NCBI GenBank assembly: GCA_963727525.1
Contig: CAVSGO010000005.1
Location: forward strand, 544,001 to 608,000
Reading direction: 5' to 3'
DNA length: 64,000 nt
From: an uncultured bacterium
Lineage (GTDB): Bacteria; Krumholzibacteriota; Krumholzibacteriia; LZORAL124-64-63
Part shown: piece after piece, positions 1-64,000 of the stretch
How positions within the stretch are numbered: the first letter of the stretch is position 1
Layout of the letters: the number at the start of each line of letters is the position of its first letter
Program-made: the position numbers and the translations under genes
Notes under the pieces: generated by a model
Seen by the model: the letters and a program-made list of their open reading frames with translations, nothing else
Database searches by the model: none
What the model was told of the DNA's origin: nothing

Positions 1-1902
1 GGCGACGCGTTCGCTTCCGGTGGAATCGGCGCTCGCGATCTCCAGGGCCACGGCCAGGGGCAGCGGCCCGAGCAGGTCGCGGCCATTCTGGAAGATGGGC
101 TTGCCGGAGAACTTGGTGTCGGGATCGCGGTCGCCCCAGGCGCCCTGCTCGCTGAGCAGGAACACCTGGCCGCTGATGCGGGGCAGCGACGCCTGCACCG
201 GATGCAGCGATTGCGCCATGGGCAGCACGGTCGCCACGCCATGCATCGATTCCACGATCGGGTGGTCGGTGTAGCCACGGTCCACCACCACCGCCGACCG
301 CAAGCCCACGCCCGCGAGATCCGACTGCTCACGCGTGGCGACGATGACGTCGCCCTCGAGCTTGACGTTGTAATCCTGCGTCCACGCGCGCACCGACTCC
401 GGCGTGGGCGGGTCGCAGAGCACGAGCATCGCGCCGCCGCGGTCGAGGTAGGCGTCGAGGGCCGCCAGCTCGCCCGACGAGAAGTCGAGCTTGGGGCCGG
501 CGATGATCAACAGATCGAAGTTGCGCGGCACCTCGAGGCGGTCGGGCAGCAGCAGCGAACGGAGCTGGTAGCCATTGGCGGCGAGCAGGTCGGCCACGGA
601 CGAGTAACCGGCACGCTGGGTACCGTCGAGCAGGTGCTCGCCGTGGCCCAGCACGTAGCCCACGGTGGGGCGAGTGTTGGTGGCAAGCCGGTAGATCATG
701 TTGATGAGTTGCCCCTCGTCGGGCTCGAGCATGCCCTGGCGGCGGTCGCCCACCTGCACCACCACGGTGCGCGCCACTGCCACACGATCCTGCTTCACCA
801 GCTCGGGCTCGCTCTCGGGATCGATCATCCGGTAGTGCACGCGCGACGAGCGATTGGAAAGCGACTGCAGCAGTACCTCCATGCCGCTGCGCGCGGGATC
901 CAGCGGCTGGTAGAATGCGCGGATCTCCACGTTGTCCACCGGCGCCACGCGATCGGTGCCCGGTACGGGCAACGGCTGGTCGAGCGCATCGAGCACCTGC
1001 ACCGTCTGCGGGGCCAGGCTATAACGGCTGTTGGGCGTGAGATCCACGGCCAGAGGCCGCCGTATCGCCACGATCTGCGCGAAGATGGCCACCCCGAGCA
1101 GCACCAGTGTCGGCCACCAGCCGCGCAGCCGCCGGCGCGCCGGTTGCTTGGTGCCGCCGAGCACGGCCGTCGCCGCCGCCAGGCCCACCACGGTGAGTCC
1201 CACGTAATAAACGACGTCGCGCGAATCGATCGTGCCGCGCGAGAAACGCACGAAGTGGTCGCCCAGCGCCAGTTCCTGAGCGATGCGAGCCATCAGCCCG
1301 GGCAGGTGCGGCGCCAGGGCCCCCATCACGAACAGCGCGATGCCACTGCCGAAACTGAGGACGTAGCTCACCACCTGGTATGGGAAGAGCGCCGAGAACA
1401 CCAGTCCCCAGGCCGACACCGCCGCACTCACGAGCACGAGGCCGAGGGCCGCCACCAGCACGGGGCCCACCTCCGGCTTGCCCAGCACGCTCACGACGCC
1501 GAAATAGAATCCGCTGGCAACGATGAGCACCACGGCCACCGCCACGGCCGAGAGCCACTTGCCCAGGACCCAGGTGCGGTCGGGCACCGGCCAGCTCATG
1601 ATCAGATCGAAGCGACCGGATCGTAGTTCCCCGCTGAGCAACCGCATCGTGACGGCCGGCAGCAGGAAGAGCAGGAAGATGATCATGTCGGTGACGAGCG
1701 GCCGGAACACGCCCTCGGTGAAATTGAGGAAGCCGCCGCGCCCGCTGCGCACGGCCACCAGGCTCGACTCGGCGTAGCCCAGCAGGAAGAGCGTGAAGAA
1801 CAGACCGGCGAGGGCCAGGAAGCCGATGATCACCACCGGCGCCATCGCGCTGTGGAAGAAGGCCGCGATCTCGCGCCGCGCGATCGCCAGCGTCTGCTTC
1901 AC
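1..1902 (-). CDS. ABC-2 permease (GldF-like) fused in frame to a GldG-like periplasmic domain; 3' end runs off the window
   Basis: GTG at 1902 overlaps the ATPase stop (GTGA). Reads MKQTLAIARREIAAFFHS...LLPAVTMRLLSGELRSGRFDLIMSWP...VLGKW (GldF-like) and, in the same frame, DLTPNSRYSL at ~1044 (GldG-like). Probably missing from the ORF track because no stop falls inside the window. Confidence 0.75.
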   Translation of the reverse strand, partial: MKQTLAIARREIAAFFHSAMAPVVIIGFLALAGLFFTLFLLGYAESSLVAVRSGRGGFLNFTEGVFRPLVTDMIIFLLFLLPAVTMRLLSGELRSGRFDLIMSWPVPDRTWVLGKWLSAVAVAVVLIVASGFYFGVVSVLGKPEVGPVLVAALGLVLVSAAVSAWGLVFSALFPYQVVSYVLSFGSGIALFVMGALAPHLPGLMARIAQELALGDHFVRFSRGTIDSRDVVYYVGLTVVGLAAATAVLGGTKQPARRRLRGWWPTLVLLGVAIFAQIVAIRRPLAVDLTPNSRYSLAPQTVQVLDALDQPLPVPGTDRVAPVDNVEIRAFYQPLDPARSGMEVLLQSLSNRSSRVHYRMIDPESEPELVKQDRVAVARTVVVQVGDRRQGMLEPDEGQLINMIYRLATNTRPTVGYVLGHGEHLLDGTQRAGYSSVADLLAANGYQLRSLLLPDRLEVPRNFDLLIIAGPKLDFSSGELAALDAYLDRGGAMLVLCDPPTPESVRAWTQDYNVKLEGDVIVATREQSDLAGVGLRSAVVVDRGYTDHPIVESMHGVATVLPMAQSLHPVQASLPRISGQVFLLSEQGAWGDRDPDTKFSGKPIFQNGRDLLGPLPLAVALEIASADSTGSERVA

Positions 1903-2864
1903 GGCTGCTCCTTCGCGCTGCTGCCGCGCTCGGGCCTCACCGGCCGCTCGCCGCCGGTGAGGCGCAGGAAGAGATCCTCGAGCGTGGGGCCGTGGTCCTC
2001 CATGCGCTGCAGCCGGCCGCCCGCCGCGAGCAGAGCATCCACGAGCCGCGGTTTGACCTCCGCAGGATCGCCCAACACCACGACCTCGGCTCCGTCGTCG
2101 GTGGGCCGCGCCGACGCCACACCCGCCACGGCACCGAGCGCCGCGAGCACGGCATCGCGCGCGCCGTCCCAGGTGAGGGTCACGACATGGTGCTGATCGC
2201 GCAACTGCGTCAGGCTGGATGCACGTTCCTCGCACACGAGACGGCCACGATCCAGGATGAGCACGCGGTCGCACACCTGGCTCACCTCGGTAAGGATGTG
2301 GCTGGACAGCAGCACCGTCTTGTGGCCGCGGAACTCGCGGATCAGCTCGCGGATCTCGACGATCTGGTGGGGATCGAGGCCGGCGGTGGGTTCGTCGAGG
2401 ATCAGCACCGGCGGATCGCCCACCAGCGCCTGCGCCAGCCCCACCCGCTGGCGGTAGCCCTTCGACAGGTGCCCCACGAGCTTGTGCCGCACGTCGCCAA
2501 TGCCCACCTGCTCGGCGATGGCGTCGAGTTGCGACTCGCGTTCGCCGCGCGGCACGCCCTTGAGATCGGCGACGAAGCGCAGCAGGTCGAGCACCGGTGT
2601 TTCGGGATAGAGAGGCGCATTTTCGGGCATGAAGCCGATGAGGCGACGCACCGCGAGCGATGCCGTCTGCACATCCTCGCCCCCCACGCGTACGCGCCCG
2701 GCCGTGGGCGCCAGACTACCGGTGATGATCTTCATGCACGTGGACTTGCCCGCGCCGTTGGGACCGAGGAATCCGGCCACCTCGCCCACCTCCACGACGA
2801 AGCTCACCCCATCGAGTGCGAGGGTGTCGCCGTAGCGTCGGCTGAGGTGGTCGACCTCGATCAT
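1899..2864 (-). CDS. ABC transporter ATP-binding protein (GldA-like)
   Basis: Walker A GPNGAGKST, signature LSKGYRQRVG, Walker B LILDEPT; ATG at 2864 (MIEVDHLSRRYG). Confidence 0.9.
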   Translation of the reverse strand: MIEVDHLSRRYGDTLALDGVSFVVEVGEVAGFLGPNGAGKSTCMKIITGSLAPTAGRVRVGGEDVQTASLAVRRLIGFMPENAPLYPETPVLDLLRFVADLKGVPRGERESQLDAIAEQVGIGDVRHKLVGHLSKGYRQRVGLAQALVGDPPVLILDEPTAGLDPHQIVEIRELIREFRGHKTVLLSSHILTEVSQVCDRVLILDRGRLVCEERASSLTQLRDQHHVVTLTWDGARDAVLAALGAVAGVASARPTDDGAEVVVLGDPAEVKPRLVDALLAAGGRLQRMEDHGPTLEDLFLRLTGGERPVRPERGSSAKEQP

Positions 2865-2874
2865 CGGGATACCG

Positions 2875-3879
2875 TCAAGCCGTCCACCGCAGGAGCGTGG
2901 CGCCCCACGTGAAGCCGGCGCCGAAACTGCACAGCACGACCCAGTCGCCCTTGGCGACGCGACCCTCATCCTGGGCCACGCGCAGGGCCGACGGGATGCT
3001 CGCGCTCGTCGTGTTGCCGAAGCGGTCGATCGTGATCATGACCTGCTCCTCGCTGAGACCGACGCGCTTGGCCACGGCCTCGATGATGCGCAGGTTCGCC
3101 TGGTGTGGCACGAAGAGGCGCACATCCTCGCTCTTGAGCCCGTTGCGCTCCAGGATATCCCGCGTCACCTCGGTCATGCCCTTGACGGCGTACTTGTAGA
3201 CCTCGCGGCCGTGCTGGTAGATCTGGTGCATCTTCGCATCGACGGTCTCGTGGGTCGCCGGATGTCGGCTACCGCCACCCGGCATGTAGAGGTACTCGGC
3301 TCCGATGCCGTCGATGTGATTGATGTGATCGACGATACCCTGCTCACCCTCGGCCAGGCGCTCGAGGATCACCGCCGCCGCGCCGTCGCCAAAGAGGATG
3401 CAGGTGTTGCGATCGGTGTAGTCGACGATCGACGACATCACCTCGCTGCCGATGACGACGGCCTTCTTCACGGCGCCGGTCTCGACCTGCGCCCGCGCCG
3501 TCTGCAACGCGAAGACGAAGCCACTGCAGGCCGCCACGAGATCGTAGCCCCACGCGTTCACGAGCCCCAGCTCGCGCTGAATGAGGCAGCAGGTGGAGGG
3601 GAAGAGCATGTCCGGCGTCACGGTGGGCACGACGACGAGGTCGATCTCCTCCGGGGCTACCCCCGCGGCCGCCATCGCCTTCTTCGCCGCCAGCGCTCCG
3701 TGCACCGAGGCACCGGTGCCCGGTTCGACGAGGTGGCGTTCGCGAATTCCCGTGCGTTCCACGATCCACTGGTCGTTGGTCTCGACCATCTTCTCGAGTT
3801 CGGCGTTGGTCAGCACCCTTTCCGGGAACGACATGCCGACGCCGGTGATCCCGGCCGAATGAAGCGTCCGTGCTGGCAT
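2875..3879 (-). CDS. fabH: 3-oxoacyl-ACP synthase III
   Basis: AACSGF, VPHQAN and GNTTSAS catalytic motifs; GAGFTWG at the C-terminus. Confidence 0.95.
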   Translation of the reverse strand: MPARTLHSAGITGVGMSFPERVLTNAELEKMVETNDQWIVERTGIRERHLVEPGTGASVHGALAAKKAMAAAGVAPEEIDLVVVPTVTPDMLFPSTCCLIQRELGLVNAWGYDLVAACSGFVFALQTARAQVETGAVKKAVVIGSEVMSSIVDYTDRNTCILFGDGAAAVILERLAEGEQGIVDHINHIDGIGAEYLYMPGGGSRHPATHETVDAKMHQIYQHGREVYKYAVKGMTEVTRDILERNGLKSEDVRLFVPHQANLRIIEAVAKRVGLSEEQVMITIDRFGNTTSASIPSALRVAQDEGRVAKGDWVVLCSFGAGFTWGATLLRWTA

Positions 3880-3996
3880 GGTGTCCTTTCCGTCACGGCG
3901 ATGCGCCGCGGCTGGTGGCGCCTTCCCCGTAAGACGTTACGGAATGATCGGGGAATCGGGCACAAAAATCCAGAATAAAGGCCGCCGTGGAACGCT

Positions 3997-4030
3997 GCGA
4001 GGGTCTCCGCTCGCTGGCAGAGACCCTCGC
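3997..4030 (-). terminator. Strong hairpin after rplQ, probable end of the superoperon
   Basis: GCGAGGGTCTCTGC-CAGCGA-GCGGAGACCCTCGC (14-bp stem with one G-U), followed ~17 nt later by TTTATTCTGGATTTTT. Confidence 0.55.
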
Positions 4031-4057
4031 TGGCGTCATGGCGCGGCACGGAAGGCC

Positions 4058-4606
4058 CTAGGCGTCCTTCTCGTCCGTGGATTCGGGTGCCTGCTCGTCC
4101 GGGGATTCAGGCGCCTGCTCGTCGGCAGCGCGTTCCTTCTCCTCGGCCGCCTCGACGAGCGCCGCCTTCGCCTCCGCCTTCTCCTCGGCCTTGAGGATGC
4201 GGCGGGCACGCTTGCGCTTGAGGCTGTCCGACACCGTCATCTTCACGGTGGTGCCCACCAGTTCGAGAATGGCCATCTCCGCATTGTCGCCCTTGCGGTT
4301 CCCGTTCAGGCGCATGATGCGGGTATAGCCTCCCGGCCGCTCTGCGAAACGCGGGCCGATCTCCTCGAACAGCTTCTTGAGCACCTGCGGATCGTTGATC
4401 TTGCGCGCCGCCATACGACGGGCGTGCAGATCGCCACGCTTCGCGAAGGTGATGAGCTTCTCGGCGACCGACCGCGCCTCCTTGGCCTTGGGCACCGTCG
4501 TCTGGATCCGCTCGTGCTCGAAGAGCGCCGTGACCAGGTTTCGGTACAGCATGGCCCGATGGGCAGCCGTGCGGTTCAGCTTTCGTCCGCTGACATTGTG
4601 ACGCAT
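4058..4606 (-). CDS. rplQ: 50S ribosomal protein L17 with C-terminal extension
   Basis: MRHNVSGRKLNRT...RPGGYTRI; follows rpoA. Confidence 0.97.
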   Translation of the reverse strand: MRHNVSGRKLNRTAAHRAMLYRNLVTALFEHERIQTTVPKAKEARSVAEKLITFAKRGDLHARRMAARKINDPQVLKKLFEEIGPRFAERPGGYTRIMRLNGNRKGDNAEMAILELVGTTVKMTVSDSLKRKRARRILKAEEKAEAKAALVEAAEEKERAADEQAPESPDEQAPESTDEKDA

Positions 4607-4618
4607 GGTCTTCCGTCC

Positions 4619-5617
4619 TTATTCCGCGGTACGCGACTTGACCCGCTGCGAGACTTCCTCGGGGAAGCTCATGCCGAAGGTCAGCCCCATACCGTCGAGG
4701 ATCTCGGCGATCTCGTTCAAGCTCTTACGACCGAAATTGCGAAACTTCAGCATCTCGCCCTCGGTCTTCGTCACCAGATCGTAGAGGGTCTTGATGTTTC
4801 CGGATTTGAGGCAGTTCGCCGACCGCACCGACAGCTCTAGCTCTTCGACGTTGCGGGCCAGCAGATCCACCTGCCGCTCCTGTTCCTCGTCGACCTCGAC
4901 CTCCTGCGCATCGATCGGCGCCTCGTCGAAGTTGATGAAGACCTGGAAATGATCCTTGAGGATCTTCGACGCGAAGCCCACCGCATCTTCGGGCTTTACC
5001 GCGCCGTTGGTCGTGATGTCGACCACCAGTTTGTCATAGTCGGTGCGCTGCCCCACGCGCGTGTCTTCCACGCGGTAGGCCACCTTGCGAATCGGCGAGA
5101 AATTGGCATCCATGCGAATGACGCCGATCACCTCGTCGGGAATCTCGTGCACCTCGCGATCCACGTAGCTACGGCCCACGTCCACGAAGAGACGGGCCGA
5201 GAACTTGCCGGCATCGGTGATGTGGCAGATCACCAGGTCGGGGTTGCGGATCTCGAGGTCCGGATGGCCCTGGATCATCCCGGCCGTCACGGGACCCGGT
5301 TCGCTCACCTCGAGCGTCGCCCAGCCGGACGGCGCGTCGGACAGCTCGAACACCACTTCCTTGAGATTCAGGACGATGTCCGTCATGTCCTCGAGAACGA
5401 AGGGCAGCGTGCTCATCTCATGCTGCACGCCCTCGATGTGCACGGCCGTGATCGCGTGCCCGTGAATGCTGGACAGCAGCGTGCGCCGCAGGGCATTGCC
5501 CAGCGTCTGGCCGAAGCCACGCTCGAGCGGCGCGATCGAGAGCGAGGCGAAGGTGCTGGTCTGCGAATCCCGGTCGACCTTCACACCCTCGGGCATCATC
5601 ATGTTCACCCAACGCAT
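4619..5617 (-). CDS. rpoA: RNA polymerase alpha subunit
   Basis: PLERGFGQTLGNALRR; alpha-CTD LELSVRSANCL and NFGRKSLNEI. Confidence 0.98.
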   Translation of the reverse strand: MRWVNMMMPEGVKVDRDSQTSTFASLSIAPLERGFGQTLGNALRRTLLSSIHGHAITAVHIEGVQHEMSTLPFVLEDMTDIVLNLKEVVFELSDAPSGWATLEVSEPGPVTAGMIQGHPDLEIRNPDLVICHITDAGKFSARLFVDVGRSYVDREVHEIPDEVIGVIRMDANFSPIRKVAYRVEDTRVGQRTDYDKLVVDITTNGAVKPEDAVGFASKILKDHFQVFINFDEAPIDAQEVEVDEEQERQVDLLARNVEELELSVRSANCLKSGNIKTLYDLVTKTEGEMLKFRNFGRKSLNEIAEILDGMGLTFGMSFPEEVSQRVKSRTAE

Positions 5618-5652
5618 ACGTATTCCATCCCTTCCGCTGTGCAGCCCGGAAC

Positions 5653-6285
5653 TTAAACCTTCGAATAGAGCTCCACGATCAGGTTTTCCTGAATGGGGAT
5701 GGGCAGGTCGGTGAGCTGAGGCTCGGCGACCAGCTTGCCTTCGAGCTTCTTGTCGTCAGCGTCGACGAACGCCAGCCGATCGCGCTTGTTCGCGTTCTTC
5801 ACGGCCTCGGCGACCATCGGGATGTTCCGGCTCTTCTCACGGACAGCGACCACCTGACCCAGCCGCAACTGCATGCTCGGGATGTCACAGACCACGCCTT
5901 CGACCGCCACATGCTTGTGGCGAACGAGCTGGCGCGCCGCCGAACGCGAGGGCGCAAAGCCCAGGCGGTAGACGACGCTGTCGAGCCGCTTCTCGAGGAG
6001 GTTGAAGAGGTTCTCACCCGTCGGACCCTGGCGCCGGTTGGCCTCTGCATAGTAGAGACGGAACTGGCGCTCGAGCACGCCGTAAATGGCGCGCACCTTC
6101 TGCTTCTCTCGGAGCTGAAGCTTGTAGTCCGAGGGTTTACGCCCGCGGCGACGGCCATGCTGCCCCGGCCCATACGGCCGGCGCTCGATGGCGCAACTGC
6201 TGCTGAAGCAGCGCTCGCCTTTCAGGAAGAGCTTCATCCCCTCACGGCGGCAAAGCTTGCACTTCGCCTCGGTATACCTAGCCAT
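5653..6285 (-). CDS. rpsD: 30S ribosomal protein S4 (Zn-binding form)
   Basis: MARYTEAKCKLCRREG; RLDSVVYRLGF. Confidence 0.98.
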   Translation of the reverse strand: MARYTEAKCKLCRREGMKLFLKGERCFSSSCAIERRPYGPGQHGRRRGRKPSDYKLQLREKQKVRAIYGVLERQFRLYYAEANRRQGPTGENLFNLLEKRLDSVVYRLGFAPSRSAARQLVRHKHVAVEGVVCDIPSMQLRLGQVVAVREKSRNIPMVAEAVKNANKRDRLAFVDADDKKLEGKLVAEPQLTDLPIPIQENLIVELYSKV

Positions 6286-6346
6286 CGAGTGGTACCTCCC
6301 ACGGCGTCGCGGGGTCCTGTCGCCCCGACGCCGTTCGTGTCAGAAA

Positions 6347-6748
6347 CTAGAGGCGGCGGCGCTTCTTCGGCCGACAGCCATTGTGCGGGATCGCCGTACA
6401 GTCCTTGATCCGCGCCACCTCGAGGCCCTCGGCCTTGAGGCTGCGGACCGCGGCCTCGCGGCCGGACCCGGGACCCTTGATCCAGACCTCGACCTTCCGC
6501 ATACCGGCGGACAGCACCTCCTGGGCGCAGAACCGGGCGGCGAGCTGGGCGGCAAAGGCGGTCGATTTGCGACTGCCCTTGTACCGACCCTGGTGCCCAC
6601 CCGACGACCAGGTGATCACGTTGCCCTGCATGTCGGTGATCGAGACGAGCGTGTTGTTGAAACTCGACTTGATGTGGGCCACGCCCACCGAGTCCAGCTT
6701 CTTCTTCTTCTGGCGGACCTTGCCGCGCTTGTCCTTGGCCGTGGCCAC
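6347..6748 (-). CDS. rpsK: 30S ribosomal protein S11
   Basis: [23 protein letters not shown] start after GGAGG. Confidence 0.97.
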
Positions 6749-6763
6749 TGGCAACCTCCTGCC

Positions 6764-7132
6764 TTACTTCTTCTTGGCACCCGGCCGAGCCCGGGGGCCC
6801 TTGCGCGTGCGAGCATTGTTCTTGGTGTTCTGTCCCCGCACGGGCAGCTTGCGACGGTGGCGCAGGCCCCGATAGCAGCCGATATCCATCAGACGCTGGA
6901 TATTCATGCTGACTTCCGTGCGCAGCGTACCTTCCACCTGATAATCCTTGTCGATGATCCCGATGATCCGACGGGTCTGCTCCTCGTTGAGGTCCCTCGT
7001 CTTCGTCTCGGGACTGATATCCGCCTTGCGGCAGATATCGAAAGCCCGGTGGGGGCCGATCCCGAAGATGTAGGTAAGGGACGTCGCGACCCGCTTCTCA
7101 TTCGGAATGTCGACGCCAGCAATTCGCGCCAC
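6764..7132 (-). CDS. rpsM: 30S ribosomal protein S13
   Basis: [24 protein letters not shown]. Confidence 0.98.
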
Positions 7133-7150
7133 TTAAGGCTCCTTTCGTCC

Positions 7151-7264
7151 TCAACCCTGGCGCTGACTGTGCCGGCGGTTGATGCAAATCACCCGCACGA
7201 CGCCTTTGCGCCGAATGATCTTGCACTTCGGGCAGATCTTCTTCACGGAACTGCGAACCTTCAT
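7151..7264 (-). CDS. rpmJ: 50S ribosomal protein L36
   Basis: Translated by hand: [37 protein letters not shown] (below the ORF-track size cut-off). Confidence 0.96.
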
Positions 7265-7313
7265 TGCGACCACTCCTCGACGGCGCCCAGAGTACTCTGT
7301 CTGAACGGCGCTC

Positions 7314-7532
7314 CTACTTGTACCGATACGTGATGCGCCCGCGGGTCAAGTCATAGGGCGACAGCTCGACCGTGACCTTGTCTCCCGGCAGGATGCGGAT
7401 GAAGTGCATGCGCATCTTGCCCGACACGTGTGCGAGTACCACGTGCTTGTTCTCCAGCTCGACCCGGAAATTGGCGTTGGGCAGCGCTTCGATCACCGTA
7501 CCCTCGACGCTGATTCCCTCTTCCTTCGCCAT
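7314..7532 (-). CDS. infA: Translation initiation factor IF-1
   Basis: MAKEEGI...[15 protein letters not shown]...YDLTRGRI. Confidence 0.98.
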
Positions 7533-8312
7533 TCAAATCTCCCCTGCGTCGGCCCATCGGGGGCGATTGGTGAGGACCTGCGTCCCCTGCTCAGTCACGG
7601 CGACCGTGTGCTCGAAATGCGCCGACAGCTTGCGGTCGGCCGTCACCACGGTCCATTTGTCCGCCAGGGTCACGACACGCTTCGTGCCCTGGTTGATCAT
7701 CGGCTCGATCGCGATCACCAAGCCCACCTCCAGCGAGGGGTCGGGCGAGGTGAAGCAGCGGTAGTTGGGCACCTGCGGATCCTCGTGCATCTGCTGGCCG
7801 ATGCCATGGCCAACCAGCGTCTCCACCACCGAGAATCCGTTCGCCGTCGCGTGCGCCTCCACCGCAGTGCCGATCACCGACAGCCGCTTCCCCGCTTCCA
7901 CCGACGCGATCGCGCGCCACAGGCATTCCTCGGTCACCTGCAGCAGCTTCGTCGACTCCGGCGAGATCTCGCCCACCGGCAGCGTCTCCGCGCTGTCAGC
8001 GTGCCAGCCGTCGTGGATCAGGCCGATATCGATCCCGACGACGTCGCCATCCTTCAGGGGCCGGTCGCCCGGAATCCCATGCACGACCTGCTCGTTCACC
8101 GAGATGCAGGCCGAGGCCGGAAAGCCATTGTATCCCTTGAACGATGGGATACAGCCCGCATCGCGAATCATGCCCTCGAGCGCGGCGTCGAGGTCGCCCG
8201 TCGTCACGCCGGGCTTCACTAGGTCTCTCACCGCCATGAAGACCTCGGCCAGGATCTTCCCGCTGGCCGCCATCCTGGCAATCTCGTCGGGCGTCTTCAA
8301 ACGGATCTGCAC
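7533..8312 (-). CDS. map: Methionine aminopeptidase type I
   Basis: SVNEQVVHGIP, GHGIG, EPMIN, SAHFEHTV; GTG start at 8312. Confidence 0.95.
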   Translation of the reverse strand: MQIRLKTPDEIARMAASGKILAEVFMAVRDLVKPGVTTGDLDAALEGMIRDAGCIPSFKGYNGFPASACISVNEQVVHGIPGDRPLKDGDVVGIDIGLIHDGWHADSAETLPVGEISPESTKLLQVTEECLWRAIASVEAGKRLSVIGTAVEAHATANGFSVVETLVGHGIGQQMHEDPQVPNYRCFTSPDPSLEVGLVIAIEPMINQGTKRVVTLADKWTVVTADRKLSAHFEHTVAVTEQGTQVLTNRPRWADAGEI

Positions 8313-8313
8313 C

Positions 8314-8958
8314 TTACCCCAGGACACGCTGAATCCTCTCGGCCACGTCCGCCGGGGTGCCATTCCCCTCGATCGTCCGCAGCGGGTAGGTTTCGCCAAG
8401 CCGGGCCGCCGCCGGCGCCGTCTTCTCGTGATACACGGCGAGGCGATTGCGAATCGTCGCCTCCTGATCGTCCGGGCGCTGATAGAGCGCCTTCTCACCG
8501 CACACCGGGCAACGGCCAGACACGCCGCCGGCCACCGTCTCGCGGCTCGCCACGGCGCCGCAAGCCTTGCACGTGAGCCGCCGGCCCAGGCGTTCGACGA
8601 TGAGGTCATCGTCGACCTCGACCAGCAGCACCGTGTCGATCGACTGCGCGATGCGCGCCAGCAGGGCCGCGAGGCCGTCGGCCTGGGCGACCGTGCGCGG
8701 AAACCCATCGAGCAACCACCCGCCGCGTACATCCTCATCCTGCAGACGGTCGGCGATGAGGGCCATCATGAGCGCGTCCGGCACGAGATCGCCCGCTTCG
8801 AGGATCGCTTCCACCTGCTTGCCCAGCACGGTGCCGCGATGCACGGCGCGCCGCAGCATGTCGCCGGAGGAGATGTGCACCAGCACATACTTCTCGGCGA
8901 TGCCGCTGGCCTGCGTCCCCTTGCCGCCTCCCGGCGGGCCCATGATCACGACGTTCAT
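8314..8958 (-). CDS. adk: Adenylate kinase (Zn LID)
   Basis: GPPGGGKGT, LLDGFPRT; LID CKAC...CPVC. Confidence 0.96.
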   Translation of the reverse strand: MNVVIMGPPGGGKGTQASGIAEKYVLVHISSGDMLRRAVHRGTVLGKQVEAILEAGDLVPDALMMALIADRLQDEDVRGGWLLDGFPRTVAQADGLAALLARIAQSIDTVLLVEVDDDLIVERLGRRLTCKACGAVASRETVAGGVSGRCPVCGEKALYQRPDDQEATIRNRLAVYHEKTAPAAARLGETYPLRTIEGNGTPADVAERIQRVLG

Positions 8959-8980
8959 TCCTTCACCACGCTCATGCTCG

Positions 8981-10279
8981 CTAGCGGCGCGCCCGCAGGC
9001 GGCCCTTGGCCATGAAACCGTCGTAGTGCCGCATCAGGAGGTGCGACTCGATCTGCTGCAATGTATCCAGGGCCACACCCACGACGATCAGCAGTCCCGT
9101 GCCGCCGAAGTAGAACGGCACGTTCAGGAAGTTGATCATCATGTCGGGCAGGACCGCGATCACCGCCAGGAATACGGCGCCCGGCAGCGTGACGCGGGTC
9201 AGCACGCGGTCGATGTACTCGGCCGTCTTCTTGCCAGGACGCACGCCCGGGATGAAGCCGCTGTTCTTCTTCATGTTATCCGCCAGATCCACCGGGTTCA
9301 GGATGACCGCGGTGTAGAAGTAGGCGAACAGGATGATCAGCGCCGAGTAGATGATCACATAGATCGGACTCGAATGTCGGAACGCACCGGCGATGGTTCC
9401 CCAGAAGTTGCTGTTGGGAAAGAACCCGCCCAGCGTCGCCGGGAACATGATGATCGACTGCGCGAAGATGATCGGGATCACGCCGGCGGTGTTCACGCGC
9501 AGCGGGATGTGGGTGCTGGCGCCGCCGTAGACGCGCCGCCCGACGATCTTCTTTGCGTACTGCACCGGAATCCGCCGCTGGCCCTGCGTGATGGCGATGA
9601 TGCCAGCGATCACGCCGATCATGAAGACGAGGATGATCGCCAGCTTGGCCCAGTGCATCTCACCGCTGCGCATCTGCTCGAGCGTACGCAGAATGTCGGC
9701 CGGATAGCGCGCGATGATGCCGATGAAAATGATCAGCGAGATGCCGTTGCCGATGCCACGTTCGGTGATCTGCTCGCCCAGCCACATCACGAGCACGGTG
9801 CCCGTGGTCAGCGTGAGGATGAACATGAGCTTGAACGCCAGTCCGGGCGACGCCACGACGCCGAGGCTCTCGACAGCGAAACTCATGCCGAAGGCCTGAA
9901 CGAGCGCGAGACCCACGGTCCCATACCGTGTGTATTGGTTGATCCGTTTACGCCCTTCCTCGCCTTCCTTCGCGAGCTTCTCGAAGTACGGCACCACGGC
10001 CTGCAGTAGCTGCAGGATGATCGACGCGCTGATATACGGCATGATGCCCAGCGCGAACACGGTGGCGTTGTGCAGGTTGCCGCCGGAGAACATGTCGTAC
10101 AATCCGGCCAGCGAACCCTGCAGCCCCGAAAAGAACTGCGCAAGCGCCACGCGATCGATGCCCGGCACCGGGATGTGGCTGCCCAGTCGATAGATGGCCA
10201 GAATCAGGGCCGTGAACAGGATCCGCCGCTTCAGTTCGGGGATCTTGAACATCGACTGGTAACTGCGGGTGATATTCAA
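8981..10279 (-). CDS. secY: Preprotein translocase SecY
   Basis: LGIMPYISAS, GIGNGISL, AGVIPIIFA, FIPGVRPG; TTG start. Confidence 0.98.
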   Translation of the reverse strand: MNITRSYQSMFKIPELKRRILFTALILAIYRLGSHIPVPGIDRVALAQFFSGLQGSLAGLYDMFSGGNLHNATVFALGIMPYISASIILQLLQAVVPYFEKLAKEGEEGRKRINQYTRYGTVGLALVQAFGMSFAVESLGVVASPGLAFKLMFILTLTTGTVLVMWLGEQITERGIGNGISLIIFIGIIARYPADILRTLEQMRSGEMHWAKLAIILVFMIGVIAGIIAITQGQRRIPVQYAKKIVGRRVYGGASTHIPLRVNTAGVIPIIFAQSIIMFPATLGGFFPNSNFWGTIAGAFRHSSPIYVIIYSALIILFAYFYTAVILNPVDLADNMKKNSGFIPGVRPGKKTAEYIDRVLTRVTLPGAVFLAVIAVLPDMMINFLNVPFYFGGTGLLIVVGVALDTLQQIESHLLMRHYDGFMAKGRLRARR

Positions 10280-10331
10280 AGCAGTGTTTCCTTTGCTCGG
10301 CTAGCGTCGCGCGCCGCCTCGATCCTCATTC

Positions 10332-10781
10332 TCACCCGGTCACGGTCACGCTGCCGCCGACGGTTTCCACCGCCTTGATGGCTGCCTCGCTGGCTTTCGT
10401 CACCTCGACCTGGAGCGACTTCTCGATCGTGCCCCGGCCGAGCAGCTTCACCGGCTGCCCGGGGTGCTTGATCAGACCGGCTTCGGCCAGCGCGTCTGCA
10501 TTGATCTTGTCGCCAGCGTTGAACCGTGCCTCGAGCTGATCGAGGTTCACGAGCTGGAAGGTCTTCTTGAAGATGTTCGTGAAGCCGCGCTTCGGCAGAC
10601 GCCGGTTCAGCGGCATCTGACCACCCTCGAACCAGGGCGGGACGCCGCCGCCGGAACGCGCCTTCTGGCCCTTATGGCCGCGTCCGCCAGTCTTGCCCTG
10701 TCCGGATGCGGGGCCACGGCCTCGCCGCTTGGTGTTGCGCGTCGCCCCCGCGGGGGCGCCGATATCGTTCAGCTTGAGCAT
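10332..10781 (-). CDS. rplO: 50S ribosomal protein L15
   Basis: GRGHKGQKAR; FEGGQMPL. Confidence 0.98.
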   Translation of the reverse strand: MLKLNDIGAPAGATRNTKRRGRGPASGQGKTGGRGHKGQKARSGGGVPPWFEGGQMPLNRRLPKRGFTNIFKKTFQLVNLDQLEARFNAGDKINADALAEAGLIKHPGQPVKLLGRGTIEKSLQVEVTKASEAAIKAVETVGGSVTVTG

Positions 10782-10782
10782 G

Positions 10783-10971
10783 TCACTGCACCTCTTCCAC
10801 GTTCACGAGGTGACGCACCTTCTGCACCATGCCGCGGATCGCCGGCGTGTCGTTGTGGATCACCGTCATCTGATGGTGCCGCAGCCCGAGCGCCGCGATG
10901 ACCCGTCGGTGCGGCCAGGGCCGCCCGACGATACTCCTGATCTGCGTGATCTTCAGTTTCTTGTCACTCAT
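10783..10971 (-). CDS. rpmD: 50S ribosomal protein L30
   Basis: LKITQIRS...ALGL...IRGMV; expected position in the spc operon. Confidence 0.95.
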
Positions 10972-11713
10972 CGCTGGTCGCCTCCTGGTCAGCGGCCGGC
11001 TCGGCCTGAGGGGCCGACTCGGTCGGCGCGACCGGCTTGGCCTTCGCCGCCTTGGCTTGACCGGGGACGGCGAGGCCCAGCACCTCGGGAACGGTGATGC
11101 CGCGCTTGGCCGCGAATTCCTCCACGCGCCGGAGCTGCCGCAAGCCGTCGATGGTCGCCTTCACCACGTTGTTGGGGTTGCGCGACCCGAGCTGCTTGGT
11201 CAGGATGTTGCGGATGCCGGCGGCTTCGATGATGGCGCGCACGCCACCCGCAGCGATCACGCCTGTACCAGCCACGGCCGGCTTCAACAGCACGCGGCTG
11301 GAGCCGAACACGCCCGTGACCGCGTACGGGATGGTGTCCTTGAGAACGGGCACCGACATCTGGTTGGCGCGAGCAGCCTCGCTGGCCTTGCGGATGGCGT
11401 CGGAGATCTCGTTCGCCTTGCCCATCGCCACGCCCACACGGCCCTTGCCGTCGCCGACGGTGACGATCGCACTGAAGCTGAAGCGCCGACCGCCCTTGAC
11501 CACTTTGGCCACGCGGTTGATGTTGATCACGTTCTCGAGCAAGTCCGGACCGTCGGACGAGCGGTCGCGATCGCGTCGATTGCCATCACGGCCGCCGGGC
11601 CCGCCGGGCCCTCCCGGCCCGCCACGTCGATCGCCGCGTCCGGCACCGGGACCTCCGCGCCGAGGGACTTGACCGCCACGACCGCCGGTATTGGTGTTCT
11701 GCATGTCCGCCAT
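10964..11713 (-). CDS. rpsE: 30S ribosomal protein S5 with N- and C-terminal extensions
   Basis: [22 protein letters not shown]. Confidence 0.97.
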
Positions 11714-11761
11714 CGGAATACTGCTCCTGTCGTCTGGCAGCCGGCAATGCCGGCCGGCCTG

Positions 11762-12136
11762 CTAGAACTCGAGTCCACCGTCGCGGGCGCCCTGGGCCAG
11801 CGCCTCGACACGCCCGTGGTACAAGTAACCGTTGCGATCGAACACGACGGCCGCGACGCCCTTCTCTTTCGCGAGTTCGGCCAGGCTGTGGCCCACGCGA
11901 TAGGCGAGCGCGCGCTTGCCCGTCATGCCCTCCGGCAGTGTCGTCTCGCCCGCCTTCTTGCTGTCGCACCACACGAGCGTGCGACGGGTGTCGTCATCCA
12001 CGATCTGCGCGTAGATGTGGCGGTGACTGCGGAATACCGACAGGCGCGGCTTGGTCGCGGATCCGTGCAGGCCCTTGCCTACGCGCCGCTTGCGCTTGAC
12101 CCAGGCGCCATGCCTCGTGACACTGAACTGACTCAT
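11762..12136 (-). CDS. rplR: 50S ribosomal protein L18
   Basis: PRLSVFRS; VVFDRNGYLYHGRV. Confidence 0.97.
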   Translation of the reverse strand: MSQFSVTRHGAWVKRKRRVGKGLHGSATKPRLSVFRSHRHIYAQIVDDDTRRTLVWCDSKKAGETTLPEGMTGKRALAYRVGHSLAELAKEKGVAAVVFDRNGYLYHGRVEALAQGARDGGLEF

Positions 12137-12160
12137 CTTCGTCCTCCCGACCCGGCGCCA

Positions 12161-12700
12161 CTACTTGCCGGCGGCCTTGCCGGCCTTCCTCTGGATGATC
12201 TCGTCGGAGTATCGGATGCCTTTGCCCTTGTAGGGTTCCGGCTTGCGGTAGGCTCGGATCTCCGCGGCCACCTGTCCTACTTTTTGCTTATCGATCCCCG
12301 AGATCTGGATCCGCGTGGGCTCCGGCGTGACCACCGTGATGCCCTCAGGGATCTTGTACTCGAGGGGATGGCTGAACTGGAGCTGCAGATCCAGCACGTC
12401 GCCCTTGACCGCGGCACGGTAGCCGACACCCTCGATCAGCAGGGTGCGGGACCAGCCCTCGGTGACACCCGTGATCTGATTCGCGATCAGGGCGCGCACG
12501 AGCCCGTGGCGAGCCCTCATCGGCTTGCTCTCGTTCGGCCGCTCGATGACGAGCCGGCCACCATCCTGATTGATCGTCAGGCCGGTGGGGATGTGCTGAC
12601 GCATCTCGCCCTTGGGGCCCTTCACCACGGACTCGTTGCCCTGGATGGTGACGGTTACCCCGCCGGGAATCTCTATGGGTTTTTTTCCTACGCGCGACAT
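12161..12700 (-). CDS. rplF: 50S ribosomal protein L6
   Basis: MSRVGKKPI; PEPYKGKGI. Confidence 0.98.
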   Translation of the reverse strand: MSRVGKKPIEIPGGVTVTIQGNESVVKGPKGEMRQHIPTGLTINQDGGRLVIERPNESKPMRARHGLVRALIANQITGVTEGWSRTLLIEGVGYRAAVKGDVLDLQLQFSHPLEYKIPEGITVVTPEPTRIQISGIDKQKVGQVAAEIRAYRKPEPYKGKGIRYSDEIIQRKAGKAAGK

Positions 12701-12707
12701 ACTTCGA

Positions 12708-12774
12708 CTCCTTGGCGGCCTGAAGGCTCACGACGGCAGGACGTAGCTTGACGGCCCGACGTTGCTAGACGGCC
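12708..12774. repeat. 18-nt-period degenerate tandem repeat in the rpsH-rplF spacer
   Basis: mRNA GGCCGTCTAGCAACGTCG / GGCCGTCAAGCTACGTCC / TGCCGTCGTGAGCCTTCA / GGCCGCCAAGGAG. Confidence 0.7.
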
Positions 12775-12780
12775 TGTCCG

Positions 12781-13188
12781 CTACCAGACCTCGCACACCA
12801 CTTCGCCGCCGATACCGCGCTGGCGACACTGGTGGCCCGTGAGAATACCCTGATTGGTCGACAAGATCGAGATCCCGTAGCCTCCGCAGACCTTCGGGAT
12901 GCTGTCCTTGCCGGCGAAGATGCGTCGCCCCGGGCGACTCACGCGCCGGATGCCCTCGATGACGCCGATGCGCTTGCCTTCGCGATCGAAATACTTGAGG
13001 TGCAGACGCAGCGACCCTTGCGCATTGTCGGAGACCTCGTCGAACTTCATGATGTAACCCTGTTGCTCGAGGAGCTGCGCGATGGCCCGCTTCGTGCCCG
13101 AAGCCGGTACGTCCACCTTTCGGTGACCGGCCTGGATGGCGTTCCGAATCCGCGACAGCATATCCGCAATGGGATCGGTCATGCTCAT
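12781..13188 (-). CDS. rpsH: 30S ribosomal protein S8
   Basis: MSMTDPIADML; GGEVVCEVW. Confidence 0.97.
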   Translation of the reverse strand: MSMTDPIADMLSRIRNAIQAGHRKVDVPASGTKRAIAQLLEQQGYIMKFDEVSDNAQGSLRLHLKYFDREGKRIGVIEGIRRVSRPGRRIFAGKDSIPKVCGGYGISILSTNQGILTGHQCRQRGIGGEVVCEVW

Positions 13189-13210
13189 GCTACCTGACTC
13201 CTTCTGCCCG

Positions 13211-13396
13211 CTACCAGCTGGCCTTCTTGACGCCCGGGATGTCACCCGAGAGGGCGAGCTCCCGGAAGCAGATGCGACAGAGACCGAATTTACGGATGTA
13301 GGCCCGCGGGCGACCGCAGCGGCGGCAGCGGTTATAGGCCCTGACCTTGAACTTGGGCGGCCGGCTGGCCTTCGCGATCAGTGACTTTCTGGCCAA
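13211..13396 (-). CDS. rpsN: 30S ribosomal protein S14, type Z (Zn-binding)
   Basis: 61 aa; RCRRCGR...LCRICFR; TTG start. Confidence 0.97.
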
Positions 13397-13411
13397 AACA
13401 ATTTCCTCCCA

Positions 13412-13963
13412 CTACGCACGCCGGAACGGCACACCCAGCAACTTCAGAAGTTCGCGTCCCTCTTCGTCATTACTGGCGGTGGTGACGATGGTCACATTCA
13501 TACCCCGAGGTTCGTCGACCTTGTCGTAGTCGATCTCGGGGAAGATCAACTGGTCCTTCAAGCCGAGCGTGTAGTCGCCGCTTCCACTGAACTTCGCCGG
13601 CACGCCGCGGAAGTCGCGGATGCGCGGCAGCGCGATGTTGATGAAGCGGTCGAGGAACTCCCACATCCGTTCGTCACGCAGCGTGACGCGGGCGCCGATC
13701 GGCATGCCGGCGCGCACCTTGAAGTTCGAGATGGACTTACGGGCACGGGTCTTGACGGCCTTCTGCCCGGTGATCTTCTCGAGGTCCGCGACCGCGTTCT
13801 CCAGCAGCTTCGGGTTCTGCGGCGCGCGTCCGAGTCCCATGTTGAGCACGACCTTCACCGGCTTCGGGACCTGCATCGCGCTCTGGTACTGGAACTTCTC
13901 ATGCAGCGCGGGCACGACGTCACCTTCGTAAACCACCCGCAGCCGCGGCTTGCTCTTGGCCAT
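13412..13963 (-). CDS. rplE: 50S ribosomal protein L5
   Basis: [19 protein letters not shown]. Confidence 0.98.
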
Positions 13964-14002
13964 TTCTCCTACCTCCCGACGCGATCAAGTCGTTCAGACA
14001 TC

Positions 14003-14317
14003 TCAGTCGCTCAGCATTTCGCCGCTCTTCTTGCTCACCCGAGCACGGCTGCCGTCCGACAGGATCGCCTTGCCGATTCGCGTCGGCTGCTTCGTGTTGG
14101 GACAGACCAGCATGACGTTGGAAGCGTTGATCGGCGCCTCCTTCTCGATGATGCCGCCCTGCGGACTGTCCTGATTCGGACGCTGGTGCCGCTTGATCAG
14201 ATTGATCTTCTCGATGATGACGCGGTTGGCGTTCGGAAAGACCTTGAGCACCGCGCCTTCCTTGCCCTTGTCGTTGCCCGCCATGACACGGACCCTGTCA
14301 CCCTTCTTGATCCGCAT
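14003..14317 (-). CDS. rplX: 50S ribosomal protein L24
   Basis: KOW motif IKKGDRVRVMAGNDKGK; EAPINASNV. Confidence 0.97.
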   Translation of the reverse strand: MRIKKGDRVRVMAGNDKGKEGAVLKVFPNANRVIIEKINLIKRHQRPNQDSPQGGIIEKEAPINASNVMLVCPNTKQPTRIGKAILSDGSRARVSKKSGEMLSD

Positions 14318-14688
14318 CACCAGACCTCCGGCGCCAGCGAAACAATCTTCATGAACTTGCGATCACGCAGCTCGCGGGCCACCGGCCCGAAGATGCGCGT
14401 CCCGATGGGCTCCTTGCCCTCACTGTCCAGAACGACGGCCGCGTTCTCGCTGAACCGGATGTACGAACCATCCTTGCGGCCGATTTCCTTCCGTGTGCGC
14501 ACCACCACGCACTTGATGACTTGCCCCTTCTTGACGTTGCCATTCGGGATGGCCGTCTTGACGGCGGCGACGATCACGTCACCGACGCGGGCATAACGAC
14601 GACCCGTGCCACCGAGTATACGGATGCACATCGCCGTCTTGGCGCCGGAGTTGTCTGCGATGTTGAATCGCGTGTATTCCTGAATCAT
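14317..14688 (-). CDS. rplN: 50S ribosomal protein L14
   Basis: [19 protein letters not shown]. Confidence 0.98.
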
Positions 14689-14709
14689 GTTCCCGTTCCT
14701 CCGGCCAGA

Positions 14710-14973
14710 TTACTTGGCCCGCTCCAGAACCTCTGCTACCCGCCAGCGCTTCGTCTTCGAGAGAGGCCGGGCGGACATGATCTTGACGACGTCACCGATC
14801 TGGCACGAGTTCTCCTCGTCATGCGCGACCAGCTTGGACGACTGCGTGACGATCCGCTTGTAGAGCGGATGCGGGAACCGGCGGCTGATCCGCACGATCA
14901 CGGTCTTCTCCATCTTGTTGGAGACGACCGTGCCAATCCTGACCGCCCTCAGGTTACGTTCGGTGTTGGCCAT
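14710..14973 (-). CDS. rpsQ: 30S ribosomal protein S17
   Basis: GTVVSNKMEKT; RPLSKTKRW. Confidence 0.98.
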   Translation of the reverse strand: MANTERNLRAVRIGTVVSNKMEKTVIVRISRRFPHPLYKRIVTQSSKLVAHDEENSCQIGDVVKIMSARPLSKTKRWRVAEVLERAK

Positions 14974-15013
14974 GTTTCTCTACTCCTTGCCACCCGTCGC
15001 CGGGGGCGCACCG

Positions 15014-15223
15014 TTATCCCTGGGCGGCGGCACGCCGCTTCTCGTTGATCACCGTCTTGATCGTCGCGAGCTCGCGCCGCGCGTTGCGGACGGACAGCGG
15101 ATTGTCGATCTGACGCAGCTTCAACCGCATGCGCAGATTCATCACCTCTTCGGCCTTCTCCCGCTCGATCGCGATGAGATCCTCGACCGCGAGATCGCGG
15201 TAGTCGTGCGCTTTCTTCGACAT
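15014..15223 (-). CDS. rpmC: 50S ribosomal protein L29
   Basis: NP..VRNARRELATIKTV; lies between rplP and rpsQ. Confidence 0.93.
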   Translation of the reverse strand: MSKKAHDYRDLAVEDLIAIEREKAEEVMNLRMRLKLRQIDNPLSVRNARRELATIKTVINEKRRAAAQG

Positions 15224-15226
15224 CGG

Positions 15227-15643
15227 TCACTCTCCATGCTGACGGCTGACGATCCGCGTCTTGAACGGAAGCTTGGCGGCGCCCAGGATCAGGGCCTCCT
15301 TGGCCAACTCCGGCGATACGCCGTCGATCTCGTAGATGATGCGTCCCGGCTTGATCACCGCGACCCAGTACTCCGGTGCGCCCTTGCCTTTGCCCATACG
15401 GGTCTCGGCGGGCTTCAGGGTGATCGGCTTGTCCGGAAAGACCCGGATCCACACCTTACCCAGTCGCTTCATCTTGCGGGTGATGGCGACACGCGCGGCC
15501 TCGATCTGCCGGCTCTTCATCCAGCCCGGCTCGATGGCCTGCAGGCCGTAGTCGCCGAAGGCCACCGTCGTTCCGCGCGTGGCGAGACCGCGGCGACGGC
15601 CCTTCATCATTTTCCGGAACTTTGTGCGCTTCGGCATCAACAT
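15227..15643 (-). CDS. rplP: 50S ribosomal protein L16
   Basis: [18 protein letters not shown]. Confidence 0.98.
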
Positions 15644-15727
15644 GGTTCGTTTACCTCTCTCACCTGGGCGCGCTTGGCGCCCTCGGACCGTACGTCGACG
15701 GTGGTCTAGCTCTTCTGTCCCGGACGA

Positions 15728-16402
15728 CTAGCTTCGTTCCCTGACGACCTGGGCCCGCATCTGTTCCTTGTACTCGGACGGGAAGATCTCGCCCTTGCAG
15801 ATCCACACCTTGACGCCGATGGTGCCGTAGGCCGACTTGCCCACCGACGTACCGTAGTCGATGTCCGCGCGCAGTGTGTGCAGAGGCACGCTACCGTCGG
15901 CATAGCTCTCAACACGCGCCATCTCGGCGCCGCCGAGGCGGCCGGCGCAACGCACGCGGATGCCGCGGGCGCCCATGCGCATCGCCGTGGAGATCGCTTT
16001 CTTCATGGCGCGACGGAAGGAGACGCGATTGGCGAGCTGCACCGCGATGTGATCCGCCACCAGCGGGGCGCTCAGTTCCGGCTTCTTCACTTCCTCGACA
16101 TCCAACTTCACGCTCTTGCCGATCATCTTCTGCAACTCGGCCCGCAGCTGGTCCGCCTGCGCGCCCTTGCGCCCGATCACGACACCCGGCCGGCTCGTCG
16201 CGACGATGATGTTCACCTTCTCGCGGAAACGCTTGATCTTGATCGAGGCCAGCCCGGCAGCTCCGACCCGCGCAGAGATGTACTTGCGCAGGAGGATGTC
16301 CTCGTTCAGCCAGTCCGCGAAACTCTTGGCGCTGAACCAGGTGGAGTTCCAGTCCTTGACGACCCCGAGCCGAAATCCGACCGGATGCGTTTTCTGACCC
16401 AT
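15728..16402 (-). CDS. rpsC: 30S ribosomal protein S3
   Basis: [24 protein letters not shown]. Confidence 0.98.
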
Positions 16403-16419
16403 GATCTAATCTTCCTCCG

Positions 16420-16767
16420 CTAGTCCAAAGTCTGGACGACCACCTTGATGTGGCTCATCCGCTTCAAGATTCCAAATGCGCGCCCCTGCGACCGCGGCTG
16501 GATGCGCTTCATCGTCGGCCCTTCGTCGATCCGGATCTCCTTCACCAGCAGCTCGTCATCCGCGAGCTTGGCGCCCGTGGTGACCTGCTGCTGCACGTTG
16601 GCGCGGGCCGAGAGGATGGTCTTGCGCACCAGCGGCGACGCCTTCTTCGGCGTCAAAGCCAGGATGCCCAGAGCTTCCTGCACGGTCTTGCCTCGCACGA
16701 GGTCCGCCACCAGACGGGCCTTCTTGGACGAGATCAGGATGTAGCGGGAGACGGCAGTTGCCTCCAT
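16420..16767 (-). CDS. rplV: 50S ribosomal protein L22
   Basis: KARLVADLVRG; GPTMKR..PRSQGRA; ATG at 16767. Confidence 0.96.
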   Translation of the reverse strand: MEATAVSRYILISSKKARLVADLVRGKTVQEALGILALTPKKASPLVRKTILSARANVQQQVTTGAKLADDELLVKEIRIDEGPTMKRIQPRSQGRAFGILKRMSHIKVVVQTLD

Positions 16768-16789
16768 CTCGTCAACCTCCAACCGTTCG

Positions 16790-17059
16790 CTACTTCTTCT
16801 TCTTGCTGGTGTGGCCACGATACGTGCGTGTGGGCGCGAACTCGCCCAGCTTGTGGCCAACCATGTTCTCCTGGACATAAACGGGCACGAACTGCTTGCC
16901 ATTGTGCACCGCAATCGTGTGTCCCAGGAACTCGGGCACGATCGTCGAGCGACGCGACCAGGTCTTCACGACCCGCTTCTCGCTCTTCGAGTTGAGCGTG
17001 CTCACTTTCGTGACCAGATGGCCGTCGACGAACGGGCCCTTCTTGATCGATCTCGCCAT
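16790..17059 (-). CDS. rpsS: 30S ribosomal protein S19
   Basis: [21 protein letters not shown]. Confidence 0.98.
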
Positions 17060-17098
17060 GCCTACCGTATCCTCCGTCGCGTATACCGCTTGGGCGGC

Positions 17099-17929
17099 CT
17101 ACTTGTTGACCTTGCGCCGGCGCACGATGAAGGCGTCGGACGGCTGCTTCTTGCGCGTCTTGTAACCTTTGGTGGGCTTGCCCCACGGCGTGGTCGGATG
17201 CCGGCCGCCGCTCGTGCGGCCTTCACCACCTCCGTGCGGATGGTCCACCGGATTCATCGCCACGCCGCGCACGGTGGGGCGGAAGCCCAGCCAGCGCGTA
17301 CGGCCAGCCTTGCCGCTGACCACGTTCTCGTGCTCGGAGTTGCCGACCTCGCCGATCGTCGCATAGCAGTTCTTGTGTACCATGCGCACCTCGCCGCTCG
17401 GCAAACGCAGGGTGACGCGGTCACCCTCCTTCGCCATGAGCTGCGCGTAGGCACCGGCGCTGCGCACGATCTGGCCGCCGCGGCCGATGTTCAGCTCGAC
17501 GTTGTGCACCAGCGTTCCCAGCGGGATCCGCTCGAGCGGCAGCGCGTTGCCCGCGTTGTACGACGCATCCGGCCCGGCGACCACGGTGTCTCCGACGTTG
17601 AGGCCCTTCGGCCGGATGATGTAGCGCTTCTCGCCGTCGGCATAGACCAGGAGCGCGATCCGGGCACTGCGATTGGGATCGTACTCGATCGCCACGACTC
17701 GCGCCGGAACTTCCAGCTTGTTGCGCTTGAAGTCGATCTTGCGGTAGCGCCGCTTGTGGCCGCCGCCGCGGTGCCGAACCGTGATCCGACCGGTATTGTT
17801 GCGGCCGCCCTTCTTGTTGAGGGGCTCCAGCAACGACTTCTCCGGCTCCGTCTTCGTGATCTCGCCGAAGTCGGCGACGGTCCGGAAACGCTGGGTCGGC
17901 GTCCTTGGCTTGAGCTTTCTGATGGCCAT
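17099..17929 (-). CDS. rplB: 50S ribosomal protein L2
   Basis: [21 protein letters not shown]. Confidence 0.98.
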
Positions 17930-17964
17930 CTCTCTCGTCTCCTCTGCCCCGGCCCGGGGAATTC

Positions 17965-18016
17965 GTCGAACGAATCTGGACCTGGTCGAACGGGTCTAGA
18001 CCTGGTCGAACAAATC
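17965..18016. repeat. 20-nt-period tandem duplication of the rplW 3' end
   Basis: gtcgaacgaatctggacctg / gtcgaacgggtctagacctg / gtcgaacaaatc. Confidence 0.8.
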
Positions 18017-18286
18017 GATCGTATCGCCCTCGGCGAGGGTCACGATGGCTTTCTTCCAGTCCGCGCGCTTGCCGGAAAACCGGCCCTGCCGCTTGATCTT
18101 GCCCAGCACGTTCATGGTGGTGACTTCGAGCACCTTCACACCGAAGTAATGCTCCACCGCCTGCCGCACCTCGTGCTTGTTCGCGTGCGGATGCACCTCG
18201 AAAATGTACTTGTTGTCCCGCTCACGCAGGAACGCGCAGCGCTCGGTGATCAGCGGCTTGCGCACTACCTGGCTCAGGTCTTTCAT
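17996..18286 (-). CDS. rplW: 50S ribosomal protein L23
   Basis: PLITE; WKKAIVTL; ATG overlaps the rplD stop. Confidence 0.96.
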   Translation of the reverse strand: MKDLSQVVRKPLITERCAFLRERDNKYIFEVHPHANKHEVRQAVEHYFGVKVLEVTTMNVLGKIKRQGRFSGKRADWKKAIVTLAEGDTIDLFDQV

Positions 18287-18909
18287 GCGAACACCTCCGC
18301 CGCGGTGTCCAGTGCGCTCTGCATGAACACCAGGTTGTCGGCCCAGAGGATGGTGTAAGCGTTCAACTCGTCGCTCCTCAGGACGCGCACGCCCTTCAGA
18401 TTGCGCCAAGACTTGAACAGCGTGTCGCCCTGGCCGGTGAGTACCACCAGCGTGTGCCGACCTTCCAGCGACATCGACGCGAGCAGCTTCGCCATGCGCG
18501 ACGTCTTGGGCGCGTCGAGGCTGAAATCCTCGATCACGGCCACACGCTCGCTGGCCGCGCGATCGCTGAGAGCCGACTTCAACGCCAGGCGCTTGATCTT
18601 GCGCGGCAGCACGTAGCCGTAATCGCGCGGATGCGGCCCGTGGGCACGGCCGCCACCGACGCGGCTCGCGCTGCGGATCTGACCCATGCGGGCCCGACCG
18701 GTGCCCTTCTGGCGGAACATCTTCGACTTCGAACCGACCACCTCGGCCCGCGTCTTGGTGTCATGCGTGCCCTGACGCTGGTTTGCCAGGTAGCAGCGGA
18801 CGGCCTCGTACAGGGCCTGTCGATGCACTGGCTGCTCGAAGAGGGCCGCCGGCAGATCCACCGTGCCCTTCTGCTCGCCCGTGCTCGTGAATAGCTTCGC
18901 CGTTGCCAT
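18283..18909 (-). CDS. rplD: 50S ribosomal protein L4
   Basis: RQGTHDTKTR; QKGTGRAR. Confidence 0.98.
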   Translation of the reverse strand: MATAKLFTSTGEQKGTVDLPAALFEQPVHRQALYEAVRCYLANQRQGTHDTKTRAEVVGSKSKMFRQKGTGRARMGQIRSASRVGGGRAHGPHPRDYGYVLPRKIKRLALKSALSDRAASERVAVIEDFSLDAPKTSRMAKLLASMSLEGRHTLVVLTGQGDTLFKSWRNLKGVRVLRSDELNAYTILWADNLVFMQSALDTAAEVFA

Positions 18910-18945
18910 GATCTCGACCTCGTCTCGCCGGTTGATCCGGACGTC

Positions 18946-19566
18946 CTACCGGCAGGGCCGGATGAACACGACTCCATTGCGATGGCCGGGCACACTGCCA
19001 CGCACCATCAGAAGGTTGCGCTCTTTGTCGATCTCGACGACCACCAGGTTCTTCTTGGTTTCCCGCTTGTTGCCGTACTGGCCCGCCATGGGGTGACCCT
19101 TGAGCACGCGGCCCGGGAATTCGCACATGGCGATGCCGCCCGGCTCGCGCACGTTCTTGGAACCATGCGACGACGGGCCCCGGTGCTGACCATGCCGCTT
19201 GATGCGTCCCGAGAAGCCGCGCCCCTTGGTGGTGCCCACCACGTCGACCTTCAGCGCGCCCTCGAGCACCGACAGATCGACGACGTCGCCCAGCTTGAAG
19301 GCACTCTTGCCGTCGAGTCGATACTCGCACAGAGTCCGCAGCGGCTCGCAGCCCGCCTTGCGGAAGTGCCCCTGCATCGGCATGGGCGTGTTCTTGGGCT
19401 TCTTCTTGCCGAAGCCGAGCTGCACGGCGCTGTAACCGTCGCGAGCGTCCGTCCGGACCTGGGTAACCACGCAGGGTCCAGCCTCGATCACCGTCACGGG
19501 CACCGCGCGACCGTCTTCCATGAAGCGGCGGGTCATGCCGAGCTTCTTGCCGATCAGTCCGATCAT
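18946..19566 (-). CDS. rplC: 50S ribosomal protein L3
   Basis: GKKLGMT; DGYSAVQLG; KGRGF. Confidence 0.98.
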   Translation of the reverse strand: MIGLIGKKLGMTRRFMEDGRAVPVTVIEAGPCVVTQVRTDARDGYSAVQLGFGKKKPKNTPMPMQGHFRKAGCEPLRTLCEYRLDGKSAFKLGDVVDLSVLEGALKVDVVGTTKGRGFSGRIKRHGQHRGPSSHGSKNVREPGGIAMCEFPGRVLKGHPMAGQYGNKRETKKNLVVVEIDKERNLLMVRGSVPGHRNGVVFIRPCR

Positions 19567-19599
19567 TGTCTCGCTCCCTTACTCTCGCCCAGGGCGGAG

Positions 19600-19908
19600 T
19601 CAGGCCTTGATCTCTACATCCACGCTCGCCGGTAGCGTCAGCTTGCGCAGAAACTCCGTGGTCTGCGGCGTCGAGTTCTCGATCTCGATCAACCGCTTGT
19701 GGATCCGAATCTCGAACTGCTCGCGGGACTTCTTGTCCACGTGCGGCGAGCGCAGAACCGTGTACACCGAGCGTCGCGTCGGCAAGGGAATCGGTCCGCG
19801 TACGAGCGCGCCCGTCTTGAGCACGGTCGCCACGATGACCTCCGCCGACTTGTCGAGCACCGCGGCCTCATAGGCTCGCAGCTTGATCTTGATCTTCTGA
19901 CGCGCCAC
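19600..19908 (-). CDS. rpsJ: 30S ribosomal protein S10
   Basis: [20 protein letters not shown]. Confidence 0.98.
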
Positions 19909-20039
19909 ACCTGCTCCTTTGCGATGGCTACTCCAGCATCGCCTTCCGGTCCCGTCTGACAGGGCATGCCGGATGGCGCCTGCTCACCTGTCGCGTGTCC
20001 GAGGCGGGGCAGCGGGATGCCGCCCCTGTCGGTTCCGCT

Positions 20040-21233
<1,194 letters not shown>

Positions 21234-21260
21234 GACCGGCAACCTCCTCGCGGGGCGTTC

Positions 21261-23342
21261 CTACGCGCCCACGTACAGCCGCGTGATATTCGCGGCGATC
21301 TTATCCGGCACGCGTTCATAGCGCGCCAGCTGCATGGTGTACACGCCCCGCCCCTGGGTCAACGACCGGAGCTGGGTGGCGTACCCGAACATCTCGATGA
21401 GCGGCACTTCTGCCTGGACGGTGCGATCCTCGCGGATCCGCTCCATGCCGGTGATCTTGCCCCTCTTGGCATTGAGGTGACCCGTGACCTCGCCCAGATA
21501 GGACTCCGGCACGACCACCTCGACATGCATGACCGGCTCGAGCAGAACCGGCCCGGCGTCGCGCGCGCCGTTCCAGAAAGCTTCGCTGGCGGCATACGCG
21601 AAATCCGCCGCCATCGACTCACCCTCGGCCTGCGCCGCACCCAGGACCGTGATCTGCAGATCCACGAGAGCGTATCCCGCCAGAATCCCGGTCTCGGCCG
21701 CTTGTCGGGCGCCGCCCTCGATCGCAGCCACGAACTCGGCCGGCAGGGCGTCCGGTCCGAGCTTGTTCGTGAAGCCCACACCAGTACCGTATTCGCCCGG
21801 CGCCAGCCCCAGCTTCACTTTGGCGTAGTTGCCGCGCCCCACGAGCTCCCGCCTGTGCTCGAACTCGTACTCCACAGCCTTGGTGATGGTCTCGCGGAAA
21901 GCCACCTGGGGCCGCCCCACGTTGCAGGCCACCTTGAATTCGCGCTGCAGGCGATCGGCGATGATCTCCAGATGCAGCTCGCCCATGCCCCAGATCACGG
22001 TCTGCCCGCTGTCGGGATCGATCTTCACCTGGAAGGTGGGATCCTCGTAGCTGAGCGCCTGCAGGGCATCGCCGAGCTTGTCACCGTCGGCCTTGGTGCG
22101 CGGCTCGATGGCCACGTAGATCACCGGCTCGGGGAATGTCATCGCCTCGAGCAGGATCGGCGCCTCCAGGTCCGACAACGTCGAGCCCGTACGCAGTTCC
22201 TTCGGCCCGACGAGCGCCACGATGTCGCCGGTGCGGGCCTCGGGCAGCTCCTCGCGCTTGTCGGCGTGCATGCGGAAGAGCTTCTGCACGCGCTCGCGCT
22301 TGCCGGTGGTCACGTTCAGGGCCACCTTGCCGGCCTCGAGCGAGCCGCTGTACACGCGGGCGAAGGCCAGCGTGCCGGCGTGCTGGTCGGTGACCAGCTT
22401 GAAGACGAGCGCGCTCAGCGGCGCGTCATCATCGGGATCGCGGCTGATGGCCTCGCCGGTGCGGGGATCGGTACCCTTCACGGCCGGACGGTCGAGCGGC
22501 GACGGCAGGAAATCCACCACGCCGTCGAGCAGACGTTGCACGCCCTTGTTCTTGAGGGCCGAGCCGCAGAACACCGGCACGAGTTCGTCGCGCAGGGTGC
22601 CCAGGCGCAGAGCCGCCCGGAGCTGATCGACGCTGGGCTCCTGCTCGGCGACGAACAGTTCCATGACGCTCTCGTCGATCTCCGCGGCGGCCTCCACCAG
22701 TGCCGCGCGGGCCCGGGCCACCTCGTCGCTCATCTCGGCCGGCACAGGGACCTCGTCCCACGTGGCGCCCAGGTCCTCGTCGTGGGAGACGAAGGCGCGC
22801 ATCTCGATGAGGTCCACCACACCGCGGTACGCGTCCTCGGCACCGATAGGCAGTACCACGGGCACCGGCCGCGCGTGCAGGCGATCCTTCATCATCTGCA
22901 CCACGCGCCAGAAGTCGGCGCCCAGGCGATCCATCTTGTTGACGAAAGCGAGGCGCGGCACGCTGTACTTGTCGGCCTGTTTCCACACGGTCTCGCTCTG
23001 CGGCTCCACGCCGCCGACACCGCAGAACACCGCCACAGCCCCATCCAGGACGCGCAAGCTGCGTTCGACTTCGACCGTGAAGTCCACGTGCCCCGGCGTG
23101 TCGATCAGGTTGATCCAGTGATCGCGCCATTGGGTCGTCGTGGCGGCCGAGGTGATCGTGATGCCGCGCTCCTTCTCCTGCTCCATATAGTCCATCTGGG
23201 CGGCGCCGTCATCGACCTCGCCTGGCTTGTGCACACGGCCGGTATAGAACAGGATCCGCTCAGTCGTCGTCGTCTTACCGGCGTCGATATGAGCCATGAT
23301 CCCGATATTCCGGACCCTGGACAGTGCCACCTTGCGACTCAC
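21261..23342 (-). CDS. fusA: Elongation factor G family protein with divergent domain IV
   Basis: [30 protein letters not shown]; lies between rpsG and tuf; GTG start. Confidence 0.95.
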
Positions 23343-23536
23343 GCAAGTCTCCCAGCTGCGCGACGGTGGAAAAACTTCCACCCGCGACAAAATGACGCGC
23401 GCAGGACCATGCCGGTCTGCACGACTCCCTTGCCTCTAGCCCCCTCGCATCCGTGCGCGGGTGGCGTGATCAGGCTATTGCGATGTTTCGATCCGTCTGC
23501 TTTGTCCAGCGCTGTAGGAACGAACGAGAGGGACCT

Positions 23537-24007
23537 TTACCAACGGCAGTGGGCGAACGCCTTGTTCGCATCAGCCATGCGGTGGGTATCCTCGCGCTTC
23601 TTGATAGACGGTCCTTCGTTCTTTGCTGCCAGCATGAGCTCGGCCGCGAGCCGTTCCGCAAAGGTGTGCTCGGGCCGGGTTCGCGCGAATCCAATGATCC
23701 ACCGCAGGGCCAGCTGGGTCCGCCGCTCGGGTCGGACTTCCACCGGCACCTGGTAGGTGGCGCCACCGATTCGCCGAGACTTCACCTCGACACCCGGTTT
23801 CACGTTGTTCAGAGCCGAGCGGAAGATATCGATGCCTTCCTGCCCCGTCCTATCCTTGATGAGGTCGAAGGCGCCATAGATCGACCGCTCCGAAGTGCTG
23901 CGCTTGCCATCGAACATGGTATAGTTGATCAGCTTCGTCACCAGCACATCACCGTGACGGGGGTCGGGCGGGAGATTTCGCCTCTCCGGGGAACGACGTC
24001 GCGACAT
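23537..24007 (-). CDS. rpsG: 30S ribosomal protein S7
   Basis: SRRIGGATYQVPVEV; MADANKAFAH. Confidence 0.98.
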   Translation of the reverse strand: MSRRRSPERRNLPPDPRHGDVLVTKLINYTMFDGKRSTSERSIYGAFDLIKDRTGQEGIDIFRSALNNVKPGVEVKSRRIGGATYQVPVEVRPERRTQLALRWIIGFARTRPEHTFAERLAAELMLAAKNEGPSIKKREDTHRMADANKAFAHCRW

Positions 24008-24035
24008 CTGTCCAGCTCCTGCTACTTGCTCGAGA

Positions 24036-24413
24036 CTACTTATTCTTGGGCCGCTTGGCCCCGTACTTCGAACGACCGCGGCGCCGACCGTCCACACCGG
24101 ACGCATCCTGAGTACCGCGGATGATGTGGTATCGCACACCCGGCAGATCCTTCACACGGCCGCCGCGCACGAGCACGATGCTGTGCTCCTGCAGGTTGTG
24201 ACCCTCGCCGGGGATGTAGGCCGTCACCTCGATGCCGTTGGTCAGACGCACGCGTGCGATCTTGCGCAGCGCGGAATTCGGCTTCTTCGGCGTCTGGGTG
24301 TACACGCGGGTGCACACGCCCTTGCGCTGCGGGCACGACTGCAGGGCCGGGCACTTGCTCTTCGTTTCCGGCGCGGTACGGCCCTTGCGGACCAACTGAT
24401 TCAGTGTCGGCAA
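24036..24413 (-). CDS. rpsL: 30S ribosomal protein S12
   Basis: [23 protein letters not shown] start. Confidence 0.99.
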
Positions 24414-24521
24414 GACTCTTGCTCCTGCTCACGCGCCCGCAAACGGGCGGGCGGAAAAACTCGACAGACACGGACAACCGCGGCAGGGCACTTCTCTGGC
24501 CGCTTGCCGCGCAAGGGACGA

Positions 24522-24550
24522 ATGATAGTGAGGCTGGCGGTCTATGTCAA
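24522..24550 (-). promoter_or_regulatory. sigma70-type promoter of the str operon
   Basis: TTGACA-17 nt-TATCAT, about 110 nt upstream of rpsL. Confidence 0.75.
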
Positions 24551-24574
24551 GCACCGCCAGCCCGTTTTCAGTCC

Positions 24575-27500
24575 TTACTCCAGAGCGCTCTCGGCCTCGG
24601 ACTCCAGATCGTACACGCCCGCTTCCTGCTGGACGGCGGACATGGCCTCGAGCTGCTCCACGGCGTCGAGGATATGAATGTCCTCGACCTCGGGATCTTC
24701 CACCGCCAGACCCTTGAACCGGTTCATACCGGTCCCGGCGGCGATGAGGTGCCCCATGATGACGTTCTCCTTCAAGCTCCGCAGCTCGTCGCGCTTGCTG
24801 CGGGTGGCCGCGTCGGTCAGCACCCGGGTCGTTTCCTGGAAACTGGCCGCACTGATGAAGGAATCCGTAGTCAGGCTCGCCTTGGTGATACCCAGCAGGA
24901 GCGGTTCGAAGGTCGCCGGTTCCAGCTCGGGCTCGCCGCGCTCGCGCAGCCTGGTATTCTGCTGCAGGATCTCGAGATTCGCCTCGTCCACGCCCTTCTT
25001 CGGCACCTGCTCGCCCTCGAGGAACGGCGTGTCGCCGGGGTTGAGGATCGCCACTTTCTGCAGCATGCGCGAGACGATGATCTCGATGTGCTTGTCGTTG
25101 ATCTTCACACCCTGCAGCCGGTAGACCTCCTGGATCGCGTTGACCAGATAGGTCTGCACGGCGCCGACACCCTTGATCGCCAGGATGTCCATCGGGTTGA
25201 TCGGACCCTCCGTGAGGCGGTCGCCGGCCACCACCCGCTCACCCTCGTAGGTGCGCACGTGCTTGCCGTGAGGGATCAGGTACTCCTTCTCCACACCGCT
25301 CTCGCCGCGTACCACGATTCGGCGCAGGCCGCGGGTCGTGCCACGGAACTCCACGACGCCGTCCAGTTCGGTGACGGTGGCCGTGTCGCGCGGGCGCCGG
25401 GCCTCGAAGAGCTCGGCCACACGCGGCAGACCGCCCGTGATGTCGCCACTCTGGGCCACCTCGCGCGGGATCTTCACCAGGTGCGTACCGGCCGACACCT
25501 CCTCGCCGTCCTGCACCAGCAGGAAGGCCCCGGTGGGGATGATGTACTCGCCCACCTTGCGGCCGCTCTTGGCAGCCACGATGCGGATGGCGGGGTGGAT
25601 GCCCTTGTCCATGGGCTCGGTGATCACCGGCTGCTTCATCTTCGAGCGTTCGTCGAGCTCCTCGCTCAGGCTGATGCCCGGGATGATGTCGACGTACTCC
25701 ACCACACCGACCTTCTCGCTCAGGATGTAGTCGGCGAACGGGTCCCACTCGAAGATCGGCGCGCCGGCTTCCACCTGTTGATTGGCGCCCGCCAGCACCT
25801 TGGCACCATATGGCAGCGTCATGTGGCTGCGCGTGGTCCCATCGCCCTTCACCAGCGAGATCTCGCCCTTGCGGCCGATCGAGATCATGTCGCCATGATC
25901 GTTCTTGACCAGCTTCACTTCCTTGTTGAACACGATCTTGCCCGCTGCAGCCGCACTCTTGACATTCTGCTCGACAATACGGCTCGCCGTACCACCGATG
26001 TGGAACGTCCGCAGAGTGAGCTGCGTGCCCGGCTCGCCGATCGACTGCGCCGCCATCACGCCCACCGGCTCGCCAATGTCCACCAGCTTGTCCTCGGCCA
26101 GGTTGTAGCCGTAGCACAGGGCGCAGACGCCGCGCTTGCTCTCGCAGGTGAGCACCGAACGCACGGTCACCAGCTCGACGCCCGCATCCTCGATGCGATC
26201 GGCGACCTCCTTGGTGATGAGCTGGCCGGCCTCCACGAGTACGTTGTCGTGCGCGTCGAACACGTCGTCGGCGGAAGAACGGCCGATGATGCGCTCGGAC
26301 AGGCCCTCGATCGTCTTCTCGCCTTCCTTCAGAGCCGACATGTCGATGCCGCGCAGCGTGCTGCAGTCGATCTCGTTGATCACGATATCCTGCGCCACGT
26401 CCACGAGACGGCGCGTCAGGTAACCGGCATCGGCCGTCTTGAGGGCCGTGTCGGCCAGTCCCTTGCGGGCGCCGTGCGTGGAGATGAAGTACTCGAGCAT
26501 CGTCAGACCCTCGCGGAAGTTCGCGATGATCGGCTGCTCGATGATCTCGCCGAAACCGCCCGTGATCTTCTTCTGCGGCTTGGCCATCAGACCGCGCATA
26601 CCCGCGAGCTGCTTGATCTGGTCGGCCGAGCCTCGCGCGCCCGACGCGTTCATCATGTACACCGGATTGAAGCCCTGGTCGTACTGCGCGAGATGGTCGA
26701 ACATGCGGTCGCGCACCTCATTGGTCACCTGCGTCCACTTGTCGATCACCTTGTTGTAGCGCTCGCGGTTGGTGATGATGCCCTTGCGGTGCTGGTCGAC
26801 GATGCCCTCCACCACCCGCTGCGCCTCGGAGATGATATCGAGCTTCTCGGGCGGGATGAGGATGTCGTCGATGCCGATCGAGATGCCGCCCTCGGTCGCA
26901 TGGTGGAAACCCAGTTCCTTGAGCCGGTCGAGGAAATTCATGCACGCCGTGGTGCCCAGGCGGTGGTGCACCTGGCCCACGATCTGCGCCAGCGGCTTCT
27001 TGCCGAGCGGACGGTTCACGAACTCCATGCCCACGGGCAGGATCTGGTTGAACATGAGGCGACCCACGGTGGTCTCCAACATGCCCGTCTCCGGGAACCG
27101 CACCTTGATGCGCGCGTGCTTGGTCACCAGGCCGGCGTCGTACGCCGCCAGCGCGTCGTCCGTGCCGGCGAAGATCTTCCCCTCGCCCCGGTCGCCGGTG
27201 CGGTCGAGCGTGAGGTAGTAGCAGCCGAGCACCATGTCCTGGCTCGGCGTGGCGATGGGCTCGCCGCTCGCCGGCGAGAGGATGTTCAGGGGCGACAGCA
27301 TGAGCAGCCGCGCCTCGAGCTGCGCCTCGTAGCCCAGCGGCACGTGCACGGCCATCTGGTCACCGTCGAAGTCGGCGTTGAACGCCGTACACACCAGCGG
27401 ATGGATGCGGATCGCCTTGCCCTCGATGAGCACCGGTTCGAAAGCCTGGATGCCCAGGCGGTGCAGCGTCGGGGCGCGGTTCAGCAGCACCGGGTGGTCG

Positions 27501-28747
27501 CGAATGATCTCCTCGAGGATGTCCCAGACCTCGGGGCGCTCCTGCTCCACGAGCTTCTTGGCGCTCTTGACGGTCTGGACGTATCCCTTCTCCTCCAGCT
27601 TGCGGATGATGAAGGGCTTGAACAGTTCCAGCGCCATGCTCTTGGGCAGGCCGCACTGGTAGAGCTTGAGCTCCGGTCCCACCACGATCACCGAACGGCC
27701 CGAGTAGTCGACGCGCTTGCCCAGCAGGTTCTGGCGGAAACGCCCCTTCTTGCCCTTGATCATGTCGCTGAGCGACTTCAGCGGCCGGTTGCCCTGCCCC
27801 TTCACCGCGCGCGACCGCCGGCCGTTGTCGAAGAGCGCGTCCACGGCCTCCTGCAGCATCCGCTTCTCGTTGCGCAGGATCACGCCGGGCGCCTTGATCT
27901 CGATGAGCTTCTTCAGGCGGTTGTTGCGATTGATCACGCGCCGATACAGGTCGTTCAGATCGCTCGTGGCGAAGCGCCCGCCATCCAGCGGCACCAGCGG
28001 TCGCAGATCGGGCGGCAGCACGGGCACGCAGTCGAGGATCATCCAGTCCGGCTGATTGTTCGACTGGCGGAACGCGTCCACGACCTTGAGCCGCTTGAGC
28101 TCCGACTTCTTGCGCTGTACCGACGTCTCGGTCTTGATCTTCCCGCGCAGGTCCTGGTCGAGAGCATCGAGGTCGAGACCGGCCAGCAGCGCACGGATCG
28201 CCTCGGCGCCCATGTCCATGGAGCACTCCCAGTCGGGGTGCTCCTCCTTCATCTCCCACCAGTCCTCGTCGCTGATGATGTCGCCGACCTTCATGTCGGT
28301 GTTGCCGGGATCCACGATCACGCTCGACTCGTAGTAGAGCACGCGCTCGAGATCCTTCAGCTTCATGTCCAGCAACTGACCGATGCGGCTGGGCAAGCCC
28401 TTGAAGAACCAGATGTGCGCGATGGGCACGGCCAGTTCGATGTGACCCAGCCGCTCGCGGCGCACCTTGCTCTGCGTCACTTCGACGCCGCACTTGTCGC
28501 AGACGATCCCGCGGAACCGGATGCGCTTGTACTTGCCGCAGTTGCACTCCCAGTCCTTCACGGGACCGAAGATGCGCTCACAGAAGAGCCCGTCCTTCTC
28601 CGGCTTGAAGGTCCGGTAATTGATCGTCTCCGGCTTCGTGACCTCGCCGTAGCTCCACTCCCGGATCTTGTCCGGCGACGCGAGCTGGATCAAGATCGCG
28701 CTGCTGTCCTGATGGCGGGTGTCGTCTCGCTGCCTCAGTCCGAGCAT
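24575..28747 (-). CDS. rpoC: RNA polymerase beta' subunit
   Basis: NADFDGDQM; Zn finger CNCGKY...CDKCG; SI3-type insertion after TLRTFHIGG. Confidence 0.99.
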
Positions 28748-28796
28748 TGTCTATCCTCCTCGCCGACGCGCTCCACGCAACGTCGGCTGCGGGCGT

Positions 28797-32645
<3,849 letters not shown>

Positions 32646-32782
32646 GTGACCACTTCCTCGCGCGAAGGGGCGTCGAACTTGCGGATCCGGCACCCCGCCA
32701 TCGGTGGCGTCGGCATCCGGAACCGGGACTCCGCAGCCCCGCGTCCGACACGGACGCGGGGCAGCGGCAAACAGCAGGCGGC

Positions 32783-32806
32783 GCGAACGGTTCCCTCACC
32801 GTTCGC
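32783..32806 (-). terminator. Hairpin between rplL and rpoB (possible attenuator or processing site)
   Basis: GCGAACGGT-GAGGGA-ACCGTTCGC, a perfect 9-bp stem just after the rplL stop; no immediate U-tract. Confidence 0.4.
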
Positions 32807-32813
32807 GGCGGAC

Positions 32814-33206
32814 CTACTTCAGGTCGACGATGGCACCGGCTTCCTCGAGCTTGGCCTTGATCTGCTCGGCCTCCGCCTTCGTCACGCCTTCCTTGACGCT
32901 GGTCGGCGCGCTCTCGACCAGATCCTTGGCCTCCTTCAGGCCCAGGCTGGTGATGGCGCGGACCTCCTTGATGACCTGGATCTTCTTGTCACCGATGCCG
33001 GTCAGCACCACGGTGAACTCGTCCTTGACCTCATCCTGCGCTTCGCCACCGGCAGCGGGCGCGGCCATCATGGCCATCGGTGCCGCGGCGCTCACGCCGA
33101 ACTTCTCCTCCATGGCCTTCACCAGGTCGGCGGCCTCGAGGACGGTCATGCTCTCGATGAGATCGAGGACCTTCTGAGCGTTCTCACTCAGGTTGATATC
33201 GGACAT
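32814..33206 (-). CDS. rplL: 50S ribosomal protein L7/L12
   Basis: [21 protein letters not shown]. Confidence 0.98.
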
Positions 33207-33292
33207 GGTCGGTCTCTCCTGTTTGTCTGGTTCACACGGCGGCTGTACACGAGACGGGCGCCGTTCCTGTCAACTTGCGACGACTCTGCCGG

Positions 33293-33814
33293 TCAGGCAG
33301 CGGCTTTCTGCTTGGCCACTGCGTCGATCGCGCGCGCGAGGGCGGCGGCGACGCCATTGACCGTGACGGCGATCCCGCGCGCCGGCGAATTGATGCTGCC
33401 CATCATCTGGGAGATCAGCTCGTCGCGACTCGGAATCTTCGACAGGACCAGTACGCGGTCGGGACCGATGTACTGACCGTCGACGATGCCGCCCTTGATC
33501 GTGAGCTTATCGTTGTCCTTGGCGAAATCGACGACGAGCTTCGCCGGGTCCACCTGGCTCTGCGACCCCATCACCAGCGCGGTGGGGCCGCTGAGATGAT
33601 CCTTGATCACCGCCAGGCTGGCCTGGTCGGCGGCGATCATCGCGAGCCGGTTCTTCACGACCCGGCACTCGACGTTCTTCGCGCGACACAGCGACCGGAA
33701 AGCCGTCATCTGCAACACCGTCAGCCCGGTGAAGTCCGCCATGATGACGGACTGCGCCGCTTTCAACTGACCGGTGATCGCCTGGACGTCGGCAATCTTA
33801 TCGGGACGTGGCAT
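33293..33814 (-). CDS. rplJ: 50S ribosomal protein L10
   Basis: GLTV..M..FR; VVKNRL; LSGPTA; IPSRDEL. Confidence 0.96.
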   Translation of the reverse strand: MPRPDKIADVQAITGQLKAAQSVIMADFTGLTVLQMTAFRSLCRAKNVECRVVKNRLAMIAADQASLAVIKDHLSGPTALVMGSQSQVDPAKLVVDFAKDNDKLTIKGGIVDGQYIGPDRVLVLSKIPSRDELISQMMGSINSPARGIAVTVNGVAAALARAIDAVAKQKAAA

Positions 33815-33870
33815 GTCGGTCTACCTTCCTTGAACACAACGGACCAGGGCTGAGCGCCCCCGGTTCGCCA

Positions 33871-34560
33871 CTAGGTCAATGATGCGTACTCGATGCGCAC
33901 AGCGGGCGTCATGGTGCCGCTGATGAACATCGACTTCACGTACGCACCCTTCACGGCGGAGGGCTTCACACGCATCAGCTCGTTGTACAGCGAGCGGATA
34001 TTCTCCTCGAGCTGCACGTTCGAGAACGAACGCTTGCCGACCGGTGCGTGGATGATCCCGGCCTTCTCCACCCTGTACTCGATACGACCCGCCTTGGCCT
34101 CCTTGACGGCCTTGGCGATGTCGTTGGTCAGGGTACCGACCTTCGGGTTCGGCATGAGACCGCGCGGGCCGAGGATCTTGCCCAGCTTGCCGAGCTCGCC
34201 CATCATGTCCGGCGTGGCGATGATCACGTCGCAATCAGTCCAGCCGTCCTTGATCTTGGGCAAGTACTCGTCGGCCCCCACCATGTCGGCGCCCGCGTCC
34301 TTGGCCTCTTGCTCCTTGGGCCCGCGCGTGATCACGAGGATCCGCACTTGCCGGCCGGTGCCGTTGGGCAGAACGACGGTGCCGCGAACCATCTGGTCCG
34401 CATGCCGCGGGTTGACGTTGAGGCGAACGGCGCAGTCGACGGTCTCGTCGAACTTCGCCTTGGGGAAGGCCGCCAGTTGCTCGAGCGCCTCGCTCAGCGT
34501 GAATTCCACGTCCTTATCGACCGCGGACCTGGCGTTGCGGTAATTCTTTCCACGTTGCAT
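33871..34560 (-). CDS. rplA: 50S ribosomal protein L1
   Basis: KFDETV; LGPRGLMPNPK. Confidence 0.98.
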   Translation of the reverse strand: MQRGKNYRNARSAVDKDVEFTLSEALEQLAAFPKAKFDETVDCAVRLNVNPRHADQMVRGTVVLPNGTGRQVRILVITRGPKEQEAKDAGADMVGADEYLPKIKDGWTDCDVIIATPDMMGELGKLGKILGPRGLMPNPKVGTLTNDIAKAVKEAKAGRIEYRVEKAGIIHAPVGKRSFSNVQLEENIRSLYNELMRVKPSAVKGAYVKSMFISGTMTPAVRIEYASLT

Positions 34561-34702
34561 CTACGGTGACTCCATACGACCAAGAGGGTTCGATCGGGTC
34601 GGTTCGCGGAACGAACCCGCGACCTACGACCTCCGGCACCCGTCCAGCCCCGATCCGGATTGATCGCGGGCTGCGGCGCCGTGTCTTCTCAGTCCACAGC
34701 CG

Positions 34703-35125
34703 TCACGCGACCTCCAGTCCCATGCTTCTGGCGGTACCGGCGATGATCTTCATCGCCGCATCCAGGGAACCGGCGTTGAGGTCTTCCATCTTCAACTCGG
34801 CGATCTCCTTGATTTGCTCGCGGGTCACCTTGCCGACGACGGTCTTCCCCGGTTCCGCGCTTCCGGACTCGAGGCCAACGGCCTTCTTCAACAGCACCGA
34901 GGCGGGCGGTGTCTTCGTGATGAAACTGAAGCTGCGATCCTGGAACACCGTGATCACAACCGGAATCACCAGACCCATCCGGTCCTTGGTCCGCTCGTTG
35001 AAGGTGTTGCAAAACTCCATGATGTTCACACCATGCTGACCGAGTGCGGGTCCCACCGGAGGGGCGGGGTTGGCCACGCCGGCCTTGATCTGCAACTTGA
35101 TCTGCGTCATGACTTTCTTCGCCAT
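34703..35125 (-). CDS. rplK: 50S ribosomal protein L11
   Basis: [20 protein letters not shown]. Confidence 0.98.
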
Positions 35126-35320
35126 GAGCATTGTCTCCTTCAATCAGGGTCCTGGCTCCACACCCGGTGGCTGCGATCTGCGGAGAGTCCACCACCCGCA
35201 TCCTGCCGCATCCCGGAGCGTCGCCCCGTCTCTATGAACATCCACCGACGCTGAGAGGTGCGCGGTGGTCGCGACGCCCGGGCCCAGACAAAACCCCGAC
35301 GCCGCCGCACAACGATCGCG

Positions 35321-36112
35321 CTAGACCGCCTTCACTTGCAGGAAGTCCAGCTCGACCGGTGTCTCCTTGCCGAAGATCGAGATCATGACCTTCAGCTTGC
35401 CTTTTTCGTGATTGATCTCGTTGATGACGCCGATCCATTCGCTGAACGGACCGTCCATCACCTGGACGCTTTCGCCCACCTTGTACGGAATCTCGACAGT
35501 CGCCTTGCCCTCCTCGGGCGTGGAGATACGTCCGACGATCCGGTCGACCTCTTCCTGGTCGACAGGTTCCGGACGCTGGGGCGTGCCGCCGATGAAGCCG
35601 GTCACGCCCGGGATGTTGTTGATGAAGTGCTGCGTCTCCGTGGACATCACCATCTCGACGAGGATGTAGCCCGGCAGGAACTTGCGCTTCGACGTGACCC
35701 GCTTGCCGTTCTTCATCTCGGTGATTTCTTGCACCGGCACCAGCACGTCGCCGAAGTGATCCTCCATCCGATTCGACTTGATGGCCATCTCGATGTTGCG
35801 CTTGACCTTGTTCTCGTGGCCGGTGTTCGCGTGGATGGTGTACCAGCGCAGCTTCGAGCGACGCTCGATCTCCGCCTGATCGTCGGCGGTGATACCCAGG
35901 TCGATGGCCGCGAGCAGTTCGGCCTCGGTGGTATCGCCATCGGCGATCGCCGGGGCGTCGCTCGCGTCGGCAGCGTCATGATCGGCTTCGGCAGTATCCG
36001 TGTCGCCGTCGCCATCTTCGGGCAGGTCGAGGAAGAGGGCACCGTCACCATCGGCAGCGGCGCGCGCCTTCTCCTGGTCCGATTCCTGCTTGTCCCTGTC
36101 GTCAGCAACCAT
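35321..36112 (-). CDS. nusG: Transcription termination/antitermination factor NusG with acidic N-terminal extension
   Basis: [29 protein letters not shown]...[13 protein letters not shown] at 36112 after GAGG. Confidence 0.95.
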
Positions 36113-36249
36113 GATGACCTCGAGCCGGCGCCGCGGCCTACCGGCTTCATTGCATAAATGCGCCCCGGATGGTGAAGCCGAACACCCCACCTCCAGGGTT
36201 CAAGTTCTTGTCTCGCCAAGACCTGCGCGTCTGACCGCGCCCCCCGACC

Positions 36250-36438
36250 TCAGCCGAGGGTGATGATCTGCTTGACGGCGTAATCCAGGACCTTGTCGAC
36301 GACGAATACGAACACCGTGATCACCGCCACCGTGACGATGACCACCATTGTCGACTCTTTCAGCTCCGCTGCGGTAGGCCAGGAGACACGCTTCATCTCC
36401 TGGGAGGTTTCGCGGAAGTACTGCATCAACTTGTTCAT
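36250..36438 (-). CDS. secE: Preprotein translocase SecE
   Basis: EMKRVSWP plus one TM helix; upstream of nusG. Confidence 0.95.
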   Translation of the reverse strand: MNKLMQYFRETSQEMKRVSWPTAAELKESTMVVIVTVAVITVFVFVVDKVLDYAVKQIITLG

Positions 36439-36471
36439 CAGCTCACCTTCTCACGAACCGCACCGTACTGA

Positions 36472-36547
36472 TGGCAGGGGCGGCAGGTTTCGAACCCGCG
36501 ACCCTCGGTTTTGGAGACCGATGCTCTACCAGCTGAGCTACGCCCCT
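36472..36547 (-). tRNA. tRNA-Trp(CCA)
   Basis: 76-nt cloverleaf AGGGGCG...TCTCCAAAA...GTTCGAAAC...CCA. Confidence 0.97.
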
Positions 36548-36602
36548 GCCTGATTCGACGACTCAGGGCATACGCACGCCGGCGCCGAGCGCCGGCGTCA
36601 CG

Positions 36603-36752
36603 CTACCTGGTTTCCTTGTGCGGCGTATGCGTCCGGCAACGCGGGCAGTACTTCTTGTACTCCACACGGTCCGGATGGAGCCGCTTGTTCTTCTTCGTCG
36701 TGTAGTTCCTCTCCTTGCACTTGTTGCAGGAGAGAATGATCAGATCGCGCAT
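36603..36752 (-). CDS. rpmG: 50S ribosomal protein L33 (Zn-binding form)
   Basis: Translated by hand: [49 protein letters not shown]. Confidence 0.96.
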
Positions 36753-36784
36753 GACGGGTTCCGCCTTCGACTACTTGGGATCTT

Positions 36785-37978
<1,194 letters not shown>

Positions 37979-38083
37979 CAGCGGCTTCCTCCCGAGTCAA
38001 ATCACTTCACAGCAGTGCGCCGGCTGCACGCGCAGTCCGGCTGCGTCCGTTCTTCCTCACGGCCGTTCCCAACGACTATGGTC

Positions 38084-38159
38084 TGGAGCCCACGAGCAGA
38101 ATCGAACTGCTGACCGCTTGCTTACCATGCAAGTGCTCTACCGGCTGAGCTACGTGGGC
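38084..38159 (-). tRNA. tRNA-Thr(GGT)
   Basis: Cloverleaf; anticodon arm CTTGC-ATGGTAA-GCAAG; encoded CCA. Confidence 0.97.
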
Positions 38160-38190
38160 CCGATCCATTTCTTCGTCACAACAGCCCTGC

Positions 38191-38266
38191 TGGAGCGGGA
38201 AACGGGGTTCGAACCCGCGACCCTCAGCTTGGAAGGCTGATGCTCTGCCAACTGAGCTATTCCCGC
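38191..38266 (-). tRNA. tRNA-Gly(TCC)
   Basis: GCGGGAA...TCAGC-CTTCCAA-GCTGA...TCCA. Confidence 0.97.
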
Positions 38267-38300
38267 TCCATACCGCCCGCGGTCTCGCGGATCGTCTCGG

Positions 38301-38386
38301 TGGTGGGGGGGGGAGGATTCGAACCTCCGTAGGCTACTGCCGACAGATTTACAGTCTGTTCCCTTTGGCCACTCGGGAACCCCCCC
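38301..38386 (-). tRNA. tRNA-Tyr(GTA)
   Basis: 86 nt with long variable arm; ACAGA-CTGTAAA-TCTGT; ends ACCA. Confidence 0.96.
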
Positions 38387-38442
38387 ACGCGTATCTTGCG
38401 CATGGGTCGGCCCCGGAAACGCGATGGGGCCTTCGCTAACGC

Positions 38443-38518
38443 TGGAGCTGGCGAGAGGACTTGAACCCCCAACCGCCTCATTACAAGTGAGGTGCTCTAC
38501 CAGTTGAGCTACGCCAGC
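38443..38518 (-). tRNA. tRNA-Thr(TGT)
   Basis: GCTGGCG...CCTCA-CTTGTAA-TGAGG...TCCA. Confidence 0.97.
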
Positions 38519-38582
38519 ACAAGTCCTCGGGCTGGCATCCGCCACCCTCGCGCGAGCGCGAACGCCGGCGCAAGGGACGGGG

Positions 38583-38612
38583 AATATAAATCTGGTTATG
38601 GCGCACTGTCAA
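38583..38612 (-). promoter_or_regulatory. sigma70-type promoter of the tRNA-tuf operon
   Basis: TTGACA-18 nt-TATATT followed by a GC-rich discriminator, about 65 nt upstream of tRNA-Thr. Confidence 0.75.
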
Positions 38613-38616
38613 GGCG

Positions 38617-40125
38617 CTATCCCCGGTCGACGCCTGGCTTTCCGCGGGCGCGGCCGGCCTCCTGATCGAGGGGCGTCACCCGGGCCCCCCGCGGACCATC
38701 GGTCACCTGGAACCCGTGGGTGCGGATCTCGTCCCGCAACGCATCGGCCCTCAACCAGTCGCGCCCCTGGCGGGCAGTTTCCCGTGCCGCCACGAGATCT
38801 CGCACCTCAGATGGAATTTCCATACTAGAAATCAAATCTCGCAATCCATCGGGAAATAGCCCCAGGATCTGGTCCGCGGCGTCCAGGAGCTCGACGGCGG
38901 ACGCGAGGGGGGCAAGATCGACGGGTCGGTCATCGGTGGCCTCGAGATACTGGTTCAGATCGCGCACGAGGGCGAAGATCGCGCCCAGGGCGCCGCCCGA
39001 GTTGAAGTCGTCGTCGAGGGCGGCGAAGAACTGCCGCTGCGCCTCGCCCACCGCCAGGGAGAAGGCCTGGCCCGGCAGCGAGACGAGTCCCTCGGGCAGC
39101 GGTGAGGTCCCGGCTTCCCGGTCGCCCACCGCTGCGCGCGCCACGAGAAGCCGGCGCACGCCCCGGCGCAACCGGTCGTACGCCGCCGCCGCCTCCCGCA
39201 GCCGATCGTCCCCGAAATCCAACTGGCTGCGGAAATGGACGCTCAGCAGGAAGAAGCGGATCACCTCCGCGGGATATCGTTGCATGAGGCCGTCAAGGTC
39301 CAGGACGTTGCCGTCGGATTTCGACATCTTGCGGCCGTCGAGGTTGAGCATCCCGTTGTGCAGCCAGAAGTTGGCGTACGGCTCGCCGGTGGCGCAGCAG
39401 CTCTGAGCCACCTCGTTCTCGTGGTGGGGAAACACGAGGTCTCGCCCACCACCGTGGAAATCGAAGTGCGGGCCGAGATACGCGGTCGCCATCACCGAGC
39501 ACTCGATGTGCCAGCCCGGTCGGCCACGCCCCCATGGCGATGCCCAGCCCGGTTCGTCCGGCGGCGCCGCCTTCCAGAGCGCGAAATCGAGGGGATCCTC
39601 CTTCGCGTCGCCCACCTCGACCCGGATGCCGCTGCGCATGTCGTCGACGCGCCGCCCGGAGAGCCGCCCATACGCATCGTAGGAGCGCACGCGGAAGTAC
39701 ACGTCGCCGGCTGCCGCGTAGGCATGCCCCGCCGCCACGAGACGCTCGATGAAGGCGACGATGGCGGGGATGTGCTCCGTCACCCGCGGATAGTGGTGCG
39801 CCGGCCAGACCATCAGGGCCCGCGCGGCCACGTGGTAGGCCGCGATGTTGCGCTCGGCCACCACCGACGCCGTCACGCCTTCCTCCCGGGCGCGGACGAT
39901 GATCTTGTCGTCGATATCCGTGAAGTTCTGGACATGCGTGACCGCGAATCCCCGGTACTCCAGGTAACGCCGCACCACGTCGCAGGCCACGAAGGCGAAC
40001 ATGTGGCCCAGGTGAGGCCGGTCCTGCACCGTCAAGCCGCAGACGTAAAGCCCCACGTGCCCCGGCTGCACGGGCACGAACGCGCGCTTCGCGCCCGTGA
40101 CCGCGTCGTAGACCCGCAGGGTCAC
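38617..40125 (-). CDS. cysS: Cysteine--tRNA ligase
   Basis: [33 protein letters not shown] at 40125 overlaps the ddl stop. Confidence 0.96.
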
Positions 40126-41141
40126 GCCAGATCCCGGGTGTGGGGTATCCGAGCCTCGCGACAGAGGTCGTCGAGCAGCGCGCCGAAGGAGATGCCCACG
40201 GCCGCGGCCGCCTTGGGCACCAGGCTGTGCGCCGTCATGCCCGGAATGGTGTTGAGCTCGAGGCAGAAGTACCGATCGCCATCGAGCCGGAAATCCACCC
40301 GCGCCAGCCCGCGGCAGCCCACCAGGTCGAAGAGCCTCAACGCGTCGGCGCACATGTTCTCGTAGACCGGAGAGTTCACGGGCGCCGGTACGATGTACTC
40401 GCTGGCACCGGACGTGTACTTGTGCGCGTAGTCGTAGAAACCGTCGCGCGGCCTGATCTCGAGCAGCGGCAAGCGCCGGCCGAGCAGGATGGCGGCCGTC
40501 AGTTCGCGGCCGGGGATGTAACGCTCCAGCAAGATGTTCGCGGTACGCCCCTCGGCCGCGTCGGCTACGCGGGTGAAGGTGGTCGCGAAACCATCGGGGC
40601 CGGCAACGATCTCCACCCCCACGCTGCTGCCGGCGCCGTTGAGCTTGACGACGATGGGGTAGCCCAGTTCCTGACCCACGCGGTCCTGCACATGATCCAG
40701 GGTGAGCTGGCCGGGGATGCCGGCGCGCGGCGCCTGCAGGGGGTCCTGCCCGGCCATGGCCAGCGGCCCCCGCGCATCGCGATCCCAGGTCACGAGCAGC
40801 CAGTCGGGCGTGGGGACGCCAGCACTCGCCATGATCCTCTTGCTGGCCGCCTTGTCCATGGCCAGGGCGCTGGCAAGCGGCCCGGAAAGGGCATAGCGCA
40901 CACCGAGCACGTCGAGCACGGCTTGCAGATGCCCGTCCTCGCCCTCGCCGCCGTGCATCGCCGGAAACACCACGTCCCACGTGCCGAGGTCGGGATGTCC
41001 GATCACGTCGGCCACGCGGTCCAGCGCCACGGACGTCACGTCGTGCCCGGCCTCGGTCAGCGCTGCAGCCACGGCGCGACCGGATTCGAGCGAAATCTCA
41101 CGTTCGGGGGAATCTCCCCCCATCAGCACGGCGATGCGCAA
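40122..41141 (-). CDS. ddl: D-alanine--D-alanine ligase
   Basis: GGDSPEREIS, HGGEGEDG, GSSVG, FYDYAHKY, ELNTIPG; TTG start after AAGGAGG. Confidence 0.92.
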   Translation of the reverse strand: MRIAVLMGGDSPEREISLESGRAVAAALTEAGHDVTSVALDRVADVIGHPDLGTWDVVFPAMHGGEGEDGHLQAVLDVLGVRYALSGPLASALAMDKAASKRIMASAGVPTPDWLLVTWDRDARGPLAMAGQDPLQAPRAGIPGQLTLDHVQDRVGQELGYPIVVKLNGAGSSVGVEIVAGPDGFATTFTRVADAAEGRTANILLERYIPGRELTAAILLGRRLPLLEIRPRDGFYDYAHKYTSGASEYIVPAPVNSPVYENMCADALRLFDLVGCRGLARVDFRLDGDRYFCLELNTIPGMTAHSLVPKAAAAVGISFGALLDDLCREARIPHTRDLA

Positions 41142-41250
41142 CGCCGTCCTCCTTGCTCTTCTCTCGAAGACTGGACCTACCTCGTTCACGGGGAGGTTCA
41201 TTGTGCCGGTGGTTGCCGCGAGCGTCAACAGGCAGGCACGTCGGCGAGTT

Positions 41251-41733
41251 TCAATCGACGGTGGTGAGGAACACGATCGCCTGGGCCGTGATGCACTCCC
41301 CGCGGCCTTCCGGCCCGAGCCCCTCGCCGCGCGTGGCCTTCACGTTGACGGCCGCGATGGGCAGCCCGAGCGCCGCCGCCAGGGTCGCCCGCATCTCGGC
41401 GCGGCGCGGCGCGATGCGCGGCTCCTCGGCGATCACGGTGCAATCGACGTTGCCCACCCGGAAGCCTGCCGCCGCGACCATGGCCAGCACGCGCCGCAGG
41501 AGGTCGAGGCTGTCGGCTCCTGCCCAGGCTGGATCGGTGTCCGGGAAGTGCGTGCCGATGTCGTCGAGGCCGGCCGCCCCGAGCAGGGCGTCGATGATGG
41601 CGTGAGTGACCACGTCGGCGTCGGAATGGCCGCCGAGGCCGCGGGCCTGCGCGTCGAAGCACACTCCGCCGAGTATGCACGGCCGTCCGGCGACGAGAGG
41701 ATGGCGATCGTAACCCAGCCCGACACGGAACAC
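41251..41733 (-). CDS. ispF: 2-C-methyl-D-erythritol 2,4-cyclodiphosphate synthase
   Basis: [25 protein letters not shown]. Confidence 0.95.
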
Positions 41734-41918
41734 GCGGCACGCCTCCTGCGGAAAACACGATCCAGCGCGGCTCGATCCGACTCTAGTGCGAGGGCGTCCC
41801 GGCAGCAATGCCGTTCTCCCGCACCGGTTCGCTGCGTCACTGCGTCATGAATCCACCAAGCACGGGCAGCACGTCACGCACGATGGCCCTCATCAGGTAG
41901 GTCTCGACAGGAGGGCGC

Positions 41919-43268
41919 TCAGCCGTCGACCCGGCAGATCGAGAATCGGTACTTCCCCGAGCGTTCTTGCGGAATCCGGTCGACGGGCACGATGTCCGCG
42001 CGCATCGCCGCCCCCAGCGTGCGGTGCACGGTGTCGACGAGCGCCTGCTCGGTGGCCGCGTCGTAGGCCTCGCCCTGCACCAGGTTGATCGTGAGGTGGT
42101 CGCGCGCGTCCTGCACCATCTGCATCTGCAAGATGCCGGGGTACCGCGTCAGCGTGTTCTCGATGAGCGAGATACCAGCCACGCGCGAGCCGTCAAGAGC
42201 CCGCAGGAAATCGGCCACGCGACCAGTGACCTGCTCCATGAGCGGCAACCCCCGCCCGCACGGGCACTCCCGATCGGAGGGCACGCCGTGATCGCCCACC
42301 TCGTAGCGCAGCATCGGCATGCCGAGATTCACCAGCTCCGTCACCACGATCCGCCCGTCCTCGCCCGGCGCGCACGGCGAGCCGTCGTCGCGCAGAAACT
42401 CCACGATGTTGTGCTCGAAGTTCAGGTGCAGTCCCGCGTGCCGCTCGCACTCGCAGGCGATCAGGCTCACCTCCTCGCAGCCGTAGCGATTGGTCACCGG
42501 AACGCCGAACACCTCCTCGATCACGGCGCGCTCGGCGTCCAGCAGCATCATGCTCGAGGTCACGATGCCCGTGGGCCGCACGCCGTGATCGCGACCGCGC
42601 AGCGCGTCGGCGAGGATGAACACGCTGTGCGCGTGGCCGTACAGCAGCCCGGGCCGCAAGGCGTGCCACTCCCGCACGAAGCGGTCGATCGCCGCGTCGT
42701 CGATGTGCATGGTGTCGAGGTAGATCAACCGATCCTTCAGCGCGAGACGCAGGCGGTTGCGCCACGTCTGCGGCGTCGGCGGATTGCCCCACACCGCGGC
42801 GATCGGTTGCCCGAGCCGCCACCCCGACCACCCATCGCTACGCAGAGCCGCAGCGTTGCGCCGCTGCACCCCCCGCGCGTCGCAGAACACTCGCAGCGCC
42901 ACCCCCGTGGATCCGCCCGTCTTGGCCGGCACCAGATCCTCCCGCCGAAATCGCGACGACAGGATCGCATCCAGATGCTCGCGCACGTCCGCCTTCGTCA
43001 GCAGCGGCAACGACGCCAGGTCCTCGATCGTGTTCACCACTGCCGGCTCGATCCCTGCCGTATCGAGCCGCTCCCGATGGAACGGCGACGTCGCGTGCGC
43101 ATGCATGAGCACGGCCCGCAACCGTTGCCGCCGCAGCCCTTCCAGCCGCTCCCGGTCCCACCACTGGCTCCGCTGCAACTGCCGCAGCTCCTTCAGCCGC
43201 ACGCTCCCCTCGTACAGGTCCCACGCCGGCTCCAGCACGCCGGCCACGATACGATCCGGCAGCCTCAT
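41919..43268 (-). CDS. CapK/PaaK-like adenylate-forming (phenylacetate-CoA ligase family) enzyme
   Basis: KTGGSTG, YGCEEV, MPMLRYEVGD, GR.AD, SGKYR; ATG overlaps the stop of the upstream gene. Confidence 0.85.
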   Translation of the reverse strand: MRLPDRIVAGVLEPAWDLYEGSVRLKELRQLQRSQWWDRERLEGLRRQRLRAVLMHAHATSPFHRERLDTAGIEPAVVNTIEDLASLPLLTKADVREHLDAILSSRFRREDLVPAKTGGSTGVALRVFCDARGVQRRNAAALRSDGWSGWRLGQPIAAVWGNPPTPQTWRNRLRLALKDRLIYLDTMHIDDAAIDRFVREWHALRPGLLYGHAHSVFILADALRGRDHGVRPTGIVTSSMMLLDAERAVIEEVFGVPVTNRYGCEEVSLIACECERHAGLHLNFEHNIVEFLRDDGSPCAPGEDGRIVVTELVNLGMPMLRYEVGDHGVPSDRECPCGRGLPLMEQVTGRVADFLRALDGSRVAGISLIENTLTRYPGILQMQMVQDARDHLTINLVQGEAYDAATEQALVDTVHRTLGAAMRADIVPVDRIPQERSGKYRFSICRVDG

Positions 43269-43855
43269 GCCTGCGAGTCCTTTCCGGGCTGCGGCGCCAC
43301 AGGGATGTACTCCGCGCTGCCCGCGTAGCTGATGACCTTCGCGGGCACGCCGCCGACCACCGCGTTCTCCTCGGTATCCTTGACCACCACCGCGTTGGCG
43401 CCGATCACCGTGCCGTCGGCGATCGTGATGGGCCCCACGACCTTGGCGCCAGGCGCGATGTACACGCGATCGCCGATGTGCGGCGCCCCCCACACATCGC
43501 CCTTGCGCGCGAGACCGATGGTCACGCCTTGCGACAGGTTGCAGTCGCATCCCATGACCACGTCGGTGTGCAGCACGATCTGGCCGAAGTGGCCGATGTA
43601 CAGGCCCGGACCGATCCGGCAATCGGGCGAGATCGAGATCCCCGTGGTGATCTCCACCCACTTCCACCACATATGGTACAACCCCATCACGAGATGGCGT
43701 ATTCCCGGGACCAGGCGGCGCTGGTTCAGAGCGTGCCCGGCCCGGTAGCACACGATGGCCCAGAGTCCCTGGTTCTCCAGGAGCAGGCGCAGCGTCGATT
43801 GGCGGCTGCCGTAGCGCCGCAACCGCCCGATGTCGGCCTTCAGGTTCGCGAACAT
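43265..43855 (-). CDS. Serine-acetyltransferase-like hexapeptide O-acetyltransferase (WcaB/EpsC type)
   Basis: IGPGLYIGH, QGVTIG, IGANAVV, VGGVPAK. Confidence 0.85.
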   Translation of the reverse strand: MFANLKADIGRLRRYGSRQSTLRLLLENQGLWAIVCYRAGHALNQRRLVPGIRHLVMGLYHMWWKWVEITTGISISPDCRIGPGLYIGHFGQIVLHTDVVMGCDCNLSQGVTIGLARKGDVWGAPHIGDRVYIAPGAKVVGPITIADGTVIGANAVVVKDTEENAVVGGVPAKVISYAGSAEYIPVAPQPGKDSQA

Positions 43856-43858
43856 CGG

Positions 43859-44968
43859 CTACGCTCCCGCCGCGGGCCGGCCGGCGGCGGCAAGCCCGTG
43901 CTGGTAAAGGTCCACGTGCCGCGCCACGCAGCGGTCCCAGCTATACTCGGCGACCGCCCGTTCCCGCGCCTGCCGCGCCAGCCGGCGCCGCAGCAGAGGA
44001 TCGGCCAGGTACTTACCGATGGCTTCCGCGAGCGCTCGTGCATCGCCCGGCGGTACCAGCAAGCCCGACACGTCATCCACGATCGCCTCGGAGTTCCCGC
44101 CCACGTCAGTGGCCACCACCGCCGCGCCCGCCAGCATGTACTCGAGCACCGCGTTGGAGAAGCCCTCGGTATCCGAGCACAGCACGCCCACCTGCAACCC
44201 CGTCAGATAGGCCGGCACGTCGGACAGGCGTCCCGCGAAGACGGCGCGCTCACCGAGCCCCAGTTCCCGCGCCCGCGCCTCGAGCGTGGGCCGCAGATGC
44301 CCATCGCCTACCACATGCCAGCGCACATGGGGAAAGTCGCCGGCCAGCAGGCCCGCAGCCTCCACGAACAGGTCGATGCGCTTCACCTCGCGGTTCATGT
44401 TGCCAACGATCCCCACGTCCGTCGTGGGTCCTTCGTGATCATGGAACGGGATAGCCTCCGGATCCAGACCGTTGGGGATCACCGTGATCCGGTCGGGGGC
44501 GAGGCCGTCGGCATGCCGGAAGTGGTCGCGAACCGCCTCGGAATTGGCCACGAAACCGGTGAAGCGGGGGTAGGCGCGCCGCATCAGGAACTCCTGGCGC
44601 GGCGTGCGCCAGAAACCCAGGTCGCGGAACGACGCCAGACGTACCGGCACCCGGGCCGCGCCGGCCGCCCAACCGCCCAGGACGGTGGCGTCCTGGAAGA
44701 AGGTCTGCACCACGTCGATACGCTGCTCGCGCAGGTATGCGGCGAGCCGTCGCCCCACCATCAACGCCCCCGGCGACAGCAAACGACGCACCCCGAGGGC
44801 GCGCGTGGGACAATCGGCCACCGGGATGGGGTCGTGGCCGGGCCGTAGCGTGACCAGGTGCGGCTGCACCGCGGACCGATCGAGCCGCTGCACGAGGCCG
44901 GCGAGCTGGGTCTCCGTACCACCACCGCGTTCCAGGGCATCGATGCAGTAAACGACGCGGATCGGCAC
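43859..44968 (-). CDS. Glycosyltransferase family 4
   Basis: GGTE, IPNG, EGFSNAVLEYM, ATDVGG. Confidence 0.9.
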   Translation of the reverse strand: MPIRVVYCIDALERGGGTETQLAGLVQRLDRSAVQPHLVTLRPGHDPIPVADCPTRALGVRRLLSPGALMVGRRLAAYLREQRIDVVQTFFQDATVLGGWAAGAARVPVRLASFRDLGFWRTPRQEFLMRRAYPRFTGFVANSEAVRDHFRHADGLAPDRITVIPNGLDPEAIPFHDHEGPTTDVGIVGNMNREVKRIDLFVEAAGLLAGDFPHVRWHVVGDGHLRPTLEARARELGLGERAVFAGRLSDVPAYLTGLQVGVLCSDTEGFSNAVLEYMLAGAAVVATDVGGNSEAIVDDVSGLLVPPGDARALAEAIGKYLADPLLRRRLARQARERAVAEYSWDRCVARHVDLYQHGLAAAGRPAAGA

Positions 44969-45020
44969 GTTGGCGTCCTCACGGTCCGGATCAGGAATGC
45001 GTCAAGCGTGACCAAAGGAG

Positions 45021-45050
45021 TCGACATGAACGGCCGGGAGTATATATCAT
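45021..45050 (+). promoter_or_regulatory. Candidate sigma70 promoter in a divergent spacer
   Basis: TCGACA-18 nt-TATCAT within an AT-rich core between divergent genes. Confidence 0.45.
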
Positions 45051-45104
45051 AGTTGCCCTCGACGCGCGACGACGCGGATACGTGAACCACGGCAGCGGTG
45101 ATTC

Positions 45105-46187
45105 TTGAAACGAGACCTCAAAGCCCTGCTCCTCGCTGCCCCCGGGTTCCAGGCATTCTGCCGCCTGCTCACCCGGCGGCACGTACGGGCGCTGATGTAT
45201 CATCGCTTCCGCTCTCAGGACGCCCCGGCCGATCACCATCCCGACGCGGCGACTCTCGACTGGCAGATGCGCCAGGTCAAGGCTCATCACGCCGTGTGGA
45301 CGGTGTCCCGCCATCACGATGCCGTCACGGGCAAGCGACCGGTCGACGCCGCCTGCCCCGTCGTGATCACCGTGGACGACGGCTACGCCGACTTCCACGA
45401 CATCGCGTTTCCGATCTTCCGGCAGCACGGCATCCCCGCCTTGCTCTACGTCACCACGGGGTTCGTCGACGGCCAGGTGTGGTTCTGGTGGGACCAGGTC
45501 GCCTATCTCCTCGACGCGGCGCCCGCCGGCGCCACCGCCTTCGCATACGACAGCGAGACATTCGCGCTGGATCTCGCCACCCGCGAAGGCCGTCGCGCTG
45601 CCTGGAACCAGCTGTGCGATCGCTGCCGTTTCCTGCCCGATGAGCACAAGCATGCGCTCATCGCCGCCCTCGCCGCTCATCTCGGTGTCGCCCAGCCAGG
45701 GCGGCCGCCGGCGGAATATGGCCCGGTCACCTGGGACCAGATCCGGATGATGCGCGCTGCCGGCATGGAATTCGGGGCCCACACGGTGTCCCACCCCATC
45801 CTCACGCGCATCGACGCGGCCAAGCTGCCACACGAGTTGCGCGGTTCGCGCGAGCGCCTCGAGACCGAGCTGGGCGAGGCCGTGCCCTGGTTCTGCTATC
45901 CCCAGGGCGGTCCGGCCGATTTCTCGGCCGACATCGTCGCCGGTGTCCAGGCCGCCGGGTTCGCGGGCAGCTACCTGGCGTACCAGGAGGTCGTCGTCGC
46001 CGCCACGCCCTACACGATGCCGCGCTATTGCGTGTCCGCCGACCCCATCGCCTTCCGCTGGGTCCTCTGCGGCGCCGAGTACCTCGGCTTGCGCCTGCGC
46101 CGCCTGCTGGGTCGATCCACGGGCCCGGGCGCCCGCTACTGGTCCGGGTCGGAAGCTGCATCGTCCGCGGAGGTGGTCTATGACTGA
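45105..46187 (+). CDS. Polysaccharide deacetylase (CE4/NodB-like)
   Basis: LMYH, ITVDDG, GAHTVSHP, FCYPQG. Confidence 0.88.
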   Translation: MKRDLKALLLAAPGFQAFCRLLTRRHVRALMYHRFRSQDAPADHHPDAATLDWQMRQVKAHHAVWTVSRHHDAVTGKRPVDAACPVVITVDDGYADFHDIAFPIFRQHGIPALLYVTTGFVDGQVWFWWDQVAYLLDAAPAGATAFAYDSETFALDLATREGRRAAWNQLCDRCRFLPDEHKHALIAALAAHLGVAQPGRPPAEYGPVTWDQIRMMRAAGMEFGAHTVSHPILTRIDAAKLPHELRGSRERLETELGEAVPWFCYPQGGPADFSADIVAGVQAAGFAGSYLAYQEVVVAATPYTMPRYCVSADPIAFRWVLCGAEYLGLRLRRLLGRSTGPGARYWSGSEAASSAEVVYD

Positions 46188-47064
46188 CCAGCCCCTCGTC
46201 TCCGTCGTCACGGCCGCCTACAACATGGGTCAGTACCTCGACGAGGCCATCACTTCGGTCTTGCACCAGGATTACCCGCACGTGCAGGTCATCGTGGTCG
46301 ACGACGGCTCCAGCGACCCTGTCACGCCGCAGGTGCTCGAACGTTATGCCGACCATGCGCAGGTAACGGTGATCCGCCAGGCCAACGCCGGACAGACGGT
46401 GGCCAAGAACCGCGGCCTGGCGGCGGCCAAGGGCGACTTCGTGGGCTTCTGCGACGCCGACAACGCCTGGCTGCCCGACAAGCTGAGCCGCCAGCTCGCC
46501 GCCTTCCGGGAGCGGCCCGACCTGGGCGTGGTCTACGGCGACCTGCAACTCATCGGCACCGAGGGCGAGGATCTGCCCACGCCCGCAGTGGCGCGCCATA
46601 GCGGGCGTATCACGGGCAAGCTGCTGGCCGACAACTTCGTCACCTTCAACACCACGCTCACACCGCGACGCATCCTCGAGGAGATGGGCGGATTCGACGA
46701 GCGCCTGCGCATGGCCATCGACTACGATCTGTGGCTGCGCATCTCGGTGAAGTACGAGTTCCTCCACCTGCCCACCCCGCTGGTGCGCTACCGCATCTGG
46801 GGCGGCCAGATGTCCCACCGCACGGGCGAACGCCTCGAGAGCTACTTCCGCCTGCTCGAGAATTTCCTGGCCCAGCACCCCGGCGCGGTGAACCAGGCCG
46901 ACGTCCGCCGCGCCTACGGCTACACCTACACGACCCGCGCCAACTGGCACCGCTCCCAGGGCCGCCGCCAGGAAGCCTGGGCCGACTACCGCCGTGCCAT
47001 GCAGAAGAACCCCCTCGACGCGCGCCTGTGGAAATGCACGGCGCGCTGCCTGCTGGGGCGCTGA
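46180..47064 (+). CDS. Glycosyltransferase family 2
   Basis: VSVV..AYN, VVDDGS, FCDAD, DYDLWLR; ATG at 46180. Confidence 0.9.
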   Translation: MTDQPLVSVVTAAYNMGQYLDEAITSVLHQDYPHVQVIVVDDGSSDPVTPQVLERYADHAQVTVIRQANAGQTVAKNRGLAAAKGDFVGFCDADNAWLPDKLSRQLAAFRERPDLGVVYGDLQLIGTEGEDLPTPAVARHSGRITGKLLADNFVTFNTTLTPRRILEEMGGFDERLRMAIDYDLWLRISVKYEFLHLPTPLVRYRIWGGQMSHRTGERLESYFRLLENFLAQHPGAVNQADVRRAYGYTYTTRANWHRSQGRRQEAWADYRRAMQKNPLDARLWKCTARCLLGR

Positions 47065-47066
47065 AC

Positions 47067-48053
47067 ATGGCCCTCGCCTGCCGCTGGGCCACGCCGGAAG
47101 ACCTCCCCGCCCTCGAGCTGTTCCTGGCCGAGACCTACGGTGCCAATTCCGTGCAGGCCCTCCCCGGCCGCTGCCGCTGGCTGTACTTCGAGCATCCCGA
47201 CGGCCTGCACGTCACTCTCTGCGAGGAGACGGACGGCCGCCTCGTGGGCTGCTGCGGCCATCTGCCGGTCACGCTCCGCGTGAACGACCGCAACGTCACC
47301 GCCGCATTCGGCATCGATTTCATGGTCCACCCCGCGTACCGGCGGCGCGGCATCGCCCGCGAGATGCTCCGCCTGCGCCTCGAGCATTTCGACGTGAGCC
47401 TGTCGAGCGGCCAATCGGAGGCCATGGGCTCGGTCTACGCCGCCCACGGCGGCAGTGTGAGCTTCCCGTTTCACCGGGCCCTGCGAGTGCGGCGGATGAC
47501 GCCCGCGCTTTCCCCGCGCATCCTCGCCCGCGACGCCCTGGGCCTCGCACTCGCCCTGCGCTCGCCCCGCCGCAAGGCCGCCCGCCGATCCGCAAGCCTC
47601 GATCCCGCGCTCCCCTTGCCCGAGGCCGCAGACGGGGCAGCCCCCCTCGCATCGCTGCCGTCCCTGCAATGGCGCTTCCAGCGCGGGCCGTATCGCGACT
47701 ACGCCGTATCCGTGTTGCTGACCGACAATGCGCCGGTCGGCGCGGTGATCTCCCGGTTCACGGCAGACTGCGAGCGGATCCTCGCCCTTGGTGGCCCGGC
47801 CTCCAGGCACGTGGACCTGCTGAATCTGGCGGCCAGAACCTCTCCCTCGCGCGCCGTGGAGGTGCTGACGACCAGTCCCGGCATGGTCGTTGCTGCCCGG
47901 TCAGCGGGATATCTCGTGCGTCCGCTCGACGCCCTGGCGGTCGCCGTGTCGCGCGATGCTTCGCTGATCGCCGCACTCCGGCAGCAGGGCCTCGCCCTCA
48001 TGGCCGGCGACTCGGACACGGATCTGCTGCGCCGCCCCCGGTCCGATGCCTGA
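47067..48053 (+). CDS. GNAT-family acyltransferase
   Basis: DFMVHPAYRRRGIA CoA-binding motif; C-terminal GDSD; ATG at 47067. Confidence 0.75.
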   Translation: MALACRWATPEDLPALELFLAETYGANSVQALPGRCRWLYFEHPDGLHVTLCEETDGRLVGCCGHLPVTLRVNDRNVTAAFGIDFMVHPAYRRRGIAREMLRLRLEHFDVSLSSGQSEAMGSVYAAHGGSVSFPFHRALRVRRMTPALSPRILARDALGLALALRSPRRKAARRSASLDPALPLPEAADGAAPLASLPSLQWRFQRGPYRDYAVSVLLTDNAPVGAVISRFTADCERILALGGPASRHVDLLNLAARTSPSRAVEVLTTSPGMVVAARSAGYLVRPLDALAVAVSRDASLIAALRQQGLALMAGDSDTDLLRRPRSDA

Positions 48054-48747
48054 AAGAGAGACTGATGTGATGAAGAGACTGCTGGGGAAGACTCGCGTCT
48101 ACCAGGCCTTGAGTTTTGCCTACGACGAGTATGCCAAACGCCGGCACACGCCCAGCGACCCGGCGCTATTCCGCCACGTGGGCGCTCACTCGGAGATTCA
48201 CGGAAACGTCTATACCTCGTTTCCGGGACGTATCTGGGTCGGCGAGTGGTCCACCGTCATGGGCCAGGTGTACATCCACGCCATGGGCGGCGTGCACATC
48301 GGCAACTACGTGGGCATCGGCTACGCCACCGTCATCCTCACGTTCAACCACCGCTACCGCAATGCCCGCTCCATCCCCTTCGACGATGGCGTGTTCCTGC
48401 AGCCGGTGATCATCCGCGACTTCGCCTGGGTGGGCTGGAATTCCACCGTCCTGCCTGGCGTGGAGATCGGCGAGGGCGCCATCGTATCCATGGGCTCCGT
48501 GGTGACGAAGAACGTTCCGCCTCTCGCCATCGTCCAGGGCAACCCGGCCGAGATCATCGGCTACCGCAGCAGGGACCACTTCGAGGCATGCAAGGCCGAG
48601 GGCCGCGTGAATCCTCACCGCGTGATCGAGGCCTTCGGCAAGTTCGACGAGATAATTCCCATGATGACACGCAAGCGCTACGAAAAGGAGCTGCGTGACA
48701 TCGGCCTGATTCCTGAAGACGAGCCACCGTCCGCGAACGAAGGCTGA
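48046..48747 (+). CDS. Hexapeptide-repeat acyltransferase (maltose/galactoside acetyltransferase-like)
   Basis: GGVHIGNYV, VLPGVEIGEGAIV, GNPA. Confidence 0.85.
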   Translation: MPERETDVMKRLLGKTRVYQALSFAYDEYAKRRHTPSDPALFRHVGAHSEIHGNVYTSFPGRIWVGEWSTVMGQVYIHAMGGVHIGNYVGIGYATVILTFNHRYRNARSIPFDDGVFLQPVIIRDFAWVGWNSTVLPGVEIGEGAIVSMGSVVTKNVPPLAIVQGNPAEIIGYRSRDHFEACKAEGRVNPHRVIEAFGKFDEIIPMMTRKRYEKELRDIGLIPEDEPPSANEG

Positions 48748-48751
48748 TGCC

Positions 48752-50269
48752 GTGACCGCCGGCTTCAAGAGCGCCGTCAAGGCGCGTCAAGACTTTCTGC
48801 CCGTCGCGCGCGAGAACAGCGACGTGCAGGGCCAGGTGGCCACGAGTAGCCTCTGGTCGGGCCTGGGCGTCGCCGCCAACACGGTGCTCCAATTTGTGCG
48901 CAGCATGATCTTCGCGCGTCTGCTCATGCCGGCCGATTTCGGCGTGGTCAACCTGGCCAACGTGTTCACGCAATTCATCCTGATCTTCGCCAACTTCGGC
49001 TTCTCATCGTCGGTAATCTTCCACCACGACCTGGACAAGCGCGATCTGGCCACCTCCTGGTGGGGCAACGTGTTCGTCGACACCGCCGCCGCCGGCGCCT
49101 GCGTGCTGATCGCCCTCATCTCGAGCCGATTCGCCGAAAGCCCCCGCGTAGCCCACGTGGTCTGCCTCCTCGCCGTCCAGTTCATCCTCATGAGCTTCGG
49201 CACCGTGAACCAGGCCCTCATGCGCCGCCAGTTCATGTTCCGTCGGCTTGCCACGGTCGATTTCCTGGGCGCCGTGGCCTCGTTCGGCGCAGCCTTCGCC
49301 TTCGTGAAGTTCTGCCACTGGGGCGTCTACGGCCTCGTTGGCGGCATGATCGTGGGCAGCGCCACGATGACTCTCCTCAACTTCGCCTTCATGCCCTGGC
49401 TACCGTCATGGAACTTCTCGTTCCCGTCGCTGCGCAAGCACTTCGGCTACGGCCGCTGGCTCCTCGGAGTGAACATCGTCACGTACATCAACGGCAATAT
49501 GGACCGTGTTGCCGTGGGCGGCCTCCTCAGCCAGACCCAGCTCGGATTCTACGAATACGCCGGCAACATCCCCCTGATGGTGGTCAACAAGATCTCCCAG
49601 GTGATCAACAGCGTGATGTTTCCAGCATTTTCAAGCCTGAAGGACCGCCCCACCGAACTGCGCGACCTGCTCCGCAATCTCTACCGCTACAACGCCTTGC
49701 TGATCTTCCCCATCCTCACGGGCATGGCCCTCGTCGGCCCCGAATTCGTGGCCGTCGCCTACGGCGCCAAGTGGATGCCCATCGTCACCGGCCTGCGCCT
49801 CTTCTGCCTCTACGGCGTTCTACGCCTCTACACGCAACCCCTGTACTCCCTCTGCAACGGCATCGGCGAACAGCAGTTGCCATTCCGTTGGACCCTAGTT
49901 TTCCTTCCCCTCAACCTCGCCCTCATCTACGCTGGAGTGAAGCTCTGGCAACTGGAAGGTGTCGTCCTGGTCCGCAGCGCCCTGCCGCTCTTCATCGGCT
50001 TCACCCTGGGCATCCAGGTGATGCGCAGGATCAAGGTGCCATGGTCACTCCTGTTCCGGGCAACCTGGCCAGCAGCCTCGGCCTGCCTCGCCATGGCGGT
50101 CGTGGTGCTTGGGCTGGGGAGGGTCCACGGAGGATTCATGGGTTTGCCCTTGCCTCGTTTGCTGGTTCATGTCATTGCCGGAGCCGGCACGTACTTTGCC
50201 GTGCTGTTCTTCGCATGGCGTTCCGAGTACCTGGGTGTTTTGAAGCTGATGCAGAGATTCCGCGGATAA
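48752..50269 (+). CDS. Wzx/PST polysaccharide flippase
   Basis: ARLLMPADFG, D...VG..L....LGFY; multiple TM segments. Confidence 0.88.
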   Translation: MTAGFKSAVKARQDFLPVARENSDVQGQVATSSLWSGLGVAANTVLQFVRSMIFARLLMPADFGVVNLANVFTQFILIFANFGFSSSVIFHHDLDKRDLATSWWGNVFVDTAAAGACVLIALISSRFAESPRVAHVVCLLAVQFILMSFGTVNQALMRRQFMFRRLATVDFLGAVASFGAAFAFVKFCHWGVYGLVGGMIVGSATMTLLNFAFMPWLPSWNFSFPSLRKHFGYGRWLLGVNIVTYINGNMDRVAVGGLLSQTQLGFYEYAGNIPLMVVNKISQVINSVMFPAFSSLKDRPTELRDLLRNLYRYNALLIFPILTGMALVGPEFVAVAYGAKWMPIVTGLRLFCLYGVLRLYTQPLYSLCNGIGEQQLPFRWTLVFLPLNLALIYAGVKLWQLEGVVLVRSALPLFIGFTLGIQVMRRIKVPWSLLFRATWPAASACLAMAVVVLGLGRVHGGFMGLPLPRLLVHVIAGAGTYFAVLFFAWRSEYLGVLKLMQRFRG

Positions 50270-50306
50270 TGAGGAGCATCGAAAGCGATTCCAGTTGGAG
50301 TAGGGC

Positions 50307-52067
50307 ATGCCGGGATTCGTGACCCGTATCTCATTCGATCCACGGATCCAGACGTCCTGGCCCGCAGGCGTTCAGGCACTGATATCGAGCGGTGGCCATC
50401 TAGAGGTCGGCGTCATACCTGGACGCGTCGATGCCCCGATGAGGCAATCCAGCACGCGTCTCGCCGACGACACCGCGGCGCTATGGGGCCACGCCTTCGA
50501 CACCCGCGACCGCAAACAACTGGACGCCGCGGAATTGCTTCGTCGCTTCAAACGCGACGGTACCGACCTTCTCGATAACCTCGAGGGTGGCTTCCACGCG
50601 GTTATCCATGACAGCCTCCGCCGACAAGTTCACGTGTTCAACGACCGCGCGGGGATGTTGCCTCTTTATTGGCGAAGAACAGCCTCGGGCGTGACACTCG
50701 CACCACGCGTGCGGTTTGTTGCCGATGAAATGCCGTCATTTGACCCTGTTGGCGTCCTCACGTTTCTGGGCATCGGGTATTGTCTCCATGACAGATCCCT
50801 TTTCGACGGCGTCAAGGTCCTTACCCCGGCGACGCATATGACAGTCGACCTTGCGAGTCGAAACGTGGTATCCACGACCTACTGGGACATCGTCTATTCA
50901 CCCGACAACGACGCCAGCCACCGAGAGCTAGCTTCTGATCTCCACGAAGCCGTCGTCGACTCCGTCGATCTCCTCAACCCCCACGGCAACGACCGCGCCG
51001 GTCTTTTTCTCAGCGGTGGCTGGGATTGCCGGGGCATTCTGGGCGCCCAGCTCGAGCTCGGCCACCCGCCGGCTGCCGTGATCACGAACGGCAAGAGCGA
51101 CAGTATTCCCGGATCCGATACCGCGCTTGCGCGGCGACTCGCTATCGACCACGGCCTGGAGTACAGGTTCTGCAAGCGAGATCCTGAACTCGCCCCGCGA
51201 CTCTATCGCGAGGGCGTCGCTCGGTGCGAACTCATCACCGATACCGCCCCTGAGATCTTCGGTCAGCACCGGGCTCGCCCCGGCGTATTCGATGATCTAG
51301 ACTTCATCTTCAAAGGAGACGAGATCTGGGGCTGGCGCACCGAGGCCGTTGACCGTTTATCGGCAATCGCCCCCGTGATGCCGTCGAAAATCAATAGCGC
51401 CGCACTTGCTCTGCTCACCCCGGATTTCGCAGAGAATGCCGCACATCTGTATCAGGCCGAAATTGACCGCGTCCTGAGTGAGTGCCGGAATGACGGCTGG
51501 AACGACATCAAAGACTACCTCTATTTCAAGGGCCGTGTCGCCCGGTATATATTCGGCCTCGGCGCCTCCGACGAAGAGCATCTTCAGGTCCGACGGCCGT
51601 TCTTCACCCGTAAAGTCCTGGATGTTGTGCGCCGTGTGCCCGCACGCCTTCGGGTCGAGAAGAATCTCTACCTTGAGATGATGGCGCGCCATCAATCAAC
51701 GCTCTATCGCTATCGTCGCAATCACGTCAGCCATATCGCGGACTACTATGCGTACATGACTGACGAGGTCGTCTCGGTCGGTCAAGCGATCGCTGACGGA
51801 AGTGCGTGCATTCCGGGTATGCTGCGGCGCGCCGAACTCGCCGACCTTCTGCAGTCCGTCGTACCGGGCGATACGCCGTCCCCCAAGATCGATATCAGAG
51901 CCCGGCTCAAGGATGCTTTCACCGACCGCTGGGGACATCTGTGGTATCGCAGCGGTCTGTACGAAACCCGCTCCCGACGCTTGGTGGCCGACTGGAGCGC
52001 TTCCGATTCGGTCGTCAGGTTCCGCGCGTTCCTCCTCCCGGTCTATTGCCAGTCAGCCCCATTCTGA
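50307..52067 (+). CDS. Asparagine-synthetase-like ATP-dependent amide ligase lacking the N-terminal catalytic Cys
   Basis: N-terminus MPG instead of MCG; DRAGMLPLY; LFLSGGWD PP-loop; RRPF. Confidence 0.75.
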   Translation: MPGFVTRISFDPRIQTSWPAGVQALISSGGHLEVGVIPGRVDAPMRQSSTRLADDTAALWGHAFDTRDRKQLDAAELLRRFKRDGTDLLDNLEGGFHAVIHDSLRRQVHVFNDRAGMLPLYWRRTASGVTLAPRVRFVADEMPSFDPVGVLTFLGIGYCLHDRSLFDGVKVLTPATHMTVDLASRNVVSTTYWDIVYSPDNDASHRELASDLHEAVVDSVDLLNPHGNDRAGLFLSGGWDCRGILGAQLELGHPPAAVITNGKSDSIPGSDTALARRLAIDHGLEYRFCKRDPELAPRLYREGVARCELITDTAPEIFGQHRARPGVFDDLDFIFKGDEIWGWRTEAVDRLSAIAPVMPSKINSAALALLTPDFAENAAHLYQAEIDRVLSECRNDGWNDIKDYLYFKGRVARYIFGLGASDEEHLQVRRPFFTRKVLDVVRRVPARLRVEKNLYLEMMARHQSTLYRYRRNHVSHIADYYAYMTDEVVSVGQAIADGSACIPGMLRRAELADLLQSVVPGDTPSPKIDIRARLKDAFTDRWGHLWYRSGLYETRSRRLVADWSASDSVVRFRAFLLPVYCQSAPF

Positions 52068-52141
52068 CACCAATCCTGGCTATAACGGACCGCAGGGTTT
52101 CCCTTATCCACCCCGATCCGCGCACTAAAGGTCACTCTCGA

Positions 52142-52170
52142 TTGTCCGGCCGCGGCTGCGATGGTAAATT
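52142..52170 (+). promoter_or_regulatory. Candidate sigma70 extended -10 promoter
   Basis: TTGTCC-17 nt-TAAATT with TG at -15/-14. Confidence 0.4.
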
Positions 52171-52229
52171 GTGGAGCGCGCCACAACGGCCGACCGCTCA
52201 TGAGGAGGGTGATCGTGGAGTTCTCGGGC

Positions 52230-54887
52230 ATGCGCTCCCATCGACGTAGGTTCGGAATCGGCGCTCTCATGACAGTGGCGTTTTCGGCCCTCTTCGGTAT
52301 GATTGCACCGGGCCATGTTCTGGCAGCCCAGTGGCATGTTTCGCCGTCCGGCGACGATCTGTCCGGCGACGGTTCCGCCGGCGCCCCATGGTCGACCATC
52401 CAGCATGCACTGACTTCCGCCGGTTCCAGCGACACCATCATCCTGGCCGATACGACATTCACCGGTGCCGCCAATCACGACCTGATACTGACCGACAAAT
52501 CGATCAACCTCATCTCCGCGAGCGGCGACCCCAATCTCTGCATCGTCGACTGCGAATACGACTTGACCGGCAGTGGGAATTGGCTCAATTGCGACGGGAC
52601 AGGTTCATATCAGCTAGATATCACCGGTATCTCTGTAGTCGATATCTACGGCTCCGGAATTGTAGTCACCAATGAATCGGGCCTTTCCGGCTATCTTACC
52701 GACGTACGCTTCATCAATGCCGGGACCTCCGGTATGGCCGCTAATTTTGGCGACTTTCACCTGCAGAACTGCCGCTTCGAGTCTTGTGGCACCGGGGTGA
52801 GTTTGGGGTTTGGCGCCAGCTGTGACGCAGATAGTTGCTATTTCGACGGCAATGATATCGGCGCCACGCTCTCGCAAGGCCCACAGTATAACCTGACCGA
52901 TTGCACATTTGATTCCAATGGCGTCGGACTTTCGGGGATTGGCGCAAAGCGGCTAGGCGACCCGCAGGACAAAGCCGGGGTTCAAATTGTCGGCCACGTC
53001 GAAAATTGCGTTTTCACGAATAACGCGCGGGGCGTCGATATAGAATTTGACGGTACATTCGTAGGTTGCGAGTTCGTGGCCAACACCGAGATCGCAGCGC
53101 AATTCAGATTGTCGAGTTTCGTTCATCTTACCGACTGCGACATCCATGATAATCTCGGAGATGGATTGCTTGCCACCTCTGTCGATTGTTCCGTCTCCGA
53201 TTGCAGAATTACGGGCAACGCAGGCCGCGGGCTCGTGGCATCAGGCGGTGGCGGTTTTGGTGTCAACATCGACCATACACTAGTCTCATGCAACGCCGGA
53301 GCCGGCGCGGAACTCACTATCAACTTCGCAGGCAGCCTCGTTATCGATCATGTCACCGTGGCACATAATGCCAGCGGGCTTGCACTCTCGGCTCCGAACA
53401 ATGCCACTGTGACCAACACCGTCATTGCCAACAACGCCGGCGAGGCACTTTGCGATGACGGTGCCAGCTACGCTTTTTGCGATGTTTTCGGCAACGGCAC
53501 CGACACCTGTCCTGACTCATGGATCGTGTCCGGCACAAACGTCGCGGCAAATCCGTTGTTCTGTGGCGGGTGCGGCGACGGTGCGAGTGCTTTTTATCTC
53601 GCGGTCAACAGCCCATGCCTCCTTGCGGATGGGGAATTCATGGGTGTCTATGGTGAGGTTTGTGACGCAATATACGCCGGTACGGTTGTGGTCGAATGCG
53701 AGCCGGAAGAGGCGGATACGCCGTGGCAACTCCTGCGGGACGATCAGGTTGTCGCGTCGGGAACCTCGGGTGCCATCCTCACGTCTTTGGCTGTTGGTAC
53801 GTATACACAGCAATGGCTCCCCGGGGACGGCTGGGCCCCGCCTGTGCCCGCGACGTTGCTGTTCGAACTCGCTGCCGACTCGACAGTAACGGTGACTGCG
53901 ACCTATGGCCCCGAGCCCTACATCGTCGGCGTTGAGGATGTCCCGGATGACAACGGCGGACTCGTGCGCCTCACCTGGAACCGCAGTGCGTACGATATTG
54001 AGGATAGCGCTACCCCCATCACGGCATATGGCGTCTACCGCAAGCAGGTGTCCGCCCGTCTTGGGAGCAAGGTTCCTACGGCGAGTAGTCGCTTGCTTGA
54101 TTGGGATTTTGTGGTCTCGGTGCCGGCGCGCGGTGATGTCGGCTATCAAACGGTCGTCCCGACCCTTTGCGACTCGAGCCGGGATATCGGTATCTGCTGG
54201 TCCGTCTTCATAGTTTCTGCCCAAACTGCAGATGCCGTCGTGTTTTTTGATTCGGCGCCAGACAGCGGCTATTCGGTCAACAATCTCATTCCGTCCATGC
54301 CATCATCTTTTACAGTGGATTTTGCGGCGGCCGAGAACGACCTGTCGTGGACGACTCCGGGCGACCCCGATCTCGTGGCTTATCTCGTATTTCGTTGCGA
54401 CCGCGATCATCTCGGCGACCCGATGACCGACCCACCATTCACGACTGTCTACGCCACGCAGTGGACGGATGCGCTCGGCGATGGTGACCTGCTAGGATGG
54501 TACTACGCGTACGCCATCGTCGCCGTCGACGTGGCCGGAAACCGCAGCGATCCGACGCCTTGGGCCGTATCCGACCTCGTGGCAGTATTCGATCGGATGG
54601 CATCGCTGCATTTCGGGCTGTCGCCGTGCTATCCGAACCCCTTCAATCCTGCGACGACGATCCGGTATAGCCTCGAACGTTCCGGGGCGGTCACGTTGTC
54701 CGTCTTCGATCTGCGTGGGAGGCTCGTGCGTACGCTTTTGGCGGAGTCCGTCATGAGTGCTGGCGAAAACGTCACGATCTGGGACGGCCGCAACAACGCC
54801 GGACAGACATCTCCGGCGGGAGTCTATTTCGCGGTACTCAAGTCAGGAGATGGGACGGCAACCATCCGCATGAACCTCGTGAAATGA
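52230..54887 (+). CDS. Secreted right-handed beta-helix protein with Ig/FN3-like domains and C-terminal FlgD-Ig domain
   Basis: Signal peptide; VSPSGDD...G....PW.TIQ.A pectin-lyase-like start; repeated C-x-F/I-x-x-N; C-terminal PNPFNPATTIRY...FDLRGRLVRTL...WDGRN...GVYF. Confidence 0.8.
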   Translation: MRSHRRRFGIGALMTVAFSALFGMIAPGHVLAAQWHVSPSGDDLSGDGSAGAPWSTIQHALTSAGSSDTIILADTTFTGAANHDLILTDKSINLISASGDPNLCIVDCEYDLTGSGNWLNCDGTGSYQLDITGISVVDIYGSGIVVTNESGLSGYLTDVRFINAGTSGMAANFGDFHLQNCRFESCGTGVSLGFGASCDADSCYFDGNDIGATLSQGPQYNLTDCTFDSNGVGLSGIGAKRLGDPQDKAGVQIVGHVENCVFTNNARGVDIEFDGTFVGCEFVANTEIAAQFRLSSFVHLTDCDIHDNLGDGLLATSVDCSVSDCRITGNAGRGLVASGGGGFGVNIDHTLVSCNAGAGAELTINFAGSLVIDHVTVAHNASGLALSAPNNATVTNTVIANNAGEALCDDGASYAFCDVFGNGTDTCPDSWIVSGTNVAANPLFCGGCGDGASAFYLAVNSPCLLADGEFMGVYGEVCDAIYAGTVVVECEPEEADTPWQLLRDDQVVASGTSGAILTSLAVGTYTQQWLPGDGWAPPVPATLLFELAADSTVTVTATYGPEPYIVGVEDVPDDNGGLVRLTWNRSAYDIEDSATPITAYGVYRKQVSARLGSKVPTASSRLLDWDFVVSVPARGDVGYQTVVPTLCDSSRDIGICWSVFIVSAQTADAVVFFDSAPDSGYSVNNLIPSMPSSFTVDFAAAENDLSWTTPGDPDLVAYLVFRCDRDHLGDPMTDPPFTTVYATQWTDALGDGDLLGWYYAYAIVAVDVAGNRSDPTPWAVSDLVAVFDRMASLHFGLSPCYPNPFNPATTIRYSLERSGAVTLSVFDLRGRLVRTLLAESVMSAGENVTIWDGRNNAGQTSPAGVYFAVLKSGDGTATIRMNLVK

Positions 54888-54987
54888 CGAGGATGCGCCA
54901 ATGCTACGTTGTGGCGACGGCAGCCAGGTTAGCTCGCGACAGCGTACAGCTTCCCGTCACCCCTGAAATGTGGATCGGACAGTTTTC

Positions 54988-56016
54988 CTAGGTGCTCCCC
55001 GAAACGTCACGCGCGTTCTCGGCGAGTGGGTGGAGGTCCAATGCAGCCAGAAGCATGTCGAAACGCTGCTGCCAGTCGCGTCGGTGGACCTCGGCCAGTT
55101 GGCAGACCTCAGACGCGAGTTCCTGCTGCCGATCAATAAGAGCACCGATCGCCTCGGCGATTCCCCCTGCCGTGTTATCGGTCGCGACGGCGCCACGGGA
55201 GAAATACTCCACGAGTACATTTTGGTCTGAAACCACGAGTGGCTTTCCCACTGCCACGGCTTCATAAGCACAGCACAAGATCGTTTCAGGAAGGGTCGTC
55301 AACGCGAGGACGCCGTGGCTCGACATCAGAAGCGACTCGTAGTCCTCTTCGGACAGGAATCCCGTGAACCGTACGTTCGACGGGGCAGATTCGCGGAGGC
55401 CCGTCGGGGCCTTGCGCGAGTCGCCCGTCACGTGGATCGTGACTCCGGGCCCCACGACTCGAGCAGACTCCATGACTTCGAACAGGGGTTCGTCTGTGGC
55501 GTACGAGGCGACAAGGACGATGTGGTGCCCCGGGCCAAGGTCGGTGACACTCCCCTTTTCGAGGCGCGGCGGTCGGTCCTGGAGTACGAATCCCCGACCG
55601 CCCATCGAATCGACCAGATTCCTCAAGCTCTCGTTCGTCACGATCGTCAAATCGGCGTTTCTCACGGTATAGCGGCTCAGCGCGTAGAAAGTTCTTTTTT
55701 CGAATCCGCTGGCATGCACGGTCCGGAGGTGAAAATTCGAGTGGCGATCGACGACGAGCCGGTATCGTAGGACTGGCTTCATCGCGCAGGCAACGGCTGC
55801 GAGCAAAATCGACGGGTTCTGAACGAATAGGAGCTTCGGGCGTCGCCGCAAAAGCGTTGAGATCGTCTTGAACCCGAGCAGAAGCGCCCTGAGATAATAG
55901 GGGCGTCGCGACATCAAGGTCAGACACTCTACCCCCAGGGCATCGGCGAGTTCACGCGATCGGCGGTGGGCTTCCCAGGTGATCCATATACTCTCTGCGC
56001 GAGTAGAATTTGCCAT
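54988..56016 (-). CDS. Glycosyltransferase (GT-B fold, GT4-like)
   Basis: WITWE..RRS, VDRH, YATDEP, FTGFL, AYEAVAVGKPLV. Confidence 0.8.
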   Translation of the reverse strand: MANSTRAESIWITWEAHRRSRELADALGVECLTLMSRRPYYLRALLLGFKTISTLLRRRPKLLFVQNPSILLAAVACAMKPVLRYRLVVDRHSNFHLRTVHASGFEKRTFYALSRYTVRNADLTIVTNESLRNLVDSMGGRGFVLQDRPPRLEKGSVTDLGPGHHIVLVASYATDEPLFEVMESARVVGPGVTIHVTGDSRKAPTGLRESAPSNVRFTGFLSEEDYESLLMSSHGVLALTTLPETILCCAYEAVAVGKPLVVSDQNVLVEYFSRGAVATDNTAGGIAEAIGALIDRQQELASEVCQLAEVHRRDWQQRFDMLLAALDLHPLAENARDVSGST

Positions 56017-56170
56017 AGTAGATCCACCCAGCGCCACGTGTCGGCGTTGTTGCCGTCAGCTGCCTTGATGCCGGTGACCGGCTCCGACTGGAGCCGGAAC
56101 GACCCGCGCCGACTCCAGTCTAGCTACTGGCGTCGGCGCGGAGCAATCTCGAATCGATCGAGCCGCTATT

Positions 56171-57562
56171 TTACGGCTGCCATAGAGGTATCGTCGGTGG
56201 GCCGGGCGGCCCTTCGTCGCCGGACGCCGTCACTGTGAGCACATCTGACCCTGTCTGTCCGCCACTGTCTTGCACGGTCACGGTGATCACCGTCACGCCG
56301 GAACCGAGTGGCACCGCGGGAATCTCCCACTGGGTCCAGTTACCGGATACATTGGTCGCGGTACCGCTGTCACCACCGCTCGTCGACCAGGCTACGGTGC
56401 TGATTGCGCCATCGTCGCTCGCCGCACCGCCGACGAGGATCGTCTGAAGATCCGTCTGGTATGTGTCGGATGACGTCGGCTGCTGGATCTCGATGCTAGG
56501 CGGAAAATCGTTGCTGACGGCTTCCCCGATCACGACCTCGTACCCCGAGCCGTTATGGTTACCGTCGCGGTCGACCAGGAAGACATACGCGGTATCGCCC
56601 GTGTGGAACGTACCGAGATTGGCACGGAAGGCGGCTGAACTCGTTGTCCAGGTTGTCGGAGCCTGGATCTCCCGATGACTGCAGGCATCCCAGTTCGCGT
56701 TGTCGCCCACCTCGATCCGAGCCAGCGTCGTATCACAGTACATCTCACTGACGTAGCTCTTCAACTCTCCACCGTCGCTGGTACGGAAGTAGTGCCCGAA
56801 CACGAAATAGTCGTCGCGGTGCTCATTGATCAGATAGGTGCCGGTGATCTCGGCCAGCTTGTCCAGATCGGCCGCCACCCAACTGCGAAAATCGGCGTGG
56901 CCGACGGTACCTTGATCGATGAAACGCTCGGCGCGGAACCATCGGTCAAGGTAGTTCCCGAGCGGCGGGATTTCCCAGAGATTCTCCACGACCGCGCCCG
57001 AGTCGTCCGTCGCGTAGAGATGGCCACCGGACGTCCCACCGTAACTATCGACGCGGCACTGAGGGTTGCCATACCAGGAACCTGGCTCGTATTCTCCGAA
57101 GTTGCCCCAGAGTTTCTGATTCGTCGACTGGAGCGCAGTACCTGCGAAGTCGTCTCGGTAAACCCATGTGCTCATGTAGAACACCTTGAAGTCGATACCT
57201 TCGAGCCCGATGGTCTGGTTGTAAATCCCCGACACGAGGTAGTCCTGCTCGGCGACCTTCTCACCCGGCACGCGTTGACGCCCCTGGGAGTAGTGAGGAT
57301 AGTCTCCATTTCCGCCCCCGGTGAGCCACCCCCCCTGGCTCTGAGTCGGAAGCCGGTCCCCGAGTGTACCGTTCTCGAAATCATCGAAGCGGAGCGGCGC
57401 GGCAGGGATCTTGGTGCCGAAACCGCTTCCCTGAATCGTCACGATCTGGCCATGGTTGAGACTGCCGGAGATCCCCGTGATCTGCGGTGCCGCCAGCGTC
57501 GGAGTTGCCTGAAGCAGCCCCATCGCCGCGACAAGCACAATGGCCAAGAGGTTTCGCCTCAT
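56171..57562 (-). CDS. Secreted multi-domain protein (IPT-like, lectin/lyase-like beta-sandwich, C-terminal Ig-like)
   Basis: Signal peptide MRRNLLAIVL...LAA; VTIQGSGFG; FDDFENG; C-terminal Ig-like PPSIEI...ITVTVQDSGG; GGAGG RBS. Domain calls are by eye. Confidence 0.65.
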   Translation of the reverse strand: MRRNLLAIVLVAAMGLLQATPTLAAPQITGISGSLNHGQIVTIQGSGFGTKIPAAPLRFDDFENGTLGDRLPTQSQGGWLTGGGNGDYPHYSQGRQRVPGEKVAEQDYLVSGIYNQTIGLEGIDFKVFYMSTWVYRDDFAGTALQSTNQKLWGNFGEYEPGSWYGNPQCRVDSYGGTSGGHLYATDDSGAVVENLWEIPPLGNYLDRWFRAERFIDQGTVGHADFRSWVAADLDKLAEITGTYLINEHRDDYFVFGHYFRTSDGGELKSYVSEMYCDTTLARIEVGDNANWDACSHREIQAPTTWTTSSAAFRANLGTFHTGDTAYVFLVDRDGNHNGSGYEVVIGEAVSNDFPPSIEIQQPTSSDTYQTDLQTILVGGAASDDGAISTVAWSTSGGDSGTATNVSGNWTQWEIPAVPLGSGVTVITVTVQDSGGQTGSDVLTVTASGDEGPPGPPTIPLWQP

Positions 57563-58024
57563 GTGTAGCCTCCAGTGGCATTCTACCGGCAATCCGGGTG
57601 TACCGTAGCGATCAAGCAAAATACGTGCCCCTGGCGCTCCGGCGACGCGGCAGCGCCATACAGCGAAGCGGCTCCCGGGTTCCCGGACAAATCAAGCCTG
57701 AATATAAGCACCTCTGCGGTCTTGGACAGACTATTCGGAATAAAGTAGCTAATTGGTCGCAACTACGCGGTTTCCGTACCCCCCCCCCAACACAGAGAGA
57801 GCCCGCCGGGCCGGTTGTATCGCTTCGCCATTCATTCGCGTACCCCCTGATCGGCGCTCCCCGGACCGTGCAGAATCCACGGGTGGCGGTTTGGACCTCG
57901 GTCGGTATATCCTACGCGGACTTCGCACCGAGATGGCGACATCAGCAATACTCCTGGGGCGCGATTCTTGAGAGTGCGCCATGGGCCGTAAGCGAACGAG
58001 CGTTCTGGAGACGAAGGAATTCAG

Positions 58025-59383
58025 TTGAATTGGCGTCGTTTTGCATTCCGCCACCTCGTCTACGATCCCGCGATCACGCTGAAAGCGGGTCGTCTTGGGC
58101 CGGCGACGAGGTTCCTGGCCGAGAGCCAGTATTGGTCGGCGGACCGCATTCGTGAACTACAGCTCCAGCGACTGCGTCGCTTGGTGGATCATGCGCGGCA
58201 CAACGTTCCGGCTTTTCAAGCGGCAGCCCCGGCCATTTCGGACCTTGAGAGTCTCGAACAGATTCGATCCCTGCCGACGTTGACCAAACAGATGATTCAG
58301 AAAGATCCCGGTGCCTGCATGTCGCGCAAAGCCGGCACACGCCTCATCAAGAAGACGACCGGCGGCTCCACGGGCCAGACCGTGACGATCCTCAAAACAC
58401 AGCAATCCTGGCTCTGGGAGATCGCGGCGACATGGCGAGGTTACCGGTGGGCCAACGTTGAGATCGGCGACCCACAGGCGCGATTCTGGGGTATTCCGAT
58501 GCGTGACGGCGCTCGGCGAGTGGCGGCCCTCACCGACCTGGTCTGCAACCGTACGCGTCTGTCCGCGTTTGCCTTCGATGATTCGGATCTCGCCAGATAC
58601 GTGGACAAGTTGCGAAGCTTTCGTCCATCCTATTTTTACGGATACGTCTCCATGCTCGACGCATTCGCGACGTTTCTACTTGATCGCGGTATCGATATGC
58701 AACTTGACCTCGAGTGTGTGATCACAACGAGCGAAGTGCTCACGGATCCCATAAGGGAACGCCTCGGTCGCGCCTTCAATACACGAGTCTTCAACGAGTA
58801 CGGGTGCGGGGAACTCGGTACGGTCGCGCACGAGTGCGAGCACGGCGGATTGCACCTGTCGGAAGAGAACATGATTGTCGAGATCCTCGATGGAAACCGC
58901 CCTTGCGCGCCGGGAGAACCTGGCGAGATGGTCGTGACGGAACTCAACAATTTCGCCATGCCGCTCATCAGATATCGCATGGGGGACTTCGCCACGTTGT
59001 CACCGGTACCGTGCCAATGCGGTCGTAGCCTGCACACTCTCCAGGGGCTACATGGCCGTGCCTACGATATGGTCAGAAGCAGCGATGGGCGGAAGTTCCA
59101 CGGAGAGTTCATGGTCTACATCTTCGAAGATCTCAAGCGAAGGAATTTCGGGATCGCTCAGTTTCAAGTCGTGCAGACCGCACTCGACAGGTTTCTGATT
59201 CGGATTGTTCCGGACGGTCACTACTCGCCAGCAACCGTCGACATCATCACCGCGAAGATCCATGAGGAAATTGACGCCAACGCCACGGTCGAGATTGAAC
59301 TCACGGAACGAATCGAACGGAGTCCCTCGGGCAAGATGAGAGTGGTCGTGGGGCTTCCCCAGGAAACGGAAGCGGCCCGATGA
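58025..59383 (+). CDS. Second CapK/PaaK-like adenylate-forming enzyme
   Basis: TTGGSTG, YGCGEL, MPLIRYRMGD, GR.YD, SGKMR. Confidence 0.85.
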   Translation: MNWRRFAFRHLVYDPAITLKAGRLGPATRFLAESQYWSADRIRELQLQRLRRLVDHARHNVPAFQAAAPAISDLESLEQIRSLPTLTKQMIQKDPGACMSRKAGTRLIKKTTGGSTGQTVTILKTQQSWLWEIAATWRGYRWANVEIGDPQARFWGIPMRDGARRVAALTDLVCNRTRLSAFAFDDSDLARYVDKLRSFRPSYFYGYVSMLDAFATFLLDRGIDMQLDLECVITTSEVLTDPIRERLGRAFNTRVFNEYGCGELGTVAHECEHGGLHLSEENMIVEILDGNRPCAPGEPGEMVVTELNNFAMPLIRYRMGDFATLSPVPCQCGRSLHTLQGLHGRAYDMVRSSDGRKFHGEFMVYIFEDLKRRNFGIAQFQVVQTALDRFLIRIVPDGHYSPATVDIITAKIHEEIDANATVEIELTERIERSPSGKMRVVVGLPQETEAAR

Positions 59384-60936
59384 CCGATACGCAGCAGGGC
59401 ACCCGTCTCTTCGTGGTCATACGCCACCCGGATATTCCGCCCCTGGGCTGGCTCCTCGATCTCGCCGAACCCCTCCCGATCCTGCATTGCGGATCGAGTG
59501 TGGAGTGCGACGAACGGTCGTTCTTCGAGGGAGCTTGGGCCGGAGACTTCGCCGCCGCGGATTTCTCCGAAGTACCCTTCACGTTCGGGTCCGGTGCGGT
59601 GTTCTCGGGAAATACTGTCACCCTGGTGACCCCATGCCATACGCTCGACGGTATCTACATGTTCGACTGCGACGGTGAACCCCAGGCCGTATCGAATTCC
59701 CTGGCCTTCCTCTTCCACTACTGCCGACTTACCCCGCACCCGGACTTCCGGGAAGGTGCACGGTTTGCCTCGATCGTGCGGGGCGTCGACGACTATGCAA
59801 CGAACGTGGTGCGCACCGCGACCGGCCAGGTACGCCGTTTCGCCGCCGAGAATATCACGGTATCTCTCCGACCGCTTTCGCTGCTCGAATCCACCGGAAA
59901 GCCGAATATTTTCCCATTTGCCGACTTCGCTGCGTATCACGACTTCTTGGCGGGCCAGCTCGCGATACTCTTCGCCAATGCCACTTCCCCTCAACGTCGC
60001 ACCTGTTACCAACCGCTCGCAACGTGCTCTTCGGGGTATGACTCAAGCGCGGTTTCGGCGTTGGCTGCGGAAGTCGGTTGCCGAAACGCGGTGACTCTGA
60101 TCGGCACTGGCGGATCCCCTGTCGATTCCGGCGCAGCGGTTGGGCGACAGATCGGACTACACGTCGAAGAGTTCTCTTTCAGGCCGGAGACGATGCCAAT
60201 TGAGACCGAGGCAGAATTCCTCGCTGCAGGCATGGGAGGCGAGGACTGCTACTTCAGCGTCTTTGCCCCACGCCTCGGGCAGGCGATGATTCTCACCGGA
60301 TTTCACGGCGACAAGTTGTGGGATATTCATATCCCCAGCAATGACTGTCTGGAACGCGGCGACATCAGTGGTTCGAGCCTCGGCGAGTTTCGCCTGCGAG
60401 CCAACTTCGTGCACGTACCTGTCCTTTTTCTTGGCGCCCGCAATCACCGCTCGATTCGTGAGATCTCTCGATCGCCCGCGATGAAGCCGTGGCGCCTGGG
60501 CAACGACTACGACCGACCGATTCCGCGGCGAATCGTCGAGGAGCGCGGCGTCGCACGCGGTGATTTCGGCCAGAGCAAGCGGGCCGCGAGCAGGCTGCTG
60601 TTCTTCGACGAATCGCTCCTGCAACCAGGTACGCGAGCAGCCGTCGCGGCTTATACGGCCGTGCTGGAGCGGCAGCCCGAGATCGCCCAGCAATGCGAGC
60701 GCGCACGTAAATCGTGGGAGAATGCGCGAATGCTCGGTGAGATTCCCATGAAGATCTTGATGCACCTGCGCCATCACCCGACCGGCAACAGGTTGATCCG
60801 CGGTACGCTCGGCAAGAACGCGCAATACGACTGGCGCATCTTCGAACATAGCCGCCCACGCGCGGTCTATGCATTCTTATGGGCCCTGGACGCCCTCAGC
60901 CCGCGTTATACCGCCGCGGGTCACCGCAATACCTGA
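59380..60936 (+). CDS. Divergent AsnB/PP-loop-like protein
   Basis: LATCSSGYDSSAV (SGGxDS-like), LTGFHGDKLW, YDRPIPRRI; ATGA overlap with the CapK-like gene. Confidence 0.6.
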   Translation: MTDTQQGTRLFVVIRHPDIPPLGWLLDLAEPLPILHCGSSVECDERSFFEGAWAGDFAAADFSEVPFTFGSGAVFSGNTVTLVTPCHTLDGIYMFDCDGEPQAVSNSLAFLFHYCRLTPHPDFREGARFASIVRGVDDYATNVVRTATGQVRRFAAENITVSLRPLSLLESTGKPNIFPFADFAAYHDFLAGQLAILFANATSPQRRTCYQPLATCSSGYDSSAVSALAAEVGCRNAVTLIGTGGSPVDSGAAVGRQIGLHVEEFSFRPETMPIETEAEFLAAGMGGEDCYFSVFAPRLGQAMILTGFHGDKLWDIHIPSNDCLERGDISGSSLGEFRLRANFVHVPVLFLGARNHRSIREISRSPAMKPWRLGNDYDRPIPRRIVEERGVARGDFGQSKRAASRLLFFDESLLQPGTRAAVAAYTAVLERQPEIAQQCERARKSWENARMLGEIPMKILMHLRHHPTGNRLIRGTLGKNAQYDWRIFEHSRPRAVYAFLWALDALSPRYTAAGHRNT

Positions 60937-60986
60937 CCGGATTCCAAGGTCGTTTCCGGCCTCCCGCTTGCTACCGCATCAATCCG

Positions 60987-61742
60987 TCAATGACGCGACG
61001 GTACGGGCGCACTGAGTTCCATCACCGCATACCACGAGAGATACTTGAGCGGGGGCAATACCGAGAACAGTGCAGAATCGACCCGATCGAGGGCATTCAC
61101 CGCGGGATAGAAGATCCGGGTCTTGAGCAGAGCGAGCGCCGCAAACGACGTGAGATGGAAGTGCTTGATGTCGGTGCGTCCGAAATAGCGCTTGGCGAGT
61201 AGCAGGTCCTTTCGCACGAGGGGATGCTCATCCGCCGTCCGCAAACGTGGCGTAAGCCTACGAAAGATCTCGATCGCAGGATTGTGCCCGAGCGGCTCCT
61301 GGAACACAGCGCGGCCCCCGGGTTTCAGTACGCGGGCAATCTCGCGATACGACTTATCCAGATCGAGATGATGCAGGATGCCTTCGCCGATGATCAAGTC
61401 AAAGGACCCGTCAGGGAAAGTCATCGCCTCCGCATCCATGACGAGATACTCCGCCCGGTCCTGAATACCCGCAGCGTTGGCGCGTTCGGCCGCTTTGGTG
61501 ATTCCGACCTCGGAGATGTCGATACCGACCACGTCGGCGCCATGGCGCGCGAGTTCGAGCGAGTGCGAACCCGTCCCGCAGCCATATTCGAGGACCTTCT
61601 TTCCCGCCACGTCGGTATAGATGAGCTTCTCGTAGAAAGCGTTGCGGTTTCGGATGAGCGAGTAGACCTGACCTACGACGGCGCGCGAATTACTCGAATA
61701 GTCCTGATCGAAGAATTGTGCTTCAGCCTGCTTATCTGCCAT
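60987..61742 (-). CDS. Class I SAM-dependent methyltransferase
   Basis: VLEYGCGTG, GIDIS, MDAE, SFDLI, LHHL, RVLKPGG. Confidence 0.9.
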   Translation of the reverse strand: MADKQAEAQFFDQDYSSNSRAVVGQVYSLIRNRNAFYEKLIYTDVAGKKVLEYGCGTGSHSLELARHGADVVGIDISEVGITKAAERANAAGIQDRAEYLVMDAEAMTFPDGSFDLIIGEGILHHLDLDKSYREIARVLKPGGRAVFQEPLGHNPAIEIFRRLTPRLRTADEHPLVRKDLLLAKRYFGRTDIKHFHLTSFAALALLKTRIFYPAVNALDRVDSALFSVLPPLKYLSWYAVMELSAPVPSRH

Positions 61743-61809
61743 GGACTTTGCCTCACTAATTGACAGACAGTATTCATTTTGGCGATTTCAGCGTTCGGTC
61801 CAATCAACC

Positions 61810-63245
61810 CTACACGGTGGCTTCCGCAACAGCGGAGGCGCCATCGCTCGACGCGGTCACGGCGGCAAGCAGGGCGCGAGTCTTCGCCTCTGTCGCCTCC
61901 GTCATGGCGAGAATCGAGATGGCGATTCCAGCCCCGAACCACCAATAGATCTCGTAGAGATCCATTCCGAAGAAACCAAGAACGAGCCGCACAAAGATGA
62001 AACCGGCCGCAGCGTTGGCCGTGGCGGCGAGAAGTTGGAGATCCTCGTAGTGAGAGGCGATCGCCTTGCGAGCGGGTGGTGACAGACCGGACCGGGCGAC
62101 GGCGCGAAGCGGCCGCAATTGCCGCGTCAACTCCCTGTAAGCTCGGAAGTATCCGGCCATCATCGACCACACGAAGTACAGGAATACTGCCAGTCCCTGG
62201 ACGCCAATATTCGTGCCGACTTCGAGATAGAGATTGTGCGTGTCCTGCGTACGGCCGAACCGCTGCGCCCGCACAAGCGGGAAGCAATCAGACCGACGCC
62301 GAGAGGATTCTCACGAAAGATCTCCCAGGCATCTTTCAGGATCTGAATCCGCGTCTCTTTCGAGTGTCCTTCCGCCTCTTCGCCCGTGATGCTCTCGAAA
62401 CGACCAATATATTGCTTGGGTATCGCGAACACGACGATCGGTGTCAAGATGGCAACAGTGACCATGAACCGCTTCTTGCGTTTCGAGCGAGCGAACCAGA
62501 ATACTACCAAGGACACAAGGGCAACGTACGCGGTACGCGATCCGCTGTAGATAACGCAGATAACGGCCGTCACAAGCAGCAACGCCATGAGTCCGCGTAT
62601 CCAGAAATTGCGAAGGACTGGCCAAAGAAAGATCACGAACGGTATTCCACCCATGGCCACGCCACCAAGGCTGTTCGGATGCATGTAGATGGGAACCGCG
62701 CCATGCAGTCGCATCACGCCCTGATTCTGCCAGACAAGGCCACCAGTGATCAGTCCGCGGAAAGCCTCCGACGTGATATAACAGACGGCGAACATGTAAG
62801 CGATCATGAACCACCGCATGTTTCGGGGCGAGCCGATGAGAACTGAAATAAACAAGGTGAGAGCCGCGAACTTGACGACGCGATCGATGAACTCGCGCTT
62901 CGCGATCTCGACCGATGCCGACACCGGGATCTGCAACAGCATGACGCAAAAAAGGAGCACGATCCCGATAACGACATGCTTCCCACGGTCGACTCTCACC
63001 GGGGTTGATGCCATGACGGCGACGGACGTCGCGATGAGCGCCCAGCCCAGGAGGAACTCGAATCGTATGGAAGCGAGGAGCGACGACCGGGCGGGCGCTT
63101 GGACATAGAAATCGAGCACGAACGCCAGGAACATCAGTGTTGCCATAACAGGCGGCTCGCGGTAGAAGGACGTCCGTCTTGCCTTCACGGTGCCCGTCTC
63201 GCTAGCGGATGGGTTGAGGGTGCGCTTCGCGGACGTCACGTTCAC
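61810..63245 (-). pseudogene. O-antigen ligase/polymerase (Wzy/WaaL) split by a 1-nt frameshift at ~62283
   Basis: HPNSLG, SGSRTA, RIQI, NPLGVG in one frame; RFGRTQDTHNLYLEV in the next. Adding one T gives LGVGLIAFPLVRAQRFG. Confidence 0.8.
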
Positions 63246-63251
63246 AGGAAC

Positions 63252-64000
63252 CTACCAGTCACTGTCGAGATAGGTGATCCGCCAGCGCTCGGGGTCTTTC
63301 GGCAAGCTCGGGGCATTTGCGGTATCGACGAACAGAGCGCCGCTGAAACCACGCTTGAGGCCCAGCCACGGCCGGCTATCGAGACGCCTACGTCGAATCT
63401 CCCACAGATCGACACTATCTGCCATGTCCTGGTTCTCGATCCAGGAAAGAAAAGCCGGAAGGACCCATTCGCCCCTCTGGTAAGGCAGATATCGATGATC
63501 TCGAACTGGCGTCCAATGCGTTTGATCACCAGGAACCCGACATCGGGCCCCCCGGCGTCATTGACGACGACCAGAGCGAGATCGTCGCGTGGGTGGTCGA
63601 GTACGCGCCATTTTACGAACACGCGGTCACGAGCGCCGTGCATGACTTCTACGCCCGCAGGAGGATCGACCGGTCCGTCGGCGATCGAGAACGCATAGCC
63701 GTCTCCGCGCATCACGGTCGCCGCCACGCGCGTCACGACGAGCGGCAAACCCATCGGCAATGCCAACCATGGTCTTCCCACTCGCCTCGCCACCGCTCCC
63801 GGCCTGAGCACGAATGTCCGCATGAGGAAGTGCCCCAGCATCGTCCACCCCGCATGAGCGTGCGCCTGCACCGATGACGCCAGGGACGGGAAGCTCAGGT
63901 AGAAGTATTCCTGGCCTTCCAGCCAATCTGGGCGTTGCTGGCGCAGGAATGCCATGACGTCGTTGAAGAGGCCTTTGCCGCGGATTTCCTTGCCCATCAA
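63252..64000 (-). CDS. GNAT-family protein, 5'-partial, with apparent 1-nt frameshift at ~63473
   Basis: EIRGKGLF motif at the window edge. The alternative frame after IDICLTRG reads GEWVLPAFLSWIEN...WRITYLDSDW* and ends just before the Wzy start. Confidence 0.65.

Follow-up and report, generated by a model that had tools for sequence, protein, structure and literature searches.

A probable recycling-type EF-G in the str operon of a Krumholzibacteriota bacterium, paired with an spdEFG1-type paralogue

Introduction

Mitochondria, spirochaetes, planctomycetes and delta-proteobacteria are known to divide EF-G's work between two proteins, and in all of them the division is already complete. The bacterial spdEFGs were reportedly defined by Atkinson and Baldauf in 2011 (Mol Biol Evol), and the EF-G2 of Borrelia burgdorferi is said to have been treated by Suematsu in 2010, as cited in Margus 2011 and Atkinson 2015. 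The spdEFG2 proteins, with B. burgdorferi EF-G2, are described as recycling-only factors of spirochaetes, planctomycetes and delta-proteobacteria (PMC3150367, PMC4342817). A three-residue insertion in switch I is given as a feature of spdEFG1 and mtEFG1 (Margus 2011, PMC3150367). Both recycling-only factors that have been studied, EF-G2mt and B. burgdorferi EF-G2, carry substitutions at loop-1 glycines of domain IV, and in EF-G2mt the substitution is held to disfavour insertion into the decoding centre (Koripella 2021, PMC8203779).

EFG II is described as keeping the domain IV loops and having a degenerate G domain without RGITI (Margus 2011, PMC3150367). EF-G1A and EF-G1B of Pseudomonas aeruginosa, for which a functional difference is reported, are both members of EFG I (PMC3832671). 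For E. coli EF-G, the parts of Zhang 2015 (PMC4666400) that concern the loops state that H583K blocks translocation, that a loop-1 deletion and point mutants still recycle, and that S588P and loop-II deletions impair recycling.

Here we analyse a window of 64,000 nucleotides from the genome of an uncultured Krumholzibacteriota bacterium (contig CAVSGO010000005.1, positions 544,001 to 608,000), together with the other EF-G genes of the genome and of related families. The EF-G pair is of a known kind, found here in a new lineage that preserves intermediate states.

Results

The str operon and its EF-G

The genes at the locus, in window coordinates, are:

20040 to 21242, minus strand: tuf (EF-Tu), directly downstream of fusA
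21261 to 23342, minus strand: fusA, EF-G of the str operon; the GTG at 23342 starts a protein of 693 aa, and the open frame extends to the TTG at 23390
23537 to 24007, minus strand: rpsG (ribosomal protein S7), upstream in the operon; TIGR01029, 200.3 bits
24036 to 24413, minus strand: rpsL (ribosomal protein S12); TIGR00981, 227.6 bits
24575 to 28747, minus strand: rpoC, which lies upstream of the str operon and is listed for context

The gene order is rpsL-rpsG-fusA-tuf, the str-operon position of an EFG I, which confirms the fusA slot to which an earlier note on this DNA assigned the gene. The frame from 21261 to 23390 on the minus strand is open throughout and translates to 709 aa. The public call of the protein is 693 aa; its GTG start at 23342 is also the end coordinate that the earlier note used. 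Close homologues of the protein bear Krumholzibacteria names.

Pfam finds all five EF-G domains, and the P-loop and RGITI are intact, in agreement with the earlier description of the GTPase motifs and of domains III and V as canonical. The C-terminal tail of 18 aa has the canonical length (3–18 in spdEFG2-type proteins). The protein is 50–57% identical to canonical EF-Gs and 42–50% identical to the spdEFG2-type sequences, and its PDB score is 797.7 bits to bacterial EF-G against 478.9 to mitochondrial EF-G2. It scores 926.8 bits with TIGR00484, the NCBIfam EF-G equivalog (cut-off 659.4), a match that does not discriminate, because the spdEFG1-type paralogue described below passes as well with 914.1 bits. 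The Tet-type ribosomal protection proteins are related to EF-G and differ from it in domain IV. Such an identity was rejected for the fusA product, with 382.4 bits to the tet_protect model against a cut-off of 775.

Domain IV loops and the switch I segment

The segments under study are:

21600 to 21647, minus strand: domain IV loop 3; canonical relatives have DGSYHEVDSSEMAF
21741 to 21767, minus strand: domain IV loop 2, NKLGPDALP; canonical relatives have NKIVGGxIP
21822 to 21857, minus strand: domain IV loop 1; canonical relatives have RQSGGRGQYGHV
23184 to 23222, minus strand: segment at the start of switch I, GEVDDG/MDYM; the His-to-Asp change is common with spdEFG2-type proteins

All strings quoted by the earlier note are present in the translation at the places checked. 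Its statement that the three tip loops are lost holds for their key residues and not for the segments themselves, which are present, unchanged in length and free of indels in the alignment. In loop 1 the Gln, the first Gly (now Val) and the Gln of GQ are substituted, and the second Gly is retained. Both Gly of NKIVGGxIP are substituted in loop 2. In loop 3 the equivalents of His583, S588 and E589 are Ala, Met and Ala, respectively.

Counting the canonical residues among 14 key positions of the three loops gives a loop score of 4/14 for the window EF-G, so that the canonical loops of an EFG I are absent. The score is 12–14 in 28 canonical EF-Gs from many phyla, 13–14 in 22 spdEFG1-type proteins and 12–14 in 7 EFG II proteins. 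The departure of the window EF-G is far beyond chance.

The switch I segment had been called deviant in both of its parts, and only the first has diagnostic value. The GEVDDG position is Asp in 16/22 proteins of the family and in 4/6 spdEFG2-type proteins, and His in the canonical ones (10/10 and 30/30). MDYM is not diagnostic, since a canonical-loop relative (G027) also has it. A scan for signature residues and indels that would tie the protein to the canonical EF-Gs of its class or to the spdEFG2-type proteins found D60 as the only diagnostic feature; no indel speaks for either origin.

Other EF-G genes of the genome

The genome, 96.7% complete in 8 contigs, encodes three EF-Gs: the str-operon protein, an spdEFG1-type protein and an EFG II. 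The remaining EF-G-like matches are TypA and LepA, and RRF is encoded by a single frr.

The second full-length EF-G (L002, G000:C7:1701081-1703135) is 42% identical to the str-operon EF-G. All three of its loops are canonical (14/14). It has a three-residue switch-I insert, KDG, within HEVRGKDGVGATMDSM, where the canonical sequences show a three-column gap, and it carries a basic C-terminal tail. Its best PDB match is mitochondrial EF-G1 with 785.8 bits, the best bacterial EF-G chain reaching 629.0. In the tree it falls in a clade of support 100 with named spdEFG1 of spirochaetes, planctomycetes, Bdellovibrio, Desulfosarcina and Fibrimonadales. The third paralogue (L003) has APHGVGKTS, lacks RGITI, keeps canonical loops and joins the EFG II sequences with support 100.

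The str-operon EF-G thus coexists with an spdEFG1, and no other EFG I was found in the 96.7% complete genome. The genome search suggested by the earlier note, for which a sole EF-G would have spoken against its reading, returned a second EF-G with canonical loops and the EFG II. Its expectation that an EF-G with translocation-type loops is encoded elsewhere is borne out by L002, as far as a function may be read from its 14/14 loops.

Distribution in Krumholzibacteriota

The phylum sample comprised 201 genomes, with families labelled f1–f9, of which f1 is the family of the window; 39 str-type genes were fetched for loop scoring. A scan of genome contigs returned at least 80 loci, which are a sample and not the nearest relatives. 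The spdEFG1-type gene is present in 81/86 genomes of f1, 12/12 of f5 and 9/9 of f6, and in 0/93 of f2, f3, f4, f7, f8 and f9. The five f1 genomes without a match are 62–82% complete.

The loop score of the str EF-G is 12–14 in f6, 7–10 in f5 and 4–8 in f1 (22/23 f1 proteins examined). It is 13–14 in the 10 genomes examined from f2, f3, f4 and f7, which have no spdEFG1-type gene. Among the genomes examined, the degenerate str-operon EF-G is confined to families with the spdEFG1-type gene. Since these families are kin, the association may reflect a single event. An spdEFG1 also stands beside a near-canonical str EF-G, in an f6 genome (G039, 14/14) and in a Thermoanaerobaculia MAG (13/14); its presence alone therefore implies no split of function.

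Selective change and evolutionary rates

In the f1 proteins the His583 equivalent of loop 3 is kept in 0/22, V585 in 0/22 and D586 in 4/22. S587 is kept in 21/22, S588 as Ser or Thr in 21/22, E589 as Glu or Asp in 21/22 and F592 in 22/22. The decay of loop 3 in f1 is selective. The six spdEFG2-type proteins display a like pattern, with the His lost in 6/6 and Ser/Thr-588 kept in 5/6. Crown-f1 proteins have the loop 1 pattern R-E/D-x-x-G-K-x-N-F/Y-A and the loop 3 pattern G-G-x-x-x-E-G/E-E/D-S-S/T-E. Within its family the window EF-G stands apart at the residues relevant to recycling; because its S588 equivalent is Met and its E589 equivalent is Ala, recycling by this protein is, by the E. coli rules, less certain than by its relatives.

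Over 21 f1 genomes the p-distance of the str copy is 0.26 in the G domain, 0.27 in domain III and 0.50 in domain IV. Its overall divergence is 1.32 times that of the spdEFG1 copy in the same genomes, with ratios of 1.34 in the G domain and 1.08 in domain III, and in 204/210 genome pairs the spdEFG1 copy evolves at the lower rate.

The faster evolution of the str copy, its domain IV distance of 0.50 and the place of the window copy among the most degenerate (4/14) might suggest a decaying, functionless remnant. This is highly improbable. None of the 39 str-type genes fetched has a broken frame, and the GTPase motifs are preserved. Conservation of the G domain and of domain III is on a par with that in the paralogue, and S587, S/T588, E589 and F592 persist in 21–22 of 22 proteins. 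Decay is not gene-wide.

The same data bear on whether the str EF-G could be the main dual-function translocase with diverged loops, the spdEFG1-type protein being accessory or condition-specific. Such a role would suit the canonical slot before tuf, where expression is presumably high, the TIGR00484 match, and the coexistence of spdEFG1 with near-canonical EF-Gs in f6 and the Thermoanaerobaculia MAG. However, the protein has other residues in place of His583, of the Gln and first Gly in loop 1 and of the two Gly in loop 2, when single changes such as H583K are described as abolishing translocation in E. coli (PMC4666400), and it is the spdEFG1 copy that evolves more slowly, keeps 14/14 and is present in 81/86 f1 genomes. 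We regard this role as quite unlikely.

Origin of the str-operon EF-G

FastTree places the str-operon EF-G in a clade with the canonical EF-Gs of its own class (support 99), and IQ-TREE PMSF with the loop columns dropped gives the same clade (96). Without the spdEFG2-type sequences the clade has a support of 92. Family f1 is sister to the near-canonical f6 (96). When f1 and f5 are omitted, the spdEFG2-type sequences fall outside the class clade (95), which is what long-branch attraction to that clade would predict. The trees include no mtEFG2 sequence, and mtEFG2 was compared by its PDB score alone (478.9 bits).

AU tests of three constrained topologies rejected none. The union of f1, f5, f6 and the six spdEFG2-type proteins in one clade has p 0.60, its tree being 6.56 lnL units higher; the union of f1 with the six has p 0.17; a single clade of all canonical-loop EF-Gs that leaves the window EF-G outside has p 0.31. 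What bears on the origin is therefore the support in free trees, the gradient of loop scores and synteny. The comparison with the EF-G classes that the earlier note asked for is accordingly answered in part: the spdEFG2-type clade is not joined in the free trees, and the AU test admits the unions (p 0.60 and 0.17).

An alternative is that the protein is recycling-type and an spdEFG2 orthologue by descent, either acquired with spdEFG1 in replacement of fusA or part of an old spdEFG2 clade. The slightly higher likelihood of the larger union is compatible with it, as are the His-to-Asp change of GEVDDG, common to 4/6 spdEFG2-type proteins, the same selective pattern in loop 3, and the spdEFG2-type genes of Bdellovibrio and Schlesneria, which likewise follow rpsL-rpsG. 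It is nevertheless unlikely. The f6 proteins keep 12–14/14 and are sister to f1, so the loss in f1 took place inside the lineage, whatever the deeper tree; the spdEFG2-type sequences leave the class clade once f1 and f5 are omitted; and the PDB scores favour bacterial EF-G over mitochondrial EF-G2. The str-operon EF-G probably descends in situ from the lineage's own canonical EF-G (EFG I).

Discussion

Proposed function

The str EF-G lacks the tRNA-moving residues and a second EF-G has them, so that translocation and ribosome recycling are probably each assigned to a different protein here, as they are in spirochaetes and mitochondria. From the observed sequence states, paralogue set, distribution and relative rates we infer this biochemical division of labour; the str EF-G would most likely be of the recycling type, its partner being the translocase. 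With the G domain and domains II, III and V conserved, it should still bind the ribosome and hydrolyse GTP. Together with RRF it would most likely split post-termination ribosomes, solely or mainly. The spdEFG1-type paralogue, with its canonical loops, switch-I insert and basic C-terminal tail, is predicted to carry out translocation. The claim of the earlier note that the lineage has split EF-G function is supported to this extent, on sequence grounds, by the canonical-loop paralogue. The full explanation, namely descent from the lineage's own EFG I, a str EF-G mainly for recycling and an spdEFG1-type translocase, has in our estimate a probability of roughly 0.55.

The remodelled domain IV tip could instead serve the ribosome in some other way, such as rescue, hibernation release or protection. 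The crown-f1 loops are non-random, with derived, partly conserved and acidic patterns, and the His-to-Asp change is recurrent, both of which would fit a new task. Yet the protein lies far from the Tet models, its pattern agrees with that of known recycling-only factors, and the genome holds no other recycling candidate unless the spdEFG1-type protein does both jobs. A role of this kind seems rather improbable.

The graded loop scores further permit a tentative proposal, to which we give somewhat less than even odds, that the Krumholzibacteria are a living series of intermediates from a dual-function to a recycling-only EF-G, and that spdEFG2 is a repeatedly arising grade. The series appears to start with the gain of spdEFG1, after which the glycines of loop 2, the second Gly of loop 1 and then His583 are lost in turn; the loop-1 Gln-to-acidic changes and the His-to-Asp change in switch I appear to come last. 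On this proposal spdEFG2 would arise from the str-operon EF-G wherever spdEFG1 is present and would not be one ancient subfamily, and GEV-D-DG, the acidic tip and the kept Ser-Ser/Thr-Glu would be convergent adaptations to recycling.

Significance

In three related families graded stages of the str EF-G stand beside a common spdEFG1-type partner, and sister families that lack this partner provide the controls; the residues dispensable for recycling and the order in which translocation determinants are lost thus become testable. The stages also supply biochemistry with natural variants, from the 14/14 EF-G of f6 down to the 4/14 of the window.

All source names among the homologues listed (120/120) are 'elongation factor G', both paralogues pass the EF-G model, and EF-G has been used as a marker for placing Krumholzibacteriota genomes (PMC10936416). 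Confusion of the paralogues and the faster evolution of the str copy can therefore lead both annotation and marker-gene placement astray.

Comparison with known systems

The P. aeruginosa EF-G1A/EF-G1B pair resembles the Krumholzibacteria pair in having two EF-Gs, one of them in the str operon, but the account in PMC3832671 that we draw on gives it no spdEFG1-type partner. EFG II, the Thermus thermophilus EF-G-2 type, is likewise a paralogue beside another EF-G; its description fits the third paralogue of this genome and not the window EF-G. With canonical EFG I the window EF-G shares operon position, five domains, GTPase motifs, length and TIGR00484, and its top PDB scores are bacterial EF-G chains. 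It differs in having 4/14 tip residues against 12–14, and a canonical-loop paralogue is present in its genome.

EF-G2mt (ribosome-releasing factor 2) also pairs with an EF-G1-type translocase that bears the switch-I insert, and it too has one loop-1 glycine substituted. The site differs: the window EF-G has Val for the first Gly and retains the second, the one that is Asp in EF-G2mt. The two proteins show low sequence similarity, the window EF-G scoring 478.9 bits to the mitochondrial factor and 797.7 to bacterial EF-G.

The likeness to spdEFG2 comprises coexistence with an spdEFG1-type protein and no other EFG I, degenerate domain IV loops with His583 lost, and the GEV-D-DG change (4/6 spdEFG2-type proteins). 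Ser/Thr-588 is kept in spdEFG2 (5/6) and in the f1 relatives (21/22) and is Met in the window EF-G. The window EF-G is much less diverged than spdEFG2 (50–57% to canonical EF-Gs) and groups with the canonical EF-Gs of its class in free trees, and the Krumholzibacteriota lie outside the taxa listed for spdEFGs in the relevant parts of PMC3150367 and PMC4342817. A degenerate EF-G after rpsL-rpsG is found in Bdellovibrio and Schlesneria as well, and the slot is not unusual for such pairs.

The str operon and its EF-G

The str operon of the window, with rpoC upstream of it, reads as follows:

24575-28747, reverse strand, rpoC
24036-24413, reverse strand, rpsL
23537-24007, reverse strand, rpsG
21261-23342, reverse strand, EF-G gene
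20040-21242, reverse strand, tuf

The open frame of the EF-G gene extends back to a TTG at 23390, giving 709 residues, and residues are numbered here on that frame; the public gene call for the identical protein has 693 residues and starts at the GTG at 23342. Pfam domains GTP_EFTU, domain II, EFG_III, EFG_IV and EFG_C are all present, and the protein clears the 659.4-bit cut-off of the NCBIfam EF-G equivalog with 926.8 bits. Long opposite-strand ORFs, such as 19995-23756, are the usual high-GC shadows and are unsupported as genes. Homologues with 66-76% identity carry the source names Candidatus Krumholzibacteria or Krumholzibacteriia bacterium, and on that basis the genome is treated as one of Krumholzibacteriota; among the 120 homologues listed, every one shown is named elongation factor G.

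At 36785-37978 (reverse strand), some 15.5 kb away from the tuf of the str operon, there is a second EF-Tu gene, an ORF of 397 residues. In many relatives the contig stops directly behind fusA, which would be expected if assemblies break at duplicated copies of tuf. The GC content of the window goes from 0.67-0.70 at 38001-48000 to 0.58-0.61 at 50001-64000.

Domain IV loops

In an alignment with 102 further members of the EF-G family, the window protein was checked for canonical residues at 14 positions of the three domain IV tip loops (loop 1 Q, G, G, G, Q; loop 2 G, G, P; loop 3 D, G, H, D, S, S). It scores 4/14, against 12-14 for canonical EF-Gs of many phyla (28 rows), 13-14 for spdEFG1-type proteins (22 rows) and 12-14 for EFG II (7 rows). 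Every string quoted in the earlier note was found in place in the translation, and the loop observation is confirmed. The loops had been described as lost. Most of their canonical residues are indeed gone, but the segments are substituted rather than deleted; the alignment contains no indel between EF-G groups at the tip loops, and loop length is unchanged. Ahead of switch I, GEVDDG is a real departure, the Asp position being His in 30/30 other canonical EF-Gs and 10/10 canonical EF-Gs of the class Krumholzibacteria (families f1-f7); among the str-type genes scored, the His-to-Asp change is restricted to 16 crown genomes of f1, the window's family. MDYM, also called unusual, occurs in a canonical-loop relative as well.

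Other EF-Gs in the genome

The spdEFGs were reportedly defined by Atkinson and Baldauf in 2011. The assembly (4.66 Mb, 8 contigs, 96.7% complete) encodes three full-length EF-G homologues, so the window protein is not its only EF-G, the case that would have told against the earlier note's reading, and the proposed search for further copies yielded a canonical-loop protein elsewhere. This is L002, the spdEFG1-type EF-G (C7:1701081-1703135; L002:1474-3561, reverse strand, in locus coordinates), 42% identical to the window protein. Its loops read HRKQTGGSGQY, VVGGTIP and DGDSHAVDSSD, and its switch I, HEVRGKDGVGATMDSM, has three extra residues, an insertion that marks spdEFG1 (Margus et al. 2011, PMC3150367). 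The best solved relative of L002 is mitochondrial EF-G1 (785.8 bits; best bacterial EF-G chain 629.0), whereas the window protein gives the opposite order, with bacterial EF-G (797.7 bits) before mitochondrial EF-G1 (564.5) and mitochondrial EF-G2 (478.9). The third homologue, L003, is an EFG II with a degenerate P-loop, no RGITI and canonical loops. Weaker EF-G-like matches are TypA, LepA, EF-Tu and IF2-like proteins. The genome has one copy of frr.

The spdEFG1-type tail is basic and about 5 residues longer, with 21-26 residues past the conserved Tyr (n=12, median 23) against 16-24 in canonical EF-Gs (n=28, median 18.5) and 18 in the window protein. It recalls the C-terminal extension of EF-G1mt, which prevents co-binding with RRF (PMC8203779), but is shorter.

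Loop decay and the distribution of spdEFG1

The str-type (fusA-kind) EF-G was found in 38 of 40 relatives, and with the window's own 39 proteins were scored; the two relatives that yielded none, G016 and G020, are each 88% complete. The spdEFG1-type gene was surveyed as a full-length gene in the 40 relatives and, at E<=1e-220, in 200 genomes of the phylum plus the window's own.

Loop scores of str-type EF-Gs and occurrence of the spdEFG1-type gene
Family; str-type loop score of 14; full-length spdEFG1-type gene, 40 relatives; spdEFG1-type gene, phylum sample
f1; 4-8 (22 genomes); 22/24; 81/86
f5; 7, 9, 10 (3 genomes); 3/3; 12/12
f6; 12, 12, 14 (3 genomes); 3/3; 9/9
f2, f3, f4, f7; 13-14 (10 genomes); 0/10; 0/93 (including f8 and f9)

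The five f1 misses in the phylum sample are 62-82% complete. Among the 40 relatives, the f1 genome G003 has the gene split in two contig-end fragments, and in G022 (68% complete) neither it nor any other second EF-G (spdEFG1-type, EFG II) was found. G022 is also the sole f1 genome with a 14/14 str-type EF-G (L047, G022:C5:635231-637228), which groups with a Chloroflexia sequence in FastTree (support 99) and could be a mis-binning or a gene replacement.

Outside the phylum, the EF-Gs that accompany spdEFG1 in a Desulfosarcina MAG, a Bdellovibrio genome, two planctomycete and two spirochaete MAGs (the spdEFG2-type partners) score 0-5, and the str-operon partner in a Thermoanaerobaculia MAG (L169) scores 13/14. 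From these, spdEFG1 looks necessary but insufficient for decay. Within the phylum the association may be a single historical event, the families being kin. An f6 genome (L033, G039) likewise has a 14/14 str-operon EF-G beside spdEFG1; it and the L169 genome possibly represent early stages, or redundancy.

A MAG labelled Saccharicrinis (Bacteroidota; L095) carries a gene of the spdEFG1 type, with the switch I insert and 57% identity to the query; Bacteroidota is not among the taxa that the available text of PMC3150367 and PMC4342817 gives for spdEFG1. In a Deltaproteobacteria MAG (G046, L090/L186) and a Fibrimonadales MAG (G049, L099/L184), the sole EF-G at E<=1e-60 is of spdEFG1 type; either these MAGs are incomplete or their spdEFG1 can take on translocation and recycling alike.

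Phylogenetic origin

In a 103-row FastTree tree, the window protein falls in a clade (support 99) of all str-type EF-Gs of the class plus one from an Ignavibacteria-labelled MAG, and the six spdEFG2-type partners form a separate clade (99). A quick IQ-TREE analysis (LG+C20 PMSF, 62 rows, loop and switch I columns dropped) recovers the class clade (96), f1 with f6 (96) and five of the partners as their own clade (97), the Bdellovibrio partner lying elsewhere. Dropping the partners leaves support of 96 for f1+f6 and 92 for the class clade. Without f1 and f5, f6 stays with f2, f3, f4 and f7 (95) and the partners move off, as predicted by long-branch attraction to f1/f5.

The FastTree set left out 39 of at least 67 canonical loci; the IQ-TREE set drew 11 of 23 rows from f1 and 3 of 29 from the spdEFG1 proteins of the class, plus 20 canonical rows. 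G050, which is marked unpublished, was excluded from all alignments and trees, the partial row L097 was left out, and a motif filter removed ten EFG II loci.

The alternative is descent with the spdEFG2-type proteins. The AU test did not reject f1+f5+f6 and the six partners as one clade (p 0.60, the tree constrained to it having a log-likelihood 6.56 higher), f1 with the six partners (p 0.17, 27.8 lower), or all canonical-loop EF-Gs as one clade excluding the window-type proteins (p 0.31, 14.6 lower). Free trees place the protein in the canonical clade of its class and not with the spdEFG2 type, and the AU test rejects none of three alternatives. Margus et al. (PMC3150367) ran into the same placement difficulty. 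We favour an origin of the degenerate EF-G in situ, at about three to one, because f6, the sister of f1, has canonical loops, the operon context is unchanged, and decay is graded within the clade.

In the site-heterogeneous IQ-TREE tree the Bdellovibrio sp. partner (L170) falls, weakly supported, among canonical EF-Gs from proteobacteria and other groups, a hint that its loops may have decayed independently. The Ignavibacteria-labelled EF-G (L118) nests in the class clade beside f2 (support 94, 89, 90), and its NCBI label may be a misassignment.

Divergence and residues kept or lost

All 39 str-type frames are open. Between 21 f1 genomes with both copies (210 pairs), the str copy differs more than the spdEFG1 copy does in 204 pairs. 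Its p-distance is 0.328 against 0.248 for the spdEFG1 copy over the whole protein, 0.50 against 0.33 in domain IV, 0.29 against 0.175 in domain V, 0.26 against 0.20 in the G domain and 0.27 against 0.25 in domain III.

In loop 3 of 22 f1 proteins, the equivalents of His583 (0/22), V585 (0/22) and D586 (4/22) are mostly lost, and those of S587 (21/22), S588 (Ser/Thr, 21/22), E589 (Glu/Asp, 21/22) and F592 (22/22) are retained. The six spdEFG2-type partners have the same pattern (His 0/6, Ser/Thr-588 5/6). In E. coli EF-G, translocation is blocked by H583K, S588P and E589A; recycling is normal in the loop-1 deletion and point mutants and in most loop-II point mutants, and fails in S588P and loop-II deletions (Zhang et al. 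2015, PMC4666400). The f1 pattern fits this mutagenesis. The window protein is the only f1 protein with Met at the S588 and Ala at the E589 equivalent, which tells against the window's own copy.

Comparison with known systems

From gene content and residues, a split of EF-G function is supported, in which the window protein would be of the recycling type and the translocase encoded elsewhere. Such a division is of a known kind: spdEFG1/spdEFG2 and mtEFG1/mtEFG2 pairs split translocation and recycling (PMC3150367, PMC4342817, PMC8203779). Two loop-1 glycines are universally conserved, and recycling-only factors replace one each, the second by Asp in EF-G2mt and the first by Ala in B. burgdorferi EF-G2 (Koripella et al. 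2021, PMC8203779); the window protein carries Val in place of the first. Nor is it new for the fusA slot to hold a degenerate EF-G, since the Bdellovibrio and Schlesneria partners (2 of the 6, in 1.5-kb flanks) follow rpsL-rpsG. In the published spdEFG1/spdEFG2 literature, supplements and defining paper apart, we found neither the pair in Krumholzibacteriota nor a graded series of EF-G loop states, and a paper on Krumholzibacteriota employs EF-G as a marker only (PMC10936416). The Krumholzibacteriota pair is of moderate interest because it preserves intermediate loop states.
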